Part shown: positions 1 through 64,000 of the stretch, piece after piece
Layout of the letters: the number at the start of each line of letters is the position of its first letter
How positions within the stretch are numbered: position 1 is the first letter of the stretch
IMG/VR virus record: IMGVR_UViG_3300021091_000016
DNA: 64,000 bases
From: a virus
Direction: 5' to 3' (one strand)
The notes under the pieces: generated by a model
Database searches by the model: none
The model's input: the letters and a program-made list of their open reading frames with translations, nothing else
What the model was told of the DNA's origin: nothing
Program-made: the position numbers and the translations under genes

Positions 1-202
1 AGATACTCTTAATAAATATTTTTCTATAAAAAATACAAATTATTGCTACTAGCAATAGAAAGTATAAAGTGCCAAATTGATTTAATCATTTTGGTCCAGC
101 TGCAACCCTTAAACTAAGAGAGAAGATTATGTTTACAAACATTCAAAAGATTTACAAGACTACTATAGCATTATACATGTTTATAGTAACACTGGTGCAA
201 AT

Positions 203-475
203 ATGGACATAGTTTATTATCTACCAAACTGGTTAGCAACTACAGTATTTATAATTGGATTCTATTCTAGCGGCGTAATATTGGTAAAAAGCTTTGAAGT
301 GATAACTCATTACTTAAAGTTCAAACAATACCCATTACACCCTATAGAATACAAATACATAAATATTCTAGAGGAAAATAAAATCCTAAAACAAAAAATA
401 TCTCAACATGAAGCTCAACAAGAAGAAATCTTTGAGCAAATGATTGAACAACTTAAAGGAAAAAATTATGAATAA
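203..475 (+). CDS. hypothetical protein, N-terminal TM helix and C-terminal coiled coil
   Basis: 90-aa ORF; hydrophobic residues ~10-30. Confidence 0.55.
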   Translation: MDIVYYLPNWLATTVFIIGFYSSGVILVKSFEVITHYLKFKQYPLHPIEYKYINILEENKILKQKISQHEAQQEEIFEQMIEQLKGKNYE

Positions 476-884
476 GTATACATTTAGTCTACGTTTGACC
501 TCTTCTTATAATCACGTAGAGGTAATCGCAGATGATAGAGATGAAGCATTGTCTTTAGTTTGGGATAGAATCAATGATAAAGAAATCGATGTGGATGACG
601 AAACAATCGAAGTTTACGATGAATCTGAAGAACCAATTGAAGCTCAACAAAGCGGTTATACTCCTATGAGTGCATTAAACGCACAACAACCTCAACCAGA
701 ACTCGATAATGGTTATGTACCTATGGTTGCTGTCTCTAATCAAGACAATGATTTGCTAGCTCAAATTGCAACCCTACTAAGAACTATTGAGGATTGCGCT
801 GCAAAGGTTGAGGAGCTAAGAGCAACTCAAGAGCCAGAAGTATTGCCTAACGGTTATAGACCCTTAGCAAGCAATAAAAGATAG
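468..884 (+). CDS. acidic hypothetical phage protein with three GYxP(M/L) repeats
   Basis: ATG 468 preceded by AAGGA; motifs SGYTPM, NGYVPM, NGYRPL. Confidence 0.65.
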   Translation: MNKYTFSLRLTSSYNHVEVIADDRDEALSLVWDRINDKEIDVDDETIEVYDESEEPIEAQQSGYTPMSALNAQQPQPELDNGYVPMVAVSNQDNDLLAQIATLLRTIEDCAAKVEELRATQEPEVLPNGYRPLASNKR

Positions 885-901
885 GAGTTGAGAGTTTATC
901 T

Positions 902-2542
902 ATGAGTAATGTAAATTATGATAGTAATAGCGAATCAAGGTTTAACTTTATGCATGAACTACCATATATACTTATAGATAAATCTCAATTAGTTCCTCTT
1001 CCTGGCAATTCTTATCATCTAGAAATTAATAAAAGTACATTAGTAGAAACTGCTGGCTTGGTAACAGAGCAAGAAATTTATACAAATATATTCGCTTATT
1101 GTTTTAAAGATGGATCATCTGTACTTCCTTTCGGTGTTATATGCTCCGTAAATGAACAAAAACTGTGCGACGGGAAACTAAGCTTATACTTTAGCTGTAT
1201 AAGAAAAATTGAATCAATAGAAAAGAAATCTGATAGTAAATGTACTTTTTATATGTCAAAAACAACTCTTAAAAAGGACTCCTATCAATTTGTTAAATTA
1301 TTTTTAGAGAATGCGCAGAAAAATCCCAATTTAAAAGACGTGATTGACACAAACGGTTCAATATTCTCAGATATTGTAAATGTCAATCGCTGCCTAGATA
1401 TCATGGAACCTGATAAAGATTTATTAATTAGGTATTTAAGTAGTTCTTCATGGTTCGAAAAGCTATGTGTTGCCGAATATATTCTTTCAGAATACAACTT
1501 AAAATTCGAAACAAATACAACGTACAAAAAAGTAATCAAACAAGATTCTCCTGTATCTGAAAAGATACTAATGGAAAAGAAAAGATTGAGCTCTATACCT
1601 CAATCATCTGCAGAACATGCAGCGACTCAAGATTACTTGCAAATATTAGAAAGCTTACCATTCGGTAAAGAAAATGAAGAAACTATTAATGTAGAAAATA
1701 TTAAGAAAGAACTTAATGAATCTCATTATGGTTTGGAAAAAATTAAAGACGAAATACTAGATTTCTATGCCTTAAAGCAATTGACAGGTGTAGAAGCCTC
1801 TAGTCCTTTTCTCTTAAGTGGGCCTCCAGGTACTGGTAAAACTACAATAGTTAAAGCTATTGCAAAGGCTACAGGTAGAGACTTTATCTCTATTGCTTTG
1901 GGTGGTGTATCTGACGAATCAGAATTTCGTGGACATAGACGCACATATGTAGGCGCTAGACCTGGTAGAATTATTAGCGCACTATCAAAATGTAAATCAA
2001 TGAATCCTATTATCCTACTAGACGAAATTGATAAAATTTCTACTAACGGAAACAAAGGAGACCCATTTGGTGCTTTGTTGGAAATTCTAGACCCAGAACA
2101 AAACAAAGCATTCATTGATAGATTCTTAGAAATTCCTATCGATTTATCTAAATGTACATTCTTTTGTACTGCAAATGATACAAATTATATTCCATTAGCA
2201 GTGATGGACAGATTAGATGAAATAAAATTTGTTGATTATACATCTGAACAAAAAACGCACATTATTAAGAATTACATATTCAATAAAATTAAAACCAATT
2301 ATAATATGTCAAAATACGATATCGAACTAGAGGAAAAGCTAATTAATTTTCTTGCTTGTGAGTATAATTTGCGTAAAATTAATAGAGAGATAGAACGTAT
2401 TTTTAGAAAAAGTGCCTCTAAAATCCTATCAGGAAAATCCGTTAGCTTAGTAACTATGGATGATTATGATGACATGGATACAGAGGATATACCTATTCAA
2501 AAACATAATTCAAATAAAAAGAAAATCGGTTTTTACTTATGA
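902..2542 (+). CDS. lon: Lon-family AAA+ ATPase lacking the C-terminal Ser-Lys protease domain
   Basis: HYGLEKIKDEIL, GPPGTGKT, LGGVSDESEFRGHRRTYVGARPGRII, LLDEIDK, ALLEILDPEQN; ends at 546 aa (..KKKIGFYL) with no protease domain. Confidence 0.9.
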   Translation: MSNVNYDSNSESRFNFMHELPYILIDKSQLVPLPGNSYHLEINKSTLVETAGLVTEQEIYTNIFAYCFKDGSSVLPFGVICSVNEQKLCDGKLSLYFSCIRKIESIEKKSDSKCTFYMSKTTLKKDSYQFVKLFLENAQKNPNLKDVIDTNGSIFSDIVNVNRCLDIMEPDKDLLIRYLSSSSWFEKLCVAEYILSEYNLKFETNTTYKKVIKQDSPVSEKILMEKKRLSSIPQSSAEHAATQDYLQILESLPFGKENEETINVENIKKELNESHYGLEKIKDEILDFYALKQLTGVEASSPFLLSGPPGTGKTTIVKAIAKATGRDFISIALGGVSDESEFRGHRRTYVGARPGRIISALSKCKSMNPIILLDEIDKISTNGNKGDPFGALLEILDPEQNKAFIDRFLEIPIDLSKCTFFCTANDTNYIPLAVMDRLDEIKFVDYTSEQKTHIIKNYIFNKIKTNYNMSKYDIELEEKLINFLACEYNLRKINREIERIFRKSASKILSGKSVSLVTMDDYDDMDTEDIPIQKHNSNKKKIGFYL

Positions 2543-2775
2543 AATTAATATGCTTAGATGTAGATAACTGTGGATATTCCACAATGTCAATAACAGATAA
2601 TTTAGAATACAATATAGATATAAACCAAAACGTTCAAATGTGCCCTGAATGTAAAGACAGTTTAGCTATGTTAGTAGATGATTTCTTTCATTTTGATACT
2701 CTACATCCAGCAGAAAGAAAAAGAATTCAAATTTTAGAATTTGTAAAAGCCTTAGAGGAAAAAATAAAATTGTAA
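2539..2775 (+). CDS. small putative Zn-ribbon protein
   Basis: CLDVDNC...CPEC; ATGA overlap with upstream gene. Confidence 0.55.
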   Translation: MKLICLDVDNCGYSTMSITDNLEYNIDINQNVQMCPECKDSLAMLVDDFFHFDTLHPAERKRIQILEFVKALEEKIKL

Positions 2776-2799
2776 TAAAAACTAAAAGGAGAATTAGCT

Positions 2800-3606
2800 T
2801 TGGAATTTGAAAGCTTTAGCCTTGACGAAGCGTATGATGAGAACCATATAAACTCGTATAAAAAAATAGTATCATTATTAAACAAAATAGATGATAAAAT
2901 TATGAATTATAAATTTATATTATCTGGCGGATTTTTAATTTTTCATATGCTTGAAACACATAACGAAAATCGTAAATACAACGATATAGATTTATTTTTC
3001 GAATCAAAAGAAGACTTCAATAAATTAAATTCATATTTATTAGAGTCTTTCGCTAACAAACAAATTGTATACACAGAATACAAAACAAACAATGCAAACA
3101 CTTATTCCTTTCAAATTGATTCCAAGGATGTCAAGCTTCAATTAATTCAAAGTATTTTTGAATCAAAGGAAAAAACCATAGCTTCCTTTGATTTACAAAA
3201 TTGTCAAATTGCTTTAGATAATAAAGGCGAACTATGTATGAATAAAGATTTTGAGAATCTTTATTGGCGAAAAGAATTAAGAGTAAACAAGCTTGTAATC
3301 AAATATTTAGAGGAACGCGGCCCTGGTTATCTATTTACCTTACTGAATAGATTTAAAAAATATCAATGGAGATATAATTTAATAAATTTAAATGAATCTA
3401 CCATTAAGATAATAGAACAAATAGAACAAGATTATTCTCAAGAGATAACAAAAGATAAAACTATAACATGTGTGATTACAACATCCGGAGAATCAGAAGA
3501 AGAGATTACAAAAAATCTTTTTGAAGAATGGACTAGCTTCTTTATTGCATTCTTTAAAGAATATGTAAAAGAAAGCAACTGGATTATAACTAAAACTCAG
3601 CTTTAA
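2800..3606 (+). CDS. pol-beta-superfamily nucleotidyltransferase (phage poly(A) polymerase/CCA-head-like)
   Basis: LSGGFL...NDIDLFF...LQLI...SFDLQNCQ; TTG start with AGGAG SD. Confidence 0.7.
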   Translation: MEFESFSLDEAYDENHINSYKKIVSLLNKIDDKIMNYKFILSGGFLIFHMLETHNENRKYNDIDLFFESKEDFNKLNSYLLESFANKQIVYTEYKTNNANTYSFQIDSKDVKLQLIQSIFESKEKTIASFDLQNCQIALDNKGELCMNKDFENLYWRKELRVNKLVIKYLEERGPGYLFTLLNRFKKYQWRYNLINLNESTIKIIEQIEQDYSQEITKDKTITCVITTSGESEEEITKNLFEEWTSFFIAFFKEYVKESNWIITKTQL

Positions 3607-3624
3607 ATTGTAAAGGAAATCATT

Positions 3625-6600
3625 ATGATTATCTCCATTCCAAACAAAACTACCTGTATGCCAAAGGAAAAATATGAGCTATTAACAAGCCTTAATAGCT
3701 ATGGTTCACTTAGCAACGAATTCTTAAATGAATTAGAGCAACAAAAGGTTTACAAAATCGATAATGTAAACTCTGTTATCAGTTCAATTGACAGAAGATA
3801 TGCTCTATCAAAAAACTTATTTAACAATTTGACTTATAAATCAAGACTTAGAAATCAATTGTTTTATCAACAGAATAATGCCTATTTAAATAAATTCTTG
3901 ACTGTTTTTATAGTTGAAAATTGGCATGACAAAAACCAAACATACTTAATTGAAAATATAGTTGCTAACTCTTGTACCCCATTTAAAAATCCTTTCATTC
4001 GTAACTTTAATGAATCTAACTTAATGAGATTGCCTAATCATCTATCAGATCAATATGCTAATTGTAATGGCTTAGAAATTAAAGACATCTATAATATGTG
4101 GCGTGCCTCTGATTCCCCAGATGAATTCAATGAAGTGCTTAAGCAATTAGCAAATGAAAATAAAATTAATCCATTTTATATTTATGCTAATGCAAGTGAG
4201 GAAACGATTCGTCAATTAATTGACGAATCAAATTCAGTTACAAAATCTAATATGAGATCAGATACAATCAGCACTTCAGATGTAAAGAGTATCATAAATA
4301 GTGGGGTGCTTGGTTTAAAATATCTCTCTAATTTTATTTATGCATATTTATTATGTATCACTAAAGATTCGTTATTACTAGATGTAGAAAATGAATTGCT
4401 GACTACTAATAATGGAGAGTATAATTTTATAAATTTACTTTTTGATTTTTCTGGAATGAATCAAAATACAATTATGGGTGACCAATTCTCTATTACTTCT
4501 ATGAACTTTGACGGATTTAAATATAGTCCAATTTCAAGCACAGAAGAAAAACAGTACAAGCTTATTAAAAAATATCATCAATATAAAGTCAGCAATGCAA
4601 AGCAAATTGCAACTCAGAATGAACTTCCAGTATTTTCATGCTTTCCAAAAGAGTGGCTAGATTCTATTGGAATTAATTATTTTGAAAATAATATCAAGGT
4701 AGAACCCTCTCTACCTATAGGCTTTGTATACACTAAGCTCGACAATTATATGTTTAATGTTACAGAGACATCTACCTTAGGTGATTTTTCATTTGTAGGA
4801 GATTATACCTTATCTAAGGTTAAAGCTAAAAATGAAATCGTTAATCTTGTAAACGATAGTCAAAAATCCGTAATTGAAATAGTTGAAAGTGCTTTCAACT
4901 TCGAAGTTGAAAAGATTAATTTAAAGGAAGCATTTTTACAAACACTCACATTTACTAATAATAAGATTAAAGCATTAGTGCTTAACAATTTTACTTCTGG
5001 TTCTCAACCATTCAATATGGAAGTAAAACAACTAACAAAAAATCAATTGATTCAATCAAACAATGCATTCGTACCAATTGCATTCAAAACAACAAAGATA
5101 AATCAATTCACAGGCGAAAAAGAAGAAATTTATTTTGTAAGCTTAGTTAACTTCCAGCCATTAAGTAGCTTTAGAAAATATACAAAATCTCAAAGATATC
5201 TCCAATATCTGAATAATTTGATTGAGTATGATTCTATTCAAGACCCATCTATTTATGACCAAATTCTTGTTAAAAGATTTGGAAATACAATTAAATACAA
5301 TTTAGCAAATCAAGAAGTATACGAAAGCTTTGGAGAGGATTTCGTTATGAAAATAACTGAGCAAGACGTAAAAGAAATGCAGGTTATTGATAATGAAAAA
5401 CTAGCTTTTTTAAATGGTAGTTTGAATATAGATGAAAAGTTAATTACTAAATTCAAAGCCTTAAAAGATAAACAAGATATAATCTTAGCTAAATACACTG
5501 AAGAAGATAAAAGACTTACTGATTTAATTGATTCAAGCATTTTAAATGACAGATATATTGAAGATGATAAAATTCAATTACAATCAATTACAGCTAGATT
5601 GAATGAAAGACTTCAACTAAAGGAAACATTTCCTACAAAAATTCAATTACAAGAAAAAGTATCCAGTGACCAAAGAGCTTTATTCGAATCAATCTCTAAA
5701 GAAGTACAAAAGCTAAATGAAATTCAAATAGAAGCTAAAAGAGATGCAATTGAAAATAAAAATTATATTCCCGATAGTTTTTTTACTGGGTTAAAAACAA
5801 GAGGTATTTACATTCAAGAAATTGAGTATCTGGATCAAAATCAAAATACTTTTAAATTTAACGCTAAGAACTTTAATAAGTTGAGTCTTGATAACATTCA
5901 AGATTTCACTCTAAGCTCTTTAAGTTTTATCGTTAACAAACCATTTAAGATTAAAGTAGATGGAGATGCTGCAAATATCATTTACGCAGGACCAATGAAG
6001 GTTCAAATAACAAATTCAAGTATCTCTGTTGGTGCTTTAAATTCATCTACTATCTTAGGCTTTCTTGATAATAGAAACGCAATGGTACATCCACATTCAT
6101 CTCCTATGAATTTGAGTAGCAATTTTGTAGCAACCGAATTCTTTTCATATAGAAGGGGATGCTTAGGCGAATCATCACCATATATTTACAATGCATTTAG
6201 CTCTACGTCTCCTTTAAAGAATGTTTTAGTAAATGCATTCATTTGGTTATCTAGTGCAAATAGTTCAGATCATTGGGGCAGAAATTACAAATTCTTCCCA
6301 AGATATGGCAGTACATCACTAGTTAACCTAGAAGAGGAAGCAATTAACTTAATTACCATCAATGAATATATTGAATCAGAGGAACCATTATTAAAACCTA
6401 AAAAACAATGTGAACATGAATATGAAAATTCTATATGTATTCATTGTGGATTAGAATGTGTTGACCATAATTACGATTACGATGGTATTTGTACTATATG
6501 TGGGCATTACAATTCACGTTATGATGATTCAGATGAAGAAGATGAAATCTATGACGAAGAGATAACACCAGAACAAGTAAATACAGCTCCAAATGTATAT

Positions 6601-6636
6601 ACACCCTACTCTCCATTAACAAACAATAATAACTAA
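3625..6636 (+). CDS. large protein with coiled coil, C-terminal prokaryotic E2-like (Ubl-conjugating) domain and Cys/His Zn knuckles
   Basis: H822-P-H824 ... G-C846-LG...W...N..D.WG pattern typical of bacterial E2-like folds; directly upstream of JAB, E1 and Ubl; tail CEHEYENSICIHCG/CVDHNYDYDGICTICG. Confidence 0.65.
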   Translation: MIISIPNKTTCMPKEKYELLTSLNSYGSLSNEFLNELEQQKVYKIDNVNSVISSIDRRYALSKNLFNNLTYKSRLRNQLFYQQNNAYLNKFLTVFIVENWHDKNQTYLIENIVANSCTPFKNPFIRNFNESNLMRLPNHLSDQYANCNGLEIKDIYNMWRASDSPDEFNEVLKQLANENKINPFYIYANASEETIRQLIDESNSVTKSNMRSDTISTSDVKSIINSGVLGLKYLSNFIYAYLLCITKDSLLLDVENELLTTNNGEYNFINLLFDFSGMNQNTIMGDQFSITSMNFDGFKYSPISSTEEKQYKLIKKYHQYKVSNAKQIATQNELPVFSCFPKEWLDSIGINYFENNIKVEPSLPIGFVYTKLDNYMFNVTETSTLGDFSFVGDYTLSKVKAKNEIVNLVNDSQKSVIEIVESAFNFEVEKINLKEAFLQTLTFTNNKIKALVLNNFTSGSQPFNMEVKQLTKNQLIQSNNAFVPIAFKTTKINQFTGEKEEIYFVSLVNFQPLSSFRKYTKSQRYLQYLNNLIEYDSIQDPSIYDQILVKRFGNTIKYNLANQEVYESFGEDFVMKITEQDVKEMQVIDNEKLAFLNGSLNIDEKLITKFKALKDKQDIILAKYTEEDKRLTDLIDSSILNDRYIEDDKIQLQSITARLNERLQLKETFPTKIQLQEKVSSDQRALFESISKEVQKLNEIQIEAKRDAIENKNYIPDSFFTGLKTRGIYIQEIEYLDQNQNTFKFNAKNFNKLSLDNIQDFTLSSLSFIVNKPFKIKVDGDAANIIYAGPMKVQITNSSISVGALNSSTILGFLDNRNAMVHPHSSPMNLSSNFVATEFFSYRRGCLGESSPYIYNAFSSTSPLKNVLVNAFIWLSSANSSDHWGRNYKFFPRYGSTSLVNLEEEAINLITINEYIESEEPLLKPKKQCEHEYENSICIHCGLECVDHNYDYDGICTICGHYNSRYDDSDEEDEIYDEEITPEQVNTAPNVYTPYSPLTNNNN

Positions 6637-6647
6637 GGATTAAAGAT

Positions 6648-7772
6648 ATGAAATCTGTAAATTCATTTAAAATCTTAACACAATCATCTGTAGAACCTTT
6701 TATCTCTATGGATTATGATTTAATGCAACAAATTCAACATATTGTTGAAATCGCACCAAAAGAAGCTCAATGGTTTCATCTAATGGAACAAATTGATTCA
6801 GCAGAATTTAGAATCTCAGAGATGTTTATTCCAGAACAAATCTGTAGTTCCGTAGAAGTAGATACTGATAGTCAAATGATGGTACGCTTTTGGAATGAAC
6901 TAAAAGAAAAATATGGCGTAGTAGAAGCCTCTAATAAGTTAACTGTAATGACTGTTTGGTGTCACAGTCATCACAATATGGCGCCTAGTCCTAGCGCTCA
7001 AGATAATACTCAATTCTATCAATTAGTTAAACAACAGAAGGATGCTGGGACTAATAAACCAGTACTTATGTTTATCTTTAATAAACGTAATGAATATTAT
7101 TCTAGATTATGGGATCCAAAAACTAATTTAGTATATGAAGGCTTAGATATCGTTTATACTCATTACGATATGTCTTGGATTGACGCAGAAGCTAAAAAGA
7201 AATTTAAAGAACCACCAATCGTACCTAAGAGTTTTTTAGGTACAACTCCAGCAAATACAAAAGCAACATCTTATTATTGGACGAATCCATTAAAAGATGT
7301 ACCAGCATATAGCTATACTGGAAAAGCAAATGGCAATCATTTAACTGCAAGCACATCATCAAAAATGGCTATTTCAGATTGTTTTGGAGTGACTTACAAT
7401 GAATTCAATGTAATCACCCAACCAATGGCAGATGAATTTGCAAGCTATGTTTCAGATGAATTAGAATCTCAAGAAAAATATATTTTGGCTTCGTTATTAA
7501 GAAAAGATAAAAACTTTTACAATAAAGCTTTAGAAGCAAAGAATAAGAAAATCGCTCCTAAACCATTCAAAGAAACAATTATCAAAGCTATTACCTCTAA
7601 TAAAATGACAATTGGATTACTAGAATGCATTTTGACAAATGTATTTGAAATGTATGACCAATTATTAATAGAGGATAAAGAAAGCTTTGATGTCTGGACA
7701 ACAGATGTTATCGATATGATGGAAGAAACACTAACAGAACCAAAACCTCAATATACCTTGTTCTCTAAATAA
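6648..7772 (+). CDS. JAB/JAMM (MPN+) metalloprotease, putative Ubl-processing/deconjugating enzyme
   Basis: PKEAQW (E39) and WCHSHHNMAPSPSAQD = H106-x-H108-x7-S116-xx-D119. Confidence 0.88.
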   Translation: MKSVNSFKILTQSSVEPFISMDYDLMQQIQHIVEIAPKEAQWFHLMEQIDSAEFRISEMFIPEQICSSVEVDTDSQMMVRFWNELKEKYGVVEASNKLTVMTVWCHSHHNMAPSPSAQDNTQFYQLVKQQKDAGTNKPVLMFIFNKRNEYYSRLWDPKTNLVYEGLDIVYTHYDMSWIDAEAKKKFKEPPIVPKSFLGTTPANTKATSYYWTNPLKDVPAYSYTGKANGNHLTASTSSKMAISDCFGVTYNEFNVITQPMADEFASYVSDELESQEKYILASLLRKDKNFYNKALEAKNKKIAPKPFKETIIKAITSNKMTIGLLECILTNVFEMYDQLLIEDKESFDVWTTDVIDMMEETLTEPKPQYTLFSK

Positions 7773-7781
7773 AGGATAAAA

Positions 7782-8471
7782 ATGTCTGTATCATTTCTTA
7801 GACACAGTGCATTCTTTGGGCCAGAGGATGCAAATCAATATGTATTAAATATCATTGGAGTAGGTGCAACAGGCTCTTGGATTGCTATGCTAGCTGCCAG
7901 AATGGGTTGGCACAAGTTTAGAGTATGGGATTTAGATATTGTAGAATCTCACAATTTACCTAATCAAGCATATACCCATGATGATATTGGTAAGAAAAAA
8001 GTAATCGCGCTTAAGGAACAACTACTTAGATTCAATCCAGAAATTGAAATTGAAACACATGATTATTTCTTTGAATCAGAAAAGCATAAAGAATTACTAG
8101 ACGGGCCAGTTATCATTACTGTTGATTCACTATCTGCAAGAAAGGATATTGCAGAAGCAATTAAAGGTAATTGGAATGTCATGCATGCATTTGAAACTCG
8201 TATGGGATTTACTCATGCAGAAATCAATTACCTAGATTGTTTAAACATCCAATCAGTAGAAAACTTTCAAAACTTACTTAAAAGCGATTCTGAAGTAACT
8301 GAAGCTGCATGTAATGAAAGAATTATCACAACTCTCACTTGCCAAGTTGCAGCAACTGTGGTACATTATTTATGTGCTTTAGTTACCAAAGATAGAAACA
8401 AGAACGAAGTACAAATTAGAAACAAAACTATTTTTACAAATACACCCACACTTTCCGTGTTTGGTATGTAG
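7782..8471 (+). CDS. ThiF/MoeB/E1-like adenylyltransferase (Ubl-activating enzyme)
   Basis: IIGVGATGS, DLDIVESHNLPNQ, DIGKKKV, VDSLSARK, ETRMG; candidate catalytic C177 (AAC). Confidence 0.92.
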   Translation: MSVSFLRHSAFFGPEDANQYVLNIIGVGATGSWIAMLAARMGWHKFRVWDLDIVESHNLPNQAYTHDDIGKKKVIALKEQLLRFNPEIEIETHDYFFESEKHKELLDGPVIITVDSLSARKDIAEAIKGNWNVMHAFETRMGFTHAEINYLDCLNIQSVENFQNLLKSDSEVTEAACNERIITTLTCQVAATVVHYLCALVTKDRNKNEVQIRNKTIFTNTPTLSVFGM

Positions 8472-8480
8472 GAGAAACAA

Positions 8481-8708
8481 ATGCAAGAACAAGAGTTCAA
8501 ATTACAAGATGAATTAACTCAATTGAGTCAAACATTAGCAGCCTTGCAAATTGATGCTCAGAAGTTTGATGATGGTAATGGTGCGGCTGGTAGACGTGCT
8601 AGGTCTTACTTAGCAAGTTTAAGAACAAGTATGCAGTCATTGCGTTTCAAGATTCAAGAAGTAAAAAATCAAAGAATTGCACAAAAGAAAACCCAAGTTA
8701 CTGAATAA
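8481..8708 (+). CDS. histone H1-like Hc1-family small helical protein
   Basis: DAQKFDDGNGAAGRRARSYL...LRFKIQEVKN resembles the Hc1-like consensus. Confidence 0.7.
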   Translation: MQEQEFKLQDELTQLSQTLAALQIDAQKFDDGNGAAGRRARSYLASLRTSMQSLRFKIQEVKNQRIAQKKTQVTE

Positions 8709-8717
8709 GGAAATAAA

Positions 8718-8933
8718 ATGAGAAACATTACATTAGTAATCGTGCCAGGCACAGGCGCAAAACAAATCCAGGTAGAAGACACAATGACCGTAGCAGAGCT
8801 TGTTGCTCGTGAATCTCTATTTGGTAGAGACATCATTGTAAATGGTGTTGGAGTACAAGCCACACAATTTAATACTCAAACCTTAGCAGGTGCAATTGAA
8901 GTATTTGCTACAGGGAGTGTTAAGGGCAATTAA
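8718..8933 (+). CDS. single ubiquitin-like (beta-grasp) protein
   Basis: 71 aa, beta-grasp-type pattern (TMTVAEL, IIVNG), ends FATGSVKG-N; downstream of E1/JAB. Confidence 0.82.
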   Translation: MRNITLVIVPGTGAKQIQVEDTMTVAELVARESLFGRDIIVNGVGVQATQFNTQTLAGAIEVFATGSVKGN

Positions 8934-9083
8934 ATGGATTGGTGGAATAAAAATTCTGACGATCCAATTATTAATCTAATAGTAGGTGTTGGATTTATTA
9001 TCTATGCAATCATTGTAAGCCTATATAATCCGCTATATCTTATTATTTATTGCTTATTAACTATAATTTACTATTTGATTTAA
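8934..9083 (+). CDS. 49-aa hydrophobic membrane peptide (not in ORF track)
   Basis: Starts right after the Ubl stop; MDWWNKNSDDPIINLIVGVGFIIYAIIVSLYNPLYLIIYCLLTIIYYLI. Confidence 0.5.
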   Translation: MDWWNKNSDDPIINLIVGVGFIIYAIIVSLYNPLYLIIYCLLTIIYYLI

Positions 9084-9136
9084 AAGATAAAAAATAAAAA
9101 GATTTAATCGATTACCTAATACAAAAGGATAATCTT

Positions 9137-9550
9137 ATGTCTACAACAGTAATTGTTATCAAAGGCAACTCTTCTCAAAGCTTATTAAATAGAATTGCAC
9201 AAGCTTTAACAGATGAAGATAGAAATGCTCAAACTACAGAAATCAAACAAAATCTAGTAAGAGCTTTTTCAGATGCAACTCAATTAAAAACAGAAGAAAA
9301 TAAAAAAGAACGCAAAAAGCATGAAATGACTTATAGATTTGATTCAAATCAAGAAAAGCTAGTAAGGGCGTTTATCAATAAGAACCCAAGCTTTACTTTT
9401 AATCAAGTCTGTAACTTTTTAAGGAATGCAGGATATGAAAAGGTATATTTCAGAGATTTAAAAATTTGTTTAACAAAGTTTAATGCTACCTGTAGTATCG
9501 ATTCAATAACCAGAAAGCATACCTGGATTGTAAAAAATGTCAGAAAATAG
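9137..9550 (+). CDS. hypothetical basic protein, possible winged-helix DNA-binding C-terminus
   Basis: 137-aa ORF with AAGGA SD; function inferred only. Confidence 0.55.
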   Translation: MSTTVIVIKGNSSQSLLNRIAQALTDEDRNAQTTEIKQNLVRAFSDATQLKTEENKKERKKHEMTYRFDSNQEKLVRAFINKNPSFTFNQVCNFLRNAGYEKVYFRDLKICLTKFNATCSIDSITRKHTWIVKNVRK

Positions 9551-9623
9551 TTAAATATTTCTGTCATTTTTGACACTTTTTTTCATGTCATTTTTGACAT
9601 TAATTTTTAACCAAAAAATAACA
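9538..9623. promoter_or_regulatory. array of TGTCA-N4-TGACA palindromes at 24-bp period (copy 1)
   Basis: Perfect boxes at 9562 and 9586; degenerate boxes at 9538 and 9610; inverted counterpart at 45166-45251. Confidence 0.7.
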
Positions 9624-9691
9624 CTTTTAAAGATAATAAGAACAAAAATCTAAAGAATTGTAAGAGTCTAACAAATTTTAGGAGAATTTAT

Positions 9692-10558
9692 ATGACTACA
9701 CGTAATCTTACCCTCGTTGTTGTCCCTGGTACTGGCGCACGTTCTATCTCTGTAGATACTACTATGACCGTTGCTGATCTAGTTTGTCGTGAGAATTTAC
9801 ACGGTAGAGATATCATTATTAACGGTGTTGGTGTCAATCCACAATCCTGGAATACCACAACACTTCAAGATGCAGTAGAAGTATTTGCAACTGGTAGTGT
9901 TAAAGGTAATGTTGATAGAACTGTAACTTTAGTAGTAGTTCCAGGTACAGGTGCTAGACAAACAACAATTCCTTCTCAAATGACCGTAGCAGATTTTGTT
10001 TGTAGAGAGAATCTCCATGGCCGTGATATTATTATTAACGGTGTAGGTTGCGCACCAACACAATGGAATACTACAACTTTAGATGAAGCTGTTGAGATTT
10101 TCGCAACAGGCTCTGTGAAAGGTAATGTTCCACAAACTGGAGTACTTGTTGTAGTTCCTGGAACTGGAGCAAGACAAGTAAGCTTTGATTCAGAATCTAC
10201 AATTGCTGATTTCGTATGTGCTAATAATCTACATGGTAGAGATATCATTTTAGATGGCGTTGGCGTTAGTCCTACACAATGGAATAGTACTCAATTAGGT
10301 CAAGCAAGAGAAATCTTTGCAACCGGCAGTGTGAAGGGTAATGCTACTCGTACTGCAACATTAGTTGTTGTGCCAGGTACTGGTGCAAGACAGGTACAAA
10401 TTGATACAGAAATGACTGTAGCTGATTTTGTATGTCGTGAGAACTTACATGGACGTGACATTATTCTTAATGGCGTAGGTGTAGCTCCACAGCAATGGAA
10501 TCAGACAACACTAAATGACACTGTAGAAATCTTTGCTACAGGTTCTGTTAAAGGTAAT
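9692..10558 (+). repeat. four in-frame ~216-bp tandem Ubl-coding repeats
   Basis: Units 9692-9910, 9911-10126, 10127-10342, 10343-10558; conserved motifs use different synonymous codons. Confidence 0.92.
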
Positions 10559-10843
10559 GGCGCTGAAGGGTTTATTGAAGTGACTTATGGAAATGATGCA
10601 AAAACTTGCTTTAAGAGCTTAGTAGATACAGCTATTTACAAGCATGGTCATAATCCTTATAGCGGTACTATTGCTACTGTATCAAGCTTTAAACTTGAAG
10701 AAACAGAGTTTCAAAATGAAGAAGCTGCATTGGCTTATGCAGATGATAAAATCGAGGACTTAGAGAAAAGAGAATGCAGAGCAGTAAGCTTTGTAGAAAA
10801 TAACAAAAGAGGCTTTGTCTTTTATGGTTGGGCTGCCTGTTAA
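9692..10843 (+). CDS. tetra-ubiquitin-like polyprotein (4 Ubl repeats) fused to a 94-aa C-terminal domain
   Basis: Four 72-73 aa repeats each ending FATGSVKGN, paralogous to 8718..8933, then GAEGF...YSGTIAT...FYGWAAC. Confidence 0.85.
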   Translation: MTTRNLTLVVVPGTGARSISVDTTMTVADLVCRENLHGRDIIINGVGVNPQSWNTTTLQDAVEVFATGSVKGNVDRTVTLVVVPGTGARQTTIPSQMTVADFVCRENLHGRDIIINGVGCAPTQWNTTTLDEAVEIFATGSVKGNVPQTGVLVVVPGTGARQVSFDSESTIADFVCANNLHGRDIILDGVGVSPTQWNSTQLGQAREIFATGSVKGNATRTATLVVVPGTGARQVQIDTEMTVADFVCRENLHGRDIILNGVGVAPQQWNQTTLNDTVEIFATGSVKGNGAEGFIEVTYGNDAKTCFKSLVDTAIYKHGHNPYSGTIATVSSFKLEETEFQNEEAALAYADDKIEDLEKRECRAVSFVENNKRGFVFYGWAAC

Positions 10844-11223
10844 TGCTTATTCAAATCGTTGGACTGCCAGGTGTAGGTAAAACAACGCTTATAAATAAAT
10901 TTAAAAATCAATCAACTGTAGATTTCAAAACACTAGACATTAGAAGCTTTCATGCTCCAAATAGAGAAGAAAAACTAATCAATAGCATCTGTAATAAACA
11001 AACAAAATATATTATTGAATCAGCTTGCGGCATTGATATTGAACCTTCTATAGTTATATTAATTAAACAGAAAAAGTTTAATCATAAAAAACAATTGCAA
11101 AGTAGAGGTGAAGTTTACAACGAGTATGATCTACAAGCAATTGATGATCAAATTATTCCAGCAAACTACACGGTATACAATTCAAAAGTATTTTGTGAAT
11201 TACTTAACTATTTACTAAGATAA
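10828..11223 (+). CDS. small P-loop NTPase/kinase
   Basis: IVGLPGVGKTT Walker A; likely start at ATG 10843. Confidence 0.7.
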   Translation: MGCLLMLIQIVGLPGVGKTTLINKFKNQSTVDFKTLDIRSFHAPNREEKLINSICNKQTKYIIESACGIDIEPSIVILIKQKKFNHKKQLQSRGEVYNEYDLQAIDDQIIPANYTVYNSKVFCELLNYLLR

Positions 11224-11233
11224 CGGAGTATTT

Positions 11234-12115
11234 ATGCTGGATTCTAAAGAGTACAAGCTAGACGATTATTCAATTGATGAGCTCTATTTCAAAAAACAAG
11301 TTCCCATTGAAGAGCTATTTGAATCAAATGTGCCTAATGGTGAATATGTTATTTTTCAATCCGAGGAGGATGAAAAGAAAACTGCCGTCATGTATTCATG
11401 TAAAGGTCAATTGAAGCTTATAAATAATAAAAAGATAAGCGCTAGTGGTTTCTATCCTAAAGATATTAACCAAAGTGTTTATATGAATTTATTAAAGGAT
11501 GAAGATTTCATAATCGTTTGTGCTTTAGGTCCAGCAGGTACAGGAAAGACCACAATAGCTATTGCTCAAGCTGTTGAAGATATGTCTAAATTAAAAAGAA
11601 ACATAATACTAACAAAATCTACTAACATGGTACAGGGCAAGGATAGTAATGCGTTTGGTCCAGTTCCTGGAGATGTAAAAGAAAAGTATGCACCATATAT
11701 AGATTCCTTTCAAATAGCTCTAACTAAAATTTTAGGTGGAGATGAAAGTAAATCCTATTTACAATTACTACTAGATAAAGAAAAGATAAAATTCTTACCA
11801 ATTGAATTTACTAGAGGATGTACCTTTGAAAATTGTACAATCATTCTAGATGAGGCACAAAATTTAACCTGGCATGAATTAAAAACCTTGATGAGTCGAG
11901 TAGGTGAAAATAGTAAATTAATTATATGCGGCGACCCACATCAGATTGATGCTAATTTACATTGGAGAGATACTGGTTTATGCACACTGTTAAATTCAGA
12001 TGCATTCAAAAATTCTTATATATCAGGTAGCATTCATTTGACAAAATGCTACAGAGGTCCTATACCAGAGTTAGTTTATCAGGTCGATAAACAGTTGACA
12101 GAAAGAATAATTTGA
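11234..12115 (+). CDS. phoH: PhoH-family ATPase
   Basis: GPAGTGKT, GPVPGDVKEK, FTRGCTF, LDEAQNLT, SRVGENSK, GDPHQID. Confidence 0.93.
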   Translation: MLDSKEYKLDDYSIDELYFKKQVPIEELFESNVPNGEYVIFQSEEDEKKTAVMYSCKGQLKLINNKKISASGFYPKDINQSVYMNLLKDEDFIIVCALGPAGTGKTTIAIAQAVEDMSKLKRNIILTKSTNMVQGKDSNAFGPVPGDVKEKYAPYIDSFQIALTKILGGDESKSYLQLLLDKEKIKFLPIEFTRGCTFENCTIILDEAQNLTWHELKTLMSRVGENSKLIICGDPHQIDANLHWRDTGLCTLLNSDAFKNSYISGSIHLTKCYRGPIPELVYQVDKQLTERII

Positions 12116-12537
12116 TGAGCTATCCTACATCATTTTCAGTATATAAGAAAAGTGCAGCAGCACAATTTAACCTAATTTTACCACGTCGTAATGAAAAAGG
12201 TCGTGTAGAAAAAGAAGGTGCAGTTCTAATTGAAGTAACTAAAGCTTCTGGAGAAAAGCAATATGATTGGTCTAAAAAGATTGTATTTGCTTTTGGAATG
12301 AATGACCTTTGTCAGTTCTTTGATAATCCAGAGAATCCTCCTAGGTTAATTCATAAGCTAGATGAAGTTACTAAAAGCTTAGAATTCAAGCAAGGTGAAA
12401 ATCAATACGCTGGTACTTATATGTTAAGTCTAGCAGATGGAACAAATAAAATCTCTGTACCTTTATCAGGTGGAGAATATGCAGTTGTTTCTAGATTATT
12501 TAGCTGCGCAATTCCAAAAATTATCGGATGGGAATAA
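12112..12537 (+). CDS. Whirly-fold ssDNA-binding protein
   Basis: SVYKKSAA...KEGAVLIE...GEKQYDWSKKIVF matches the Whirly pattern (SIYKGKAAL...G.RQYDWSKKQVF). Confidence 0.7.
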   Translation: MMSYPTSFSVYKKSAAAQFNLILPRRNEKGRVEKEGAVLIEVTKASGEKQYDWSKKIVFAFGMNDLCQFFDNPENPPRLIHKLDEVTKSLEFKQGENQYAGTYMLSLADGTNKISVPLSGGEYAVVSRLFSCAIPKIIGWE

Positions 12538-12830
12538 TGTTTGAAGTTAAAAGTAAAGACGGCTCCGTTATTAAAATTGAACCTCAAATGCTATTCACAC
12601 TTTTTCTAAAGGATGTAAATGAAAACAAACCAGAACTGTTAAATGAAGTAGAAAAATTAGAAAAGCATTTTTTCAACCTATTTGATGAGTCAGCTTTATT
12701 CAACTCTCCCTTAATCAAAATCATGAATCTATTTTTTATACTTGGATATCAATATTCAAAGTTTAAGGATAAAAATGAAGCAAAGCTCAATGATTCAGAT
12801 TCAACAGACACCGGCACAGAAGGCATTTAA
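12528..12830 (+). CDS. hypothetical protein
   Basis: ORF packed between neighbours. Confidence 0.55.
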   Translation: MGIMFEVKSKDGSVIKIEPQMLFTLFLKDVNENKPELLNEVEKLEKHFFNLFDESALFNSPLIKIMNLFFILGYQYSKFKDKNEAKLNDSDSTDTGTEGI

Positions 12831-12910
12831 TTTTTTCTGTGATGGATTATTAGATTTAACAGTAAGAACAATTATTATTTACAACCAAGCAAAACAAGAG
12901 GAAAAAAAGT

Positions 12911-13333
12911 ATGTTCAGTTACGAAGTGAAAGTTAGACAAGTAAATGCTGGTAAGATGAAGGGTGTTGCTAGCGTAGTCGTGGATGGTTTAATTGAAGTA
13001 GAAGGCTTCAAGATTTATGAAGGCTCTAAAGGGCTATTCGTATCTAACCCATCTCATAAAGGTAAGGGCAAGGACGAGCAAGGTAATGAAATCGAAAAAT
13101 ATTACGATGACGTCAGAGCAGTTGGTGACCAAGGCGAAGAGCTTTTAGAAGAGATTAAACAAGAGATGCTCAAACAATATGCAGGACTCACTAACTCACC
13201 TCAAGCTGCAAGACAACAATCTGTAAATACTAGAGGTAATGCAGCAGCTGCAGTTACTGCAAAACAAACTACTACTGTAAAAGCTCAAGAACCTACATCT
13301 ACACCTCCAAAACCAAAAAAGCCACTTTGGTAA
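12911..13333 (+). CDS. spoVG: SpoVG-family nucleic-acid-binding protein with disordered tail
   Basis: MKGVASVVVDG...KIYEGSKGLFVSNPS...YYD. Confidence 0.85.
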   Translation: MFSYEVKVRQVNAGKMKGVASVVVDGLIEVEGFKIYEGSKGLFVSNPSHKGKGKDEQGNEIEKYYDDVRAVGDQGEELLEEIKQEMLKQYAGLTNSPQAARQQSVNTRGNAAAAVTAKQTTTVKAQEPTSTPPKPKKPLW

Positions 13334-13337
13334 ATAA

Positions 13338-13898
13338 ATGATTGAAGAACAGCAAGAAGAAAAAGAACCAATCGTCTCTTTTTCTAACTCAGAAGTAATG
13401 GATTCAATTATTGAAGGTGCCGAGCTTTACACTCAAGCAACAGAATCATTTATTAAAGAGTTTATCTTTTATGATAAAACTCTTTACGAATGGGCTTCTG
13501 AAATGATGGTAGACATTCCATCTAGTAAAAACTTAGACCCGGATAAATATAGAGAAATTCTTCTGACCCTAGCTAGAAACATACAAATTGCATCAAATTA
13601 TTTATCTGTTGCAAGTAGTATGGTTGATGCTATTAGCGGAGGCAGTGATGTAAAACGGTCTTCATTGATAAATGAGATTGTAAATAATTATGCTAAAAAA
13701 GGCGCTAAAAGACCTGCAGCTACAGTAATTGAACAGATGGCAGATAGCTATCTAAACAATACTGTTTCTGCTAGCATTGCTGCTAAAATAGTAAAAAACT
13801 TTTGGAAACAAAGGTTGGATACATTATTAGATATTAGAAAAGTTTTTGAACAGATAGGGATGTCCTTACATGTGGAATTAAAAATAACTTCAACATAA
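13338..13898 (+). CDS. hypothetical helical protein
   Basis: 186-aa ORF in operon. Confidence 0.6.
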   Translation: MIEEQQEEKEPIVSFSNSEVMDSIIEGAELYTQATESFIKEFIFYDKTLYEWASEMMVDIPSSKNLDPDKYREILLTLARNIQIASNYLSVASSMVDAISGGSDVKRSSLINEIVNNYAKKGAKRPAATVIEQMADSYLNNTVSASIAAKIVKNFWKQRLDTLLDIRKVFEQIGMSLHVELKITST

Positions 13899-13908
13899 GG
13901 ATATTAAT

Positions 13909-14199
13909 ATGGCAGAAGGAGTTGCATTAGGATTAATTGTATGGATTGGCTATATGTTTTTATGGTCAAACCTACCTGGAACTGTTACGTTGTTTGAATC
14001 TAAAATAAATTGGAAAGCACTTCTATTACAAAAAAAATATTTTGTTTGGTTAGAGCTAATCTTACTAGTGCTTAACATTATTAATATTACTGGCATCACT
14101 CAATCTATTGCAGGTGCTTTTGCAAGCGGGATTTGCAGTATGATGATTAACATTAGTTATAGAATCTATACTGCAATGAGCCCTCAAAATACAAATTGA
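13909..14199 (+). CDS. membrane protein
   Basis: About three hydrophobic segments; AAGGA SD. Confidence 0.6.
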   Translation: MAEGVALGLIVWIGYMFLWSNLPGTVTLFESKINWKALLLQKKYFVWLELILLVLNIINITGITQSIAGAFASGICSMMINISYRIYTAMSPQNTN

Positions 14200-14224
14200 A
14201 AGAAAAAAAAGAAAAAGATAGAAT
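14196..14224 (+). promoter_or_regulatory. sigma70-like promoter upstream of nrdA
   Basis: TTGAAA-N17-TAGAAT. Confidence 0.4.
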
Positions 14225-14263
14225 TGCAAAACTCACTTTTGAGTTTAGACATCAAGGATTAAA

Positions 14264-15985
14264 ATGACTTATCAATATTCAGAACATGCAATTAGTTTAT
14301 TAAAAAATTTCTACATGTTAAATGACGAGACAAAACCAGAGGAAGCGTTAAAAAGAGCTGCATATGCATATTCTGCGGGAGACAATGAATTAGCAGAGCG
14401 TATATTTCAATACGCTCTTGATGGTTGGTTTATGTTTTCAAGTCCAATATTAAGTAATGCAAGACTGGATAATTCTAAAACAGGATTACCTATTAGCTGT
14501 TTTTTAACTTATGTACCTGATACTGTTGAAGGCTTAATCGAGCATTCAACTGAATTAAGATGGATGAGCGTAATGGGTGGCGGAGTAGGCGGACATTGGT
14601 CTGACGTTAGGTCTGTATCTAATAAAGCTCCTGGTCCAATTCCATTTATTAAAACTGTAGACAGTGACATGCAAGCCTGGAAGCAAGGAGTCACTAGAAA
14701 GGGTAGCTATGCTGCTTACATTGACGTTAGTCATCCTGATATTATTGAATTTATTAATATTAGGGTGCCTACTGGTGGTGATACGAATAGAAAGTGCTTT
14801 ACTATTAATAATGCTGTCTGTCTTACGGACAAATTCATGAATGCAGTTGCCGATGGCTTAGACTGGCAATTAATAGATCCTGCATCAAATGAAGTGAAGG
14901 AAACTATGCCAGCTAGAGAGCTTTGGCAAAGAATCCTTGAAGTTAGATTTAGAACTGGAGAACCATATTTCTTCTTTACAGACACTGCTAACAAGCATTT
15001 ACCACAATCACTCAAAGAAAAAGGTCTTAAAATTCATGGTTCAAATTTGTGTAATGAGATTTTTCTTTGCACAGATGAAAATAGATCTGCTGTATGCTGT
15101 TTATCATCGTTAAATCTTGAGTATTTTGACGAATGGAAAAATACAACAATTGTTGAGGACTGCATTACCTTCTTAGATAATGTACTACAATACTTTATCG
15201 AGAACGCACCAAAGCAATTACACAGAGCTATTTACTCTGCAATTCAAGAACGCTCACTAGGACTAGGAGCAATGGGTTTCCATTCGTTACTTCAAAGAAA
15301 TAATATAGCCTGGGAATCTCCTATGGCTAAAGGTTTAAATAGAAGAGTGTTTAAGCTAATTCAAGAGCGCGCAATTAAACAAACAGAATTGTTAGCTGCT
15401 GAACGTGGGGAATACTTAGATGGTATTGGATATGGTAGAAGGAATAGTCATCTACTTGCAATAGCACCTAATGCTAATAGTAGTATTATCTTAGATACAT
15501 CTCCTAGTATTGAACCTTGGAAATCAAATGCCTTTACACACCGTACTAGAGCAGGTAGCTTCTTACAAAAAAACAAATATCTAGATGGACTTCTTTTAAA
15601 GGTATTCGCAAATGACGAAACAAAATATAACGAAGCATGGCAATCAATTGTTTTGAATCAAGGCTCTGTACAACACTTAGATTGTTTAAACGAATACCAA
15701 AAGGGAGTATTTAAAACAGCGTTTGAAATTAATCAAGCTTGGTTAATTGAACATGCTGCGGATAGACAAGAATTTATCTGTCAAGGACAATCCTTAAATC
15801 TTTTCTTTCCAGCTGGAAGTGATAAAGCGTATGTTAATTACGTACATATTTTAGCTTGGAAAAAAGGATTAAAAGGATTATATTACCTTCGAACAAATTC
15901 TGGTGCTAAATTAGAAAAGATTTCTGAAAAAATCGAACGAAAAGCACTTAAGGATTATGACGAATGTGTTTCTTGCCAAGGATAA
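14264..15985 (+). CDS. nrdA: class I ribonucleotide reductase alpha subunit (no ATP cone)
   Basis: PISCF, GGGVG, GSNLCNEI, AVCCLSS, IAPNANSS, GLYYLR, C-terminal CVSCQG. Confidence 0.96.
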   Translation: MTYQYSEHAISLLKNFYMLNDETKPEEALKRAAYAYSAGDNELAERIFQYALDGWFMFSSPILSNARLDNSKTGLPISCFLTYVPDTVEGLIEHSTELRWMSVMGGGVGGHWSDVRSVSNKAPGPIPFIKTVDSDMQAWKQGVTRKGSYAAYIDVSHPDIIEFINIRVPTGGDTNRKCFTINNAVCLTDKFMNAVADGLDWQLIDPASNEVKETMPARELWQRILEVRFRTGEPYFFFTDTANKHLPQSLKEKGLKIHGSNLCNEIFLCTDENRSAVCCLSSLNLEYFDEWKNTTIVEDCITFLDNVLQYFIENAPKQLHRAIYSAIQERSLGLGAMGFHSLLQRNNIAWESPMAKGLNRRVFKLIQERAIKQTELLAAERGEYLDGIGYGRRNSHLLAIAPNANSSIILDTSPSIEPWKSNAFTHRTRAGSFLQKNKYLDGLLLKVFANDETKYNEAWQSIVLNQGSVQHLDCLNEYQKGVFKTAFEINQAWLIEHAADRQEFICQGQSLNLFFPAGSDKAYVNYVHILAWKKGLKGLYYLRTNSGAKLEKISEKIERKALKDYDECVSCQG

Positions 15986-16214
15986 TCAAATGAAAATAAT
16001 TTCTGACGTATATATTGTTTCTGCGCTACATTTATTTACTTTAAATAAAGATGAATATTTAAAGCTTGAAGATAAATTAGATGTAACAAAAGCTGATTTA
16101 AATAAACCTGTATTCATTAAAAGCTCAGGTAAAATTATTGAAGGCTGGGAAACATTAAAATACGTTTTAGATTCAAATTCTTTTATAAACCTCTATTACC
16201 AAGTAATAGAATAA
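15957..16214 (+). CDS. hypothetical protein (possibly degenerate glutaredoxin-like)
   Basis: Between nrdA and nrdB; PVFI...IEGWETL, no CxxC. Confidence 0.4.
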   Translation: MTNVFLAKDNQMKIISDVYIVSALHLFTLNKDEYLKLEDKLDVTKADLNKPVFIKSSGKIIEGWETLKYVLDSNSFINLYYQVIE

Positions 16215-16222
16215 AGGACAAA

Positions 16223-16663
16223 ATGAGTAACTCTTATTATACTAGTAATGAAAATAGAATCATAGACATGATGTTTGAAAGAGCTTTAAAAAAAGATCAT
16301 CCAAGATATCAAACTCAACAAGATTTTATTGAATTTGCTCAGGTTTACCCAGAAGTGAACCTGCATATGTCAGATTTGTATAATAATGGCGGTTGCGTTT
16401 CATTTCATTTTGCAAATGATGAATTCATTATTGTATGTGATGTAGACGCTATGGAAATTGAATCTAGTATTTTAGTAGATTATGAGGGTGCTTCGTTTAA
16501 TGTAATTGAAACTATTCCATTTAATTGGGAATCATTAAAGCTTAGATTAAATGATATGATTTCAATTGCACCTTGGACTGAAAGCTTTAAAAATTGCAAG
16601 AGTGTAGATGAAGCTAGACAAAAAGCAACAGACTATTTAAAAGACAAATGGAAAACAAAATGA
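16223..16663 (+). CDS. hypothetical protein
   Basis: 146-aa ORF with AAGGA SD. Confidence 0.6.
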   Translation: MSNSYYTSNENRIIDMMFERALKKDHPRYQTQQDFIEFAQVYPEVNLHMSDLYNNGGCVSFHFANDEFIIVCDVDAMEIESSILVDYEGASFNVIETIPFNWESLKLRLNDMISIAPWTESFKNCKSVDEARQKATDYLKDKWKTK

Positions 16664-17628
16664 GTTTATTAGAGCCTAATAAAGCATACAAACCTTTTTC
16701 ATATCCATGGGCTATGGAATTAGCAGAGGAACATGAAAAAATGCATTGGGGAACCTGGGAAGCTAAATTACAGGATGATGTTAATCAATGGAAAAACTCA
16801 GGATTGCTGCCTGAGGAAAAAGCTCATATTACACAAATTCTAAGAATTTTTACTCAAAGTGATTGTGTAGTTGCAAGTAATTATATTGACCAATTCTTAC
16901 CTGTATTTAAAAACAATGAAATTAGAAATATGCTTCTTTCATTTGCCAATAGAGAAGGTACTCATCAAAGAGCTTATGCTTTATTGAATGATACTCTTGG
17001 TTTAGCAGAACAAGAATATTCAGCGTTCCTGCAATATGATCAAATGCGCAATAAATTAGACTTTATGCAATCTCAAAACATTGAAAACATGAGAGGCGCT
17101 AATAGAAAAACAGCAGTATTATTAGCTCAATCAGTTTGTAATGAAGGCATGAGTTTATTCTCTGCATTTGTAATGCTTTTAAATTATCAACGTTTTGGTA
17201 AGATGAAAGGTATGTGTGAAATTGTTGAGTGGTCTATTCGTGATGAAACTAGTCACGTAAATGCAATGACTAAATTATTTTCTACCTTCTGTGAGGAACA
17301 TCCAGATGTTGTAAATAATGATTTAAAGGCGCATATTTATACTAATTATACTAAAGCAGTTGAACTCGAAGATGCTTTGATTGACTTAGTATACCAAGAC
17401 AAAGATTCAATCTGTGAGCTATCAAAAAAAGATATCAAAACCTATGTAAGATATTTAGCTGATAGACGCTTATTGCAATTAGGCTTAAAGCCACAATTTA
17501 AACAAAAAGACAACCCTTTACCATGGTTAGATTGGATTGTAAGTGGAGACTCCTTTAAGAATTTCTTTGAAGGAGTAGTCACTGATTACAATGCATCTGG
17601 TATGACTGGCGACTGGGGTTGGGAGTAA
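16648..17628 (+). CDS. nrdB: ribonucleotide reductase beta subunit
   Basis: FTQSD, REGTHQRAY, EGMSLFSAF, IRDETSH, NFFE. Confidence 0.95.
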   Translation: MENKMSLLEPNKAYKPFSYPWAMELAEEHEKMHWGTWEAKLQDDVNQWKNSGLLPEEKAHITQILRIFTQSDCVVASNYIDQFLPVFKNNEIRNMLLSFANREGTHQRAYALLNDTLGLAEQEYSAFLQYDQMRNKLDFMQSQNIENMRGANRKTAVLLAQSVCNEGMSLFSAFVMLLNYQRFGKMKGMCEIVEWSIRDETSHVNAMTKLFSTFCEEHPDVVNNDLKAHIYTNYTKAVELEDALIDLVYQDKDSICELSKKDIKTYVRYLADRRLLQLGLKPQFKQKDNPLPWLDWIVSGDSFKNFFEGVVTDYNASGMTGDWGWE

Positions 17629-17632
17629 AATT

Positions 17633-17989
17633 ATGTTAACTGAAGAACAAATACTTGAAAAAACATCAAGTATTCTCCAAACAGAGCTTTTATGTCGCGC
17701 ACCAAAAGAACTGATTGACGCTTTAGAAGGCACAAAGCTTTTTTCAGAGTTATATACAGTAGTAGATGAAACGGCAGATTTAGAAGAAGATTCACGAGAC
17801 AAAACCTTTAAAGAACCATTAGAATTTTATCTTGTTTCTAATTGGCTTGGAAACAAACTGCTAAACTTAAATCAACCGGTAATTAAACTATCTACTGCAA
17901 GCTTATGGGGTAGATGTACTACTGGACAATATATTATAGAAGACGGTTTGATTCAGAAAATCGTAGAAAGAGCAGAAAATGCAAATTAA
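17633..17989 (+). CDS. hypothetical phage protein
   Basis: EFYLVSNWL...WGRCTTGQ. Confidence 0.6.
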   Translation: MLTEEQILEKTSSILQTELLCRAPKELIDALEGTKLFSELYTVVDETADLEEDSRDKTFKEPLEFYLVSNWLGNKLLNLNQPVIKLSTASLWGRCTTGQYIIEDGLIQKIVERAENAN

Positions 17990-18305
17990 TGAATTAGTAC
18001 AAACAGCATATGAAAACGCAAAATCAAAGGGTTGGCATGATAAACCAAGAACAATCGGTGAGCTTATTTGTCTTATGCATAGCGAATTAAGTGAAGCATT
18101 TGAGGAACATCGTGCTGGACACGCTGTAGATGAAATCTATGAAAAAGATGGGAAGCCAGAAGGAATTCCAGTAGAGCTTGCAGATACAATCATTAGAATT
18201 GCAGATTTCTGTGGACTACATGGAATTAATCTTCAAGAAGCAATTGACATTAAACTAGAATATAATAAAACTCGTAGCTATAGACACGGAAACAAAACTG
18301 TGTAA
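17979..18305 (+). CDS. MazG-like NTP pyrophosphohydrolase
   Basis: LMHSELSEAFEE...ELADTIIRIAD...KLEYNKTR. Confidence 0.88.
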   Translation: MQINELVQTAYENAKSKGWHDKPRTIGELICLMHSELSEAFEEHRAGHAVDEIYEKDGKPEGIPVELADTIIRIADFCGLHGINLQEAIDIKLEYNKTRSYRHGNKTV

Positions 18306-18359
18306 TATTTGTTGACAGATTAATTAAAAGACATAAAACTCGTAGCTAATACCTGATTA

Positions 18360-19004
18360 ATGCGAGGAAACATGTCAAATGACAAATCTGAATACAAAGC
18401 TATAGTTAAAGCAATTATAGACAATGCTTTAGTAGATTACGTAAAGCTACAGCATCCAAACAATAGAAAAAAGAAATTTTTACAAAACGCATATATAAAT
18501 TCCATAGCATTACTTTTTGATAGCTCATTTAAATTTGATTTTTCATCTCAGTATACTGGAGATTTATTAAAATTAGATGAAGCATTAGCAATGCTCATGG
18601 ATGGACAATTAGCTTCAATTCCTAAAACTAGACAGCATGTAGTATCAGAAACAGTAGAGTATTGGACTGAAAAACACTTTCAAGATTTAGTAATACCAAA
18701 AACAGTAAACGTATGTGGATACGTTTACTTTATAAGATATTTAGAAGTAGAAAAGTCTTATATAGATAAAGAAAAATTCTTAATAGTGCTTGTTAAGAAT
18801 TCAAAAGACAATGATAGGTATTTTGTTAAACATGTTATTGATTTAATTTTATACCAAGCAAATATAGAGATTAATAGAAGTGAAGTAATCGAGCTCCAAA
18901 AATATATATATTTATTTTTGAAAGTAAATGGTTGCTTTTCTAATAAGTCAGAAGATTTAGACCCCGAAATACAAAAGAGAATAGACGAATATGGAACAGA
19001 GTGA
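18360..19004 (+). CDS. hypothetical protein
   Basis: 214-aa ORF. Confidence 0.6.
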   Translation: MRGNMSNDKSEYKAIVKAIIDNALVDYVKLQHPNNRKKKFLQNAYINSIALLFDSSFKFDFSSQYTGDLLKLDEALAMLMDGQLASIPKTRQHVVSETVEYWTEKHFQDLVIPKTVNVCGYVYFIRYLEVEKSYIDKEKFLIVLVKNSKDNDRYFVKHVIDLILYQANIEINRSEVIELQKYIYLFLKVNGCFSNKSEDLDPEIQKRIDEYGTE

Positions 19005-19319
19005 ATCCTTTATTCTTGAATATGAAATGAGATTGCACGAATTAACATTATTAAAGGAAGTAGCAGAAAAAATCCTATCAGAACCAGATACGATTAGCTT
19101 CCTTATGTGGTGTAATCCATTGATTCAATTCTATAAAACAAAATTAGATGAGCTTCAAAATGCTTGAAGCTAGCCTTGAGATTTGCAATAGCTTCTATAC
19201 TTATCTATTAGATTATCATTTATGGAATGATAGCTTAAGTATAGATCAATATTTATTTATGAAGTTACCAATAGATTCCTTTTGTTATTCAATTGGATAC
19301 ATTCCAGAAAGCTGCTAAT

Positions 19320-19712
19320 ATGCAAAGTAAGAAAGAAACTATCGAATCCTTTTTGCAAAAAGGAAAGACTATAATTTATGTAGATTCAAGAAAAGAAAAT
19401 GTAATGCTACCTGATTATTTAATGGGGCTGATTCAAGTAAAGCTATCCTTAAGCTACAAGTATCCTCATAACGTTTTTCTATTAACAGATGAATTTTTAA
19501 AAATTGATTTATCATTTAATCAAAACAAATTTGTATGTGACATTCCTTTAGATGCAATTTATCTAGTAGCGTCATCAGATGATGTATCTGATTTGGTTAC
19601 ATTCTTTGAATCAGTGCCAGAAATCTTTATTCAGATTGCTGAGGATATACAAACCTTAAAAGAATCTACAAATGAAATCGATTTTGAAGGATTTTTTAAA
19701 AGCCATGATTGA
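19320..19712 (+). CDS. sspB: SspB-like ClpXP adaptor (stringent starvation protein B)
   Basis: IYVDSRKENVMLPDYL...LSLSY...LSFNQNKFVCDIPLDAIY follows the SspB pattern. Confidence 0.7.
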   Translation: MQSKKETIESFLQKGKTIIYVDSRKENVMLPDYLMGLIQVKLSLSYKYPHNVFLLTDEFLKIDLSFNQNKFVCDIPLDAIYLVASSDDVSDLVTFFESVPEIFIQIAEDIQTLKESTNEIDFEGFFKSHD

Positions 19713-20115
19713 AAACAAACATTTACATGCTGGCAAAGTCATGTATAAATTTTACCATGGATACAATATAAATCCACTTTTAGAAATGATGAAACAATTC
19801 AATTACACTTTTTCTACCCTTTATCAAAGCTCTGGTCTATTTAGACTTTGGTTTGTTAATAATTTTAATCCAGCAAAAAGAATGATGATTACAGAGTACC
19901 CTCGTTATAAAAATTTAGAAATTTCTTTGTTTATAATAGACGAGGAAACAGGTTTCTCTAAAAAAAAGGCATTTCGTAATATTGACAATTATTGGCAAAC
20001 AAGCGTAATAGATGGTCTGCATTATATTAATATGCAGGCTATTCTAGAAAACTATCAAGCCGTAGAAGAAGAAATAAATAAAAAACAATGCGAACCTGGA
20101 ACAATTACTTTATAG
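19672..20115 (+). CDS. hypothetical protein
   Basis: ORF in operon. Confidence 0.5.
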   Translation: MKSILKDFLKAMIENKHLHAGKVMYKFYHGYNINPLLEMMKQFNYTFSTLYQSSGLFRLWFVNNFNPAKRMMITEYPRYKNLEISLFIIDEETGFSKKKAFRNIDNYWQTSVIDGLHYINMQAILENYQAVEEEINKKQCEPGTITL

Positions 20116-20516
20116 AATTAACAAAGCATGTATCAACTAGAAGTACTTGCGATAGAAAGCATGTTGGCTGCGTTATTGTTCGTGATAACAATATTCTTGC
20201 TACTGGGTATAATGGTTCTCTTACTAAAGATGATCATTGCGATGATGCTGGACATTTAATAGTAGATAATCATTGTATTCGTACAGTGCATGCAGAAAGA
20301 AATGCAGTATTCCAAGCTGCTAAAAATGGCGTAAGTTTGAAAGATTCTACTGCATATGTTAATGTAGAACCATGTTGGGAATGCTTTAAAAGTTTAATTA
20401 GTAGCGGCGTTATTAATATCTACTATGAAAGTGATTATCCAAACTCAAGTAATGTCTACATTAAAGAATACTTAACTAAAAACAAAAACATAACCTTTAT
20501 AAAGATAGGAGATTAA
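20088..20516 (+). CDS. dCMP deaminase (ComEB-like)
   Basis: RSTC...VGCVIV...TGYNG, HAERNA, EPCWEC. Confidence 0.93.
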   Translation: MRTWNNYFIELTKHVSTRSTCDRKHVGCVIVRDNNILATGYNGSLTKDDHCDDAGHLIVDNHCIRTVHAERNAVFQAAKNGVSLKDSTAYVNVEPCWECFKSLISSGVINIYYESDYPNSSNVYIKEYLTKNKNITFIKIGD

Positions 20517-20518
20517 TT

Positions 20519-20947
20519 ATGGCAATAGAATCTTATCAATATCTTCTTGGCGCATTTAAATGCGCAGAATTAATACATCATCGCAATCATTTAATTGCTA
20601 AAGGAAATTATTCAGATCACCTTTTGCTAGGTGAAATTTACGAATCCTATACAAAGTATTTTGATTCTTTTGCGGAAAAAGGAATTGTAATATATGGAGA
20701 AGAAGTAGTAAATTTAGAAATCATTTTGAAAATGCAAATGATGTGCTATCAAAATCAAAATGTGACAACAGATGTAATTAAAACCTCTTTATCTATTGAA
20801 GAATATATCGTTTCCGAATTAGATGAACTATATGAAGAATTAAAGCAATCTGATAATCTAACATTAGGATTAGACGATTTGATAATGTCCACATCAAGCG
20901 AAGTAGAGGACAATATTTATTTATTGACTCAACGCTCTAAGGGGTAA
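20519..20947 (+). CDS. Dps/ferritin-like protein
   Basis: H...KG..YSDHLLLGEIY...DSFAEK. Confidence 0.7.
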   Translation: MAIESYQYLLGAFKCAELIHHRNHLIAKGNYSDHLLLGEIYESYTKYFDSFAEKGIVIYGEEVVNLEIILKMQMMCYQNQNVTTDVIKTSLSIEEYIVSELDELYEELKQSDNLTLGLDDLIMSTSSEVEDNIYLLTQRSKG

Positions 20948-21016
20948 TATGGATCAAGATGATGACTTATTCTCTGTAATATTTTTTTTAACAATAATCC
21001 TTTATGTAATTGTAAA

Positions 21017-22078
21017 TTGATGCAAAATAAAAACTTTAATAAATATTTAAAACTTCTAACTGACAAAACATACGAAAACATTAATGAATCTCAAACAATT
21101 GATTGGCTAATTGCACCAATGTTAAGAGATTTATTTGAATGGGATCGTGAAGACCCAGAAGAAGTAAAAGCACAATGGCGAAAGCTTACAGATGGTGAAA
21201 GAGAAAACCCTGTAGACTTTGCTTTATTTGTACCTAATCAAACTAAACCAATTGCTTTAGTAGAAGCTAAAAGATTAAATGAAAAGCTAGTAGGTAAACC
21301 AGTTAGTCAGGCAATCTCGTATTGTATCTCTGCTAATGTGCGTTGGGCTATTTTGACAAACGGATTAGAATGGAAGGTCTATGACGCGTTAGACCTATCA
21401 AAAGATGAATTAACAGATAGATTATTATTTCAAGTTAACATTTTAGATTTTATTGAAAATAGATCTGAAATGAATAACGTAGATTTAATTTCAAAAACAA
21501 AAATAGAATCATTAGAACAAATCATTCAAAATCAAAAGATCAAAGCAACTGTAGAATCATTCTTTGATTTAGATTTACATTTAAACTTATTCAGCGAGTT
21601 CATTAGTAATCAAACTAAATATAAAGTAGATTCTGTAAAAGAAATATTAAAAGATTATTGCGTCGAATTAAAAAAGAAACAAGCTGCACCAGTTAAAATA
21701 TTGAATTGGCAAAGAGTAACTCAAGAATTAGATCCAAATACTAAATTAACTTCTTTAAGAGTAAAAACAAAAGATGATGATTATGTATTTGATTTTAAGA
21801 ATTGGACACAAGCACTAGAGAATACTGTATCTTTCTTGTTCGACAGATATGATAAACTTCAAATGCTTTATTCAAATGAAAATCTTAAACAATATATTTC
21901 TACAAACAAACAAACATTACAAAAAGACTATGTACTAGATTCATCTATTAAACAAATTAAAGGTGGATTTTTAAGTACACATTCAGCAACACAAACAAAA
22001 CTAAAGTTAATTATTGCATTGAAAGATTATTTAAATAGCGCTAATGAAACTGTAGATTGCTTTTATTTAGAAAGTTAA
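21017..22078 (+). CDS. HsdR-N-like PD-(D/E)XK restriction endonuclease
   Basis: NESQT...VDFAL...VEAKRL...QAISY...ILTNGLEWKVYD. Confidence 0.78.
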   Translation: MMQNKNFNKYLKLLTDKTYENINESQTIDWLIAPMLRDLFEWDREDPEEVKAQWRKLTDGERENPVDFALFVPNQTKPIALVEAKRLNEKLVGKPVSQAISYCISANVRWAILTNGLEWKVYDALDLSKDELTDRLLFQVNILDFIENRSEMNNVDLISKTKIESLEQIIQNQKIKATVESFFDLDLHLNLFSEFISNQTKYKVDSVKEILKDYCVELKKKQAAPVKILNWQRVTQELDPNTKLTSLRVKTKDDDYVFDFKNWTQALENTVSFLFDRYDKLQMLYSNENLKQYISTNKQTLQKDYVLDSSIKQIKGGFLSTHSATQTKLKLIIALKDYLNSANETVDCFYLES

Positions 22079-22081
22079 TAA

Positions 22082-24568
22082 ATGAATATAGATGAGTTTG
22101 CACAAAGACTTGCAGAACAAACAAAAGTATTAAAACAAAATCTAATTAAAGATTTAAATGAATCTGAAACTTTAAGTGAGCTTAGAGATAGTATTCAAAA
22201 GAATTTAATTGCAGATATTAATGACGAATCGTTTTCTGATTTATTTGCGCAAACCATTTCTTATTCAATGTTTGCTGCAAAACAGATTTATAACGAATCA
22301 AATAAAGATTCAGATAAATTTACATTTGAGGATATTATTTTTTATATGCCTCAATCTAATCCATTCTTAAAACAATTCTTTTATATTTTAGAAGAGAATA
22401 GTAAAATCTTAAATCAAAATATTTTTGATTCAATTAATCAGATATTTAATTTAGTTAAAGAAAATGATTTATCAATTACAGAACATCAACGTGGTGATTT
22501 GCTAATTCATTTTTATGAAGATTTTTTACAATACTATTCACCTGAAACAAGAAAGAATCTTGGAGTATGGTACACTCCAGAACCAATCGTAGATTACATG
22601 ATTGATATGTCACAATTGTTTTTAAAAGATAAATTAAATATTAATGGTGGTTTTTTAAACAATGAATATTGTGACGAAAAATATAGTAAAGTTCAAGTAT
22701 TAGATCCTGCAACTGGTACTGGTAATTTTCTAGTAAGAATTGCAACAAGAATTTGCGATTCAATTGAAAATAGTAAAAAACGTTTTGAATATATTAGAGA
22801 TCATTTAATTAATAAACTAAATGGCTTTGAATTATTAATGACGTCTTATACTATTGCTAATTTTAAATTAGATCAGTTATTTAGACACTATGGTTACAAA
22901 GTAAAAACTAGTAATGGTCGCCAAAGAACAAACATATACTTAACTAATACCTTAGATAAAGTTTCAGTAAATGAAATTTTACTTGAAAAAGATAACTTTG
23001 TAGGTTTACTTGCAAGAGAAACTGAAGGAGCTAATCAAGTAAAAGAAAATAAACCAGTATTTGTTGTAATTGGTAACCCACCATACAACCGTAATAGTAA
23101 AAACAACTCTAAATTTATTACTGATTTAATGCAAACGTATAAAGCAGATTTCAATACCGCTGGTGGTTTAAATGACGATTATATTAAATTCTTTAGATAC
23201 GCTCATGATTTAATTAGTAGGCAAGAAACAGGTTTAATTTCATTTATTACTAGTAATAGCTTTATCAAATCTCAGGCTTGTCAACAAATGAGAGTTTCGC
23301 TTCTGAAAGATTTTGATGAAATTTATATTTTAAATTTAAACGGTGATAAAACAAAAGAAGATAAAAACGTTTTTGATATCAAAACGAATGTATGTATCAC
23401 TTTTTTAATCAAAACAGGATTAAAAGAAAAGTATGATTTTGGAGAAGTATTCTATGCAGATTTAATTGGTAGTAAGTGGTTCAAATTTCAATGTTTACAA
23501 AATAAAGATATTCATTTTCAAAAGCTAACACTTGAAGCACCTAATTATTTCTTTATTCCTTTAGATAATGAATTATTAAAAATTTATAATGAAGGATTTT
23601 CGCTAGGAGATATATTTAAAGTTAAAGGTGCTGGAGTACTAACAGCAACTGATGAATTATTAGTAAATACTAAACTCGATAAATTAAAATCAAATATCAA
23701 GCTTCATTTAGAATCACAGAATAGTCCATTTAAAGGAGTCTCTCTAAACAAAAAAGAAAAAGACGCAAATGGTACCTACAAGACTTTTGCTTATAGACCA
23801 TTTGATAATCGTTATTATTATGATTCAAAGATGACAGAAGGAAAAAGATTAGAGCTTGTAAAGCATGAATCAATTCAAGATAATTTCTATTTTAATTTCA
23901 CTGCATCAGTAAGAGATAGTAGTGATTTTAAACATGTTGTACTTACAAAAGGTACTCCAGAGTTTGCTTTTTTTACAGGAAAAGCAAACACGCATTCTGC
24001 ACCACTATATATCTATAACGAACAAAATAAAGTAGAATCTAATATAAAAGAATCATTTATAAAAGAAATAAATGATTGTCTAGGCGATACAGAAATAGAA
24101 GCAAAACATATTATGGACTATATATATGGTTATTTAAATATGCCTAGTTATGTAGAGAAGTTCAATGGTTTACTTAAACAGAATTATCCAAGAGTACCAT
24201 ATCCAAAAGACTATGATGAGTTTTATAGAATAGCTAATATTGGCGCGCAACTAAGACAACATCATTTGTTCTCTTTCGAAATAGACTCTTTTGAAATAGA
24301 AACGACTGTGTTTGCAAATGTAAAGTTTCCATGCAAAATAAATGTCAATAATAAGCTAGAAATTAATGTCATTAATGACATTAATTTTCAATTAAAAAAT
24401 GACATTTGGGAATTCAAGATTGGTGCCTGTCAGATTTTAAAGAACTGGATTAAAGCTAGAGTAAATGAAGAAATTACATTTGAAGAGTTTTTGCATTTTC
24501 TAAAAATGATTAATGCAATCGAAGAAACTATTAAACTTAGAAATAAGCTTAATGAAACAAAGGATTAA
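22082..24568 (+). CDS. N6-adenine DNA methyltransferase with type ISP/IIG-like C-terminal target-recognition domain
   Basis: GVWYTP, VLDPATGTGNFL, IGNPPY, DDYIKFFR, YRPFD. Confidence 0.88.
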   Translation: MNIDEFAQRLAEQTKVLKQNLIKDLNESETLSELRDSIQKNLIADINDESFSDLFAQTISYSMFAAKQIYNESNKDSDKFTFEDIIFYMPQSNPFLKQFFYILEENSKILNQNIFDSINQIFNLVKENDLSITEHQRGDLLIHFYEDFLQYYSPETRKNLGVWYTPEPIVDYMIDMSQLFLKDKLNINGGFLNNEYCDEKYSKVQVLDPATGTGNFLVRIATRICDSIENSKKRFEYIRDHLINKLNGFELLMTSYTIANFKLDQLFRHYGYKVKTSNGRQRTNIYLTNTLDKVSVNEILLEKDNFVGLLARETEGANQVKENKPVFVVIGNPPYNRNSKNNSKFITDLMQTYKADFNTAGGLNDDYIKFFRYAHDLISRQETGLISFITSNSFIKSQACQQMRVSLLKDFDEIYILNLNGDKTKEDKNVFDIKTNVCITFLIKTGLKEKYDFGEVFYADLIGSKWFKFQCLQNKDIHFQKLTLEAPNYFFIPLDNELLKIYNEGFSLGDIFKVKGAGVLTATDELLVNTKLDKLKSNIKLHLESQNSPFKGVSLNKKEKDANGTYKTFAYRPFDNRYYYDSKMTEGKRLELVKHESIQDNFYFNFTASVRDSSDFKHVVLTKGTPEFAFFTGKANTHSAPLYIYNEQNKVESNIKESFIKEINDCLGDTEIEAKHIMDYIYGYLNMPSYVEKFNGLLKQNYPRVPYPKDYDEFYRIANIGAQLRQHHLFSFEIDSFEIETTVFANVKFPCKINVNNKLEINVINDINFQLKNDIWEFKIGACQILKNWIKARVNEEITFEEFLHFLKMINAIEETIKLRNKLNETKD

Positions 24569-24570
24569 AA

Positions 24571-25197
24571 ATGGCAATTAAAAAACTAACTGGTATTCCA
24601 GAAATTGATGCAATTGCATCAGCCTTTACTAAGAAATATGGTAAAGAAGAAATTCTATCTATGGGCCCTAAGTACGAGAAAGTAGAGCCTATTTCTACTG
24701 GCTCTGTATCTTTAGATGCTGTACTTGGTATTGGTGGCGTACCAGATGATAGAGTAATTGAAATATTCGGTCCACCTTCTGCTGGTAAAACATCCTTATG
24801 TTTGCAGATTGTACGTAATTATGTTCAAGCAAAAGGATATACAAAGCCACCAGTATGGATCGACTTAGAAAGAACTACAGGTTTAGATCTTGTAGAATCT
24901 ATGGGTTTAGATCCAGATAAAATGATTTTTGTTTATCCAGATACGGCAGAGGAAGCATTACAACTAGCACAAGACTTAGGCAAGACTGGTAAAGTTGGTG
25001 TTGTAGTATTTGATAGTATTGATGCCGCACAATCAGAAAAAGAAACCAAACGTAATATGAACGAGGTTGGCGTTGCTGATTTGCCAAGACTACTGTCTAA
25101 AGCCTTACGTTCTATTAGTAAAATCAGTGTAGATAATAAAGTCTGTTATTTGTTTATTAATCAAGTGCGTACTAATATTGGCGTCATGTATGGAAAT
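24571..25197 (+). CDS. recA: RecA recombinase, exon 1
   Basis: ISTGSVSLDAVLGIGG, EIFGPPSAGKT, FINQVRTNIGVMYGN. Confidence 0.93.
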
Positions 25198-26137
25198 TAA
25201 CTTGAAGTTACAACGATTTTATGTAAAATATTTTTAGATCAAATACAAGGATTTAAAAATGGCATTAACTATAAATGGAATGACTTTTAACAAGATGACA
25301 ATGGAACAAGTTGATTTTGTTAAAGAAAACTTTTCAACAATGAAAATGAAAGATATTTGTGAACAAGCAGGCATTTGTGATGAAACGTTTTATCGTTTAT
25401 TAAAAGCTTTAAAATTAAAACGCGAGCGAATGTGGTATCACAAAATACCAAAGACAGAAGAAGCTTTAAATATTTTAAAAGATCCTTACATAAGTCATGT
25501 AAAGGCTGCAGAAATATTTGGAGTTAGTGAATCTGCCGTAGGTCACCTTAGAAAATCTTTAAATGTTTCTGTAAGAAGAAATTTCTCAATGAACTTAATA
25601 GAAGAAAAAGTATCTAAAATATTAGATGAATTAGACTATGCTTATATTTATGAAAAAAGAATAGCTCAATGGTCTATTGATTTTTATTTAGGTCAAAAAA
25701 TATGTATAGATGTTCATGGAGTTTGGTCTCATTCTTTTGAAAAACAAAAGGAAAGAGATTCAAGGAAAGAAATTTTTCTCAAAGAAAACGGATACAAATA
25801 TTTAGTAATTCATGAATCAGAATTAAGTAATGCTAAACAAAAAATCGAACAATTTCTAATCGGTTTCCCTCAATAGTGATATTGAGTAAAAAACCTTGTG
25901 AACCATGTCCATGGGTGTTATGTAAAAACATAGCTAACGGTGAAACCCTTCAATAATTGGGCAATACCGTGCCAAGACTCTTTAGAGTAAGGTGTAGAGA
26001 CTATCGAAAACCTATGAATAATAGAAGTGAGTAGAGTAGAGATTGAGATAGACACAATCTCCAAGCGCAAGGCTCTCAGTAAAATGAGATGAAGATATAG
26101 TCCTTTCCATAGAAATGATAAATTTATGGGTAAAAAG
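25198..26137 (+). mobile_element. group I self-splicing intron in recA with endonuclease ORF in the P1 loop
   Basis: Exon ends in T, intron ends in G, splicing restores MYGN-PETT; P7 GACTA(25999)/TAGTC(26098); P3 CCTTGTG/CGCAAGG; AATACCGTGCCAAG core; guide GTTTCC (25863) pairs with GGAAAT. Confidence 0.9.
25259..25876 (+). CDS. intron-encoded homing endonuclease (HTH repeats + Vsr/EDxHD-like nuclease)
   Basis: IEEKV...SIDFYL...IDVHGVWSH...ERDSRK...GYKYLVIHE. Confidence 0.82.
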   Translation: MALTINGMTFNKMTMEQVDFVKENFSTMKMKDICEQAGICDETFYRLLKALKLKRERMWYHKIPKTEEALNILKDPYISHVKAAEIFGVSESAVGHLRKSLNVSVRRNFSMNLIEEKVSKILDELDYAYIYEKRIAQWSIDFYLGQKICIDVHGVWSHSFEKQKERDSRKEIFLKENGYKYLVIHESELSNAKQKIEQFLIGFPQ

Positions 26138-26584
26138 CCAGAAACAACAAGCGGTGGTAATGCAATTCCATTCTATGCTTCTGTACGCTTAAGGGTTTCA
26201 TCAAAGCCATCACAAGATCAAGAAAATGCTTTGACAATGCGTGTTAAAGTAGTAAAGAATAAATGCGCACCAGCATTAAGTAAAGAGGCTAGCTTTGATT
26301 TTGTACCAGGTATTGGTACTGATAAATTTCTTGACGCAGTTAACTATTGTAAGGATAATGGGCTCGTTAGATTTGCAGGCTCTAGTGTTAAGTATACAAA
26401 TCCAAACACTGGAGAAGAAACAAGTCTTTGTAATGGCGGGAGAATGGGTATGAGAGATTATCTTGTATCTAATCCCGAATTCTTTGAAAAGCTAAAGGAT
26501 CAAATATTAAATGCTAACAAAAGAAGAGAAACAGGCGATATATCAAGCACTGAATCTGAACCAACCAGCGACAGTGAAGAGTAA
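26138..26584 (+). CDS. recA: RecA recombinase, exon 2
   Basis: PETTSGGNAIPFYASVRL...KVVKNKCAP. Confidence 0.92.
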   Translation, partial: PETTSGGNAIPFYASVRLRVSSKPSQDQENALTMRVKVVKNKCAPALSKEASFDFVPGIGTDKFLDAVNYCKDNGLVRFAGSSVKYTNPNTGEETSLCNGGRMGMRDYLVSNPEFFEKLKDQILNANKRRETGDISSTESEPTSDSEE

Positions 26585-26951
26585 TCCGTATACTGATGGT
26601 GCTAGATTATATTATCAAAAGATATCTGATATCCTACCTTATATGATTAGTGCTGCAATATACGAACCATTATTAGCTGATTATTTAATGCATATGCTTC
26701 AAAGACATTATTTGGAGCTAAATGCATTTATAGATGCCAATTATGGAAGATGTAAAAACTGCAATAAAGTTTATTATGAGCATTCTTTATGCTCTAAATT
26801 TGAATACAAAGAAAAATGTGTGCAAGAAATAAAGGATGACTTTCCTATATTTTGCGTCCCAGAAATGCCATTGTCATCTCCTAAAAGCTTAGACGATATT
26901 CAAACATGGCGTAATTATTTAGATCAATTAGAATACTTATTAAAGGATTAA
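26511..26951 (+). CDS. hypothetical protein with CxxC...H..C motif
   Basis: 146-aa ORF filling the gap to dnaE. Confidence 0.55.
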   Translation: MLTKEEKQAIYQALNLNQPATVKSNPYTDGARLYYQKISDILPYMISAAIYEPLLADYLMHMLQRHYLELNAFIDANYGRCKNCNKVYYEHSLCSKFEYKEKCVQEIKDDFPIFCVPEMPLSSPKSLDDIQTWRNYLDQLEYLLKD

Positions 26952-26952
26952 A

Positions 26953-28212
26953 ATGAGTTTTGTTCATTTACATGTACACACCGAATATTCATTATTGGAT
27001 GGTATCAATAGAGTAGATACATTACCAAAACATGTTAAAGATATTAACCAAACAGCAATTGCTATGACTGATCATGGTAGTGTCAGTGGTTCGTACAAAT
27101 TTTTTAAACATTGTAAAAGTAATGGCGTACAGCCAATTATTGGAATGGAAGCATATTATACTTGCGCTGACAGAACTGTAAGAGAAAAAGATGATTTAGA
27201 AGAAAATTATTATCATCTTGTTTTGCTTGCAATGAACAATAAAGGTCTACACAACTTATATAAATTATCTACATTCTCTTATACAGAAGGAATGTATCAC
27301 AAACCTAGAGTTGATGATGATTTACTTGCTCAATATAGTGAAGGCATTATTGCTACTACTGCATGCTTGGGTGGTAGGGTTGGTCAACTCATATTGCGTG
27401 GTAGATCAAATGATGCAGCCAAACTTATTGATCATCATAGGGCTATCTTTAATAACAGACTACTTATCGAGCTACAGCTTCATCATAACGAGGAACAAAG
27501 ATTAGTTAACCAAGAACTAATTAAAATTGCCAACCGATATGATTATCCTATTATTTGTACTAACGATTGTCATTATACGCATGAGCATGATAAGCATCAT
27601 CATGAGGCGGCGTTATGCTTACAAACAAAAACAAAACTTTCAGATCCTAAAAGATTTACTTTTGGTGAAATCAAAGTACATGTCGCTGACCATGACTGGA
27701 TGTGGCAGGAAGCACAGCACCTAGGGTTACCATATGATGCTATCTCTAATACTGTAGAGGTTGCTAAAATGATTAATTCTGACGACTATTTTTCAGATAG
27801 AATGAATCGCTATCCAAAGTTTAAAGAGCTTAACGGTATGCAAAGCTTTGAGTATTTAGAGGTTGAAGCTAAACAAGGCTTATGGGAAAGATTTCAAAGT
27901 ATGCCTCCTCAAGAATACAGAGATAGACTTGACCATGAACTTACTGCAATTAAACGCATGGGGTTCTCAGATTACATGCTAGTAGTTGCTCAATTTATGG
28001 ATGGTGCAAGAGAACGTGGAGTTTTACATGGTCCAGGTCGAGGTTCTGCTGCAGGCAGTCTTGTAGCCTGGGCACTTAAGATTACTGAAGTAGACCCAGT
28101 TAAATACAATTTGATATTTTCTAGATTTTTAAATGAGGGACGTGGTGCAACTCCCTTGATTTTTACACCAGAAATGAGTATAGAAGCTAGTAAGTTTATT
28201 ATGCCATTTTAA
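26953..28212 (+). CDS. dnaE: DNA polymerase III alpha, piece 1 (PHP domain to the GRGS region)
   Basis: FVHLHVHTEYSLLDG, AMTDHG, TNDCHY, GPGRGSAAGSLVAWAL, FSRFLN. Confidence 0.93.
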   Translation: MSFVHLHVHTEYSLLDGINRVDTLPKHVKDINQTAIAMTDHGSVSGSYKFFKHCKSNGVQPIIGMEAYYTCADRTVREKDDLEENYYHLVLLAMNNKGLHNLYKLSTFSYTEGMYHKPRVDDDLLAQYSEGIIATTACLGGRVGQLILRGRSNDAAKLIDHHRAIFNNRLLIELQLHHNEEQRLVNQELIKIANRYDYPIICTNDCHYTHEHDKHHHEAALCLQTKTKLSDPKRFTFGEIKVHVADHDWMWQEAQHLGLPYDAISNTVEVAKMINSDDYFSDRMNRYPKFKELNGMQSFEYLEVEAKQGLWERFQSMPPQEYRDRLDHELTAIKRMGFSDYMLVVAQFMDGARERGVLHGPGRGSAAGSLVAWALKITEVDPVKYNLIFSRFLNEGRGATPLIFTPEMSIEASKFIMPF

Positions 28213-28225
28213 AATAGGAGCAATC

Positions 28226-28588
28226 ATGCTAGAGCATAAACATATTATTATTCGTGCAGAGGTAGAAGAACCACCCTCTGATGTTGTTAAAACCGCGCAA
28301 TGGTTTAAAGACCTAGTGGAAGCAATTGATATGAAAATTCTTATGGGTCCCCACGTCGTTTACTTAGACAAAGAAGGAAACCGTGGACTTACTGGTGTTT
28401 GTGTAATCGAAACATCTCATATGGCAATGCATGTCTGGGATGAAACAAATCCAGGCTTAATTGAGCTAGATGTCTATTCGTGTAAAACCTTTAATCCAGA
28501 AATTGTTTTACAAGCTTTACAGCAATTCAAACCAACAAAAGTAGAGCATATTTTACTTGATAGAAAAGATACTATCGAACTTCTATAA
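28226..28588 (+). CDS. speD: S-adenosylmethionine decarboxylase proenzyme
   Basis: GLTGVCVIETSHMAMHVW...DVYSCK. Confidence 0.9.
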   Translation: MLEHKHIIIRAEVEEPPSDVVKTAQWFKDLVEAIDMKILMGPHVVYLDKEGNRGLTGVCVIETSHMAMHVWDETNPGLIELDVYSCKTFNPEIVLQALQQFKPTKVEHILLDRKDTIELL

Positions 28589-28943
28589 AAATATGGATGA
28601 TGAAAAATATACAGAATCGTATCTTAATTTAATTGATTCTATGCCTGAAAACAAATCCTCTAAAAAGGAAATGCCGTTTATAAAAATGATGCTAATATCA
28701 TTTACGCTTTCATTTATAGGAGATATGGTAAACTCATTTGACCATTATGCAGTTACACATGATTGGATAACTACTCAAATATTTTCAGGACTACTTGCAT
28801 CTGCAATATGGACTACAAATGGTATTATACTTATGGGTATGGATACTACTAAAGAAAGAATAAAATTTAGTATATGTAATGCATTAGGCTACACCACAGG
28901 TAGTACTATAATGCTTATGTATATAAAACCCTTATTTGTTTAA
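28557..28943 (+). CDS. membrane protein
   Basis: About three hydrophobic segments. Confidence 0.55.
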   Translation: MIEKILSNFYKNMDDEKYTESYLNLIDSMPENKSSKKEMPFIKMMLISFTLSFIGDMVNSFDHYAVTHDWITTQIFSGLLASAIWTTNGIILMGMDTTKERIKFSICNALGYTTGSTIMLMYIKPLFV

Positions 28944-28954
28944 AAGGAATTAAA

Positions 28955-29212
28955 ATGATTGTATTTATTGATAGAGCAAAAAAGCTTTTGCATCAGATTG
29001 ATGTAAGCTTAATGGAAGAAGAGTATGATTTAGTAGAACTTAATGTACAGGTATTATTAAATCTTTTAAAAGAAAAAACACAAGAAGCCTTAAAACATAA
29101 AATCTTTCTAGAAAACAAGATTTTATATTTAGATAAGATGACTTCTAGATACAAAGAACAAACTCAAGAAATACTAAAGATACTTAACAGCCTCCTTTGC
29201 AATGAGCAATAG
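28955..29212 (+). CDS. hypothetical coiled-coil protein
   Basis: 85 aa, AAGGA SD. Confidence 0.55.
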   Translation: MIVFIDRAKKLLHQIDVSLMEEEYDLVELNVQVLLNLLKEKTQEALKHKIFLENKILYLDKMTSRYKEQTQEILKILNSLLCNEQ

Positions 29213-29263
29213 GTCTTAACATGTATTTAAAAAATAATTTAAATGTAATCATAGGTACTCCTA

Positions 29264-30874
29264 ATGTTTGATAGAAAAAAATGGTTATTAGAGGAAATAA
29301 GAAAATATGTTTCTGATGAAAGAGTAGAACAAGTAGATTATGATTTCTTAATGTATGAAATTTCTACTTTATCTGAAAATGAGCTAGACTTATTATTTGG
29401 CGCATGTTTGATGCAAGATGACAATCATAATAGGATTAAATTTAAAGAAAATCCTCATAATTCTATTCTGCTCTATGTAACAGAATGTACTGACCAATTT
29501 GATTTTACTAAAGCTAGGTCTAATATGATTAATGGTAGCGCGCCAGACGTAGACATTGACCATGACGCTTTAGATAGAGAAAAAGCAATTGAATGGTGTG
29601 TAGATTATTGGGGCAGAGATAATGTAGCAAATATTATCACTCATGGTACGTTTAAACCTAAATCATTAGCTAGATCCTATTATCGCATTACTGAAGGCAA
29701 TATGGATGACCTTGATGATTTGCTAAAAAAAATTCCGCCACCTAAATTTGGTAAAGAAGCTACACTTACTGAAATCCTGGAATTGAATCAAGATTTAAAG
29801 GAAGAACCTAAATATGAAAAGTTCTTAGACTTTGCGTCTAAAATTGAGGATATGGTTTCGACCTATGGTATTCATGCAGCCGGCGTTATTATATCTGACT
29901 TTCCTATACATGATGTAATTCCATTATGGAAAAATGGTAAAGCAGATCGTATTACTCAATTTGATAAAGATGAATGTGAAGAGCTTGGTTTGCTTAAGTT
30001 TGACTTCTTAGGCATTGACTCTTTGTCAGTAATTAAAGAATGTACAAAATTAATTAAACAAGAAAAAGGCTTAGATATTGAACCTTATAAAATTCCAGAT
30101 GGTGATAAGCTTACCTATGATCAAATGAATAAAGGACATCTTACTGGTGTGTTTCAAATGGAGACTTCTGGTATGGCAAAGAAGCTTATTGTAGAATGTA
30201 AACCAGAATCTATTGAAGACTTAAGTGCTATTACAGCACTTAATCGACCAGGTCCTTTACAAGCTGGCTTCGATATACAATACATTACTAATAAAAAGAA
30301 TAATTTTGCGCCAATTGATTTACCAGAATCATTAGCTGAAATTTTAAAGGCTTCTTATTGGACTTTACTATATCAAGAGCAAGTAATGGAAATATGTTCT
30401 AAGATTGCAGGTTTTACTCCTAAGGAGGCAGATGATGTAAGACGTGCGATGGGTAAGAAAAAGCATGATGTACTTAATGCTTACAAGGAACAATTCTTAA
30501 AAGGTGCTATTGATTCTAATCAGCTTACTAAAGAATATGCAGAGAAGCTTTGGGAAGAGCTAGTAGGCTTTGCAGATTATTGTTTATCTGGCGATACTAA
30601 AGTAAAAACCAATTTAGGCTCACTTACTATTCTTGAAATAAAAGATTTACTACTTAAAGGAATTGAAGTCTACACCTACGATAGAGATTTAAAGCCTTCT
30701 AAAGTTATTGATTATTTTAATAAAGGAATAAAAGACACATACAAATATGTATTTGAAAACGGCGCATATATAAAATCTACTAAAGAACATAAAATATTAA
30801 CATCAAGCCTTGAATTAGAAATAATTGATAAAGTATATTCAAGTAAACTATCAACAAACCTAGGAGAAAACTAA
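29264..30874 (+). CDS. dnaE: DNA polymerase III alpha, piece 2 (palm/fingers) fused to N-terminal half of a split intein
   Basis: PDVDID, GIHAAGV, GLLKFDFLG, GVFQME, ALNRPGP, YQEQVM, RRAMGKK, GFADY|CLSGDT. Confidence 0.93.
   Translation: MFDRKKWLLEEIRKYVSDERVEQVDYDFLMYEISTLSENELDLLFGACLMQDDNHNRIKFKENPHNSILLYVTECTDQFDFTKARSNMINGSAPDVDIDHDALDREKAIEWCVDYWGRDNVANIITHGTFKPKSLARSYYRITEGNMDDLDDLLKKIPPPKFGKEATLTEILELNQDLKEEPKYEKFLDFASKIEDMVSTYGIHAAGVIISDFPIHDVIPLWKNGKADRITQFDKDECEELGLLKFDFLGIDSLSVIKECTKLIKQEKGLDIEPYKIPDGDKLTYDQMNKGHLTGVFQMETSGMAKKLIVECKPESIEDLSAITALNRPGPLQAGFDIQYITNKKNNFAPIDLPESLAEILKASYWTLLYQEQVMEICSKIAGFTPKEADDVRRAMGKKKHDVLNAYKEQFLKGAIDSNQLTKEYAEKLWEELVGFADYCLSGDTKVKTNLGSLTILEIKDLLLKGIEVYTYDRDLKPSKVIDYFNKGIKDTYKYVFENGAYIKSTKEHKILTSSLELEIIDKVYSSKLSTNLGEN
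30581..30871 (+). mobile_element. split intein N-half (IntN, 97 aa)
   Basis: Block A CLSGDTKV; block B STKEHKILT; followed by stop. Confidence 0.9.
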
Positions 30875-30875
30875 T

Positions 30876-31292
30876 ATGGCAACAGGAGCAGATGTTAGAA
30901 AAAGCGGAATTGACAGAAGTTCTATAGATGCTATTGTATTTGATGGTTTCGTAAAATCAGTAGATAATACATTATATGTTACTAACAGTGTTACTGGTGA
31001 CGAAACGGTTTCAATCGACCCAGGCAATATAGACCTTCCTTCTCAACTATGGAAAACATATACCATAAATCCTACCAATCCAATTATCAATCCATATTCA
31101 TTTATTAATTCTGAAAATATAAAGAAAGATGACCAAAATCATTGGCTTATAAGAATTTTAATGAATGGTATAGAATTAGATTCAGATGAATTTACAATCA
31201 ATGTAAATAAACGTACAGTTACACTAAATCTTCCAAACGGATTAACTATTGACAACACAGATGAACTTAAAATCTGGTATGTAAAAGAATAA
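30876..31292 (+). CDS. putative virion structural protein
   Basis: ILMNGIEL..EFT...D.L.IWY beta-domain pattern; first gene of the intra-intein cassette. Confidence 0.5.
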   Translation: MATGADVRKSGIDRSSIDAIVFDGFVKSVDNTLYVTNSVTGDETVSIDPGNIDLPSQLWKTYTINPTNPIINPYSFINSENIKKDDQNHWLIRILMNGIELDSDEFTINVNKRTVTLNLPNGLTIDNTDELKIWYVKE

Positions 31293-31303
31293 GGAGAATC
31301 AAT

Positions 31304-32863
31304 ATGGCTCTTATTAAAGGCAAACAAATCGCAGCTAATAGCATTGCATTAAACAGACTTCCAAAACAAGACTCTGGCAAAATTCTTGTTGGTCAAGGCG
31401 CACTCGCAGATATTGATTTTAAAACACTTTCTGGTGATGCTACACTTGCAGATACAGGTGCTTTAAGTATTGCAGCAAATGCAATTATTGAAAGTAAAAT
31501 CGCAAACGATGCTATCTCTACTGCAAAAATACAAAATGATGCAATTGATAACTCTAAAATTGCAGACAACGCTGTTCAAGAGCTTCAAATTGCAGACAAC
31601 GCTGTAACTGAAAACAAAATTGCAAACCTAAGTGTAAGCGCAAATAAACTACAAGACCTATCAGTTTCTACAGGTAAGCTAATAAATAACTCTGTTAATT
31701 TTGCAAAATTGAATGCTGATGTTTGGTCTGATGCTGTTGACCTTAGCAATAATGATAAACTTCCTACATCTCTTGCTGTTAAAACATATATTACTAATAA
31801 TACTACTGCGTTAGCTAATACAGATGCTTTAGCAGAAGGTAATACTAATTTATATTTTACAAATGCTAGAGCTCAAGCAGCAGCAGTAGTTGATTCAACT
31901 GCAGGTTCTGAAACTACACAAGCTCCCTCTGTTTCTGCAATTAAATCATATGTTGATGGAAAATTCGAAACAGCAGTACAAGGTTTAGATTTTCGTGCTG
32001 CATGTAAAACTGCAAGTACTGATAATGTAAACTTAGCTACTCCAGGCGCATCAATTAATGGTTTTACATTTACTGCTGGTGGCGAAAGGGTGTTGTTAAA
32101 GAATCAAGATGATGCAAAACAAAATGGTATCTATAATTGGAATGGCGTCGCTGTTCCTTTAACAAGAAGTCCAGACAGTGACGATGATCCTGATGGTGAA
32201 GTAACCGGCGGTATGCTTACATTTATTGAAGCTGGTAATCTTGCAGGTACATCTTGGGTATTAAATTCGCCAGCTGGTGGTGTGGTTTTCGGTACAGATA
32301 ATCTCGAATTTGTACAATTCTCTTCAGGTGCTGCATATCAAGCTGGTTCTGGTATTGCTATTTCTGGTCTTTCAATTTCTTTGAACCTTAGCAATTTAGC
32401 TGATGTAGATGCTTTAGCTAAAGAAGATAAACTTAGTTTAACAGATGCAAGCGATTCAAGTGTTGGTAAGTTAGTAAGTGTTGCTGATCTCGCTACTTTC
32501 TTGGCAGATGGAAGCACAGTTACTGCAACTAATGGAAAGTTAACCTCTACTGCCACTGGTGGAACCTTAAAGAGAGATATTTCTACAAATCCAACTGCTG
32601 TTGCTGCTAGTGCAACCGGTTCTACAGGTTTAACTATTAGTTCTACTCCATCCTCAGATGGCCATGTACAAGTATTTATTAATGGATTGTCATATAATAT
32701 AGGTTCTGCAACTAATTCTGAAGTGTTCTTTAGTAATGATAACGGCACTACAGCTAAAACAATTGTTAATATTGCTTCCGGCGATACACTATTTTTCTCA
32801 GGAACTACTTCTGGGCATTCTTTAGAAATTGATGATGTAATTCAGATTGTATATCAAGCTTAA
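31304..32863 (+). CDS. tail/head fibre-like protein
   Basis: 10-aa KIA(D/N)(N/D)A(I/V) repeats; EGNTNLYFT; RVLLKNQ..KQNGIY; C-terminal VFINGL domain. Confidence 0.75.
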   Translation: MALIKGKQIAANSIALNRLPKQDSGKILVGQGALADIDFKTLSGDATLADTGALSIAANAIIESKIANDAISTAKIQNDAIDNSKIADNAVQELQIADNAVTENKIANLSVSANKLQDLSVSTGKLINNSVNFAKLNADVWSDAVDLSNNDKLPTSLAVKTYITNNTTALANTDALAEGNTNLYFTNARAQAAAVVDSTAGSETTQAPSVSAIKSYVDGKFETAVQGLDFRAACKTASTDNVNLATPGASINGFTFTAGGERVLLKNQDDAKQNGIYNWNGVAVPLTRSPDSDDDPDGEVTGGMLTFIEAGNLAGTSWVLNSPAGGVVFGTDNLEFVQFSSGAAYQAGSGIAISGLSISLNLSNLADVDALAKEDKLSLTDASDSSVGKLVSVADLATFLADGSTVTATNGKLTSTATGGTLKRDISTNPTAVAASATGSTGLTISSTPSSDGHVQVFINGLSYNIGSATNSEVFFSNDNGTTAKTIVNIASGDTLFFSGTTSGHSLEIDDVIQIVYQA

Positions 32864-32896
32864 TATGTGATATACCTCTTTTTAGGAGGTATATCA
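32847..32896 (+). promoter_or_regulatory. promoter-like motif overlapping an RBS-sequestering hairpin
   Basis: TTGTAT-N15-TGATATA; 13-bp stem 32868-32896 covers AGGAGG and the A of ATG. Confidence 0.6.
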
Positions 32897-33180
32897 TGAA
32901 ACCTATTTTATTTATTTTATTAAGTATTTTAATTGGATGTTCTTCTTTAGGAACAAAACCAACATGTAATAAACCATTAAAATTAGATTATAATTACTCT
33001 AATTCTGCTTGTAAAAATGAATTGCAATTATGTCAAATGGAAATGTATAAAAAACAAGTAGACTTAGAAAAATGCAATAATGATCATAAATGGATCGCTG
33101 ATGCAATTGTTAATGTTGGAGTTGCTGGACTAGGTGTACTAACTGGGTATTTATACGCAACTAAGAAAGAAGAAAAATAA
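32896..33180 (+). CDS. lipoprotein with C-terminal TM helix (possible unimolecular spanin)
   Basis: Lipobox ILIG-C15; C-terminal hydrophobic helix and KKEEK. Confidence 0.55.
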   Translation: MKPILFILLSILIGCSSLGTKPTCNKPLKLDYNYSNSACKNELQLCQMEMYKKQVDLEKCNNDHKWIADAIVNVGVAGLGVLTGYLYATKKEEK

Positions 33181-33677
33181 TGTCTAAAATTAAATCAAAA
33201 CAAATATCAGATATAAGTTCTACTATTACAAGTATAATAAATGAAACATCAATTAATGCTTTATTAGATGTAAACACAGTAACCACTACGCCTACAAACG
33301 GGCAGGCCTTAGCGTGGAATGGGTCTAATTGGACTCCTACCACGATTTCTGGAGGGGGTGGAGGGAGCTCTTTAAATTTCCACGTAAACGTAACAAGCAA
33401 CAATACTGTGTTGACTCTAACAGATGCAGAGACCTTTGTATTAGTAAAAAATGGAAGCACAGCGTTTAACGTGTACCTGCCTCCTATATCTGGTAAAAAT
33501 ACAAAAAAGGTGCACATAAAGAGACTCGGTACGGCTTATGTTGCAGTTAATGTAAATAGTAGTGATACAGGGAAGTTCATAGATTTTAGTGGCACCACTT
33601 CTTTTATATTGTCTATTACAGGTACAACGCTAACACTTGTCGCAAATGAGGCTGACGGTGCTTGGTACATCATGTAA
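33180..33677 (+). CDS. fibre adaptor-like protein, module 1
   Basis: MSKIKSKQI start; LDV...PTNGQALAWNGSNW. Confidence 0.6.
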   Translation: MSKIKSKQISDISSTITSIINETSINALLDVNTVTTTPTNGQALAWNGSNWTPTTISGGGGGSSLNFHVNVTSNNTVLTLTDAETFVLVKNGSTAFNVYLPPISGKNTKKVHIKRLGTAYVAVNVNSSDTGKFIDFSGTTSFILSITGTTLTLVANEADGAWYIM

Positions 33678-33692
33678 TAGAAAGGATTAAAA

Positions 33693-34139
33693 ATGAGTTA
33701 TTTAGCTAAAACTATTATTCAACCCGTATTAGGTCAATATCTGTTCAGCTATCCCGCAAGTACTGCTGTTTTAAATCACATCTACACACCAATATATAAT
33801 AATGGAACTAGCACATTCACCAGCTATGCATCTATATCAGGAAATGGAATAATCTTACAACCTGGAGATTATTTTATTGAATGTTATTTAGGTGGTGTAA
33901 AGAATGCTTTCAATAATTATGTATGGTATAATCTAGTGATTGATGGTGTAGATGCCGTAGCACCTAAAGGTCGGGGATTTATTACGGGATATCCTTATGG
34001 GACTACTCAAGACGGTTTTCAATACGATTTGACAGTAAACGAAGGCGCTACAAAAACTATTCAAGTCAGAGCAAATGCTGTTTCCGGAACGGTCACCTAT
34101 AACACCAACAACGGCACTATGCTAATTTGGAGACTTTAA
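33693..34139 (+). CDS. beta-rich fibre-tip-like protein (module 1a)
   Basis: 148 aa, beta-rich, LQPGDY. Confidence 0.5.
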   Translation: MSYLAKTIIQPVLGQYLFSYPASTAVLNHIYTPIYNNGTSTFTSYASISGNGIILQPGDYFIECYLGGVKNAFNNYVWYNLVIDGVDAVAPKGRGFITGYPYGTTQDGFQYDLTVNEGATKTIQVRANAVSGTVTYNTNNGTMLIWRL

Positions 34140-34141
34140 AA

Positions 34142-34615
34142 ATGACTTATATTCCTAGCACACCTATTAAATATGTGAAGGCAGATTCAACAGCCACCGC
34201 TACCGGCTTTGGGACTCATTTGTGGGACTTTGCGTCTAATCAAGATGCAGAATTTTGTAGAAAAGCTACCGCTAGTTACGATAACACTAAACTTAAAGGT
34301 TTATATTTTTCTAATTGGCATTTCAATATTGGAGCATTCTCATTAGATTATCAATATAATGTGTTTTATAACACACTTGGAGATAATATCACTGTATCAA
34401 ATTATACAGGAAATCAATCTTATAAAAATGCCTATGTCGGTAGTATGACACAGATTTACTCTGTTGCACCCTGGTGGAATAGTATTGTTGCTTTAGGTGC
34501 TCCTAAATATGGTATAAATAGTTCGGGAACTAAGAACTCTGTTGGCGCCGCTAGATCAACCTCAAGAAATCTTAATAGTCATATTTTTATGTTACCCATA
34601 GCTGAGAATAAATAA
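34142..34615 (+). CDS. beta-rich protein (module 1b)
   Basis: ATG 34142, MTYIP start. Confidence 0.5.
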   Translation: MTYIPSTPIKYVKADSTATATGFGTHLWDFASNQDAEFCRKATASYDNTKLKGLYFSNWHFNIGAFSLDYQYNVFYNTLGDNITVSNYTGNQSYKNAYVGSMTQIYSVAPWWNSIVALGAPKYGINSSGTKNSVGAARSTSRNLNSHIFMLPIAENK

Positions 34616-35107
34616 ATGTACATACCTTCAAATATCATTAGAATGCCTAGTGTTCTACTTTTTCCTGACCAATTAAATACAGGTGGTGCAAATACCAAAG
34701 CCACCTTCACTAATGCAAGTACAAATCCCAACTATAAATTTTTTGATTTAGAACAAAACACCAATTATTCAATAAATAATCTTGATACCTCCGTAATAAC
34801 AGTAACTAAGAAAACCTTAATTAGAGCTACATTAAGGCAAGCAACAGCGGCTCAAAATCAGGGATATCTTTATGGGATTTTTGATAGCACTACTAATTTG
34901 CAATTAGGTTGTCAAGGAGGATATGGGTATTTAAGCAATTCATATGCATCACCAAATGGTGGAGCATTACATCAGTATCATAATTCTGCAGATGCAATTT
35001 TAGATGCAAATACATCGTTTTATTTAAAGATTGTTTCTGTTACTCCGTCTGGCGGAGGAATATCTACTCAAGCAAGCAAGATATATCTTTTTAATTTAGA
35101 AGCATAA
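34616..35107 (+). CDS. beta-rich protein (module 1c)
   Basis: MYIP start abutting previous stop. Confidence 0.5.
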   Translation: MYIPSNIIRMPSVLLFPDQLNTGGANTKATFTNASTNPNYKFFDLEQNTNYSINNLDTSVITVTKKTLIRATLRQATAAQNQGYLYGIFDSTTNLQLGCQGGYGYLSNSYASPNGGALHQYHNSADAILDANTSFYLKIVSVTPSGGGISTQASKIYLFNLEA

Positions 35108-35166
35108 TTGAATTATATAAAAATCAAATGATATATTACATACATGCCTAACGTGGAGTATATCAT
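35108..35166 (+). promoter_or_regulatory. promoter-like motif overlapping an RBS-sequestering hairpin
   Basis: TTGAAT-N15-TGATATA; ATGATATATT(35128) pairs with AGTATATCAT(35166), covering the SD and start codon. Confidence 0.55.
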
Positions 35167-35569
35167 GGAAATAAATGAACAATTAATAGAAGCTATCATT
35201 ATGTCTGCTACTGCAGGTCAATTCGGTACTCAAATCGTAGAAGAAAGCTTTAAGCTTTCAATTAATGCCTTAAGTGCAGCCAAAAAACAGTTATTCTTAC
35301 ATGTATGTAGTGGCCTTGTAGCTTTAACTGTATACATATTTACTAATCAAAGCTTTGTGCTTAAAGCAGGACTACTTGCTTTCTTATCTGGTATGTTTGC
35401 AGAAGCTGCATTAAAGCTATTAAAGAGAAAGAATCAAGCTGCTGTAGAAAAGTCTATGGAGCTAGCAATTAAGCTTGAACAAAAGGAACGCGAAGAGCTA
35501 GAAGAAGAAGTAAAGGCTTTAAGAGAAATGGTTAAAAAAATTCAGGAGTCTCAAAATGCTCGAACATGA
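35165..35569 (+). CDS. putative holin-like membrane protein
   Basis: Two TM segments plus charged coiled-coil tail; upstream of an M15 peptidase; ATG 35165 has GGAG SD. Confidence 0.5.
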   Translation: MEINEQLIEAIIMSATAGQFGTQIVEESFKLSINALSAAKKQLFLHVCSGLVALTVYIFTNQSFVLKAGLLAFLSGMFAEAALKLLKRKNQAAVEKSMELAIKLEQKEREELEEEVKALREMVKKIQESQNART

Positions 35570-35693
35570 TTGTGAATTAGAAAATTGCTCATGCACAATA
35601 CCTTTATTTATAACATGTACTTGCTGTGAAGAAGGTGAATGCAGCTGTGATGATTGTGATATTTGCGAATCAGAATTAGAAACAAAGGATTAA
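35556..35693 (+). CDS. 45-aa Cys-rich metallothionein-like peptide (not in ORF track)
   Basis: MLEHDCELENCSCTIPLFITCTCCEEGECSCDDCDICESELETKD; AGGAG SD. Confidence 0.6.
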   Translation: MLEHDCELENCSCTIPLFITCTCCEEGECSCDDCDICESELETKD

Positions 35694-35701
35694 AGATTTT
35701 T

Positions 35702-36109
35702 ATGTTAAAAAAAGAACAGAAAACAAATCTTCAAGTTACAAAAAACTTTAATATTTCAGAATTAGAATATTATGATGCTGTACCTACTACACTTGTAGCA
35801 AATGCAACAGAGCTATTACAAAATCTTCAAGTATTAAGGGATGCATGTGGAAAGCCTATTACTATTATTTCAGGATATAGATCTCCTGAACGCAACAAAG
35901 CTGTTGGTGGGAGTACTATGTCTCAGCATATGTTTGCTAATGCAGCAGATATTCAAATAAAAGGTATGACTCCACAACAAATGTATGATCTTGTTGAAAA
36001 ATTAATTAAAGAGGGTAAAATGAAACAAGGTGGTCTAGGTTTATATCCTAGAGAAGGTGGTTGGATTCACTATGATACTCGTGGCGTTAAAGCCAGATGG
36101 AATGGTTAA
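35702..36109 (+). CDS. peptidase M15A (Zn D-Ala-D-Ala carboxypeptidase-like), probable endolysin
   Basis: SGYRSPERNKAVGG..SQHMFANAADI...WIHYDTRG. Confidence 0.88.
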   Translation: MLKKEQKTNLQVTKNFNISELEYYDAVPTTLVANATELLQNLQVLRDACGKPITIISGYRSPERNKAVGGSTMSQHMFANAADIQIKGMTPQQMYDLVEKLIKEGKMKQGGLGLYPREGGWIHYDTRGVKARWNG

Positions 36110-36111
36110 TT

Positions 36112-36666
36112 ATGTCTAAAATTAAAACAAAACAAATCAATAATTTTACATCCGATGTTCGAAGTCAATTTACTCCTGGAGCTGGAATTTCTATTAATTC
36201 TGGCGCGATTGCATCAACTATCACACAGTACACTGATGTTTTAGCAAAAACTGCAGCTGTAGTTAATTCAATGGCTGGATCTCAACAGGATCAAGCTGCT
36301 TCAGTTTCCTCAGTAAAGGCTTATTATACAGGCGGAACAGGTATATCAGTTGTTAATGGTGTGATTGCTTCTACAGCTAGTGGTGGCAGTGGTTCGGTAC
36401 CAGCATTCGTTACGGTAGCTCCAGTTGCAAATGATTTTTCAACAACAAATACTGTTGTTTGGGTAATTAATGGAAATGTAACCTTACCTAATCCAAATAT
36501 AGCTTCTGTAGGGCAGATTCTATTTATAAAAAATTCTACTCAAAATAATATTGTAATAACTACATCTACTTATATGTTAGAAGCCCCGTCTGGAACCTTT
36601 AATTTAAATGGATATTATAGTTCATTAGGATTAATAAAATACAACAATCAATGGATGGTTTTATAA
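36112..36666 (+). CDS. fibre adaptor-like protein, module 2
   Basis: MSKIKTKQI start; GAGISIN...ITQYTD. Confidence 0.6.
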   Translation: MSKIKTKQINNFTSDVRSQFTPGAGISINSGAIASTITQYTDVLAKTAAVVNSMAGSQQDQAASVSSVKAYYTGGTGISVVNGVIASTASGGSGSVPAFVTVAPVANDFSTTNTVVWVINGNVTLPNPNIASVGQILFIKNSTQNNIVITTSTYMLEAPSGTFNLNGYYSSLGLIKYNNQWMVL

Positions 36667-36667
36667 A

Positions 36668-37336
36668 ATGACATGGCTGAATATACTTGATTCTGAAAAA
36701 ACTCAAAAAAAAATAAATATAGATATAATTAAATTTAGTTATGATGGACCTGCATATACAGTAAGCAATGCAAATGGTGGAACTCATGCATTTGACAAAG
36801 GATATTGTCCTTTACTACTACCTAATAAAACTGTTATATGTGGAACTGATTTTCTTACCTTGTCTACTGCTGTTTCAAATGGAGTTACTGTTCAAGCTTT
36901 TAATTTACCAAATTTCGATCATGCAAATTACATATATTTAATTGATTATAGTTTTGGATATTTTGGACATTCTGCAAACGAACTCAATGGTTATTATGTA
37001 AACCTAGTTAGGTCGTCGACTTTACTAAATTGTTTCAATGTAGGAGCATTCCCCTCTACCATAAGAACTGTAGGATTTTACAATTCAACAACAGGCCCAA
37101 TTCGATCTACTAATTTTTTTGTATCTTCGGGAACAACAAATTATACTGCAGATTTATCAAATGCAGAAAGCACTAGAGGAAATCTTATTATTCATGAAGG
37201 TGTTGCTGCATATGCTTTGACTGGATTTGGTGCAATTGTTGTAAGACCAGTATTATCTTCAACAACATCTCTCAATCCTACCGGGCATAAAATTGCAAAT
37301 GTAGAAATGATAATAAAAAGGATAGCAAAAGTATGA
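36668..37336 (+). CDS. beta-rich protein (module 2a)
   Basis: MTWLN start, tightly coupled. Confidence 0.5.
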   Translation: MTWLNILDSEKTQKKINIDIIKFSYDGPAYTVSNANGGTHAFDKGYCPLLLPNKTVICGTDFLTLSTAVSNGVTVQAFNLPNFDHANYIYLIDYSFGYFGHSANELNGYYVNLVRSSTLLNCFNVGAFPSTIRTVGFYNSTTGPIRSTNFFVSSGTTNYTADLSNAESTRGNLIIHEGVAAYALTGFGAIVVRPVLSSTTSLNPTGHKIANVEMIIKRIAKV

Positions 37337-37710
37337 CATTTATAAATGAAAGAGAAGTAAAAGATACTTCCGTTAATCCAAAAATATTAGTTATACATAG
37401 AAATAATTTAACGCCAACAACAATGCAAGCCTACAACAATATTCCTCTTGCAATTACTGATACTACAGGGGGTAATACTGTAGCTGCTTTGCCTGGAAAT
37501 TATTATTATTTTGTAGAGTTTCATCATGCACAAAATGTTTCTGTAACATCAGGAACTATAGGTGGTAAAAATTTAGTTTTTAAGCAGTCCTTAGATGCAG
37601 GATATTCTTGTTGTTCATTTGAATTACTTAGCTCCAGCACTCTAATAATAACCAGACTTAATGCAATCATTCCTCATGAATGGATTGTTATCTATGCAGT
37701 GAGTATATAA
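37333..37710 (+). CDS. beta-rich protein (module 2b)
   Basis: MTFIN start, ATGA overlap. Confidence 0.5.
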   Translation: MTFINEREVKDTSVNPKILVIHRNNLTPTTMQAYNNIPLAITDTTGGNTVAALPGNYYYFVEFHHAQNVSVTSGTIGGKNLVFKQSLDAGYSCCSFELLSSSTLIITRLNAIIPHEWIVIYAVSI

Positions 37711-38106
37711 ATGACATTCGTAAATAAAACTTATGAAAAATCTCCATTTCAAATTATTGAAGTAAATACAACTACTTCAGATGAAGTGTCAAATGAATTA
37801 ACTTGGGACACAACAGCATATAATTTTAACGTTACATCTGCTAATCAAAAATTTCTTATAATTAGAAGGTTTGAAGCAACACCAGCAACAAATACAACCT
37901 TAGATGTAATTCAAAATAACAATGGAAGTAAAACATTTTTCAATGGAACGAATACATATGTAAAAGCAAATGGAGAGCTTTACACTGTGGGAGTAGGAGA
38001 TTACGGAACAACACAGTCTAATATTTCAAATACAGTCTCTCATTCAGTTATTGAAGCCACCACAAATTACACTAAAAAATTATACACTTTAATGAGAATA
38101 AATTAA
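37711..38106 (+). CDS. beta-rich protein (module 2c)
   Basis: MTFVN start. Confidence 0.5.
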   Translation: MTFVNKTYEKSPFQIIEVNTTTSDEVSNELTWDTTAYNFNVTSANQKFLIIRRFEATPATNTTLDVIQNNNGSKTFFNGTNTYVKANGELYTVGVGDYGTTQSNISNTVSHSVIEATTNYTKKLYTLMRIN

Positions 38107-38107
38107 A

Positions 38108-38758
38108 ATGTCTAAAATTAAAACAAAACAAATAAATGACTTCACTAATGCTGTTAGAAATCAAATTTCTGCTAGCACTGGAATTACCATAATAAATGGA
38201 GAAATAGCTTCTAGTATCACGCAGTACACTGATGAGCTCGCTCAGGACGCCTCAGCATCTCTGCTCACTACGGGCACTCATACAGGCATCAGTTACTCCT
38301 ATGTGGACGGATCAGATAGGATCGATTCTACCGTCTCTCTAGCAGGTTTTAGCATTGATGCCTTGAGCGATGTCGACACAAGCACAACGCCTCCGACTAG
38401 CGGTCAAGCCTTGGCGTGGGATGAGACAAGCAAGTGGGTCCCCACATCGATCACAGGTGGCAGTCGCCCATCATATACTACTGTTAGCTCATTCCCATTG
38501 ACCATCTCTGCCCCTGCTTCTAGCGTGGTAAAAGCAAGATACTATCTCAATAATGGTACCAGTGCAGTCACTGTCAATCTGCCCGCTGTCGCCTCATGCG
38601 ATGGCCTAGAGGTTGTCATCAAATTGCTTGGCACTGGCACTGCTACCATTGACGCAAACGCAAGCGAGACTATCGATGGGGCATTGACTTTTGCACTATC
38701 CCTGCAAAATTCATCGGTCAATTTGATCGCTACCTCTGCAGGGTGGAGGATAGAATAA
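38108..38758 (+). CDS. fibre adaptor-like protein, module 3
   Basis: MSKIKTKQI start; ITQYTDE; LSDVDT..PTSGQALAWD; ETIDG. Confidence 0.62.
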   Translation: MSKIKTKQINDFTNAVRNQISASTGITIINGEIASSITQYTDELAQDASASLLTTGTHTGISYSYVDGSDRIDSTVSLAGFSIDALSDVDTSTTPPTSGQALAWDETSKWVPTSITGGSRPSYTTVSSFPLTISAPASSVVKARYYLNNGTSAVTVNLPAVASCDGLEVVIKLLGTGTATIDANASETIDGALTFALSLQNSSVNLIATSAGWRIE

Positions 38759-39144
38759 TGTCATATAATGTCGCTAGACAGGTCAGCCCACAGGTTGCCA
38801 TCCTGTCATTCTCATCTGCAGGGGCGGGAAATGTCGATTTTGCATCGGTAAACGGCCAATTCTCCACTACTGGAATCGGTACTAGTACGCTACAACTGGA
38901 AGCAGGGTATGAGTATTTTCTGATATCATCGCCGGTCACTGCATCAGCAACGGGCGCAACATTTTATCATATAGTCAATGGGGTCAATAGGACTTCATAT
39001 AGCATAGTATCCACGAGCGTTACAAGCGGACTAGATCAACAGATTGAATCCATTCAAAGTGACTCAACGACAACTTTTTCTTTGCATTGCAGTCAAGCCA
39101 CATCGAGCAACTCAAGGCTCGAAGTTTGGAGGATGCCTTTATGA
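38758..39144 (+). CDS. beta-rich protein (module 3a)
   Basis: MSYNV start with GGAGG SD; LEAGYEY. Confidence 0.5.
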   Translation: MSYNVARQVSPQVAILSFSSAGAGNVDFASVNGQFSTTGIGTSTLQLEAGYEYFLISSPVTASATGATFYHIVNGVNRTSYSIVSTSVTSGLDQQIESIQSDSTTTFSLHCSQATSSNSRLEVWRMPL

Positions 39145-39518
39145 GTCACGACCCCAGTGCGAACGCAGGTATAAGGTCAATTCAAGTTGATATAGATGGG
39201 GCATCGATTGTGAGTGATGATATAGCAACTCATACAAAAACTACATTCAATGCATCATCAGTTTATTTTATAGATCACCGATATTTTTATACTACCAGTA
39301 GTTCCAGTGCAGGTAAGATCGTATACACAAGTTTATCTGGATTTGGCTTTATGGGGGGAATCACTAGATCAAATGCGGTTACTGGATTAAGTACGATAAC
39401 CGATAGTTTATTTTGTGGGGTAAATACCAGAAACCAAAATTTAACTAATGTGGAAACGAGTCAAGGGTCGGGGACTTTAACCTCAACTACCTTTAGATCA
39501 TATTGGAGGATTTTATGA
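39141..39518 (+). CDS. beta-rich protein (module 3b)
   Basis: MSHDP start with GGAGG SD. Confidence 0.5.
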   Translation: MSHDPSANAGIRSIQVDIDGASIVSDDIATHTKTTFNASSVYFIDHRYFYTTSSSSAGKIVYTSLSGFGFMGGITRSNAVTGLSTITDSLFCGVNTRNQNLTNVETSQGSGTLTSTTFRSYWRIL

Positions 39519-40021
39519 GCTACTTTGGATCAGAAAAAAGGCTACTCCTATCAATATCGGCTCTATCATCAACGGCAACTCAAGCAATTGGATTAACTGA
39601 AACTGATGTCACCGTCTTTAATGGACAGAGCTTGACACAACTGGTATCATCTATCGGCTATCCCAGTATATCATCAGCATCTCAGCAGATCACTCTTGAG
39701 GCGGGATGGTACTATCTGTTATCTGTCAGAATCAAGGTTGATGATGCAACCCAGACCACAACAGAATATTTGCGCTTTTTTGTATCCGATACATCAAACA
39801 ATCCATTATCATCAACAGGACTACAGATTATATATAGAGATACTAACGCAACGGTAGGTCAAGAAAATTGCATAGTTTATATTGACGCAACATCAGCACA
39901 ACAGACTATAAAAATCAGGGCTCAAAAGGTCAATTCAACTGGCACAGTGACCATCAATGGAAATACTGATGCTGGAGCTTCCAATTTTAAGTCACATTTA
40001 TTGATAAAGGCATGGAAATAA
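39515..40021 (+). CDS. beta-rich protein (module 3c)
   Basis: MSYFG start with GGAGG SD; ITLEAGWYYL. Confidence 0.5.
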   Translation: MSYFGSEKRLLLSISALSSTATQAIGLTETDVTVFNGQSLTQLVSSIGYPSISSASQQITLEAGWYYLLSVRIKVDDATQTTTEYLRFFVSDTSNNPLSSTGLQIIYRDTNATVGQENCIVYIDATSAQQTIKIRAQKVNSTGTVTINGNTDAGASNFKSHLLIKAWK

Positions 40022-40155
40022 TGCAAGTAACTAAAAATTTTAAGCTCTCAGAGCTTGAATTTAGCGATCCCATCCTGCCTGAGCTAGTCGCAAATCCAGT
40101 TGAACTTTTATCTATAAAGATAATGCAAATGGATATATTGCAAATTCATCAATAA
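40021..40155 (+). pseudogene. truncated remnant of a second M15 peptidase gene
   Basis: MQVTKNFKLSELEFSDPILPELVANPVELL aligns with LQVTKNFNISELEYYDAVPTTLVANATELL of 35702..36109, then diverges and stops. Confidence 0.75.
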
Positions 40156-40212
40156 CTATTTTATATACAGGCTGAAATATATGCAGTTAAAAATATTTTA
40201 AGAGTAAAAAAT

Positions 40213-40320
40213 ATGCAAATAAAATCAAAAACCTTTATAGGTCAAGAACCTGTATACGATATTAGCGTTGATTCGCCACATCATGACTTTCAATTAGAGA
40301 ATGGTGTTGTAGTTTCAAAT
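40213..40320 (+). mobile_element. split intein C-half (IntC, 36 aa)
   Basis: MQIKSKTFIGQEPVYDISVDSPHHDFQLENGVVVSN|C; block F VYD, terminal SN, +1 Cys. Confidence 0.92.
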
Positions 40321-41487
40321 TGCTTTAACAAAGCACACTCAGTTTCTTATTCTGTACTTACTTATGTAACTGCTTATTTAAAAGCAAATTATCCAGTAGA
40401 ATTTTTCACTGCGTTAATGAGTACTAGATCTAAAACCTTACAACCAAAAACATGGGCTGTCAAAGCTCCAGAGTATATAAATGAGGCAAAGCATTTTGGA
40501 GTTGATATATTCCCACCCGATATTAATCGGAGTAGCTTTGAGTTTACCATTCATGATAACGAAATTTATTTTGGATTAAATGCTATTAGAGATGTTGGTA
40601 GTACCGCTGCAAAATATATTATTAGTGCGCGCGGAAATACACCATTCAAAGATGTCTGGGATTTTATCAATAGAGTAAATACTCAAAAAGTTAACACTAA
40701 GGTTTTCCAAGGTCTAGTTAAAGCAGGTGCATTTGATAAGTTAGGCTATATACGTTCAGAATTAATACAAAATATAGATTTAATATACTCTTACTTAAGA
40801 GATACAGATGAGTACAATCAAAGAAAATTAGATATTATAGAAAGAAATAAAGAGAATGAACGTTTATTACCTTTAATAGAACATAGAAACTTTTTACGTA
40901 ACGAAATTGTAAAACTCAAAAAGAAAGTAATTAAAGCTCCAAATGACTTAGAAATACAAACAAAATTAAATCAATATGAACAAGAGCTACAACCATTAGA
41001 AGATATGGAAATGAAAAAATTAGTAGAGCTAAAGGAAAAAGAACTTCCTGTCAAACCTGAGTTTAACAGAGTCAAGGAAGTGCCTATTAGTATCACTGAG
41101 GTTTTAGACCAAGCTGATTATATTGGCTGTTATATAGGCGGACATCCTATTAATCTTACAAGTATTGAAAGAACAAATTTAGATGAAGTAGAGGATTCGT
41201 TTCGTTATAGAATCGCCGGCATTATTTTATCTCAAAGAATTATAAATACAAAGGCTGGTAAAAAGATGGCTGTATTAGAAATAGATGATTCTACAAGTTC
41301 TGCAGAACTTGTAGTTTTTCCGCATATGTTTGAAGGGTTTTTTTCTTTACAATTCGAGGAAGGTGACATAATAATTGCAGATGTTAAAGTAGACGAAACT
41401 GAACCAGATTTAAAACTTATAGGAAATAAATTCCTAAAGCATACATGGAAAACAAATGAGCAAAATATATTACCCTTGGACAAATGA
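40213..41487 (+). CDS. dnaE: IntC fused to DNA polymerase III alpha piece 3 (fingers/HhH/OB)
   Basis: CFNKAHSVSY, AYLKANYPVEF, PPDINRS, GLNAIRDVG, KAGAFD, OB fold. Confidence 0.93.
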   Translation: MQIKSKTFIGQEPVYDISVDSPHHDFQLENGVVVSNCFNKAHSVSYSVLTYVTAYLKANYPVEFFTALMSTRSKTLQPKTWAVKAPEYINEAKHFGVDIFPPDINRSSFEFTIHDNEIYFGLNAIRDVGSTAAKYIISARGNTPFKDVWDFINRVNTQKVNTKVFQGLVKAGAFDKLGYIRSELIQNIDLIYSYLRDTDEYNQRKLDIIERNKENERLLPLIEHRNFLRNEIVKLKKKVIKAPNDLEIQTKLNQYEQELQPLEDMEMKKLVELKEKELPVKPEFNRVKEVPISITEVLDQADYIGCYIGGHPINLTSIERTNLDEVEDSFRYRIAGIILSQRIINTKAGKKMAVLEIDDSTSSAELVVFPHMFEGFFSLQFEEGDIIIADVKVDETEPDLKLIGNKFLKHTWKTNEQNILPLDK

Positions 41488-42556
41488 AGAGGATCAAATT
41501 CTTTTCAAATATCAAAATCAAAAAACTATTGCTGAAATTGCTGAAATTATAAATCAATATCATGCTAAAAATATAGTAGGATTTAATACTCAACGCTCTT
41601 ATGATGCAGTAAGAAACAGATTGAATCGGGGGAGAGTAACTGATTACCCAGTAATCTCCCCTAAACGAAAGGATCCATATACTGAAAGATGGGAGCATAT
41701 TAAAGAATGTGTAAAGGAATATGAATCTACATCATCTAGGTTAACATTAGGTATTACAGACCATCAAAGTCGAAAAATAGTTAGCTTTAGCGATTTACAT
41801 ATTCCATTCTTTTTATACGATGATATAAAAAGAGCATGTCAAGTACATTCAGACGCAGATATTATAGTCTTAAATGGAGATATTCTTGACGGATATATAT
41901 TCAGTACTTATAGTAAATCAAAACGAGTCGCAGCTATTAAAGAGTATATGGCTGCATTTGATTTAGTTTATTTCCTAGCTAATAGCTTTAAACAAATCGT
42001 AATAGTATCTGGTAATCATGATGCTAGAACCTCTAGAGCTTTAGCATCTAATGGCTTCGAGCAAGAAGCAACTCAGGTTTTTAGACCAGATTTACTTGCA
42101 AGAATTGCTGCTGGAGAGGAATTAAACAAATATGGAGACTTGATTAAAAAACATGATTTCCAAAATGTAACCTATCAAAGATTTGATTCTTGGTATGTAA
42201 GGATTGGCAAAACTATATTTTGCCATCCAGATGGTTTTGGTAATGCTTATCCAGGTAATACTGCAGTTAAGCTTTTAGACCATTTTAGCGCAAGATTAGG
42301 CTTTGAAGATTTTGATTCAATTGTAGTAGGACATACTCATAAACAATACAAAGGTATTGTAGGTAACAAGCTTTTAATTGAACAAGGTGCAATGTCTCAA
42401 AGCTTGCCTTATCAATTTAAAGCAGACTTAAAATTTAAAAATGCGGTAAATGGTTATGCAATCATTTACCAAGATTCTGAAGGAAATACAGACTTCAATT
42501 ACTCAACACCAGTGTACTTAGGTACACATTTGCCCGTAAAGAAAGAGGCGTTATAA
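41456..42556 (+). CDS. calcineurin-like metallophosphoesterase with N-terminal HTH/Myb-like segment
   Basis: SDLHIP, NGDILD, GNHD, FCHP, GHTH; N-terminal WTNEED. Confidence 0.85.
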   Translation: MSKIYYPWTNEEDQILFKYQNQKTIAEIAEIINQYHAKNIVGFNTQRSYDAVRNRLNRGRVTDYPVISPKRKDPYTERWEHIKECVKEYESTSSRLTLGITDHQSRKIVSFSDLHIPFFLYDDIKRACQVHSDADIIVLNGDILDGYIFSTYSKSKRVAAIKEYMAAFDLVYFLANSFKQIVIVSGNHDARTSRALASNGFEQEATQVFRPDLLARIAAGEELNKYGDLIKKHDFQNVTYQRFDSWYVRIGKTIFCHPDGFGNAYPGNTAVKLLDHFSARLGFEDFDSIVVGHTHKQYKGIVGNKLLIEQGAMSQSLPYQFKADLKFKNAVNGYAIIYQDSEGNTDFNYSTPVYLGTHLPVKKEAL

Positions 42557-42861
42557 TGGATAACGAACAACAACAAAAGTTAATGGAATTGGTAAAGGTT
42601 TTACAAGGACATGAAATGCGTTTGGAATATAACTTCAGCGCAATCCTACAAGTCTCTATGCTCGTAGAATATTTATTTGTACAGCTTGCAGAAAAAGGAA
42701 TTGAAATTCCAATGGAACCATTCGAGGAATTCCAAAAGGAACGTATGAGCGAAATTGAAAAGTCATATGACACCTTAAAAGCAAATCCAGAGGTAGAAGC
42801 TAAGATTGCAGAATCTGTAGAAGAGTTTCAAAAGCAAGTAAAAGAAAGAATCAAGCTATAA
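42556..42861 (+). CDS. hypothetical helical protein
   Basis: 101-aa coupled ORF. Confidence 0.6.
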   Translation: MDNEQQQKLMELVKVLQGHEMRLEYNFSAILQVSMLVEYLFVQLAEKGIEIPMEPFEEFQKERMSEIEKSYDTLKANPEVEAKIAESVEEFQKQVKERIKL

Positions 42862-42862
42862 T

Positions 42863-43891
42863 ATGCCGTGGTCTTTTATTAACCATATTACCAAACACCT
42901 AGAAAGACCTGGTTTAAGCGAACAGAAGCATCCTACTCAATGGCCTTCTGAAGCTAGCGCCTGTATATTAAACGAATACAATGAATCAGAAATGATTGGT
43001 AAATGCCGAAGAGCTAATTATTTTAGATATTTAATGGATTTGTGGAATTTTCAACAGGATGAATCAGAGCTAATCCAACAACAAGAAATTATAAAGCAGA
43101 TATACAAGAATACTAAGCCTGCAGATTCATATTTAAAATGGATTTGGAGACAAGGGGAATTGTATGAGCAATACTGTGTTGACTTAGCTAAAGAGTCTGG
43201 GGTGTTTATTGCAACTCAAGTAAGTATATACATACCTAAGCTAAATGTATCAGGTAAAATAGACTTGGTAGTTATTGATCCAGAAACTCATAAATATCAT
43301 ATCGTAGAAGTTAAATCAGTATATGGATTTAACGCGAACTCTGTAATAGGTACTCCAGGTGAACGTAAAAAGGGTGAGCTAGGCAAGCCTAGAGATTCAC
43401 ATTTAATGCAAATCGGATTGTATCAATGGTGGTATGGAAACGTAACTGATAATTTTGCAGAGGGATTATTAGTTTATGGCTCAAGAGATACAGGTAGATA
43501 TGGTGAATATAAGGTTACTGTAGAAAGAGTAGACGATAAAGATTGGATTTTTTATCAAGGTAATTGTCCTAATTATACTGATAAAATAAATTCTGGAATA
43601 TCTATTCAATCTATTTGTGAGCAATATGCTTATATACAAAAATGTATAAAAGAATTTGAAGTGCCCCCTAGAGATTATGATTTATTTTATAGCGCTGAAA
43701 AAATTGATTTATTATATGAGCGCGGATTATTGAATAAAGCAGAAACTGAACGTTATGAAAAACGTAAAGCTCAAATTGAATCGGGTAAGGAAAAATTAAA
43801 TAAGCCAATCGAAAAAGGTGATTGGCAATGTGAACTGTGCCAATATAAAGATATATGCTATGACTCAAATGCAAAGCCAAGAGTACTATGA
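42863..43891 (+). CDS. PD-(D/E)XK exonuclease (Cas4/RecB-like, putative Fe-S Cys ligands)
   Basis: GKCRR, GKIDLV, IVEVKS, QIGLY, WQCELCQYKDIC. Confidence 0.8.
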   Translation: MPWSFINHITKHLERPGLSEQKHPTQWPSEASACILNEYNESEMIGKCRRANYFRYLMDLWNFQQDESELIQQQEIIKQIYKNTKPADSYLKWIWRQGELYEQYCVDLAKESGVFIATQVSIYIPKLNVSGKIDLVVIDPETHKYHIVEVKSVYGFNANSVIGTPGERKKGELGKPRDSHLMQIGLYQWWYGNVTDNFAEGLLVYGSRDTGRYGEYKVTVERVDDKDWIFYQGNCPNYTDKINSGISIQSICEQYAYIQKCIKEFEVPPRDYDLFYSAEKIDLLYERGLLNKAETERYEKRKAQIESGKEKLNKPIEKGDWQCELCQYKDICYDSNAKPRVL

Positions 43892-44096
43892 AATAGAGTA
43901 CAAAATTAATAATGAAAAATATATTATAACAGATATAAATTCGTTAACTTCTGCAATGGATAATTTTTTTAATATTGCAAAAAGAAAAGAAAAATCCTAT
44001 TACTATAAAGCTGTTATGTATTGCATAACAAATTCAAATAGAAAAGTTGTTTTAAAACAAAACCTGACATTAATTGGAGTAAACAATGGTTTATGA
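43818..44096 (+). CDS. hypothetical protein
   Basis: Short ORF filling the gap; start uncertain. Confidence 0.4.
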   Translation: MIGNVNCANIKIYAMTQMQSQEYYEIEYKINNEKYIITDINSLTSAMDNFFNIAKRKEKSYYYKAVMYCITNSNRKVVLKQNLTLIGVNNGL

Positions 44097-45165
44097 ATAC
44101 AATTTAGAAACCTTCAAAGACCTATCTCTATCAACTAAAGATGTACTGCTTGTACCCAATAAAGGACTTTTGGTTTCTAGAAGTGAAGCAGATATTCATA
44201 GTTATCTATTCTCTGCGCCGATGGATACAGTTACTGGATTAGATTTATGTGAGGGCTTAATTGCACAAAATCAAAATGCAGTAATTAGTCGTTTCTTGCC
44301 ACTACCAGAAAGAATTGAAGCCTTTGTTAGATTTGCACATCATCATCGTTTTTGGTGGTCTGTAGGTGTCAATTTTGAGGAGGAGTCTAAACAAATAGAA
44401 ACTTTCTTAAAATGTTTACCTATTGAAAAAACAGATAATATTAAAATTAATATCTGTGTAGATGTCGCACATGGAGACACAGACCAGCTACATCAAGTAT
44501 ATCAAAGCTGGAAAGAATTATCCTATGTTAGAAATTTAATGTCAGGAAGCATTGCAACTGGTGAAGCAGCATTAAGGTGCATTGACTCTGGATGCAATGT
44601 ATTGAGAGTAGGCATTGGCCCTGGAGCAGCATGTACAACAAGACTTGTTACAGGAGTTGGAGTACCACAGCTCTCAGCAGTTTTTGATGTATATTCAATG
44701 CTATATCAAGTAGATGCTTCATTGCTTGATGAAGTTATGATTATTGCTGATGGGGGAATTAACAACAGCGGTGATATTGCTAAATATCTATCTGCTGGTG
44801 CAACTCATGTAATGTTAGGAAAAATGCTATCCTACACAAATGAATCTGCTGGATGGGAGCTACCTGATTTAGTTACTGCAATTAAATTAAAGAGTAGAGA
44901 AAAGGTGAAACGGTTTAGAGGTCAAGCGTCTAAAGAATTTCAGATTCAACAATATGGTGCTGCAAAGAATGTAGAAGGTGCATCCTCTAACTATTTCAAC
45001 CCTAAATACAGATTATCAGATTTATTAGAAGAATTGAATAGCGGTCTAAGCTCTGCTGTTAGTTACCTTGGAGTAACTAACACTATGGACTTAAACCCTC
45101 ATTCAGTAGAATTTAGAAGAATTACTCAAAACGGCTGGTCAGAATCAAACACCAACCTTCCTTAA
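44086..45165 (+). CDS. IMP dehydrogenase / GMP reductase family protein (no CBS domains)
   Basis: SAPMDTVT, VDVAHG, RVGIGPGAACTTR, IADGGI, VMLGKML. Confidence 0.9.
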   Translation: MVYEYNLETFKDLSLSTKDVLLVPNKGLLVSRSEADIHSYLFSAPMDTVTGLDLCEGLIAQNQNAVISRFLPLPERIEAFVRFAHHHRFWWSVGVNFEEESKQIETFLKCLPIEKTDNIKINICVDVAHGDTDQLHQVYQSWKELSYVRNLMSGSIATGEAALRCIDSGCNVLRVGIGPGAACTTRLVTGVGVPQLSAVFDVYSMLYQVDASLLDEVMIIADGGINNSGDIAKYLSAGATHVMLGKMLSYTNESAGWELPDLVTAIKLKSREKVKRFRGQASKEFQIQQYGAAKNVEGASSNYFNPKYRLSDLLEELNSGLSSAVSYLGVTNTMDLNPHSVEFRRITQNGWSESNTNLP

Positions 45166-45251
45166 TGTCAAAAATTGGTTAAAAATTAATGTCAAAATTG
45201 ACATGAATATTTCTGTCAAAAATGACACTTTTTTATAGCCTAAAATTGACA
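45166..45251. promoter_or_regulatory. array of TGTCA-N4-TGACA palindromes at 24-bp period (copy 2)
   Basis: Perfect boxes at 45190 and 45214; half boxes at 45166 and 45238; upstream of primase-helicase. Confidence 0.7.
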
Positions 45252-45322
45252 TTTATTTCACTTGTATTTTCATTTCGGGAATCGTATTTATAGAATCCCC
45301 TCAAACTTGTAAGGAATAAAAC

Positions 45323-47818
45323 ATGTATATTACTAATATTGAAGAAGTAGTTGGGATATTAAGATCAAAGTTAAAGGACTACTTAACAAAGAAATTAAAT
45401 TTAGACGCTAGTTCTAATAAGCTTAAATGCTTTGCACATGATGATAATGATCCATCTATGCATTTTAATCCAAAAACAGGCAATGAAACTGTAAAATGTT
45501 TTTCATGTGGATTCACTGGAGATATCTTTACTTGCGCAAACCATTTAGAAAATCTACCGTTGAATGGTCCAGAATGGTTACATGTAACCATTCCTACATT
45601 ATGTGACTATCTAGATATTGCTTATTCTCCAGGAGAGCTAAGCTTAATGGATAAAGAAAAGATTAATCTATATAAGCTTGCACAAGACATTTCAGATATT
45701 ATGTCTAATCAAAGAAATGTAGACATTCCTTATCTTGTAGAAAGAAATTGGATTCAACAATTCTCTGTGATTGGTTCTATTGATTCACAAGAACTAATTA
45801 ATCTTTTAGTAGCAAAGGGATGGGATGCCGGATTTATTAATCAAAGTAATTTTATTAAAACAAAATTCCATACATATTTTGGAAAAGACAAAGTTACCTT
45901 TGCAATCAAAGACCATGTAAAAAGAACAGTAGGCTTTATTTGCCGCAATTTAAATATTACAGAAGACCAACCTAAATATGTGAATAATCCTGAAACTCTT
46001 ATTTACAAGAAATCTCAAGCCTTAATGGGTATTGATGTTGCATTGTTACAAGCTAAGAAGGATGGCTTGTATGTACTTGAAGGTCCTGGTGACCTTATGC
46101 AATTGTATCGTTTAGGAATTACTAATGCAGTTGCTGTTTGTGGAACTGCTTTCACAGAATCACATCTATTATATTTAAAAACCTTAGGCATCAAAAAGAT
46201 TTTCTTTAATTTCGATTGGGATAAAGCAGGATATACTGCAACTCAAAGAGTATTTGAATCAATCTTAAAGGCTACTAGTGGTGTTTCTTGTTATGTAGTA
46301 ATGCCTCCTAAAGGCTCTCAAGCAAAAGACCCAGACGAATATCTAAAGGATAAAACATCTGCAAGTGACTATCTAAGCTTAGAAAAGATTAGCAGCTTTA
46401 ATTGGCTTATGAAAACATTTAGCGATACTGAATCTCCAGATGTAATTTGTCAAAAGATGATTCCTGTGATTGCTGCTGAGGATGCAGCAATCAAACGTGA
46501 GCTATTGATTAAGTCTTTATCTACATTTACTGGTATCAGCGAGTCATCTATTGGAACTGACGTAAACTCTATTAGAAATAATAAATTTAATGAAAAGCTA
46601 GATAGATTAAAGAACGCCGCAGACAAATACATTAAAGATGTAGAGGAAGATCCAGATGGTATTCGTTCACATATGGCTAATCACGAATTAGCCATTGAGA
46701 ATATCGAGAAAGAATATCGAAACAATACTATCGGGATTAACTATCAATTATCTAGATTTGATGCAATACAACAGCAAAGAGAGGAATCTGTAAGTGATGA
46801 GCAAGCTACTAGCTTTAAAATGAATTGGTTCAAGGACTTTGAATCTAATTTAGCTGGTGGTATGAATTGGGCTTCTGGTTGTTTGATGTATGTAGGCGGT
46901 AGAGCTAACAGTGGTAAGACTGCAACCTGTTTGATGATTGGTACTGACATTGCAAATAGTGATGAAAATGCTGTAGTTTTGATTCATAGTACAGATGATT
47001 CATATGAACAAATTGAGCCGCGTATTAAAACAAATCTATATAGAATGATTGCACCTGATGGACCTAAGCTATCAATTGGTATGATGGTTCAACCTAATAT
47101 CAATCTTAGAGGTAAATCAAATGATTATCAAAAGGCTTGGGAGTTAGCTAATGAAAGATTTAGAGAACTAATCGAAGAGGAAAGACTGGTAGTTATTGAC
47201 TCTGAGGATGGCGCAACTCTATCTGTACTAGAAAGAAATCTAAGATATTATAGACAACGTTATCCTAATAAAAAGATTCTTTTAGTATGTGACAATACTA
47301 TGAATTACATGGATTTTCTTAATCTAGACCAAACTGCAAGAATTACTCAAATTAGTAATATGCAAAAGAATTTAACAGTAAAATACAAATGCACTATGAT
47401 TGCAACTGCAGAGTATCGCAAGAATATGAATGCAGATTATTCTAAATTTAGATTGCCAGTAGATGATGATTTGGCTGATGCACGTGCATTGATGTATAGA
47501 CCAAATGTAATCTTCCACGTATATAATGATATTCATGACCGTAAGGAGCATGCAGAAATATTTTGGAATGATGAAGAAGGTAATATGCGTCCTAGATTGC
47601 TCTTGCATTTTACTAAGAATAAGATATCTTCATTTAAAGAGAAAATGTTTTTAGATTTAGATATTACAAGTGTAACTCTCAAACCAGTAGATTCTAAGTT
47701 TGCACAACAACAAACAGAAAGATATCGTGATTTAAAGGATCAAGGTATTGTAGAGTCTGATGGTAAAAGAGTAAACTACGTAGAAGCAGAAGATTACGAA
47801 GAAGAAAGCGAGGACTAA
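45323..47818 (+). CDS. DNA primase-helicase fusion (CHC2 Zn finger, DnaG TOPRIM, DnaB-like helicase)
   Basis: CFAHDD...CFSCG, PKYVNNPE, LEGPGD, FDWDKAG, KDPDEY; GGRANSGKT. Confidence 0.9.
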   Translation: MYITNIEEVVGILRSKLKDYLTKKLNLDASSNKLKCFAHDDNDPSMHFNPKTGNETVKCFSCGFTGDIFTCANHLENLPLNGPEWLHVTIPTLCDYLDIAYSPGELSLMDKEKINLYKLAQDISDIMSNQRNVDIPYLVERNWIQQFSVIGSIDSQELINLLVAKGWDAGFINQSNFIKTKFHTYFGKDKVTFAIKDHVKRTVGFICRNLNITEDQPKYVNNPETLIYKKSQALMGIDVALLQAKKDGLYVLEGPGDLMQLYRLGITNAVAVCGTAFTESHLLYLKTLGIKKIFFNFDWDKAGYTATQRVFESILKATSGVSCYVVMPPKGSQAKDPDEYLKDKTSASDYLSLEKISSFNWLMKTFSDTESPDVICQKMIPVIAAEDAAIKRELLIKSLSTFTGISESSIGTDVNSIRNNKFNEKLDRLKNAADKYIKDVEEDPDGIRSHMANHELAIENIEKEYRNNTIGINYQLSRFDAIQQQREESVSDEQATSFKMNWFKDFESNLAGGMNWASGCLMYVGGRANSGKTATCLMIGTDIANSDENAVVLIHSTDDSYEQIEPRIKTNLYRMIAPDGPKLSIGMMVQPNINLRGKSNDYQKAWELANERFRELIEEERLVVIDSEDGATLSVLERNLRYYRQRYPNKKILLVCDNTMNYMDFLNLDQTARITQISNMQKNLTVKYKCTMIATAEYRKNMNADYSKFRLPVDDDLADARALMYRPNVIFHVYNDIHDRKEHAEIFWNDEEGNMRPRLLLHFTKNKISSFKEKMFLDLDITSVTLKPVDSKFAQQQTERYRDLKDQGIVESDGKRVNYVEAEDYEEESED

Positions 47819-48108
47819 TGAACGATAAATCATTAGGTATTTATGTATTGAGTGAAAAGAAATTCTATTATCTTGAATCTGGAGATAATTATATCTCAAA
47901 TACAGTTGATAGAATCAAGAAAGCTCTAATGGCTAGAGGCACTATAAAAACACCTACAATTGGCTCTTATGCTAATCCAGGTTACGAAATAATGAGCTGC
48001 CTTCAAGCTAAGTTAAAAGAACTTGATATGGCGCCTATTTTTATTAGTGAAAATGTAAAAGAAAGCTTTCAAAAGCAAAGCACCTCAAAGGGTTATTCTT
48101 TTAAATGA
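47818..48108 (+). CDS. hypothetical protein
   Basis: Coupled ORF. Confidence 0.55.
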   Translation: MNDKSLGIYVLSEKKFYYLESGDNYISNTVDRIKKALMARGTIKTPTIGSYANPGYEIMSCLQAKLKELDMAPIFISENVKESFQKQSTSKGYSFK

Positions 48109-48872
48109 TACCAAGAGAGTTAGAAGAAGAGGATATCAGAACTGCTTTATTCTGTAACCATCTATACACTATAGATGGTTCTGTTGAATTTAGAAGTGAA
48201 TTACAAATTGCTTGTAAAGAGGTGATGGAGAAGTTCATTATATTTCAACTTAAAAATGGAGCAAATGCAGATTATGACCAATTCTTGCTTAAAACAATTG
48301 ATACAGCTGTAGAAAGAATCTGTAAATACCGTAAGGAAAACATAGTAAATTATTCAGAAACATTTGATAATTACAAACGTAAGGTATTCCTTTGGATGTC
48401 TAAATGGTTTGAGTTATTTCCTAGCCAAAAATATATACCTGTCATGGGCCCATATAAAGCTAGAATTCAAATATCTGAAACCGTAATTATATTAGACATC
48501 TCTGGAATCTATAAATGTGAAAGTACTAAAACCGTACACATCATAGCTTATTTAGGAGATTTGAAATATACGAATCCGCTATACGATATACCTACCTTAT
48601 GTAAGATATTATTTGGTAAACGATTAAAGGGTTTTACTAATTGTAAAACCACAGTGCATTTATTTGATACTTGGTATGATTCAAGATATTTAATTATGCA
48701 CGGAATGATACATCAAAAAATATCTAGTACAGATTTAGATGAAAAAGCTAAAGAGTATTTACTTACAAATATAAAAAGACTTGAACAAATAACAATGTCA
48801 CTTAGACTTCCTGCATGCAAGTGGAGAGAATGTCCTAAACGAAAAGAGTGTATGAAAGATGAATCACGGTGA
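48105..48872 (+). CDS. hypothetical protein, possibly degenerate Cas4-like (C-terminal Cys cluster)
   Basis: C-terminal ACKWRECPKRKEC. Confidence 0.5.
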   Translation: MIPRELEEEDIRTALFCNHLYTIDGSVEFRSELQIACKEVMEKFIIFQLKNGANADYDQFLLKTIDTAVERICKYRKENIVNYSETFDNYKRKVFLWMSKWFELFPSQKYIPVMGPYKARIQISETVIILDISGIYKCESTKTVHIIAYLGDLKYTNPLYDIPTLCKILFGKRLKGFTNCKTTVHLFDTWYDSRYLIMHGMIHQKISSTDLDEKAKEYLLTNIKRLEQITMSLRLPACKWRECPKRKECMKDESR

Positions 48873-49155
48873 TTTTAAATTAACAAGTAAAACAAGAATT
48901 AATCTACCTGCAGATAAATTCAAAGGTGGTCCTTGGACACATCTAGCAACTTGTACAAGAGGCTTTAAGGAATATGTAGCTCTACTACATGCGCCTACTC
49001 AAGAAATCTATTTGGAGGAAATTACTGCATTGGGTCAATTCAATAAAGTAGCAGATGAAAAGGAATGGCAGGAGCTATTACAATTTTTTGTAGCTAAAGG
49101 TATTGTTGCATTTATTAAAGATAAAGAGATTGTAGTTGGCGCCTGGGAGCAATAG
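48859..49155 (+). CDS. hypothetical protein
   Basis: 98-aa ORF. Confidence 0.55.
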   Translation: MNHGDFKLTSKTRINLPADKFKGGPWTHLATCTRGFKEYVALLHAPTQEIYLEEITALGQFNKVADEKEWQELLQFFVAKGIVAFIKDKEIVVGAWEQ

Positions 49156-49570
49156 GTCTACCTGGAAAAATCAATTCCATATATATGAATCTGCTTCTGA
49201 CTTTCATAATAAAGTCAGAGAGATATTTGCCACAGATAATTATTTTAAGCAAATCCAATGCTTTCAAGAAGTACCTGTATCAAATTTAGTTTCAGATTAT
49301 AAAAACAATATGGAAGCGGTTGACTGGTATATCGATTCTTTAAATGTAGTAATCGAGCTGCATGGCGAGCAACATTACAAAGCTACAGGATTTGGTAACG
49401 AGTCGTATAATGAAAAGCTTGTTAATTTCAATAATATACGTTATAGAGATAATAAAAAGAAGACAGCGTTAATAGAAAGTGGATATACTTATATAGAAAT
49501 TCCGTATAAGTTAAAATCTAAATTGACTGCTGAATTTATAAAAGAATTAATCTATAGCTATGGAGAATGA
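49136..49570 (+). CDS. Vsr/DUF559-like endonuclease
   Basis: VDWYI...IELHGEQHY...RDNKKK...IEIPY. Confidence 0.75.
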   Translation: MAPGSNRSTWKNQFHIYESASDFHNKVREIFATDNYFKQIQCFQEVPVSNLVSDYKNNMEAVDWYIDSLNVVIELHGEQHYKATGFGNESYNEKLVNFNNIRYRDNKKKTALIESGYTYIEIPYKLKSKLTAEFIKELIYSYGE

Positions 49571-49571
49571 C

Positions 49572-50219
49572 ATGAGCGATTTAAAAGCTTTAGAGGATTT
49601 ATTAAAATCTGATGAATCTGAATTTAAACATTTTTGGGGACCTGCAGATATTAAGTACTTTGGTTCTAGTAATCGAACAATTGCTTTTTTTGAAGGTATC
49701 GAAAAAGAATCAGCATTAGTTTTAATATCTCAGTTATATGAATTAGATAAGTTTTCTGACGAACCTATCTATCTAATTCTAAATACAGAAGGTGGAGACG
49801 TAGATTCGTCCTTAGCAATACTAGATTGTATTAAAGGCTTAAACTCTCCAGTAATTTGTTTAGCTACTGGGATTTGTGCTTCTGGTGGATTGATAGTACT
49901 TTCTGCTTGTGATTACAGAATTGCAACAGAAAACTGTTTATTCTTTTATCATCAGCCAATAATGTCTAGTATAGATGTAACCTCTACTAGTGAAATTAAA
50001 TCGGTAGATACTCTTTACACTTATTACCAAATCAAATTAGATCAAATACTTAAAGACAAGTCTAAAATGAATAAAAAGAAATGGTCTGAAAGCTTTGAAG
50101 GCAAGACATCTTTCTATTTTGATGCAAATCAAGCTTTAGACTTTGGGCTTATAGATTTGATTGACATACCTCCTCCAAAAACTCAAAAGATTAAAATTAA
50201 AAGGATTAAAAAGAAATGA
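49572..50219 (+). CDS. clpP: ClpP-family protease subunit
   Basis: LNTEGGDV, GICASGG (catalytic Ser), FYHQP (His), ALDFGLID. Confidence 0.85.
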   Translation: MSDLKALEDLLKSDESEFKHFWGPADIKYFGSSNRTIAFFEGIEKESALVLISQLYELDKFSDEPIYLILNTEGGDVDSSLAILDCIKGLNSPVICLATGICASGGLIVLSACDYRIATENCLFFYHQPIMSSIDVTSTSEIKSVDTLYTYYQIKLDQILKDKSKMNKKKWSESFEGKTSFYFDANQALDFGLIDLIDIPPPKTQKIKIKRIKKK

Positions 50220-50566
50220 CTACTAGAGGTCGTGGTGCTAGAATAAAAGGCGCAATGTTTGAACGCGAATTAGCAAAATACATATCTGAAAAGACTGGAT
50301 TAGAAGCTAAACGTGGTTTAGGACAAGCGAGAGTTGGTGGCTCTGAAATTGCTGATGTAGAAGTAGAATACATTCACATTGAAGCTAAAAGACAAATAAA
50401 ATGTAATATTAAAGCTGCAATGAGACAAGCTATTGATGATAGCAAAGAAAAGAATAAGCCACCAGTAGTTATAACAAAAGACGATAGAGAGGAACCTCTA
50501 GTCACTATGCGATTAGATGACTGGATTGAATTCTTTAAAGCTTATATAGAATATAAAAAGAAATGA
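50216..50566 (+). CDS. Holliday junction resolvase (Hjc-like)
   Basis: KGAMFERELA, ADV, HIEAKR, PLVTMRLDDW. Confidence 0.82.
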   Translation: MTTRGRGARIKGAMFERELAKYISEKTGLEAKRGLGQARVGGSEIADVEVEYIHIEAKRQIKCNIKAAMRQAIDDSKEKNKPPVVITKDDREEPLVTMRLDDWIEFFKAYIEYKKK

Positions 50567-51297
50567 TAGAAAAGAAGTTTGCTACAAACAAGGAACCTAT
50601 AACCTCAACTAAAAGCTTTGAATATACATTAGATTTGTTACAAAGATATAGTGATGGCGAAATTTATTTAAACGAAAAGATACTTGAATGCTTTAACCAC
50701 AATTTGATTTATTGGGCTAAACTATTAGAGGCCAATAATTTTTATGAGGATTTTTTAATTTATTCAGTATGTAGATTTTTAGACAAAGACAATAAACCTG
50801 TAGGTACTGTAGAAAGCAAGCTCTCTATTTATAAAATGATAATAAAGGAACAAGAGGTAAGTATATACGATGATTTAGTTTTGTTATTCTTAGAATTCTT
50901 ACATAAAAGAACTATCTTTGAAAGAGGAGAATACAAAAGTGAACGCAATCTATATTTTCATATTGCAATGGAAATGAAATATGCTATCTTTATTCACATA
51001 CGAAAAATCGTTTCTCTGTATTTTAGAGAATCCAGTTATCATTTGGATTCTCTAGAAACTAATCCAATAAACAGTTATGAAGAGAATTTTGAATTAAAGA
51101 TTTTCTTAGATAAAATAAATGAATTTTCAAATTATGAAAAGTATTTATTTATGCTAATTGCTGACGGATACACAGCAGAGGATAGATGTAAACTATTGTA
51201 CTTAACCAGAAGGCAACTCGCAAACGAGGAAAATATAATATGGCAATATCTAAGACAGAGGCAATCAGACAGCTTGAAGGATCTGGAGCAAACGTAG
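50563..51297 (+). CDS. hypothetical protein with C-terminal HTH (possible divergent sigma factor)
   Basis: FSNYEKYLFML.ADGYTAED...LYLTRRQL resembles a sigma region-4/LuxR HTH. Confidence 0.45.
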   Translation: MIEKKFATNKEPITSTKSFEYTLDLLQRYSDGEIYLNEKILECFNHNLIYWAKLLEANNFYEDFLIYSVCRFLDKDNKPVGTVESKLSIYKMIIKEQEVSIYDDLVLLFLEFLHKRTIFERGEYKSERNLYFHIAMEMKYAIFIHIRKIVSLYFRESSYHLDSLETNPINSYEENFELKIFLDKINEFSNYEKYLFMLIADGYTAEDRCKLLYLTRRQLANEENIIWQYLRQRQSDSLKDLEQT

Positions 51298-51737
51298 CAA
51301 ATCAACAGGCTCTAGTTAAGAAATTAAGTGGCACTCAACTGCAAAAGCAAATCAAGCATGTAATTCCAGGCGGCGCACACTTAACAGAACATGTTGCTAA
51401 GGATGAATTACCAACAGCTATTTTTACTTGGTTAAGAAGAGTAAATCATTTTAAAGATGTTACTCTTTCTATGTGTTCTGATTATACTAAGTTAAACACT
51501 AGACAAGCTCAAATCGTAGATTTTGATACTAAACAAAAGCAACCTGAGTGGGAAATTCAAGGAAAACGTTGGTTGTCCGAACGCATGGCAGATGTACTTC
51601 GAGAACAAAATATTGTAGCATTGCTAGTAAATAAGAATGGTATCACTGCAATTCAAGACGTTGATGGAAAGTTCAATCCAAGTCATGAAATGTGGGAACC
51701 TCATTTACTCTTTACACCATTTAAACCAGGAGCTTAA
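51240..51737 (+). CDS. hypothetical protein
   Basis: 165 aa with GAGG SD. Confidence 0.6.
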   Translation: MAISKTEAIRQLEGSGANVANQQALVKKLSGTQLQKQIKHVIPGGAHLTEHVAKDELPTAIFTWLRRVNHFKDVTLSMCSDYTKLNTRQAQIVDFDTKQKQPEWEIQGKRWLSERMADVLREQNIVALLVNKNGITAIQDVDGKFNPSHEMWEPHLLFTPFKPGA

Positions 51738-52050
51738 TATGTACTTTTCACCACGTACAGAAAAAACAAAAATCATCGAACTAAGCAATAGAATTGAAAA
51801 CCTACAGCTTCAATTAACAGAGTTTAGTACTGAGAATGCAAAGTTAAAAACAGAACGTGTTGAGTTACAAAATGAAATCGCAACTCAATCAGCAATGATT
51901 ATTTCCTTAAAGGAAGTTTTAAACGCTTTGCAAAAACCAGTATCTGAGGAAGTTGTAGAAGTTGAAGCTACAGATGAAGAAGCTCTAAGCTTATCTTCTG
52001 ATGAAGTTGTTGCTCCTAAAGCTAAAAAAGGACGTAAAAGTCAGTCATGA
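51637..52050 (+). CDS. coiled-coil protein with acidic/basic tail
   Basis: Likely start at MYFSP (~51739). Confidence 0.55.
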   Translation: MVSLQFKTLMESSIQVMKCGNLIYSLHHLNQELNMYFSPRTEKTKIIELSNRIENLQLQLTEFSTENAKLKTERVELQNEIATQSAMIISLKEVLNALQKPVSEEVVEVEATDEEALSLSSDEVVAPKAKKGRKSQS

Positions 52051-52206
52051 GTTGCAATTGCAAATCAAAGGTTGAAGAACAACCTAAAGACAAATCTCAA
52101 AACCTAGAGTCTGCTATTGAAAATCTTTCTAGAAAACTTCAAGAACTAGAAAGTAAATTTAATGCAATCAAACCAAAACTAGATTCAAAAGACTTATTAA
52201 AATTCA

Positions 52207-52806
52207 ATGATAGAAGATAACGTTACTACAATTATTATGGGTGGAGGCAAAGGTACTAGATTAGGTATTCCTAAAATTTATTATCAATTTAGAGGTAAAC
52301 CATTATGGTCTATAATGTATGATAAATTTATTGAATATACCAAAGAAGTAATTATTGTTGGCTTAGATACAGATTCAAGAGCTACTAGAAATGCCTCTTT
52401 ATTAGAGGCATTGAAATTAGTAAAAACTGAAAAAGTACTGGTAATTGATATTAGTATGCCGCTTGTATCAAATACATCTATTGAAAGAATTCTAAGCTTA
52501 CAAAGATTTAAATCTGTAACTCTAGGATACTTTTTAAATGAAAGCGTATATAATGCGCATACTAAAAGCTATGATTCTACCAACGATGCTTTTCTAGCTC
52601 AACCAATTCAGTTATTTGATAAGGAGCTTTTATTCTCTAGCTTATTAGATAATGAAAATGAAAACTTCAAAGAATATACTGAAATAGTTTATAAAACTAC
52701 TGGATGTAATGCAAAGCTAGCAGAAATACCATTGCTTGAAACCTACAAATTAATAACAAGAGATGACGCAAGAGTAATAGAGAATATTATGAAGGCTAGT
52801 CGATAG
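52207..52806 (+). CDS. IspD/MobA-like NTP transferase
   Basis: IMGGGKGTRLG.PK, ATRNAS, AQPIQLF, KLITRDD. Confidence 0.78.
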   Translation: MIEDNVTTIIMGGGKGTRLGIPKIYYQFRGKPLWSIMYDKFIEYTKEVIIVGLDTDSRATRNASLLEALKLVKTEKVLVIDISMPLVSNTSIERILSLQRFKSVTLGYFLNESVYNAHTKSYDSTNDAFLAQPIQLFDKELLFSSLLDNENENFKEYTEIVYKTTGCNAKLAEIPLLETYKLITRDDARVIENIMKASR

Positions 52807-53020
52807 GAGGCAAGTCCTCTAATATTTTTATTCTATTCTCCAGTGATGATACGACGCCACGTAAATGAGCTACCTCAGTTACTAATCCAGTATATATTTG
52901 CTGTACTTGAGTCATAGTTACAAATTTTTGATAAGCAATAGTTAAATCTTTAACTCTTTCCTCTAAATTTGCAATTCTATTCAATACAATAGCATCGTAT
53001 TGATTGTTAGGGTCTAACAT
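52796..53020 (-). CDS. small coiled-coil protein
   Basis: 74 aa, GGAG SD; converges on the + arm. Confidence 0.6.
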   Translation of the reverse strand: MLDPNNQYDAIVLNRIANLEERVKDLTIAYQKFVTMTQVQQIYTGLVTEVAHLRGVVSSLENRIKILEDLPPID

Positions 53021-53029
53021 ATAATCTCC

Positions 53030-53353
53030 TTAAAATAATTTAGTAATAACACTACCAATAATACCACCAATAGAAGTAAATGCAAAACGTTCCGCAATGC
53101 TTACTTTTAAATCATTAATCTTTTCATTTTGAGCTTCTTCAGAGGATTGTAAATCCTCTACATCATCCTCTAAATGTTTTAATCTAGCTTCTAGATTTAC
53201 GCCTCGATTATTAATCGTTTGAATATCCTTGTGCATGAGATTCAACATATTTTTAATATCAGTAATCTGTGAGTCAATTTTATTTTCTAATTGTCCTACT
53301 CTATAATCTAATAAAACCTGTGTAGGATCTGTGTATTTCTGATTATCAGACAT
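53030..53353 (-). CDS. coiled-coil protein with C-terminal TM (holin/XhlA-like)
   Basis: Coiled coil then FAFTSIGGIIGSVITKLF. Confidence 0.5.
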   Translation of the reverse strand: MSDNQKYTDPTQVLLDYRVGQLENKIDSQITDIKNMLNLMHKDIQTINNRGVNLEARLKHLEDDVEDLQSSEEAQNEKINDLKVSIAERFAFTSIGGIIGSVITKLF

Positions 53354-53418
53354 TTTGCTACTCCTTGTTAGTAATACTAATATTTATAGCAAATCCCTAA
53401 ATATAAATTCTATTATAA

Positions 53419-56061
53419 CTATTCTATGACTTCATAATAATCTACTTGGAAGTTTGTTAAATAGTCAGTATGAGCAGAATCTATTCTTACAAATCCTAAC
53501 CAATCTCCATTATTTAAAGTAAAATTAGTAGCGCTGCTAGCTATTCCACATCCTAGAGAATTGTCAAAACCACTATTATTTACTAAAGTAATTTGAACGC
53601 CTGTATGCTTTATTGAAATGTTATCTCTAAAGTTTAAATCACCACCAGTTACATATGCTAAAGCTAATATTAAATTTAAACTTCTTTGCTGAAAACAGCT
53701 TACTGTTGTATTTTTAACAACAATGGTTCTACCAGTATTATTCTTCCAAGCACAAACAAATGCACTTCCTGAACCTGGCAATCCAGAACTTACTGTAGAA
53801 TCTAATGTATTACCTGTGAATGTTAATTCTGGAAATACTGTTAGAGTAGTACCTACATATGAAGTATAATGATTTTTTATACTTAATGTAGCAGGCTCCA
53901 AAATCATCATGTATCCGTCAACACTACTAATTTGAAAGACTTGACCTACGCTACCTAATTCACTAGGTAGTTCTACTCCTAAGTTTTGAATCGTTTTAGT
54001 TTGAGGTTTGAATATAAATTTTTTTTCATTTTCATTATAAAAAGTAAGCGCAGGACTTTTATTAAAAACAGTAGGAGAAATATTTATTGTATCCGCCTTT
54101 AAAGATATTTCTCCTCCACCAGTTCCAGATAAACCTGGTGAACTCAATAACAAATCATTGCTAATATTATCAATAGAAGGCACTCCTAAGCTTATATATC
54201 CTTGCACATATAGATTGTCATTAACAGATACTGTTCCACTTTGAGAATCTAAAGTTAAACCTCCTGTGTTAGTTGTAATTGTATTTACATGACTACCACC
54301 AGTTTGGTCTGCCAATAATATGTTCCCCATTCTTGTTTTTTGATTAAATTGCCAATAATTAGCTAGCTCATCCCATCTTAAAGTAGCATTTATATTACCT
54401 AGTCCAGGACGATATATTTTAAATGCAGTGACACTCTTTGATGCAGGACTCACTGCATCCATATTGAATTGAATTGCTTCGTATTCATTTTGAGAATTAT
54501 CATAAGTATTAAAACCAATATATGCTGGCGGATTGTTAAATATAATATTCGAACTACCTCCAACTAAACCCAACCCTGCATATGCTGAAATCAATCCATA
54601 AAAAACAGAGTAGCCTCCAGTTTGTTGAAAAATTAAATCACTTTGATTATTTCTATACATCGAACTACCATTAATAATAGTTTGTCCTAAAATTACAGAG
54701 TTTAAGCTTGCATTAGTTGCAGCAAAATTACCAGAAGCATCTCTTTGTACAACATAATTAAAAGTATTAGCACTTGATGATTGTATTCTTACTGTAGGAC
54801 TTAACGCTGGTCCATCTTTATATAAAGGACTAGCAGCAGTAATCCCAGTCAAAACATCAGTACTACCAGGACTTACTTCAACATAAACAGTAGTAGCCCA
54901 TCTGTATATTTTATTAGTATCTAAGGCCACATATATTTTACCTGATTCACCTGTAGCTGGGAATGCTGCTTGATTTGCGTATTCAACTACATCGTCTACA
55001 TAAGAAGGTAAATATGCGGCGTCTATTTTAGAAGAACTATTTAATGGAGCAATCCCGTCTGGAGCACCAATTAAATCACTGTTTATTGCATCGGTAATTC
55101 CAAATTCATCTAAAGTAGTAGGATTTTCTCCAGCAGTAATTCTACCTTTAGCATTTACACTTACTTTAAAATAATCACCAGATACGACTCCTGTATCTGA
55201 TAATCCAATAGTATGTTCATTTCCATGAGCATGAGTTTCTGTTCTAGTTAAATCACTAGAAACAGAAAGACTCTTGACATAATCACCCTCTGTATTTGAA
55301 TCTAATTGGATTTTTTGATTAATCCAATTAGTACCATTAAATACTAATGATTGATCTGCCTGAGCAGAACTTACATTTACATCTAATAAATCATCAAACA
55401 ATAATTCAATTGCGGCCTTATTAATTTTTAAAACAAAGCCGGGGTGAGACGAGGCATCTAGAATATTTAAATCAACCTCTGCATGGCCCTCTATTAATTG
55501 ACTATAAACTTGATACAATAAACTACTAAATGTAAAGCTTGGAATTGAAGGATTGTCAGAACCAGTTAAACGATGCTCTTCTGTTTGAGCGCCATAGGCC
55601 TCTACAAAAAGCTGTTTACTATAATTCATTAGTGTATCTAAGGTAGAATATATTTCTGTTAAATCTGGCGTAGCTGGTAACTCGATAGAATCTATTTGAC
55701 CTTGCAATACTCTAATTCTAGAAATCAAAGTATCAAAGGTTTCTTTTATTGTTTTTGGACGTCCATCTACACCTCCAAACCAATAAGCAGAATCTGCATT
55801 TACATTATTCCCTAATGCTATTGTTTGAGTAATTATAGTCGATGCAGATAAACCATTAATTGTAGGGTCAACAGGATAACTACCACCAGAAGGTAATGCC
55901 TGAAGCATAGGATATAATACTAGATTTATATAATCTGCCAACTTAACTAAATCAAACCTAGTATTAGATATATTGATTCCTAATGCTTGTTTAGAATCTA
56001 AATTTATAGAAGCAGATGTATTAACCGGAATTTTATTATTAAGCTCTGATAGATAACTCAT
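53419..56061 (-). CDS. tail fibre protein
   Basis: LLDVNV..LVFNGTNW, GDYFKVSVNAKGRITAG, GIAPL..SKID..YLPSYVDDVVE..FPATGESGKIYV, VVQRDASGNF. Confidence 0.8.
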   Translation of the reverse strand: MSYLSELNNKIPVNTSASINLDSKQALGINISNTRFDLVKLADYINLVLYPMLQALPSGGSYPVDPTINGLSASTIITQTIALGNNVNADSAYWFGGVDGRPKTIKETFDTLISRIRVLQGQIDSIELPATPDLTEIYSTLDTLMNYSKQLFVEAYGAQTEEHRLTGSDNPSIPSFTFSSLLYQVYSQLIEGHAEVDLNILDASSHPGFVLKINKAAIELLFDDLLDVNVSSAQADQSLVFNGTNWINQKIQLDSNTEGDYVKSLSVSSDLTRTETHAHGNEHTIGLSDTGVVSGDYFKVSVNAKGRITAGENPTTLDEFGITDAINSDLIGAPDGIAPLNSSSKIDAAYLPSYVDDVVEYANQAAFPATGESGKIYVALDTNKIYRWATTVYVEVSPGSTDVLTGITAASPLYKDGPALSPTVRIQSSSANTFNYVVQRDASGNFAATNASLNSVILGQTIINGSSMYRNNQSDLIFQQTGGYSVFYGLISAYAGLGLVGGSSNIIFNNPPAYIGFNTYDNSQNEYEAIQFNMDAVSPASKSVTAFKIYRPGLGNINATLRWDELANYWQFNQKTRMGNILLADQTGGSHVNTITTNTGGLTLDSQSGTVSVNDNLYVQGYISLGVPSIDNISNDLLLSSPGLSGTGGGEISLKADTINISPTVFNKSPALTFYNENEKKFIFKPQTKTIQNLGVELPSELGSVGQVFQISSVDGYMMILEPATLSIKNHYTSYVGTTLTVFPELTFTGNTLDSTVSSGLPGSGSAFVCAWKNNTGRTIVVKNTTVSCFQQRSLNLILALAYVTGGDLNFRDNISIKHTGVQITLVNNSGFDNSLGCGIASSATNFTLNNGDWLGFVRIDSAHTDYLTNFQVDYYEVIE

Positions 56062-58109
56062 TATACAACTCTCATTTTTATTGAATCTATTTTAGGGGTT
56101 ATGTTTTTGTTATTACTCTTTAGTACAGCTTTAACATACAACTTATTACTAGGATTTTCCATAGAATTAGATTTGTATTCTATGTCAATGGCTTCGAGAT
56201 TTGTATCTCTAGACTGTTTCTTTATTTTGAAAAACAATCCTAAATCATTTTCAATAACAGTATATACTGAGTAATCACTTCCGGAAGATGCTTTGAATTT
56301 AACATTGCTTACTTTCTTTGGCATGTTTAAAAATACTTTATTTTGATTTGTATAAATCTTTTCGCCATTAAAGGTATTAGGATAAGAATATCCAGTAAGT
56401 AAAAGATAATGATTGTAAGGGTAATAATTGTCAAAGTTTTTCAATGAATTCAAATTAGAAAGACTTGTTCGTAATTCTAAAAGTCTTTTAACATTATCAG
56501 TTAATGCTTGAGTTATTACTATTGAGTGCGTGCCATATCTTAAGAAAGTATTTCCTGACTTTAATTGACCATTTATGTTAATTTGTTGAGAACCAAAATC
56601 AATCCATACACCATCTCGGTCTTTAACAAATATATTTGTTTTATATGCTTCACCTATTTTTTCAAAACCACTAGTAGAATATCTAACATTCACATTTCTA
56701 AATATCTTTAGACTATCGGATATAAATTTAGATTTATTAATTGCGGGAATATAATAATTCAATACAGCTTCGTCATCCTCTAGAATAATTCCAAAAGCAT
56801 CTCTTACATTATTCACATAGTTTATATTTAAATTACTAGATGACTTATAGCTATTTGTAATTAAGCTAGGTGATGCAGCGTCACTTATCATTAATGAATG
56901 CAGGTTGCTATCTGAATTACTAAATTGAACATATCCAGGGCCATTACCATCAATACTACAAGGATACCAATTACTGTTATCCTTGCTTAAATAAAATTGT
57001 ACTGATGTCTGTTCTGGAATTACGCAACAAGTACCATCCTTAATAGTTGCAAAATTAAAATAATATGGATTGTTATCGCTATCCTTTATTTCATAAGCCT
57101 TTGTATACAAATAAGATTCCTCATTAATTTTATATTCAGCATAAGTAAGTCCTATAAAATCAATTCCAAATGCATATCCAAACAAATTGTTTCTTTTGTA
57201 ATCGTAGCCGCGCTTACTAAATACAATTCTTAAGTCCTTAACATTATCCTTATAAACATCAATGTAATTAGAACCATTAACTGGTTCGGAATTAGAATCA
57301 TAGTCCAGCTTCTCATAATTTATAAAATCTGTAGAATAATAAACAGTAAAATTTGTTTTAGCGCCGCCACTACCAGTCCTGCATACTACCTTCAACTTAT
57401 CAATGTTTTCTCCATCTACATTGTTAAACTTTAAATTTAAAGACAAATTAACAATAGAGTCTTGATATCGCGTATATGCTACGTGTTGAAATACATTGCC
57501 ATCTTCAATTAAAACATTCCTTACATTAAACAAATCCTTCCTATCTACAATATCATGAGTCGTACTGTTAGAAAAGTAATCAAACGAAACATTACTAAAT
57601 TCTGTAGAAGCAATTCTATTTAAAGCTAAAGTGACTCTACCATCATCTAATAGAGATATATTTGATTTAGTAAAATCTATATTATTGTCGTTTGATTTAA
57701 AATCCTCAACTACACCATAAGTAAACGCATCTGAGCTACCCTGTAAAAGAATTTCTTTAGATAATTCAAGCTCAAGCTTTTTTAAATAATCGTAATGCTT
57801 TTTTTGAGTGTTACCTAACGTTTTAAAAACTCTTTCTAAATCATCTGTTAGATTCAATTGTCTTTTTGTAATCGTTTCATAATCCAAATCTAACATAGTT
57901 GCATCCTCTAAATGCTTGTTAATTGAATAAGTCGTATTAGCTTGTGCAGATGGTTTGTGAGAATTGCTGAGACCGTACAATTTACTATTTGAATCATAAT
58001 CTCTATATTCTGTGTCGATTACTCTTTGAGAAGGTAATCGACCATAGGTTTGTATATATTGTTTTATAATGTGCTCTTTAATAGTTTGCTCATTGCTACT
58101 TCTATTCAT
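56061..58109 (-). CDS. putative virion structural (baseplate/tail) protein
   Basis: Helical N-terminus then beta-rich domains; ends TPKIDSIKMRVV; in structural arm. Confidence 0.55.
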   Translation of the reverse strand: MNRSSNEQTIKEHIIKQYIQTYGRLPSQRVIDTEYRDYDSNSKLYGLSNSHKPSAQANTTYSINKHLEDATMLDLDYETITKRQLNLTDDLERVFKTLGNTQKKHYDYLKKLELELSKEILLQGSSDAFTYGVVEDFKSNDNNIDFTKSNISLLDDGRVTLALNRIASTEFSNVSFDYFSNSTTHDIVDRKDLFNVRNVLIEDGNVFQHVAYTRYQDSIVNLSLNLKFNNVDGENIDKLKVVCRTGSGGAKTNFTVYYSTDFINYEKLDYDSNSEPVNGSNYIDVYKDNVKDLRIVFSKRGYDYKRNNLFGYAFGIDFIGLTYAEYKINEESYLYTKAYEIKDSDNNPYYFNFATIKDGTCCVIPEQTSVQFYLSKDNSNWYPCSIDGNGPGYVQFSNSDSNLHSLMISDAASPSLITNSYKSSSNLNINYVNNVRDAFGIILEDDEAVLNYYIPAINKSKFISDSLKIFRNVNVRYSTSGFEKIGEAYKTNIFVKDRDGVWIDFGSQQININGQLKSGNTFLRYGTHSIVITQALTDNVKRLLELRTSLSNLNSLKNFDNYYPYNHYLLLTGYSYPNTFNGEKIYTNQNKVFLNMPKKVSNVKFKASSGSDYSVYTVIENDLGLFFKIKKQSRDTNLEAIDIEYKSNSMENPSNKLYVKAVLKSNNKNITPKIDSIKMRVV

Positions 58110-61100
58110 TTAATTTAAACCTATCTTGATTTGATAAAACAAAGGACTAAAGTAAGGCTCTATCTGAGTTAGATTTACATTACTTTGACTCTCATTATAT
58201 AGAATTTTAACAAATAAGGAATCCTCATTGAGCTCATTATTATCTAATTGTATAGTCTTGTACACCTTGTCATATTCCCATTTGTTATATTTCTTTAAAA
58301 TTTCATATGATGCTTTTATATTAGACAAGCTATAGCTGTAATGCATAGCTTGTAAAGTAGTCTTTAGAATAGGATGATTTAAATAAACAATAGAATTCTT
58401 ATAATCTACAGAAAATAAAAATTTAGATTCTTGAATTTCACTATAAGAACCCCTACTTATATATTTTATCTTGTAATTAGATATGTAAAGTCCTGTCTGA
58501 CTCGTATCTAGCTTCAATAGACATAAACCATTATCTGGATTATACAGTCCATCTATACCTTGTAATAAAACTTGAGGAGTTTGTTGAGTGATATATTCTA
58601 AGGTTAAGCTTTCGTTTTTATTCAGCGAATACAATCTGTCATCCATTCCATTATATAAATCTACTTTAAAATTATATCTTGAATTTGCAAATGGAATTTT
58701 TGTAATTCGCGCCAATAAATAATAATCTGACTCACTAATTAAATTATCCTCACCTAATTCCTCAGAAGGTATACTATCTGTTATGTTCTCTATTTTTAAG
58801 AACTCACGAATACCATCAATGTATTGAATCTCTTTATAATTCTTTGCTTCGTAATCTACATCAATAAGATTTTCATTATTATAAGGACCTCCTATATAAT
58901 AATCTTTATATAGGTCTTCAAACTTAATTGATTTTAAAACTAGATTCTTATCTTCAAAATCAAAGCTATGACAGATATTAGATGATTCATTTACTACTAA
59001 TCCAGAATTAACTTTATTTGAAATAAGAACATCAGATTTGCTTATTAAAACTCCTGCTGGCACTCTATTTTTAAAACATATCTCTTTGGAATCTATATTT
59101 ACTTCAGTAGTATAAGAGTAATCTACTTGTATTGCATTTGCTAAATCGTTTGTTTGCAATAATCTAATTATAGAATTTGATGTATTTGAAATTATCCTAT
59201 GTAAGGAATCATCAATCGGTGCATCCGTTTCTAAATTTCTTAATGTCACATTTGAAATATTCGAATGATTTAATCTAAGCTCTCCATTCGAAGGTCTAGG
59301 AAATACTTCAGAATATAATGCGCCTGATCTTAAATTTTTAATAAAGATAGTATCCTTATCGTAATCAAAATGCTCATTTAAATATACAATATATTGCTCA
59401 CCAATATCCTCAACAGTCTCTATTCTTTCTCTTAATGAAAAAGATAATTGAACTACTGTAGCTGTACTAATATTAACTAATATTGATTTGCCAGTTGTAG
59501 ACAAAATATATTGATTCAATGTTAATTGATTTTCATTATATGTAGGCTGCCATTCAATCCTATTGCCGTATATAATCAAATCGTCTATACTAAAGCCATA
59601 TTCAAATATATTTATAGGTAATTCCACCGATGTCTTAATTGGACCAGATAAAGGCTTACCTAATTTAATTGCTTTAGATACATCATTAGATATGACAGCT
59701 ACCTTTGGTTGTGCAACTACTAAAGAATCTGGAATGTAATTTGCATCAAATGATATGTAATTTGGAGAAAGATTAGGATTTACTCTAGATATTTGCTTTT
59801 TTATAACTCCGTAAATATTCTCTGAATTATAAAAAGAAAAGCTTTTAAAGCCTTCTGGATTCCTTTTACAAAACAAAGAATATGAAAATTGAAGACTATT
59901 AGTATCGATGCTTACTGTATTTGTTTTAAAATTTGAATTTAAAACAAAAGGATTGGATTCTGCGTTCTCTAAAGAATAAGAAAAATTTAAATCATAAAAA
60001 TTTAAATTAGAAGGAAAAGCTTTTATCTCTCCAGTCAAGCTTACTGTATTTGGATCTAAATTAAAATTAGTACTATTTAGAATTGATTCTGATAGGTATT
60101 TATTCCTAACAAAGCTTATGTCTTTGATTCCAATTGAATAGATTTGAGTCTCAATATTATTATTATAAGAAATATATGGCGCTTTTTGAACAAGCTTAAT
60201 AGTGCATTTATTAGCAATAACAGGTAAATGCTTATATACATTTAAGGATTCTTTTTCTAGAATCCTTACTCTTAAGGTTTGCTCATTGATATCTATTAAG
60301 TCTTTAATTGATGTTTTTTGTACAGAGCTAGTTTCGTATATTACATCATCTATTTCATAATCAAAGCTTTGAAATTTACTTTGAGGAAGTACTCTAAGCT
60401 CATTTATAATTTGCACCTGAGAAAATTCAAATACTAAAGCTAAATAGAGAGGCCCTTCATTTACTTTATGATAACTATAATAAGTAGTTGGGTCTCCATC
60501 AATTAAAGAATTCAAATCTGCATTAGTTGCAAAATCATAGTCTCCAGACAAACCATTACTAATACCACCCAACTTGATATTAGTTATATTTAAAATATCA
60601 AATTTACCATCATTATTTAATGTAGCTACCTTTGCATAAGTATCTATTAAGAAGCTCTCTTTCTCACTATTATTAAAGATATAATCTAGATTAGAAAAAT
60701 TCTCTAATAAAACTGATTGGTACCCTTGATTCAAATTCTCTAAGGTATTTAGCTTCTGTCTTATTCTGCGCAATAAGTTTACTATTTCCTCATGCATTAG
60801 CTGATGCTTGTTTATATACATCAATAACAATGAATTCTTAGACGTATCCTCTGAGTAATATTCATCAGTTAGCAATCTTGCTTCCTGCAATTCAAAATTT
60901 AAAGTTTTATATAAGCTTGTAATAGATCGTGAATTTACAAAATCGAATCCAGATTGACTATTCCATTCACTTCGAAAGAATTCAATTTCTCTTTTAAAAG
61001 CTTTTGCAAACTGATTAAAATCCAAATCAGTGTTGATATCAAAAAAGCTTTTATAAAAGCTTAATAATTCATTGCTTCTTGTACTCAAAAAATCACTATA

Positions 61101-61115
61101 GGAAGACATAACCAT
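58110..61115 (-). CDS. putative virion structural (baseplate/tail) protein
   Basis: 1001 aa; coiled-coil N-terminus, LIDGDPTTY discoidin-like segment; ends SPLFYQIKIGLN. Confidence 0.55.
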   Translation of the reverse strand: MVMSSYSDFLSTRSNELLSFYKSFFDINTDLDFNQFAKAFKREIEFFRSEWNSQSGFDFVNSRSITSLYKTLNFELQEARLLTDEYYSEDTSKNSLLLMYINKHQLMHEEIVNLLRRIRQKLNTLENLNQGYQSVLLENFSNLDYIFNNSEKESFLIDTYAKVATLNNDGKFDILNITNIKLGGISNGLSGDYDFATNADLNSLIDGDPTTYYSYHKVNEGPLYLALVFEFSQVQIINELRVLPQSKFQSFDYEIDDVIYETSSVQKTSIKDLIDINEQTLRVRILEKESLNVYKHLPVIANKCTIKLVQKAPYISYNNNIETQIYSIGIKDISFVRNKYLSESILNSTNFNLDPNTVSLTGEIKAFPSNLNFYDLNFSYSLENAESNPFVLNSNFKTNTVSIDTNSLQFSYSLFCKRNPEGFKSFSFYNSENIYGVIKKQISRVNPNLSPNYISFDANYIPDSLVVAQPKVAVISNDVSKAIKLGKPLSGPIKTSVELPINIFEYGFSIDDLIIYGNRIEWQPTYNENQLTLNQYILSTTGKSILVNISTATVVQLSFSLRERIETVEDIGEQYIVYLNEHFDYDKDTIFIKNLRSGALYSEVFPRPSNGELRLNHSNISNVTLRNLETDAPIDDSLHRIISNTSNSIIRLLQTNDLANAIQVDYSYTTEVNIDSKEICFKNRVPAGVLISKSDVLISNKVNSGLVVNESSNICHSFDFEDKNLVLKSIKFEDLYKDYYIGGPYNNENLIDVDYEAKNYKEIQYIDGIREFLKIENITDSIPSEELGEDNLISESDYYLLARITKIPFANSRYNFKVDLYNGMDDRLYSLNKNESLTLEYITQQTPQVLLQGIDGLYNPDNGLCLLKLDTSQTGLYISNYKIKYISRGSYSEIQESKFLFSVDYKNSIVYLNHPILKTTLQAMHYSYSLSNIKASYEILKKYNKWEYDKVYKTIQLDNNELNEDSLFVKILYNESQSNVNLTQIEPYFSPLFYQIKIGLN

Positions 61116-62829
61116 TATCCTTGTTAATCTCTTTTATATTATTTTGCAGATTCAAAGAGACTGTATTCTCATTGTCCTCTGATTCCTCACATAATAAAGT
61201 AAGCCTATTGATTATGCTAGTAGAATCATTTCTAACGGTTTTTGTTTTTAATAAAATCATTGGATTGATTAGATAATAGTAATTATTGTAGGGCTCTAAA
61301 AATAAAAGCTGATTTTCAGAATAAATTAAATGCTTTCCTGAATCTAAGTAAAAACTCTCTGCTAATTCATATTCTATATAATATTCTTTATTTTGATTAA
61401 CTCTTAAAAAACGAATAAAATAGTCTCCGGGAGAATAGATTTGATTTGAATTATCTGATAAGGAAGTTCTATAGAATTGACCGCCATTTAAAGATATTTG
61501 ATAATTTGTATTTTGGTTTGCGCCAATCGATATCTCTCCATCTTGTACACAATATAATTTTAAGGTTAATTCTTTTGGTATAAATTTAAGCTTATAGGCT
61601 CCATTAACAAAAGACACCATTTCTTTGATTAAAGTAGAGTTGTCAGGATAAGCAATTGTTTCATCTAGTTTTGTATTTAAATTTTCATCATAAGCTATTA
61701 GTTTTAGATATAGCTCAGTATAAACGTCCTCATCTTTGTATATGTAAGATTCATAATAATCTAAACTCAAAGGCTTAGAAGCAATAAGATATTGATTGCT
61801 TCTAAATAAACCGAAGTTACTGTAATAGGAGTATTTAAACTCAATCTTATTAATAGACATATCAAATAGCTTATAGTATGAATTTAAGAATTTAACATTG
61901 TCTAAAGCTTTATCTTGATTGAATTTTATTTTAATGTATTTAGCGCGAATAGTTTCAAAATGTAAATCAAAGCTATCATTAAACTCTTCATTGAAAATCT
62001 GAATGTTTTGCCATTCAGAATTTTCATCTAAATATTGAACTCCATTCTCCTCAATAAACATTTCTAAAATAGATGCATAAGATATGTTTATACTGTTTAA
62101 GTATTCATGATAATCAAATGCAAATACAAGAGTTAACTCACATACAGGCTTAGTAGAATCTATAGCTACTAAGCATCTCCAAGGATTATCTGTATAAACT
62201 AAATCACTTGCGTCATCTATTTGATTCAAAGTAATATTTGAATCAAAATTACTTTGGTTATAATCAATGCTTATTTGTTTAATAGATATTATATTTTCAC
62301 TTAATTTTCTTAAATTTAAAGTTTCATCTTTTGTATCTAATGTATTAGATGCGACAAACCTTCTATTTGTTTTTGGATCCTTTAAATCCCTTAAATTAGA
62401 ATTTCCTGCATCTTTAAAATCATTAATAATCAAAACCTTAGATACTGATTTCTCTCTTTTAATTTTACTTTGTAAAATCTGCTTAGACAAATATCGATAA
62501 TCAGATAAAATTTTATCATTATTGTTTTTTACTGAATCAATAAAATTATTAAAGTAAACACTATATTCAGAAAGCAGCTCATTGTAATATCTGATAGGCG
62601 CTTTATAAGCTAACATTGATTTATTATACACATGAGAATGCAATATCCTGTTTGTATACAATGTCTCTGGAGTCTGTATTTTTAAGAATAAACTCGAAAA
62701 AGTATAATACGAATTAAGCTGTTCTTTTATAAAGTCTTTTTGTTTAGGAGAAATTAAAAAGAGATTAGTATAATATTCGAATGTATTAGTTTGAATTTGA
62801 GTTTTATTTAAAGGCAATTGACTAAGCAT
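61096..62829 (-). CDS. putative virion structural protein
   Basis: Architecture similar to the two downstream genes. Confidence 0.5.
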   Translation of the reverse strand: MLSQLPLNKTQIQTNTFEYYTNLFLISPKQKDFIKEQLNSYYTFSSLFLKIQTPETLYTNRILHSHVYNKSMLAYKAPIRYYNELLSEYSVYFNNFIDSVKNNNDKILSDYRYLSKQILQSKIKREKSVSKVLIINDFKDAGNSNLRDLKDPKTNRRFVASNTLDTKDETLNLRKLSENIISIKQISIDYNQSNFDSNITLNQIDDASDLVYTDNPWRCLVAIDSTKPVCELTLVFAFDYHEYLNSINISYASILEMFIEENGVQYLDENSEWQNIQIFNEEFNDSFDLHFETIRAKYIKIKFNQDKALDNVKFLNSYYKLFDMSINKIEFKYSYYSNFGLFRSNQYLIASKPLSLDYYESYIYKDEDVYTELYLKLIAYDENLNTKLDETIAYPDNSTLIKEMVSFVNGAYKLKFIPKELTLKLYCVQDGEISIGANQNTNYQISLNGGQFYRTSLSDNSNQIYSPGDYFIRFLRVNQNKEYYIEYELAESFYLDSGKHLIYSENQLLFLEPYNNYYYLINPMILLKTKTVRNDSTSIINRLTLLCEESEDNENTVSLNLQNNIKEINKDNGYVFL

Positions 62830-63211
62830 AAGTACCCTCTACAGTTAATCCAACGTAGAATAGAACGTCATCAAGGTTATTGCCATCTACAAATTTTAAT
62901 TGAATTCTATTTTCATAACCAGAACCTGAATTCATCGTAAATCTTGTCCACCCTTCTGTAGCATTAATTCTAATAAAAAGCCCAGATATTTCTCCAGCAA
63001 CAGATAAGACTTGATTAAGCATTTCATCTGGAGTTTTATCCTTAAACTCCTCATTTACATAACCTGACACAACTAAATATGCGCCTACATTTGAATAAGC
63101 AAAGCTATCTGGATTAGTTATTGTAAAACTAACAGCTGAGCCTTGTCTTAAATCTAGTGCAACATCATCTCTAACAAGAATGTTATTATTATTTTTAATA
63201 ATAAGGCTCAT
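62822..63211 (-). CDS. hypothetical (structural arm) protein
   Basis: 129-aa coupled ORF. Confidence 0.55.
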   Translation of the reverse strand: MSLIIKNNNNILVRDDVALDLRQGSAVSFTITNPDSFAYSNVGAYLVVSGYVNEEFKDKTPDEMLNQVLSVAGEISGLFIRINATEGWTRFTMNSGSGYENRIQLKFVDGNNLDDVLFYVGLTVEGTYA

Positions 63212-63951
63212 TTTACAACTCCATATATGTTTGACTCTAATTCATCTGTATCTAAGCTTATACTATAGTAACAATTATTGCTAGCAATGGTGCTAACATT
63301 AACTTCAAAGGTTAGAATATCTAAAGCAGGTCTAGTATTAGAGATAATAGAAGTAAGTATTACTTTTTGCGCATCCTTAGTCTCTCTAAACCAAAGCTTA
63401 TAAGTACCTAGCCCTTCCCAAGTGCAAATAATCGTATGCACATTGTTAGCTTTAGTTATACTTAATATTTTAGGCTTTCTATAGTCTTTAAGTAAAACCA
63501 AGGTTCTGTTTAATCCTAGTCTGCTAACTAAAATTTCTTTTAATTGAGCTTCTGTATAATATCCGCCATGCTCAATAAATAAATCATATGGCACCTTTAC
63601 CATAATAGTATTATTTCTTTTTATAATTTGACCAGCTTCTCCATATCCTAAAAAGGATTGCAATACAGTAGGATTTCTATTTAACAAATCCTTATAATGT
63701 TTTTTAGAAACATAATCTCTTTCTATTAACGAAAAATTAAGTATTTCATTTTGATTTAATCTTTCATCTATTTTTACTTCACCTAATATAAATCCAGCAT
63801 TTGATAAGAAATCAGTATAAGACTGTCCTTTATATTGAGTATCATATGGTGCATCTACTATCAAATCATCCTCGTTAATTAATAAATGTCTAACTGCAGA
63901 TTGATTTAATAAATCACTCATTTCCGTAATCGAATACTTGTTAGGCAGCAT
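63208..63951 (-). CDS. hypothetical (structural arm) protein, probably 5'-truncated by the window
   Basis: Frame appears open toward the window end. Confidence 0.55.
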   Translation of the reverse strand: MLPNKYSITEMSDLLNQSAVRHLLINEDDLIVDAPYDTQYKGQSYTDFLSNAGFILGEVKIDERLNQNEILNFSLIERDYVSKKHYKDLLNRNPTVLQSFLGYGEAGQIIKRNNTIMVKVPYDLFIEHGGYYTEAQLKEILVSRLGLNRTLVLLKDYRKPKILSITKANNVHTIICTWEGLGTYKLWFRETKDAQKVILTSIISNTRPALDILTFEVNVSTIASNNCYYSISLDTDELESNIYGVVK

Positions 63952-64000
63952 ATAAAAAGCTACTTTATGATTTATAATTCTTTTATTATTTACAGGATTG

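Follow-up and report, generated by a model that had tools for sequence, protein, structure and literature searches.

AAA+ proteases usually come as fixed pairings, in which Lon and FtsH work with their own protease and ClpX, ClpA and ClpC use IGF-type loops (IGF, IGL or VGF) to dock on ClpP. The LonA proteins (E. coli Lon, B. subtilis LonA, Meiothermus taiwanensis Lon and human LONP1) carry an N-domain, a long helical region, an AAA+ module and a Ser-Lys protease domain. LonC of M. taiwanensis is a Lon-like protease without ATP-powered unfolding (PMC3391209) and is thus a natural Lon relative that has lost one of its two activities. Unfoldases also act in degradation pathways guided by ubiquitin-like proteins (Ubls), such as Mpa/ARC-Pup-20S, ubiquitin-26S/Cdc48 and the archaeal SAMP-proteasome system, the last of these described in PMC4895103. 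In bacteria, the Bil, Bub and type II CBASS Cap2/Cap3 operons hold an E1, an E2-like protein, a JAB peptidase and a Ubl in one cassette; a term search of PMC11601603 and PMC1779556 found no AAA+ or ClpP component mentioned in such operons. Searches of the literature turned up neither an AAA+ component of a Ubl cassette in prokaryotes or phages nor any account of phage ClpP partners or of truncated Lon ATPases that carry an IGF tail.

The window analysed here is a stretch of 64 kb from an uncultured phage with a genome of approximately 152 kb. Near its start the window encodes a protease-less AAA+ protein, and an earlier note on this DNA was correct in describing an open reading frame at 902..2542 on the plus strand with a charged linker and the C-terminus KKKIGFYL. 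Translation may begin at ATG 902 or at ATG 950 (Met17), and the start in relatives lies near Met17. In hhalign comparisons, LonA columns 6-601 of 808 were collinear with ATPase residues 11 to 547, and the best Foldseek matches were whole LonA chains aligned over approximately 590-600 columns; both methods place a LonA-type N-terminal domain in the protein. Pfam LON_substr_bdg (PF02190) gave no match in the window ATPase, but relatives do match this family. The AAA+ module is of the Lon type, matching TIGR00763 over positions 266-590 of 795 with 345 bits (cut-off 608), PF00004 at 8e-26 and Lon sequences in the PDB at E-values as low as 3e-76; identity to the solved mitochondrial Lons is 38-40% over the AAA+ part. 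The pore loop (RRTY-V/I-G), Walker motifs, sensors and Arg finger are shared with LonA, and Walker A and B, pore-loop Tyr349, sensor-1 N425, Arg finger R437 and sensor-2 R491 are invariant across the family. By homology to LonA, we take pore loop 1 to be the substrate-translocating loop. These data bear out the earlier description of a Lon-like N-region followed by an intact AAA+ module. A Clp/Hsp100-type module was not found in the ATPase, since AAA_2 scored 23.8 bits against a cut-off of 27 and ClpA 27.5 bits against 993.

The Ser-Lys protease domain of LonA is missing, and a basic-basic-Phi-G-F stump stands in its place. Lon_C (PF05362) has no match in the ATPase protein, as the earlier note had claimed, and the chain breaks off three residues into the strand with which that domain begins. 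A search in all frames at E<=10 found no Lon protease domain in the window, in G001, in G029 and G031, or in the complete G002, and positive controls of this search scored 228-268 bits; in the window, the search for Lon_C covered 64 kb of the ~152-kb genome. The earlier note had named a separately encoded Lon protease domain as an observation that would count against its interpretation, and none was present in the window or, by PF05362, in the ATPase-bearing relatives G001 and G002, the second of which is 100% complete. Relatives were sought with an alignment that left out the generic Walker A, and with a custom degenerate pattern. Among cellular genome contigs, 0 of 65 Lons with the pore-loop motif were protease-less, and only ordinary cellular Lons were returned. 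Judged by its sequence, the ATPase is a Lon derivative and not a Lon protease. LonC is its mirror image, having kept the protease and lost the ATPase activity, whereas the phage family has done the opposite.

What replaces the protease domain is short and strongly conserved. Residues 529-546 are disordered in the AF2 model, and the motif follows two basic residues in 90 of 90 close protease-less matches, 28 of which terminate exactly at F. Among non-redundant representatives, Phi-G-F is found in 78 of 84 and Phi-G-Y in 2 more, and G543 and F544 are invariant in a family alignment that spans 29-76% identity; conservation of the tail, which had been proposed as a check, is therefore very strong. 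At the motif, Gly is encoded by all four of its codons, Phe by both of its own and Ile/Val by five, and this synonymous variation indicates selection at the protein level and rules out a nucleotide-level cause such as a ribosome-binding site or gene overlap. The variable residues past F often just encode the GGAGG ribosome-binding site of the next gene, so that a free carboxylate at F is not required, as in the internal IGF loops of Clp ATPases. The same variability disposes of the earlier suggestion that the tail doubles as an HbYX-type proteasome-activating C-terminus: F-Y-L occurs only in the window and in P0001, P0002 has F-C-L, and the chain of most members stops at F or runs on into an unrelated extension, so that hydrophobic-Tyr-X is unconserved in the family and this reading is rejected.

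In the Lon protease domain that was lost, Phi-G-F corresponds by hhalign and by alignment to the opening beta-strand. It should be noted that Phi-G is thus inherited from Lon and only F and the basic patch are derived, which makes the resemblance to the Clp IGF loops less improbable by chance. Residues 542-544 conform to the [ILV]-G-[FL] pattern and sit in a flexible stretch, here a tail and not an internal loop, and E. coli ClpX (...GSGIGFGA...) has the same IGF. As in ClpX, ClpA and ClpC, a hexameric AAA+ unfoldase bears Phi-G-F in a flexible element on its protease-facing side; the Clp ATPases differ in having a Clp/Hsp100 module and an internal-loop motif, whereas the phage protein is a Lon-clade ATPase with a C-terminal tail.

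The ATPase gene occupies the head of a Ubl operon (Table 1). The cassette enzymes at 3625..8471 form a tightly packed gene series continuing from the ATPase, no plus-strand terminator was found between the ATPase and the E1, and the putative E2-like gene begins 1.08 kb downstream of the ATPase. With JAB and ThiF identified by Pfam, the earlier placement of the ATPase about 1 kb upstream of a Ubl locus holds. A ThiF-type E1 lies 4.2-6.5 kb downstream of the ATPase on the same strand in 12 of 12 phages (the window and 11 of 11 related IMG/VR records), and the slot at the head of the operon is held in both deep subfamilies; co-occurrence with Ubl genes, another of the proposed checks, thus strengthened the link between the ATPase and the Ubl system. 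The next cassette gene in all relatives, whether the ATPase is present or absent, encodes the nucleotidyltransferase (NTase)-like protein. Like the bacterial Ubl operons, the cassette combines E1, E2-like, JAB and Ubl genes, but it is phage-borne and additionally holds this NTase-like protein. Complete sister phages lack the ATPase and have still retained the Ubl cassette as well as the ClpP gene, and among the window genes the ATPase alone separates ATPase-bearing from ATPase-less genomes by its presence. The ATPase is therefore an accessory, optional first gene of the Ubl operon, with which ClpP does not co-vary. Synteny with the cassette may in part reflect shared ancestry, because every family member belongs to a single group of collinear phages.

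Table 1. Features of the ATPase, the Ubl cassette and the candidate peptidase (positions in the 64-kb window)
Feature	Position	Strand	Basis
ATPase gene, 546-aa protein, LonA-derived protease-less AAA+ unfoldase	902..2542	+	ORF, HMM, hhalign, AF2, Foldseek
Diverged LonA N-terminal domain (beta-rich residues 17-118, helical 125-208)	950..1525	+	hhalign, AF2 secondary structure, Foldseek
Walker A GPPGTGKT, residues 307-314	1820..1843	+	motif, family alignment
Pore loop 1 RRTYVG (R346/R347/T348/Y349 invariant)	1937..1954	+	family alignment
Walker B LLDEIDK (D374/E375)	2015..2035	+	family alignment
Disordered charged linker past lid domain, residues 528-541, KKK basic patch at its end	2483..2524	+	pLDDT 40-50, alignment
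I542-G543-F544, Phi-G-F motif	2525..2533	+	family alignment, hhalign
Y-L extension (unconserved) and TGA stop, which overlaps the ATG of the next ORF (ATGA)	2534..2542	+	
78-aa four-Cys ORF, zinc-ribbon-like (from sequence only), translationally coupled to the ATPase	2539..2775	+	
268-aa nucleotidyltransferase-like protein	2800..3606	+	phrog_4400 1e-11; phrog_1614 'nucleotidyltransferase' 5e-4; synteny
Large E2-like protein (putative)	3625-6636	+	
JAB peptidase	6648-7772	+	Pfam Prok-JAB
ThiF-type E1	7782-8471	+	Pfam ThiF
Single Ubl	8718-8933	+	
Four-unit poly-Ubl	9692-10843	+	
Phage-type ClpP-family serine peptidase (candidate partner), replication block	49560..50219	+	HMM, alignment

The candidate peptidase matches the CLP_protease fold (PF00574, 2e-23, 83.6 bits against a cut-off of 20.2), and its score for the NCBIfam ClpP equivalog TIGR00493 (47.7 bits) is far under the cut-off of 308.6. 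The catalytic Ser and His reported earlier are present, with the ORF starting at 49560 and not at 49572. Of the triad Ser97-His122-Asp171 (E. coli numbering), Asp171 is replaced by Ser, and the 13 phage-type ClpPs all have S, A or N here; a W-x-P...YFG motif stands where a canonical ClpP has its N-terminal gating segment. Positions Y60/Y62/F82/I90/M92/F112/L114/L189 of E. coli ClpP, which we take to be its IGF-binding cleft, are Y, I, G, L, T, I, T and D in the window ClpP, so that the cleft is still partly hydrophobic and the equivalents of F82, M92 and L114 are small or polar. Positions 82, 90 and 189 are mostly polar (Q82, H/Q90 and S/T189) in the ClpPs of ATPase-less phages, whereas 90 and 189 remain aliphatic in those of ATPase-bearing phages; this is only a hint that pocket residues may co-vary with the presence of the ATPase, and the tree is compatible with a single loss event.

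At the level of whole genes, a ClpP-family gene is present in 9 of 12 ATPase-bearing phages, with absences confined to fragments that are 23-50% complete, and in every ATPase-bearing record more than 60% complete; these counts were drawn from IMG/VR records only. Among closely related ATPase-less phages the figure is 6 of 8, the same 75%, so the co-occurrence with clpP that the earlier note had proposed as a check showed no co-variation. The complete G029 and G031 carry ClpP and the Ubl cassette without the ATPase and without another unfoldase. In most records 36-48 kb separate the ATPase gene from the ClpP gene, against 6 and 15 kb in G007 and G010, and the two share no operon. No ClpX-like protein was found in the window (E. 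coli ClpX query, E<=0.01), as previously claimed, or in the 11 related ATPase-bearing records. The phage genomes resemble Clp systems in encoding a ClpP-family gene alongside an unfoldase, here with no ClpX; they differ in that the ATPase has neither an operon with ClpP nor co-variation with it, and ClpP docking is predicted by analogy.

A role for the phage ClpP as a head-maturation protease is disfavoured by its location among replication genes, approximately 60 kb from the head module in the complete G031. No dedicated prohead protease was matched by the S77, S78, Gp23 and HK97-capsid HMMs; PF03420 and PF07068 were equally silent in control genomes and are hence uninformative, and phrog_94 matched ClpP loci only. 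The slot between portal and capsid holds an 894-aa protein with DUF5824 and no recognisable protease domain.

With somewhat less than even confidence, we favour the reading that a LonA-descended unfoldase passes its substrates to a peptidase, most probably of the ClpP type, that is recruited by the Phi-G-F tail. A phage-specific LonA descendant has kept its substrate-binding N-domain and a hexameric AAA+ translocase that should be fully functional, and of its Ser-Lys protease domain only the first three residues of the opening beta-strand are left; this leftover changed from acidic-Phi-G-Phi to a basic-basic-Phi-G-F peptide on a flexible tail of about 20 residues, which is predicted to exit the ring at the face where unfolded substrate leaves. 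Expressed as the optional first gene of the phage Ubl conjugation operon, the enzyme would most likely unfold selected proteins, plausibly those marked by the Ubl system, and the motif would recruit a separate peptidase to receive them; the IGF/IGL loops of ClpX, ClpA and ClpC suggest, by analogy, a ClpP-type ring of the host or of the phage as the most probable recruit. We infer that the tail is a docking peptide, that its partner is ClpP and that its substrates are Ubl-tagged, and docking on phage or host ClpP appears to be the best single candidate for the function of the tail. The earlier note had proposed a hybrid Lon-AAA/ClpP protease: the protease-less Lon unfoldase with its conserved tail stands, but the specific pairing with the phage ClpP is weakened, as the two do not co-vary, are distant from one another and would meet at a non-canonical pocket. 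Altogether, the observation made in that note is largely confirmed and its interpretation is partly supported.

The fuller proposal is a three-part phage analogue of the ubiquitin-proteasome system, in which the Ubl cassette would tag proteins and the Lon unfoldase would recognise them and feed them through its IGF to host or phage ClpP, as a natural Lon-AAA/ClpP chimera; we consider this complete arrangement distinctly unlikely. Like Mpa/ARC-Pup-20S, SAMP-proteasome and ubiquitin-26S/Cdc48, the phage combines an AAA+ unfoldase with a JAB-type peptidase, an E1 and a Ubl; it differs from these Ubl-guided pathways in that ClpP would serve as the peptidase in place of a proteasome, sister phages do without the unfoldase and recognition of the Ubl is hypothetical.

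A somewhat unlikely alternative is that the ATPase is a segregase of the Ubl system that works without a peptidase, in the manner of Cdc48/p97, and that its tail docks on the E2-like, JAB, NTase-like or E1 protein instead of ClpP. The strict position at the head of the cassette in all 12 phages, the tight packing of the genes without a plus-strand terminator, the independence of ClpP from the ATPase in both location and occurrence, and the non-canonical pocket of the phage ClpP would all be consistent with this. However, phages without the ATPase have the cassette proteins just as often and with similar conservation, so that these proteins do not co-vary with the ATPase either, and the tail lies on the substrate-exit face, a natural site for a peptidase. 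We also know of no pocket for a Phi-G-F peptide on an E1, E2 or JAB protein, which counts against a segregase of this kind.

The ATPase might instead be a stand-alone unfoldase, chaperone or host-takeover factor, with a tail that acts within the molecule (in autoinhibition or hexamer assembly) or binds a host protein, and with a partner that is neither ClpP nor the Ubl system. This is unlikely: a G-F that stays invariant at ~30% identity, on a tail that is disordered, points to a specific binding pocket, and both deep subfamilies keep the gene at the head of the Ubl operon, although the clean loss of an accessory gene from sister phages with nothing else altered would suit such a factor, and adjacency to the cassette may be historical in a group whose genomes are collinear.

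It is very unlikely that the tail is a pseudo-Ubl, trimmed by JAB after Gly and activated by E1 so that the ATPase itself is conjugated, as the C-terminus of the CD-NTase reportedly is by Cap2/Cap3 in type II CBASS. The Ubl units of the window terminate in ...SVKGN, that is, with Gly and one further residue (...VKG-N), 28 of the 90 ATPases end in Gly and F, and an NTase-like protein is part of the same cassette; yet the two kinds of tail are not alike: Gly is always followed by F in the ATPase and always by N in the Ubls, and it is preceded by KK-I in the former and by S-V-K in the latter. Many family members, moreover, have long extensions past F that merely encode a ribosome-binding site, and E1s normally recognise the Ubl fold and not a tail alone. 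A split Lon, with a separately encoded protease domain completed in trans by the Phi-G-F strand, is hardly credible even though the motif is exactly the first strand of that domain, because the all-frame searches largely refute it within the 64-kb window of the ~152-kb genome and the four related genomes.

Docking of the preferred kind, a Phi-G-F tail on ClpP, is unproven but sharply testable. The family would amount to a natural re-pairing experiment, in which a Lon motor was stripped of its protease and the leftover strand turned into a Clp-type tripeptide. If the tail binds ClpP, it would demonstrate that partnerships between unfoldases and peptidases are rewired in nature, and phages would gain a means to redirect host ClpP. 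If it binds another partner, the family would still be an unannotated, well-defined and phage-restricted Lon derivative with an unexplained invariant motif. The position of the ATPase at the head of a Ubl operon also makes a coupling of Ubl tagging to unfolding or degradation directly testable.

Other elements of the window were assessed as well. The ORF at 19320..19712, previously described as an SspB-like adaptor, matched nothing in Pfam, NCBIfam, PHROGs or PDB sequences, its structural model was unusable (pLDDT 42) and its pairwise match to E. coli SspB was marginal (E=0.027); an SspB identity is thus unsupported by family, fold or pairwise comparison, and the ORF is an orphan with two homologs that is missing from four related genomes. 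The 9-mer GACGAGACG, a candidate phage promoter word, has zero occurrences in the 64-kb window. Fully canonical ClpPs (267 bits) are encoded in G007 and G010, 6-15 kb upstream of the ATPase on the same strand, and homologs of the 78-aa four-Cys ORF occur elsewhere in the cassette in G010 and G031.

The ATPase is a phage-restricted LonA derivative without a protease, and it carries an invariant, flexible Phi-G-F tail (Phi, hydrophobic residue) from the protease stump. PF00004 (8e-26) was matched in Pfam and Lon_C was absent from the protein, in agreement with the description of a protease-less Lon ATPase in the earlier note. The 795-position Lon model TIGR00763 of NCBIfam aligned over residues 213-534 (positions 266-590) with 345 bits, below its cut-off of 608 bits, and this match ends at the start of the protease domain; in PHROGs, positions 237-572 of the 793 in phrog_15585 were matched. 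The N-terminal 210 residues have no match in Pfam; profile-profile comparison (probability 100%) revealed that family residues 11-547 are collinear with columns 6-601 of the 808 in full-length LonA, and whole LonA chains match the AlphaFold2 model (mean pLDDT 84) over approximately 590-600 columns. Because Walker A (G307-T314), the pore-loop (R346-Y349), Walker B (D374/E375), sensor-1 N425, the Arg finger R437 and sensor-2 R491 are invariant among 25 aligned family members of 29-76% identity, the ATPase is predicted to be a functional translocase rather than a decayed one. Furthermore, no separately encoded Lon protease domain was found in the window, which covers 64 kb of a 152,265-bp contig, or the four related genomes searched: PF05362 was not found in two ATPase-bearing records, the 79% complete G001 and the 100% complete G002, and a protease-domain HMM built from 15 full-length Lons, which gave 228-268 bits with four positive controls, had no match at E<=10 in the six frames of the window, G001, G002, G029 and G031.

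Translation of the ATPase may begin at ATG 902 or at Met17 (950); the starts of its relatives are close to Met17, and residues 1-12 are disordered. An antisense ORF inside the gene has tblastn matches in G001 and G002, which merely mirror the conserved coding strand, and it was rejected as a gene. In G002 (192.5 kb), the ATPase gene is split inside the invariant pore-loop codons (between …EFRG and HRRTY…) by an insert with a 246-aa ORF lacking a Pfam match and with a match to a group I intron that falls slightly short of the gathering score.

Coordinates of the features discussed, in the window unless a record or locus is named
Feature	Position	Strand	Length	Remarks
ATPase ORF	902..2542	+	546 codons	C-terminus ...NSNKKKIGFYL
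Antisense ORF	1765-2115	-	116 aa	inside the ATPase gene
Zinc-ribbon-like ORF	2539-2775		78 aa	ATG overlaps ATPase stop (ATGA); two Cys pairs, C..C…C..C
NTase-like gene	2800-3606		268 aa	directly after ATPase; phrog_4400, 1e-11; phrog_1614 'nucleotidyltransferase', 5e-4
Orphan ORF	19320..19712		130 aa	
Phage-type ClpP	49560..50219			PF00574, 83.6 bits
Canonical ClpP, G007 (L181)	G007:C1:41331-41867			about 267 bits
Canonical ClpP, G010 (L180)	G010:C1:40242-40781			about 267 bits
Second, different ClpP paralog, G002	G002:C1:120289-120807 (L081:1462-2067)			PF00574, 1.7e-27; 5 kb from phage-type ClpP
Head module, G031 (L368)	G031:C1:121023-128074			
Insert in ATPase gene, G002	L009:10427-11340		~0.9 kb	RF00028 at 11117-11299, E=5e-10, 45.3 bits (gathering score 50)

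Conservation of the tail, on which the earlier note had made its proposal depend, was borne out. Of the best 120 database matches, 90 are protease-less homologs of 500-660 aa, and every one of these has [IVLMF]-G-F inside its final 45 residues; F is the last residue in 28 of the 90, and the two residues before the motif are mostly K/R. A wider profile search covered 1.84 billion representatives at 50% identity; of its top 150 matches, 84 lack the Lon protease domain, and Phi-G-F is present in 78 of these and Phi-G-Y in two; three of the four motif-less proteins (P0220, P0237 and P0243) resemble truncated fragments of ordinary Lons, leaving P0201 (ending ...RKFF) as the single apparent family member in which the motif is missing. 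No sequence of the 25-member alignment departs from G543 or F544. The motif is encoded by all four Gly, five Ile/Val and both Phe codons, and therefore selection acts on the protein. Residues beyond F are variable, and at three ATPase 3' ends (L192, L193 and L197) the extensions F-SGG, F-GGD and F-GGR are encoded by the GGAGG a few bases before the ATG of the next gene, whose ribosome-binding site is thus translated as the ATPase C-terminus. Because the residues after F vary and are in part encoded by this site, the functional unit of the tail probably ends at F, and a free carboxylate would be unnecessary. The alternative reading of F-Y-L as a proteasomal HbYX motif failed, as F-Y-L occurs only in the window and P0001, and the next relative, P0002, has F-C-L.

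When the family is aligned with full-length Lons, every column of K-I-G-F coincides with the initial strand of the protease domain (D/E-V-G-I/V-V-x-G-L-A-W-T; ...NRVGQVTGLAWT at the equivalent position of E. coli Lon). The ATPase family is therefore a Lon cut three residues into the protease domain, with Phi-G inherited and the Phe and basic patch derived. The tail resembles the ...GSGIGFGA... loop of E. coli ClpX, although part of this resemblance is ancestry, since Phi-G comes from Lon. In LonA structures this position lies at the ring exit, and by analogy the motif would sit at the expected peptidase site, below the substrate exit. The C-terminal 18 residues, including IGFYL, are disordered in the AlphaFold2 model (pLDDT 40-50), and a G-F that stays invariant on such a tail across approximately 30% identity needs a binding pocket, which makes it fairly likely that the tail is a docking peptide. 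The best single candidate for its target is a phage or host ClpP ring, a tentative assignment to which we give somewhat less than an even chance.

The ClpP of the window has the catalytic Ser and His given in the earlier note: like all 13 phage-type ClpPs, it keeps Ser97 and His122 of E. coli ClpP, but Asp171 is replaced (S/A/N in the set), as is the N-terminal gating segment (by a W-x-P...YFG motif). At the positions that we take to form the IGF-binding cleft of E. coli ClpP, these proteins are partly hydrophobic (Y60, I62, G82, L90, T92, I112 and T114 in the window). They form their own subfamily (window, L082, L083, L182-L184, L186 and L330-L335), with a Lys-rich C-terminal tail in the window, L082, L083 and L186. 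Two ATPase-bearing phage fragments instead have canonical ClpPs, complete in triad and gating segment, whose genes share the strand of the ATPase gene and precede it by 6 kb (G007) and 15 kb (G010), with many small genes between. The window ClpP scores far below the NCBIfam ClpP equivalog cut-offs and matches head-maturation and ATP-dependent-protease PHROGs about equally. Its neighbours, a primase-helicase, an HNH endonuclease, a RusA/PDDEXK resolvase, a Cas4-like nuclease and a GMP-reductase-type enzyme, form with it a block conserved in G001 and G002. A role in head maturation is unlikely, because in the complete genome G031 the portal (phrog_9232, 5e-53) and major head protein are at 121-128 kb and ClpP is at 61.8 kb, approximately 60 kb away; this verdict is tempered in that no other prohead protease was recognised. 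The head module of G031 comprises the portal, an 894-aa DUF5824 protein at the place where a protease or scaffold gene usually lies, a 422-aa protein without a match and the major head protein (phrog_3922), with no recognisable prohead protease domain.

Co-occurrence did not uphold the proposed pairing of ATPase and ClpP. ClpP is present in 9 of 12 ATPase-bearing records (8 of 11, plus the window) and in 6 of 8 closely related ATPase-less records, but in only 3 of 14 records with full-length Lons and none of seven phages with distant E1s. The records that lack it are all incomplete in the first group (23%, 29% and 50%) and in the second (15% and 21%). Being equally present in ATPase-bearing and ATPase-less relatives, ClpP is a trait of the phage group, independent of the ATPase; this distribution is compatible with an ATPase that needs a ClpP, but gives that idea no support. 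ClpX was absent from the window, as noted earlier, and from the 11 family-bearing records, and the complete ATPase-less genomes G029 and G031 have no other unfoldase. The ClpPs of most ATPase-less phages are polar at 82, 90 and 189 (Q, H/Q and S/T), whereas those of ATPase-bearing phages are aliphatic at 90 and, except for the Asp of the window, at 189. This is a hint in favour of a link between ATPase and ClpP, but one that amounts to one to three events, since the tree is compatible with a single loss. The SspB adaptor proposed for the same machine is unsupported and is not to be counted in any machine: the orphan ORF matches no family and no PDB entry, 5.8 billion clusters contain only two homologs of it, four related genomes contain none, its structure model is of unusable quality, and its in-register alignment with the E. 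coli SspB substrate-binding domain (24% over 63 residues, pairwise E=0.027) is marginal and too weak to call.

The position of the ATPase is fixed at the head of the Ubl operon, where it is an accessory. Family members were found in eleven IMG/VR records (G001-G011), and in all of them a ThiF-type E1 lies 4.2-6.5 kb downstream on the same strand (5.2 kb in the window), which strengthens the suspected link to the Ubl locus. BLAST revealed a common order in L001, L009, G007, G010 and the window: ATPase, NTase-like gene (~270 aa), large E2-like gene, JAB, E1, Ubl(s) and PhoH. The cassette genes of the window are tightly spaced, either overlapping or 9-25 bases apart, and no plus-strand terminator was found in 1-9200. 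In the reverse direction, six of 35 viral loci with related E1s have both an E1 of 52-57% identity and a complete upstream flank of 10 kb (L296, L298, L300, L302, L303 and L305); no ATPase was present in these flanks or anywhere in their records (G026 and G028-G032), including the complete genomes G029 (161.8 kb, terminal repeats, 100% complete) and G031 (158.5 kb, 100% complete). At all five loci checked for gene order (the six without L305), the flanking genes are kept, with a clean absence of the ATPase between them. When every ORF of the window was compared by tblastn with two ATPase-bearing and two ATPase-less genomes, the ATPase alone distinguished the groups. The ATPase is thus found in the same place whenever present and is dispensable for the cassette, because related phages, complete genomes included, lack it and keep the cassette. 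The association is perfect, yet does not represent many independent events, since all these phages are collinear. From its operon membership, it is plausible that the substrates of the ATPase are Ubl-marked; no paper was found in the literature that describes this family or assigns an AAA+ partner to the Ubl cassettes of prokaryotes or phages.

The NTase-like gene is conserved at the first position of the cassette in all relatives, whether or not they have the ATPase, and its place beside genes for E1, E2-like and JAB proteins is reminiscent of type II CBASS (CD-NTase with Cap2/Cap3); a GG…DIDLF motif was seen in its product by eye. Homologs of the zinc-ribbon-like ORF occupy other positions of the cassette in G010 and G031; the one in G010 has 80 aa and follows the NTase-like gene, ahead of the E2-like gene.

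What the first reader, a model, noticed from the sequence alone, without database searches (positions are those of the whole stretch)
3625..10843. Apparently complete phage-encoded ubiquitin-like conjugation system (E2-JAB-E1-Ubl-polyUbl)
Seen: one co-oriented, tightly packed cluster encodes a 1003-aa protein with HPH(822-824)...GC846LG, a JAMM protease (E39, H106xH108, S116, D119), a ThiF/E1 (GxGxxG, C177), a 71-aa Ubl ending VKG-N, and a four-Ubl polyprotein. Established: E1+E2+JAB+Ubl is the minimal set for Ubl-protein conjugation, as in bacterial Bil/Bub-type operons and the CBASS Cap2/Cap3 enzymes, usually described on the host side as anti-phage defence; the residue after the terminal Gly requires JAB trimming. 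Inference: here the phage itself carries the pathway. It may tag host or phage proteins for degradation or assembly, or counter host Ubl-based defence. No ThiG/MoaE sulfur-transfer partners are in the window, which favours protein conjugation.
Basis: partly seen in the sequence, partly recalled or inferred. Interest (0 to 1): 0.93.

Follow-up and report, generated by a model that had tools for sequence, protein, structure and literature searches.

The report
Phage-encoded ubiquitin-like tagging operon
An uncultured ~150-kb lake-water phage, and a whole clade of its relatives, carries its own ubiquitin-like protein, polyubiquitin-style precursors, an activating enzyme, a trimming protease and a large protein with a probable E2-like core; such a set has so far been described only in cells and eukaryotic viruses, and its targets are unknown.

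Summary
The cluster lies in a phage and keeps its gene order in 8 further phage loci.

**Solid**
- A JAMM/JAB peptidase with an invariant E...HxHx7Sx2D motif.
- A minimal 229-aa ThiF-type E1, with an invariant GxGxxG motif and invariant Cys177.
- Poly-Ubl precursors of 0 to 4 units. Each unit is under purifying selection, and some are fused to a small cargo domain.

**Weaker**
- HPH822-824, C846 and D882 are invariant in 154 diverged homologues.

**Context and open points**
- Relatives that are 79-87% complete encode no canonical E2, ThiG, MoaE or rhodanese.
- The Asn after the terminal Gly is invariant in all 25 Ubl units, which is unexplained.
- The E1 family lacks the canonical Arg of the NLxRQ motif.
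- Conjugation itself is inferred, not shown.
- No description of a phage system of this kind turned up in the paper library.
- Other readers of this scan had already flagged this same stretch.

The parts
902..2542 (+). Lon-type AAA+ ATPase (546 aa) with no protease domain, ending ...KKKIGFYL. It is the first gene of the co-oriented block. Its link to the Ubl genes rests on position only.
   Evidence: NCBIfam lon TIGR00763 E 7.7e-103, covering model positions 266-590 of 795. Pfam AAA E 8e-26. C-terminus read. Present upstream in most related loci, but no match within the flank of L007.
2539..2775 (+). 78-aa small protein with four Cys. Function unknown.
   Evidence: No family hit. Conserved in L001, L004, L008 and L011.
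2800..3606 (+). 268-aa nucleotidyltransferase-fold protein, possibly Gad2-like (anti-Gabija). It is a conserved neighbour; whether it belongs to the Ubl system is unknown.
   Evidence: The sequence carries a GG...DID motif. PHROG nucleotidyltransferase E 5e-4. PADLOC AbiEii E 4e-3. ESM Atlas feature score 0.96 to Gad2 (PF26128) clusters. No Pfam hit in the local copy, which does not hold PF26128.
3625..6636 (+). 1003-aa protein. It has a poorly conserved N-terminal region of ~700 aa, a helical stretch, a UBC-like domain, an acidic tail with a lineage-specific CxxC knuckle, and a short aromatic C-terminal motif.
   Evidence: No Pfam, PHROG, PADLOC or NCBIfam hit. Homologues are 650-1150 aa with the conserved domain near the C-terminus. 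CxxC is present in 19 of 138 homologues; the acidic tail ends in [YF]x[PRK][YFI] in 84 of 138.
5770..6324 (+). Putative E2-like (UBC/RWD-superfamily) catalytic domain, residues ~716-900, with invariant HPH822-824, C846, G848, D882 and W884-G885.
6648..7772 (+). JAMM/JAB metallopeptidase (374 aa). The JAB domain is residues 1-~180; the C-terminal extension varies between phages.
   Evidence: Pfam Prok-JAB E 1.3e-5, 25.5 bits against a cutoff of 25. PADLOC JAB E 6.6e-6. E39 and HSHx7Sx2D are invariant in 7 phages.
7782..8471 (+). Minimal ThiF/MoeB-type E1 adenylation domain (229 aa) with invariant C177. The canonical NLxRQ motif reads NLPNQ.
   Evidence: Pfam ThiF E 5.9e-24. NCBIfam short ThiF E 4.4e-23, below that model's cutoff. 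PADLOC Cap2 E1-E2 E 1.2e-13. Alignment of 7 phage E1s.
8481..8708 (+). [quoted passage not shown]
   Evidence: Pfam Hc1 E 1.1e-11, 44.8 bits against a cutoff of 23.5. Present at the same position in L001, L004, L005, L007 and L011.
8718..8933 (+). Stand-alone Ubl (71 aa) ending ...FATGSVKG-N-stop. This is the universally conserved Ubl gene of the module.
   Evidence: Present next to the E1 in all 9 loci. The fold was modelled on the homologous fourth poly-Ubl unit.
9562..9599 (.). Two TGTCA-N4-TGACA palindromes 24 bp apart, upstream of the poly-Ubl gene. The same box pair lies upstream of the primase-helicase gene.
   Evidence: 5 exact matches in the window against 0.1 expected. Sequence read.
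9692..10558 (+). Four head-to-tail Ubl units, each ending GSVKG-N.
10559..10843 (+). 94-aa cargo domain (strand-helix-strand-helix-strand-strand) fused after the last Ubl unit. In other phages it is a separate gene.
   Evidence: Secondary structure from the model. The homologue is a separate ORF in L005 (12979-13278) and L007 (13438-13794). Its fold was not assigned.
49560..50219 (+). ClpP-family protease, ~39 kb downstream. It is a possible partner of the IGF-tailed Lon ATPase. This is speculative; it is listed for context.
   Evidence: Pfam CLP_protease E 2.2e-23. A ClpP is present in 5 of 5 related phage records.

Best explanation
This is a self-contained Ubl activation, processing and transfer module encoded by the phage and expressed alongside its replication genes.

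Proposed steps:
1. The JAB metallopeptidase cuts the Ubl precursors at the conserved ...SVKG-N junction. The precursors are the solo Ubl with a one-residue cap, the 2-4-unit poly-Ubl, and the Ubl-cargo fusions. This releases many identical Ubl monomers plus the cargo domain.
2. The minimal ThiF-type E1, probably a homodimer, adenylates the exposed C-terminus. It probably holds the Ubl as a thioester on its invariant Cys177.
3. The Ubl passes to the invariant Cys846 of the UBC-like domain of the ~1000-aa protein.
4. That protein's large, fast-evolving N-terminal region selects targets, so it would act as an E2/E3 hybrid attaching the Ubl to host or phage proteins.
5. The JAB may also reverse the conjugates.

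Shown here: the domain identities, the catalytic motifs, the conservation and the precursor architecture. Inferred: every chemical step, the targets, and any coupling to the neighbouring Lon-type unfoldase and the phage ClpP.
For: The genome is a phage: it has ribonucleotide reductase, a split DNA polymerase, primase-helicase and structural-protein hits. It has IMG/VR relatives and occurs in lake-water metagenomes.

The order big protein, JAB, E1, Ubl is kept in 9 of 9 loci, down to 49% E1 identity.

The JAB motif is invariant. The E1 matches Pfam ThiF at 5.9e-24, with invariant GxGxxG, the Asp of VDSLSAR, and C177.

Poly-Ubl units are kept intact, with dN/dS of 0.11-0.32. Copy number varies from 0 to 4 between phages, and tails or cargo follow the junction. 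This is the logic of polyubiquitin and ubiquitin-fusion genes. It points to stoichiometric use of the Ubl rather than catalytic use.

The big protein's C-terminal domain gives a confident model. Its top-50 structural neighbours are about 39 E2/UEV/RWD chains, including the bacterial BubCD-BubB entry 9eav_D and the Bil E1-E2-Ubl entry 8tyz_C. HPH, C, D and WG are invariant in 154 sequences. The order strand, HPH, loop, Cys, helices parallels the UBC layout.

Relatives that are 79-87% complete contain no canonical E2 and no ThiG above cutoff, MoaE or rhodanese. The ThiF positive control was found in 5 of 5.

Against: The E1 family has NLPNQ where E1s have NLxRQ, so one canonical ATP-contacting Arg is missing.

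By sequence, the E1 and Ubl are nearest to ThiF and ThiS.

The residue after the Gly is an invariant Asn in 25 of 25 units. A simple trimmed cap does not explain this.

Gene order is conserved across the whole region as far as the ribonucleotide reductase gene. Synteny alone therefore does not tie the AAA+ protein, the nucleotidyltransferase-fold protein or even the big protein functionally to the Ubl genes.

There are no expression or biochemical data. No RNA-holding run was listed.
Confidence: 0.55

Rival explanations
1. The system is real Ubl tagging but needs no E2. The E1 transfers the Ubl directly, as in the archaeal SAMP/UbaA and Thermus TtuB/TtuC systems. The 1003-aa protein would then be something else: a Cys-His-Asp peptidase or isopeptidase, a ligase of another kind, a Ubl-binding RWD/UEV-like adaptor, or the main substrate.
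Against: The invariant Cys and HPH argue against a purely non-catalytic RWD or UEV module. No papain-like or NlpC/P60 fold appears among the top 50 structural matches. The gene lies directly upstream of the JAB and E1 genes in 9 of 9 loci.
Confidence: 0.2
2. This is a sulfur-carrier pathway. The ThiS-like Ubl is matured by the JAB, as with CysO/Mec+ or QbsE/QbsD. The ThiF-like E1 adenylates and thiocarboxylates it. The sulfur is donated to a cofactor, tRNA or DNA modification made with host enzymes.
For: The best sequence matches of the E1 are to short ThiF (NCBIfam PRK08644, E 4.4e-23), and the poly-Ubl matches thiS (E 2.9e-9). Public sources annotate homologues as 'sulfur carrier protein ThiS'. 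JAB-matured sulfur carriers exist (PMC1779556).
Against: All of these scores are below the curated cutoffs. Relatives have no ThiG above cutoff, no MoaE and no rhodanese, and a PP-loop ATPase is present in only 1 of 5. Tandem precursors of up to four units, cargo fusions and variable copy number fit a consumed tag better than a recycled carrier. The terminus is KG-N rather than GG. The conserved Cys/His protein would have no role.
Confidence: 0.1
3. The mature reactive end is the invariant Asn, not the Gly. The JAB, or Asn cyclisation, would cut after the Asn. The E1-like enzyme would then act on a C-terminal Asn, as MccB does on the microcin C precursor, going through adenylation and a succinimide. 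This would give an unusual Ubl-nucleotide product or an Asn-linked conjugate.
For: The Asn follows the Gly in 25 of 25 units. Seven of 9 solo Ubls stop exactly after it, whereas whatever follows the Asn elsewhere varies freely. PaaA (E 7.5e-10) and MccB (E 1e-5) are among the E1's PDB sequence matches. The E1 has an altered ATP-site motif.
Against: The E1 is closer to ThiF than to MccB. At 229 aa it has no room for MccB's N-terminal peptide-clamp domain (my own knowledge of MccB). JAMM enzymes normally need a small residue at P1. The beta-grasp plus a flexible ...KG tail is the standard E1 substrate geometry.
Confidence: 0.07
4. The module is mainly a counter-defence device aimed at host Ubl-based immunity (Bil, type II CBASS, Bub). 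The phage JAB would strip host Ubl or CD-NTase conjugates, and the phage Ubl and E1 would compete with or poison the host cascade. It would not tag targets of its own.
For: The JAB and E1 match CBASS Cap3 and Cap2 profiles (PADLOC). The adjacent nucleotidyltransferase-fold gene resembles the anti-Gabija protein Gad2 by language-model features, which would suggest an anti-defence neighbourhood. Bacterial Ubl systems do target phage proteins (10.1101/2023.09.04.556158).
Against: A deconjugating enzyme alone would be enough for that job. Keeping an E1, one to five Ubl units under purifying selection and a ~1000-aa Cys/His protein across the clade points to a productive pathway. The Gad2 link is an unverified lead.
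Confidence: 0.08

Closest known systems
Bacterial Bil (BilABCD) operons
   Same: Both have four separate functions: a Ubl, an E2-type protein, a JAB peptidase and an E1. The Ubl ends in a conserved Gly, sometimes with a short overhang that the peptidase must remove. A thioester cascade through Cys residues is proposed in both.
   Different: Bil is a host defence system. [quoted passage not shown] BilA has two fused beta-grasp domains and is not a cleavable polyprotein. The Bil E2 is a small stand-alone UBC protein, whereas here the candidate domain is buried in a ~1000-aa protein and matches no E2 sequence family.
Type II CBASS Cap2/Cap3
   Same: The E1 and JAB domains match the PADLOC Cap2 (E 1.2e-13) and Cap3 (E 6.6e-6) profiles. 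A nucleotidyltransferase-fold gene lies nearby.
   Different: Cap2 is an E2-E1 fusion, and its substrate is the C-terminus of the CD-NTase, not a Ubl. Here there is a true beta-grasp Ubl, the E1 is separate, and the nucleotidyltransferase-fold protein does not end in Gly.
Bub / 6E operons and the other Ubl operons of Iyer et al. 2006 (PMC1779556)
   Same: These are prokaryotic operons with an E1, an E2, a peptidase and a Ubl. Some have two or three tandem Ubl domains 'reminiscent of poly-ubiquitin'.
   Different: Bub works through Tyr and Ser oxyesters and has no catalytic Cys (PMC11601596), whereas here both candidate Cys residues are invariant. The tandem Ubl domains in those operons were not described as cleavable repeats that each keep the full C-terminal junction. 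Those operons are cellular or on integrative elements, not in lytic-type phage replication modules.
Eukaryotic polyubiquitin and ubiquitin-fusion genes (also carried by some eukaryotic viruses)
   Same: Both have head-to-tail units under purifying selection, a cap residue after the last unit, fusion to an unrelated small protein that is released by cleavage, and variable unit number.
   Different: The units here are ThiS/MoaD-like in sequence. Every unit, not only the last, is followed by one invariant Asn. The processing enzyme is presumably a JAMM peptidase rather than a Cys deubiquitinase.
ThiS/ThiF, MoaD/MoeB and CysO/Mec+ sulfur-carrier systems
   Same: These give the nearest sequence matches for the E1 and the Ubl. 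JAB maturation of a capped carrier is known.
   Different: The scores fall below the family cutoffs. The terminus is not GG. No sulfur-acceptor enzymes were found in related phages. The polyprotein precursors and the Cys/His protein have no counterpart there.
Lambda/T1 tail-assembly Ubl (TAPI) with the JAB-NlpC protein TAPK
   Same: This is a phage-encoded beta-grasp protein with a conserved C-terminal Gly next to a JAB peptidase (PMC1779556).
   Different: That system has no E1 and lies in the tail-gene module. This one has an E1 and lies among replication and nucleotide-metabolism genes.

Membership tests
Ubiquitin-like beta-grasp modifiers (ThiS/MoaD/Ub superfamily) | Beta-grasp fold | tested here: met
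Ubiquitin-like beta-grasp modifiers (ThiS/MoaD/Ub superfamily) | Conserved flexible tail ending in Gly that becomes the free C-terminus | tested here: inconclusive
   The tail FATGSVKG is conserved in 25 of 25 units, but it is always followed by Asn. Whether the mature end is Gly or Asn cannot be read from the sequence.
E1 / ThiF-MoeB-Uba adenylation domain | Rossmann-type ATP-binding domain matching the family profile, with GxGxxG | tested here: met
   Pfam ThiF E 5.9e-24, 85 bits against a cutoff of 28.1. GVGATG is invariant.
E1 / ThiF-MoeB-Uba adenylation domain | Canonical NLxRQ motif with the ATP-contacting Arg | tested here: not met
   All 7 aligned phage E1s read NLPNQ. PaaA and 9egc have R at the aligned position.
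E1 / ThiF-MoeB-Uba adenylation domain | Catalytic Cys in the crossover loop | tested here: inconclusive
   C177 is invariant in 7 phages. Its position in the crossover loop was not verified structurally.
JAMM/JAB metallopeptidase | E...HxHx7Sx2D zinc-site motif and a match to the family profile | tested here: met
   E39, H106, H108, S116 and D119 are invariant in 7 phages. Pfam Prok-JAB gives 25.5 bits against a cutoff of 25.
E2 / UBC superfamily | UBC fold (N-terminal helix, antiparallel sheet, catalytic loop, C-terminal helices) | tested here: inconclusive
E2 / UBC superfamily | HPN-type motif closely followed by the catalytic Cys | tested here: inconclusive
   HPH and Cys are invariant in 154 sequences, but they are separated by a loop of 21-40 residues of variable length. 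I could not obtain a residue-level superposition.
E2 / UBC superfamily | Match to a curated E2 sequence family (UQ_con, Prok-E2_A/B/D) | tested here: not met
   No Pfam hit even at E <= 10 for 10 members. There was no match in six-frame searches of 5 related phage records. The family profile finds nothing among PDB sequences.
E2 / UBC superfamily | Ubl thioester on the Cys | not testable with these tools
   This needs biochemistry.
Bil (BilABCD) | [quoted passage not shown] | tested here: not met
   The E1 is 229 aa with a single ThiF domain. The Ubl units are single beta-grasps separated by cleavage junctions. The Bil architecture is taken from PMC11601596.
Type II CBASS (Cap2/Cap3) | E2-E1 fusion protein acting on the C-terminus of a CD-NTase | tested here: not met
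   The E1 is a separate 229-aa gene. PADLOC Cap2 profiles match only through their E1 part, and the big protein has no hit. A dedicated Ubl is present.
Bub / 6E | No catalytic Cys: Tyr on the E1 and Ser on the E2 form oxyesters | tested here: not met
   Both candidate residues here are invariant Cys. Bub features are taken from PMC11601596. The BubE/DUF6527 protease was not searched for.
ThiS/ThiF or MoaD/MoeB sulfur-carrier pathway | Score above the curated equivalog cutoffs, and a cognate sulfur-acceptor enzyme (ThiG, MoaE) encoded alongside | tested here: not met
   ThiF PRK08644 gives 82 bits against a cutoff of 159, and thiS gives 37.2 against 37.45. In 5 related phage records there is no ThiG above cutoff, no MoaE and no rhodanese. 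Host-encoded partners cannot be excluded.
Microcin C-type MccB/MccA | Substrate ending in Asn; E1-like enzyme with an N-terminal peptide-clamp domain | tested here: inconclusive
   The terminal Asn is invariant, and MccB is a weak PDB match (E 1e-5). However, the E1 has no N-terminal extension (229 aa), and the substrate is a folded Ubl rather than a short peptide.

The most novel reading that the evidence does not exclude
These phages bring their own ubiquitin-proteasome-like degradation pathway. Ubl monomers released from polyubiquitin-style precursors would be ligated by an E1 and a giant E2/E3-hybrid onto host, or phage, proteins. The tag would then be read by the operon's protease-less Lon-type unfoldase, whose IGF tail would dock on the phage-encoded ClpP. 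The invariant terminal Asn may in addition mark a conjugation chemistry that differs from the classical Gly route.
Probability: 0.15. Interest if true: 0.95.

Novelty: new variant of a known kind. Interest (0 to 1): 0.8.

Why it matters
Ubl conjugation in prokaryotes has recently been established as a host weapon against phages, through the Bil, type II CBASS and Bub systems.

A complete set on the virus side would reverse that picture. The set here is widespread in metagenomes, with 281 clusters of the E2-like protein at the 50%-identity level.

It would give phages the kind of ubiquitin toolkit known from eukaryotic viruses. A 2026 review still lists ubiquitin signalling as an accessory function of giant eukaryotic viruses and not of large phages (PMC13359090).

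The polyubiquitin-style and Ubl-fusion precursors are a striking convergence with eukaryotic ubiquitin genes.

The minimal E1, a possible new E2-like family with an HPH...C...D signature, and the invariant Gly-Asn junction are compact, testable biochemistry. They bear on how E1-E2 cascades evolved from ThiF/ThiS.

Tried and rejected
- IMG/VR and genome-contig loci were used instead.
- **No close DNA relative.** Distant blastn of the cluster against GenBank phages found no match.
- **Other phages with a ThiF-like gene.** Flavobacterium phage FpV4 and Xanthomonas phage PhiXhv-15 have such a gene, but their neighbours show no detectable homology to the Ubl, the JAB or the E2-like domain. They were not pursued.
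- **E2-like domain, sequence searches.** There were no Pfam hits for it or for 10 family members at E <= 10. There were no hits among PDB sequences with the family profile. ESM Atlas gave no usable hit.
- **Profile-profile test against known E2s.** I tried to obtain bacterial E2 sequences by finding Cap2-like hits on plasmids. The hits turned out to be RiPP/ABC-exporter or stand-alone ThiF contexts without an E2, so I abandoned this.
- **Gad2.** PF26128 is not in the local Pfam copy, so the Gad2 lead for the 268-aa protein could not be checked with an HMM. tblastn found only hypothetical proteins of Bacteroides phages.
- **Expression.** No RNA-holding run was listed, and read laying was not used.
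- **Promoters.** The promoter-like scan found fewer sites than in shuffled sequence, so it is uninformative.
- **Cargo domain.** Its fold was not resolved, because the Ubl filled the match list.
- **PDB entries 9egb and 9egc.** These E1-like entries could not be traced to a paper.

Full report
**1. What is there**

The window is AT-rich (about 27-35% GC). It carries ribonucleotide reductase, a DNA polymerase split into three ORFs, primase-helicase and structural-protein hits, so it is a large tailed phage. An exact copy of the 1003-aa protein lies on a 152-kb contig. Near-identical DNA is held by lake-water metagenome runs. No cultured relative exists in the GenBank phage set.

The genes in the flagged stretch, all on the + strand:

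| Coordinates | Size | Identity |
|---|---|---|
| 3625-6636 | 1003 aa | no family hit |
| 6648-7772 | 374 aa | JAB |
| 7782-8471 | 229 aa | ThiF-type E1 |
| 8481-8708 | 75 aa | Hc1-like |
| 8718-8933 | 71 aa | solo Ubl |
| 9137-9550 | 137 aa | unrelated insert |
| 9692-10843 | 383 aa | four Ubl units plus a 94-aa domain |

No terminator-like site occurs on the + strand inside the block.

**2. It is a conserved module, not a one-off**

Eight further distinct loci were recovered: six IMG/VR contigs and two contigs binned into MAGs. They keep this order:

- Lon-type AAA+, small Cys protein, nucleotidyltransferase-fold protein, big protein, JAB, E1, (Hc1-like), Ubl, (poly-Ubl), P-loop protein, PhoH, Whirly-like, SpoVG-like ... 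ribonucleotide reductase.

E1 identity across these loci ranges from 89% down to 49%. A profile of the big protein's conserved domain finds 281 representatives at the 50%-identity level, 252 of them at E <= 1e-10. Among the 150 best hits that were listed, the full-length ones are proteins of about 650-1150 aa with the domain near the C-terminus, and a few are shorter fragments. Because the whole region is syntenic, gene order alone does not prove that the flanking genes belong to the Ubl system.

**3. The secure components**

*JAB.*
- Pfam Prok-JAB scores just over its cutoff.
- Several CBASS Cap3-type PADLOC profiles match.
- E39 and H106-S-H108-x7-S116-x2-D119 are invariant in seven phages.
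- The C-terminal ~190 aa vary and are absent in two lineages.

*E1.*
- Pfam ThiF gives E 5.9e-24.
- The nearest NCBIfam model is the short ThiF PRK08644, though below its cutoff. The 6A-MBL Cap2 model also matches.
- The nearest solved relatives are PaaA, an uncharacterised ThiF-type protein (9egc), TcdA, UBA5, MccB and Cap2.
- GxGxxG, the Asp of VDSLSAR and Cys177 are invariant.
- The family uniformly has NLPNQ where E1s have NLxRQ.

*Ubl.*
- An AF2 model of the fourth unit plus the C-terminal domain has pLDDT 89.3.
- Foldseek agrees.
- Some homologues reach Pfam SAMP2 or ThiS.

**4. The precursors**

- Homologues have 2, 3 or 4 units with the same C-terminal domain, 3 units with only a short tail, or one unit fused to a different ~145-aa domain.
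- In L005 and L007 the "cargo" domain is a separate gene next to the Ubl genes. L003, L008 and L012 have only the solo Ubl.
- Within the window, the units differ at most synonymous sites (dS above 1) yet have dN/dS of 0.11-0.32. Each unit is therefore maintained.
- This is the design of polyubiquitin and ubiquitin-fusion genes. It argues that large amounts of free Ubl are consumed.

**5. The unexplained junction**

All 25 units in 9 loci end (S/A)VKG-N. After the Asn comes a stop (7 of 9 solo Ubls), the next unit, the cargo, or tails of unrelated sequence. In other Ubl systems the cap varies. There are two readings:

- Asn is the JAB's required P1' residue or a one-residue activation lock.
- Asn belongs to the mature reactive end.

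The second reading recalls MccB, an E1-like enzyme that acts on a C-terminal Asn. I rate it as a low-probability but open rival.

**6. The "E2"**

- Residues 701-910 gave a confident model (pLDDT 85.7, pTM 0.83).
- Its layout is a helix, a sheet of about 7-8 strands, HPH822-824 directly after a strand, a loop of variable length, C846 at the start of a helix, then three more helices.
- That enrichment makes a UBC/RWD-like fold likely, but the scores are too low to call it proven.
- In 154 diverged sequences G789, P790, H822, P823, H824, C846, G848, D882, W884 and G885 are 100% conserved. This indicates an active site and not merely a binding module.
- No E2 sequence family matches.
- No canonical E2 is encoded elsewhere in five related phage records, two of them 79% and 87% complete. 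The ThiF positive control was found in 5 of 5.
- The CxxC knuckle noted by other readers is lineage-specific (19 of 138). An acidic tail ending in a short aromatic motif is commoner (84 of 138).

**7. Context that bears on function**

- The module sits among replication and nucleotide-metabolism genes (PhoH, Whirly-like, SpoVG-like, ribonucleotide reductase), not among tail genes. This argues against a lambda TAPI/TAPK-type assembly role.
- Sulfur-acceptor enzymes are absent from relatives, and a PP-loop ATPase occurs in only 1 of 5.
- The first gene of the block is a Lon AAA+ module without a protease domain, ending in IGFYL. A ClpP is encoded at 49560-50219 and in 5 of 5 relatives. That fits a tag, unfoldase and protease scheme, but nothing here links them.
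- The 268-aa neighbour has a nucleotidyltransferase motif, and by language-model features it resembles the anti-Gabija protein Gad2 (10.1101/2023.05.01.538930). This is unverified.
- Two TGTCA-N4-TGACA boxes precede the poly-Ubl gene and recur before the primase-helicase gene, with 5 matches against 0.1 expected. This suggests shared regulation.

**8. Comparison with known systems, and novelty**

- The logic is that of the Bil, CBASS type II and Bub operons and of the operons in Iyer et al. 2006 (PMC1779556, PMC11601596, 10.1101/2023.09.04.556158). The defining architectures of each are not met (see the membership tests).
- By sequence, the E1 and Ubl are ThiF/ThiS-like.
- Nine literature searches found no description of a phage-encoded E1, JAB, Ubl and poly-Ubl system (including). 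E1-like genes alone were noted in Asgard viruses (10.1101/2021.07.29.454249). A 2026 review lists ubiquitin signalling only for giant eukaryotic viruses (PMC13359090). The library is not exhaustive.

**9. Verdict**

- A phage Ubl activation and processing module is well supported.
- An E2-type transfer step is plausible but unproven.
- Conjugation, the targets and the biological role are inferred.

Noticed in passing
window 26953-28212, 29264-30874, 40213-41487: The DNA polymerase is encoded in three separate ORFs, matching PHROG 405 positions 42-442, 441-790 and 790-1045. The third piece lies ~9 kb downstream of the second, with many genes in between.
   Followed up: no
window 24571-25876: A RecA-like gene covers only the N-terminal ~200 residues of the profile. 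It is followed by a 205-aa ORF with a weak restriction-endonuclease-like hit, so a homing endonuclease may have split the gene.
   Followed up: no
window 8481-8708: A histone-H1-like (Pfam Hc1, E 1.1e-11) basic 75-aa protein is conserved between the E1 and Ubl genes in six of nine loci. It could be a DNA-binding regulator or a substrate.
   Followed up: partly
window 9562-9599, 24367-24380, 45190-45227: The palindrome TGTCA-N4-TGACA occurs 5 times against 0.1 expected. It occurs as 24-bp-spaced pairs upstream of the poly-Ubl gene and of the primase-helicase gene, so it is probably an operator or promoter element of a phage regulator.
   Followed up: partly
window 2800-3606: A nucleotidyltransferase-fold protein (GG...DID motif) resembles Gad2 anti-Gabija clusters by ESM Atlas features (score 0.96). 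It has no hit in the local Pfam copy, and it is conserved just upstream of the big protein.
   Followed up: partly
window 902-2542 and 49560-50219: A Lon AAA+ module without a protease domain ends in ...IGFYL. A ClpP-family protease lies ~47 kb downstream, and a ClpP is present in 5 of 5 related phage records.
   Followed up: partly
protein P0052 (890-bp ENA contig): The N-terminal part of a phage capsid protein (Pfam Phage_capsid_3) runs directly into the C-terminal two-thirds of a solo-type Ubl that is identical to the L001 Ubl. This is probably an assembly chimera, but it was not checked.
   Followed up: no
L005 14188-14463; L007 13050-13475: These are additional stand-alone paralogues of the small cargo domain that is fused to the poly-Ubl in the window. 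The domain forms a small gene family around the Ubl genes.
   Followed up: no
window 8946-9086: A 46-codon ORF encodes a very hydrophobic peptide, probably one or two membrane helices. It lies in the gap after the solo Ubl gene.
   Followed up: no
window 38001-40000: This is a local GC-rich island (42% against ~30-34% in the flanks) with reversed GC skew.
   Followed up: no
L011 (CAYOWH010000001.1, 158 kb) and L012 (PBNR01000076.1): Phage contigs carrying the whole module are binned into a Bacteriovoracaceae MAG and a Gammaproteobacteria MAG. This is either mis-binning or a weak hint about the host.
   Followed up: no
L009 (Flavobacterium phage FpV4 gp50) and L010 (Xanthomonas phage PhiXhv-15): Other phage lineages carry ~228-aa ThiF-like genes annotated 'thiamine biosynthesis protein'. 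In PhiXhv-15 the gene is flanked by an 892-aa ORF and a 70-aa ORF. There is no detectable homology to the module here, but the layout is similar.
   Followed up: partly

Follow-up and report, generated by a model that had tools for sequence, protein, structure and literature searches.

Is the 383-aa product of a single phage gene a precursor that is cut into separate ubiquitin-like proteins (Ubls), as polyubiquitin is, or does it act as one multi-domain protein? The gene occupies positions 9692–10843 on the + strand of the 64,000-nucleotide stretch of DNA analysed here (the window) and has an AGGAG motif 6 nt 5′ of its ATG. Its source is an uncultured phage of ~150 kb. Splitting of the translation after each SVKGN gave four Ubl units, i.e. 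R1 (9692–9910; 73 aa), R2 (9911–10126; 72 aa), R3 (10127–10342; 72 aa) and R4 (10343–10558; 72 aa), and a C-terminal alpha/beta domain of 94 aa (10559–10840), termed the passenger, all on the + strand. The tail FATGSVKGN closes each of the four units and also the free 71-aa Ubl encoded upstream (8718–8933, + strand), in which KGN is followed by a stop codon. The units abut one another without spacer residues and R4 runs straight into the 94-aa domain; the full, linker-free tail in every repeat, as given in a preliminary description of the locus, can thus be read directly from the DNA. The layout is that of a polyubiquitin gene, with spacer-less head-to-tail units, complete tails and a fused protein at the C-terminus. 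As no start codons are present at the unit boundaries of the 383-aa open reading frame, separate units could be obtained by proteolysis only.

The extent of divergence between the units was examined at the DNA and protein levels. Tandem Repeats Finder detected a period of 216 with 2.9 copies and 67% matches, and pairwise identities between the four units were 64–81% for protein and 62–74% for DNA. The PGTGA motif is encoded by four versions of codons in the four units and by a fifth version in the free Ubl. Synonymous differences between units were saturated (pS of 0.60–0.72) and dN/dS for pairs of paralogous units, a comparison suggested in the preliminary description, ranged from 0.11 to 0.26, as expected under purifying selection. 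These values agree with the old duplication under protein-level selection that had been deduced from the varied PGTGA codons, and the four units are, as judged from their sequences, old paralogues under purifying selection. Concerted evolution, in which the units encode one identical protein, was not observed; the units have the above level of protein identity, a saturated dS and position-specific clades.

Relatives of the units were collected as 228 cluster representatives containing one (123 proteins), two (67), three (28) or four (10) units, and none with more than four units was found in this set. FATGSVKGN was retained in 379 of the 381 units and Gly-Asn in all 381. The protein ended exactly at the Asn in 71 of the 228 representatives and at the Gly in none. 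From zero to 146 residues of unrelated sequence occurred past the Asn, the alternatives being a stop codon, a short variable tail, a Gly/Arg-rich peptide, a peptide ending in NFTM, a passenger of 94–98 aa or a 146-aa protein. The last of these, found once and in another lineage, is a homologue of the product of a 137-aa open reading frame in the window (9137–9550). Gly/Arg-rich peptides after KGN were conserved in some relatives, and such conservation, also seen in the NFTM-type tails, may mean that these tails are retained.

A tree of 249 units contained clades defined by position in the protein. First units, including R1, grouped together and the most divergent type, represented by R3 (with ILDG and REIF), formed its own clade across phages, while the free Ubl of the phage group to which the window belongs fell into a separate clade of 21. 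Three-unit relatives each lacked a different whole unit (i.e. R1-R2-R3, R1-R2-R4 or R1-R3-R4), a two-unit form (R1-R4) also exists, and the module boundaries were exact in every case. The same unit types are carried by relatives as separate, di-, tri- or tetra-unit genes. Between the window and its relative L001, each orthologous unit had a dN/dS of 0.18–0.29, indicating by comparison that each unit is maintained individually. The four repeats share a Cys and an LHGRD motif, which are indeed absent from the free Ubl of the window, but the proposal of two Ubl classes did not survive a wider comparison as 42 of 120 free Ubls contain the Cys and 97 of 120 the His. Alignment of the family indicates instead that Cys and LHGRD are the consensus, and that the free Ubl in the clade of the window is a derived form in a separate orthologous clade.

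A blastn search for cultured relatives, with the region as query and 50,697 phage records as database, gave no match. A tblastn search found no cultured phage with such a Ubl and gave weak matches to the passenger domain only, in Caulobacter jumbo phages. Two further candidates were set aside. A fusion of a capsid-like N-terminus to a C-terminal Ubl (P0042) lies on an 890-nt contig with a coverage of 2 and is probably an assembly chimera. Readthrough of the stop codon of the free Ubl into an in-frame 49-aa open reading frame was rejected as the frames differ in L001.

The passenger had been described as a stand-alone phage protein without its Met, and a search for free homologues upheld this description. 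A search of a library of 1.84 billion representatives gave 149 matches, mostly free proteins of ~100 aa, and in most alignments residue 1 of the query was aligned with residue 2 of the match. A start of (M/V)G was found in 84 of the 88 matches of ≤125 aa and a GWA-x-x end in nearly all. Within the cassette described below, L003/L004, L009/L010, L011, L012, L014 and L016/L017 encode the passenger on its own (e.g. at positions 9591–9899 of L003), and fusion to the last Ubl unit was seen only in the window, L001/L002 and L008. Occurrence of fused and free forms among relatives, as a fusion/fission pair, speaks for the fused copy functioning as a free protein. Unrelated phages lacking Ubl genes also contained free homologues; two of these homologues, both in early or replication regions, provided no functional clue. 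The AlphaFold2 model of the passenger had a pLDDT of 97.2. The best match in the PDB by Foldseek was to NRPS condensation domains with an E-value of 0.056 and a TM of ~0.4, and the best Z across VIA was 4.6, values that point to a generic alpha/beta sandwich and not to a relationship with these domains. Neither the passenger nor its free homologues had a match in Pfam, NCBIfam or PHROGs, while ESM Atlas clusters of phage ‘hypothetical protein’ resembled it with a TM of 0.82–0.85.

A beta-grasp fold of the repeats, on which the preliminary description had made its reading depend, was assessed with an AlphaFold2 model of R4 built from the alignment behind a 62-sequence Ubl profile. The model had a pLDDT of 93.3, a beta-beta-alpha-beta-beta-beta order and an extended, low-confidence tail. 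In VIA, the closest structures were MoaD (Z of 9.3, rmsd of 1.6 over 69 residues) and ThiS (Z of 9.1, rmsd of 1.6 over 63 residues), with ubiquitin, ISG15 and NEDD8 next among the structural matches; all 52 chains that reached a Z of at least 8 were of Ubl type. Foldseek returned ubiquitin, ThiS and Caldiarchaeum ubiquitin with TM values of 0.6–0.73. The Ubl units are therefore predicted to fold as beta-grasps. Sequence searches gave no Pfam match for the free Ubl, no curated ThiS, MoaD or ubiquitin model over its cut-off for the Ubl, and no solved relative when the 62-sequence profile was compared with PDB sequences. The nearest approach was that of the NCBIfam ThiS model (TIGR01683), which scored 37.2 bits against a cut-off of 37.45 on the whole four-unit protein. 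Pfam matches to SAMP2 and ThiS in relatives were below or near the cut-off and weak matches to Lambda_tail_I occurred in some of them.

The neighbourhood of the Ubl genes was compared between loci from an alignment-based Ubl scan of IMG/VR; a scan of the same database with a single JAB protein as query gave no confirmed loci. The contigs occur in lakes and seas. In 13 distinct loci the gene order was a large protein, a JAB peptidase, a ThiF-type E1, an Hc1 protein, the Ubl(s) and PhoH, with one to three Ubl genes and an optional passenger gene before PhoH, and comparison of these loci establishes a conserved cassette. The surrounding genes are involved in replication and nucleotide metabolism. 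In the window, the genes of the large protein, JAB, E1, Hc1 and the Ubls lie on the + strand. The large opening protein (3625–6636; 1003 aa) varies from 727 to 1115 aa across the 13 loci and has a C-terminal HPH...CLGE motif that is invariant in three homologues, making this C-terminal part a candidate E2-like domain on sequence grounds. The 1003-aa protein had no sequence match in Pfam, NCBIfam, PADLOC or the PDB, and ESM Atlas feature matches for its C-terminal domain were all below 0.9. The ThiF-family E1-like adenylating enzyme (7782–8471; 229 aa) matched Pfam ThiF with an E-value of 5.9e-24 and NCBIfam ThiF with 82 bits, under the cut-off of the latter model. Its closest solved relatives by sequence were PaaA, the ThiF-type protein 9egc, TcdA, UBA5, MccB, Cap2 and MoeB, with matches confined to the nucleotide-binding half. 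This gene is two genes upstream of the free Ubl, and a ThiF-family gene was present in all 13 cassettes with enough flanking sequence. An Hc1 histone-H1-like protein (8481–8708; Pfam Hc1, E-value of 1.1e-11) is encoded between the E1 and the first Ubl gene in every cassette examined. With PADLOC, the E1 and JAB had weak matches to CBASS E1-E2 and JAB models, and no Bil-, Bub- or CBASS-specific model was significant for the Ubl or the large protein.

Two further features adjoin the poly-Ubl gene. The palindrome TGTCATTTTTGACA occurs twice, at a spacing of 24 nt (9562–9599), in the 141-nt gap upstream of the gene, and the only other such pair in the window is upstream of the primase-helicase gene. 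Downstream, the ATG of a small P-loop NTPase gene (10843–11223, + strand) overlaps the poly-Ubl stop codon (TAATG), and a passenger gene just upstream of the P-loop gene was also found in L001, L003, L008 and L011.

The peptidase encoded in the cassette (6648–7772, + strand) consists of an N-terminal JAB domain of ~190 aa and a variable C-terminal half. It scored 25.5 bits against the Pfam Prok-JAB cut-off of 25 and matched PADLOC JAB models with an E-value of 6.6e-6. The JAMM zinc motif (E ... H-x-H-x7-S-x2-D) is intact, and residues E39, H106, H108, S116 and D119 were invariant in four homologues with 36–64% identity. Residues 1–190 of JAB were co-folded with R4, ending at the Asn, and zinc. 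The predicted complex scored 0.82 as compared to 0.00 for the best of three controls; in calibration, the mark was reached by 58 of 80 solved complexes and by 2 of 110 mismatched pairs. As JAMM–ubiquitin complexes have already been solved, this score may partly reflect likeness to a known binding mode. Runs agreed in at least 98% of contacts with a partner pLDDT of at least 92. The predicted interface involves E39, H106, S116 and D119 of JAB and residues 64, 66–72 and 8–16 of the Ubl, the last segment being the invariant PGxGA loop. The prediction thus places the Ubl tail in the active site of JAB.

We consider it probable (roughly 0.65) that the 383-aa product is a processed polyprotein precursor of a phage-encoded Ubl system. 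After translation, JAB would bind each beta-grasp unit, with the FATGSVKGN tail threaded into the zinc site, and would cut every unit boundary to give four non-identical Ubls of ~7.6 kDa and the 94-aa passenger of ~10.5 kDa. The released Ubls, and the separately encoded fifth Ubl, would be adenylated at the new C-terminus by the adjacent ThiF-type E1 and attached to lysines of phage or host targets and, being nearly free of Lys in their bodies, the tags would themselves escape modification. Fusion would couple the output of the passenger to that of the Ubls and to JAB activity, in the manner of ubiquitin–ribosomal-protein fusions. Cleavage, activation, conjugation and the choice of lysine targets are steps that we infer. 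The polyubiquitin-style precursor of the preliminary description is favoured by the tail in all 381 units, the predicted fold, the split and fused relatives, the JAMM motif and the predicted docking; the Gly|Asn bond that it had named as the cleavage site is less well placed, the Asn being as invariant as the Gly.

The odds of a cut before or after the Asn are about even. Everything past the Asn varies across the 381 units while Gly and Asn are equally invariant, and the 71 representatives that end at the Asn, with none ending at the Gly, make a cut after the Asn about as likely as one before it. A Gly|Asn cut would conform to the Ubl systems characterised so far, in all of which, as far as we are aware, a C-terminal Gly is activated, and to JAMM enzymes, which cut after Gly; moreover, eukaryotic ubiquitin precursors carry a cap and yeast UBI4 ends with an extra Asn. 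Against this cut, VKGN resembles LRGG in character, and an invariant residue after the cut site would not be expected from the JAMM enzymes known to us. A cut after the Asn would also give the passenger an N-terminal Gly, as in its free homologues after trimming of the Met; the residue just after the Asn was Ser or Ala in 4 of 32 fused passenger forms. The co-folded construct ended at the Asn and hence the complex cannot place the scissile bond. Superpositions that reach the tail pair Asn72 with Gly76 of ubiquitin or Gly66 of ThiS, but these pairings involve a low-confidence tail and the ends of the aligned ranges only and were counted for neither site. A more far-reaching version, which we advance tentatively and regard as possible rather than probable, is that mature tags end in Asn, with JAB cutting past the Asn, VKGN replacing LRGG and the ThiF-type E1 activating a C-terminal Asn. 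Activation might then proceed through a succinimide, giving a linkage chemistry new for protein tags. MccB, which acts on the C-terminal Asn of microcin C7, is an E1-like enzyme with this specificity. An Asn end would explain the invariant Asn and the 71 ends at Asn versus none at Gly, as well as the lack of a visible canonical E2 and the Gly start of the passenger.

Another explanation is that the protein remains uncleaved, with the four beta-grasps acting as non-covalent binding or scaffold modules for the C-terminal domain. The UBL domains of Rad23 and parkin and the multi-beta-grasp Ubls of Bub and Bil operons are precedents for such a role. Bacterial Ubls with two or three beta-grasps have been treated as single proteins (PMC1779556; PMC11601603), and the cleavage proposed here is itself derived from sequence comparisons and structural models. 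A scaffold would not, however, be expected to keep the complete nine-residue tail of the free Ubl in every internal unit, with Gly-Asn in 381 of 381, nor does it agree with the occurrence of units and passenger as separate genes in relatives, with the shifts in unit number by whole modules or with the predicted engagement of the tail by JAB. An uncleaved protein is hence considered unlikely.

Partial processing was also considered, in which the R4–passenger junction alone is cut, leaving the four units (~31 kDa) to be activated and conjugated together as a ready-made linear chain. Such a block would account for the fixed order of units with position-specific identities, and two-domain modifiers are known in ISG15 and FAT10. 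Internal tails are, however, the same as terminal tails, variable residues follow the Asn at both, the internal sites have no visible protection and these unit types also exist as separate genes in relatives, such that partial processing appears quite improbable.

The amino acid composition of the units bears on their use as protein tags. No Lys other than that of the tail was present in 208 of 249 units, and Lys made up 0.3% of residues in units as compared to 7.3% in the open reading frames of the window, a 24-fold depletion, while the share of Arg was normal (4.3 versus 3.3%). The passenger contains 7 Lys in its 94 residues. Depletion of Lys suits a tag that is joined to lysines but must avoid being a substrate itself, and is left unexplained by a sulfur-carrier role. 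A role of the units as ThiS/MoaD-type sulfur carriers, to which the E1 would add a thiocarboxylate for a reaction such as thiolation of a nucleic acid or cofactor, in place of one as protein tags, agrees with MoaD and ThiS being the closest folds, with the ThiF-like E1, with the JGI label ‘sulfur carrier protein ThiS’ on some family members and with the JAMM trimming of ThiS-like carriers by QbsD (QbsE) and Mec+ (CysO), but is very improbable given that five diverged paralogues per genome, the Lys depletion and the unrelated passenger fusions would not be expected, that the cassettes examined contained no visible gene for a sulfurtransferase, cysteine desulfurase or thiolation enzyme, and that the tail is KGN and not GG.

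The design of the phage gene is closest to that of eukaryotic polyubiquitin and ubiquitin-fusion genes, while its parts are closest to those of E2-less ThiS/MoaD–E1–JAMM systems. Polyubiquitin (yeast UBI4, human UBB and UBC) has the same spacer-less, head-to-tail beta-grasps, each with its own complete tail, and in polyubiquitin, UBA52 and RPS27A, as in the phage, extra residue(s) or an unrelated protein are fused past the last unit. Eukaryotic ubiquitin precursors require a dedicated peptidase ahead of activation. The phage gene differs in that the units are paralogues with position-specific identity rather than identical copies, the tail reads VKGN in place of LRGG, processing is likely to be carried out by a JAMM metallopeptidase from a neighbouring gene, the Ubl has no sequence-level relationship to ubiquitin and the owner is a bacteriophage.

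In the QbsE/QbsD and CysO/Mec+ pairs, a ThiS/MoaD-type protein works with a JAMM peptidase and without an E2. The archaeal system SAMP/UbaA/HvJAMM1 is of the same type (PMC4443979, PMC4895103). These three systems and the phage cassette have in common a small ThiS/MoaD-like beta-grasp, a ThiF-type E1, a JAB and no recognisable canonical E2. In the three known systems, the role of JAB is to take off C-terminal extensions or to split Ubl fusions, and a similar activity is proposed for the phage JAB. Their carriers have a Gly-Gly end and single-unit genes, in contrast to the tandem units, Gly-Asn end and Lys-poor body in the phage, and their loci differ from the phage cassette, which includes an Hc1-like protein and a protein of ~1000 aa.

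A neighbourhood of E1, JAB and Ubl is also shared with Bil, Bub (6E) and type II CBASS (Cap2/Cap3) operons (PMC1779556, PMC10557695, PMC11601603, PMC11601596). Two to three tandem Ubl domains, ‘reminiscent of poly-ubiquitin’, were noted in 6E operons in 2006 (PMC1779556), and the multi-domain Ubls of Bub operons are described as single proteins with internal cleavage unmentioned (PMC11601603). An E2 can be recognised in these operons, which serve host defence or stress responses; the phage cassette has the HPH...CLGE candidate. Within phages, tail assembly protein I of lambda and T1 consists of a Ubl and a C-terminal domain, with release by JAB (TAPK) predicted at the last Gly (PMC1779556). 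Fusion of a Ubl to a C-terminal domain and a predicted release by JAB are thus common to protein I and the phage cassette, but protein I has a single unit, no E1 and a tail-assembly context rather than one of replication and nucleotide metabolism.

No description of phage poly-Ubl precursors of this family came up in a literature search. Polyubiquitin and ubiquitin-fusion genes are regarded as the eukaryotic way of making a tag, and Ubl conjugation in bacteria has to date been known chiefly as a defence against phages. Here, a phage lineage carries its own full Ubl cassette, with precursors of one to four units, at times with passengers. If cleavage and conjugation take place as proposed, the design of a precursor plus peptidase would have arisen or been kept outside eukaryotes. 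The cassette would then be a simple system for finding what a bacterial virus tags with up to five Ubls and a test of E1 activation of a non-Gly end, and would provide a first functional handle on the passenger, a widespread phage protein family.

Lysine was almost absent from the Ubl units, accounting for 0.3% of residues as compared to 7.3% in the ORFs of the window, whilst arginine content was normal. This count covered the free Ubl of the window (8718-8933) and the units of its poly-Ubl gene (9692-10558), together with 249 from relatives; in all of these, the invariant lysine of the tail was retained with almost no others.

A gene for an Hc1 (chlamydial histone-H1-like) protein (window 8481-8708) was present between the E1 gene and the first Ubl gene in every case, occupying the same position in 13 loci, and its product might be a partner or target of the Ubl system. 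The stop codon of the free Ubl gene is followed immediately (TAAATG) by a conserved ORF for a very hydrophobic 49-aa peptide (window 8934-9083; 7214-7363 in the related locus L001; at 6985 in L008 and at 770 in L006). The two genes share a reading frame in the window but not in L001, indicating that this arrangement represents coupling and not readthrough. At window 10841-10845, the stop codon of the poly-Ubl gene overlaps the start of a P-loop NTPase gene (TAATG), and a free or fused passenger directly precedes the NTPase gene in L001, L003, L008 and L011. The ribonucleotide reductase large subunit of the window (14264-15985, 573 aa) has no intein, unlike the L001 copy (12562-15390, 942 aa), which contains an intein with a LAGLIDADG domain.

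A palindrome, TGTCATTTTTGACA, was found as a pair upstream of the poly-Ubl gene (9562-9575 and 9586-9599) and as a second pair upstream of a primase-helicase gene (45190-45203 and 45214-45227; gene 45323-47818), with a spacing of 24 nt in both. These pairs contain all four matches in the window (0.04 expected), and the palindrome was not found in the relatives' loci compared. The pairs are likely to be an operator or promoter element common to the two genes.

In a 47-kb viral contig, a free-type Ubl of 71 aa ending in KGN (L013, 7998-8213) had no JAB, E1 or Hc1 gene within 8 kb on either side. A 68-aa ORF within the L009 cassette (7555-7761) had neither the PGxGA loop nor a KGN tail despite matching the Ubl profile, and may encode a Ubl that cannot be conjugated.

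Fusions were not confined to the poly-Ubl gene. Protein P0041, from another lineage (L005, 2716-3369), joins a single Ubl (tail FATSSVKGN) to a homologue of the 137-aa protein of the window (9137-9550) and is a second type of Ubl-passenger fusion. Where a Ubl gene is the last one before PhoH, its KGN is often followed by a conserved, basic Gly/Arg-rich peptide of 24-33 aa (containing GPSQTGRPSGGGRGNN), possibly a mini-passenger that binds nucleic acid; this was seen in L012 (8863-9159), L014 (8499-8813), L018 (7779-8285) and L019 (8360-8731). The passenger domain also exists as long arrays, since 18 stretches of P0163 (3579 aa) and four of P0194 (1897 aa) matched it. Lastly, P0042 combines a capsid-like N-terminus (weak match to Pfam Phage_capsid_3) with part of a free-type Ubl, namely its C-terminal 60%; the source of this protein, L006, is an 890-nt contig with a coverage of 2, and the joint is probably an assembly chimera. 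If real, this link of Ubl to capsid would be of interest.
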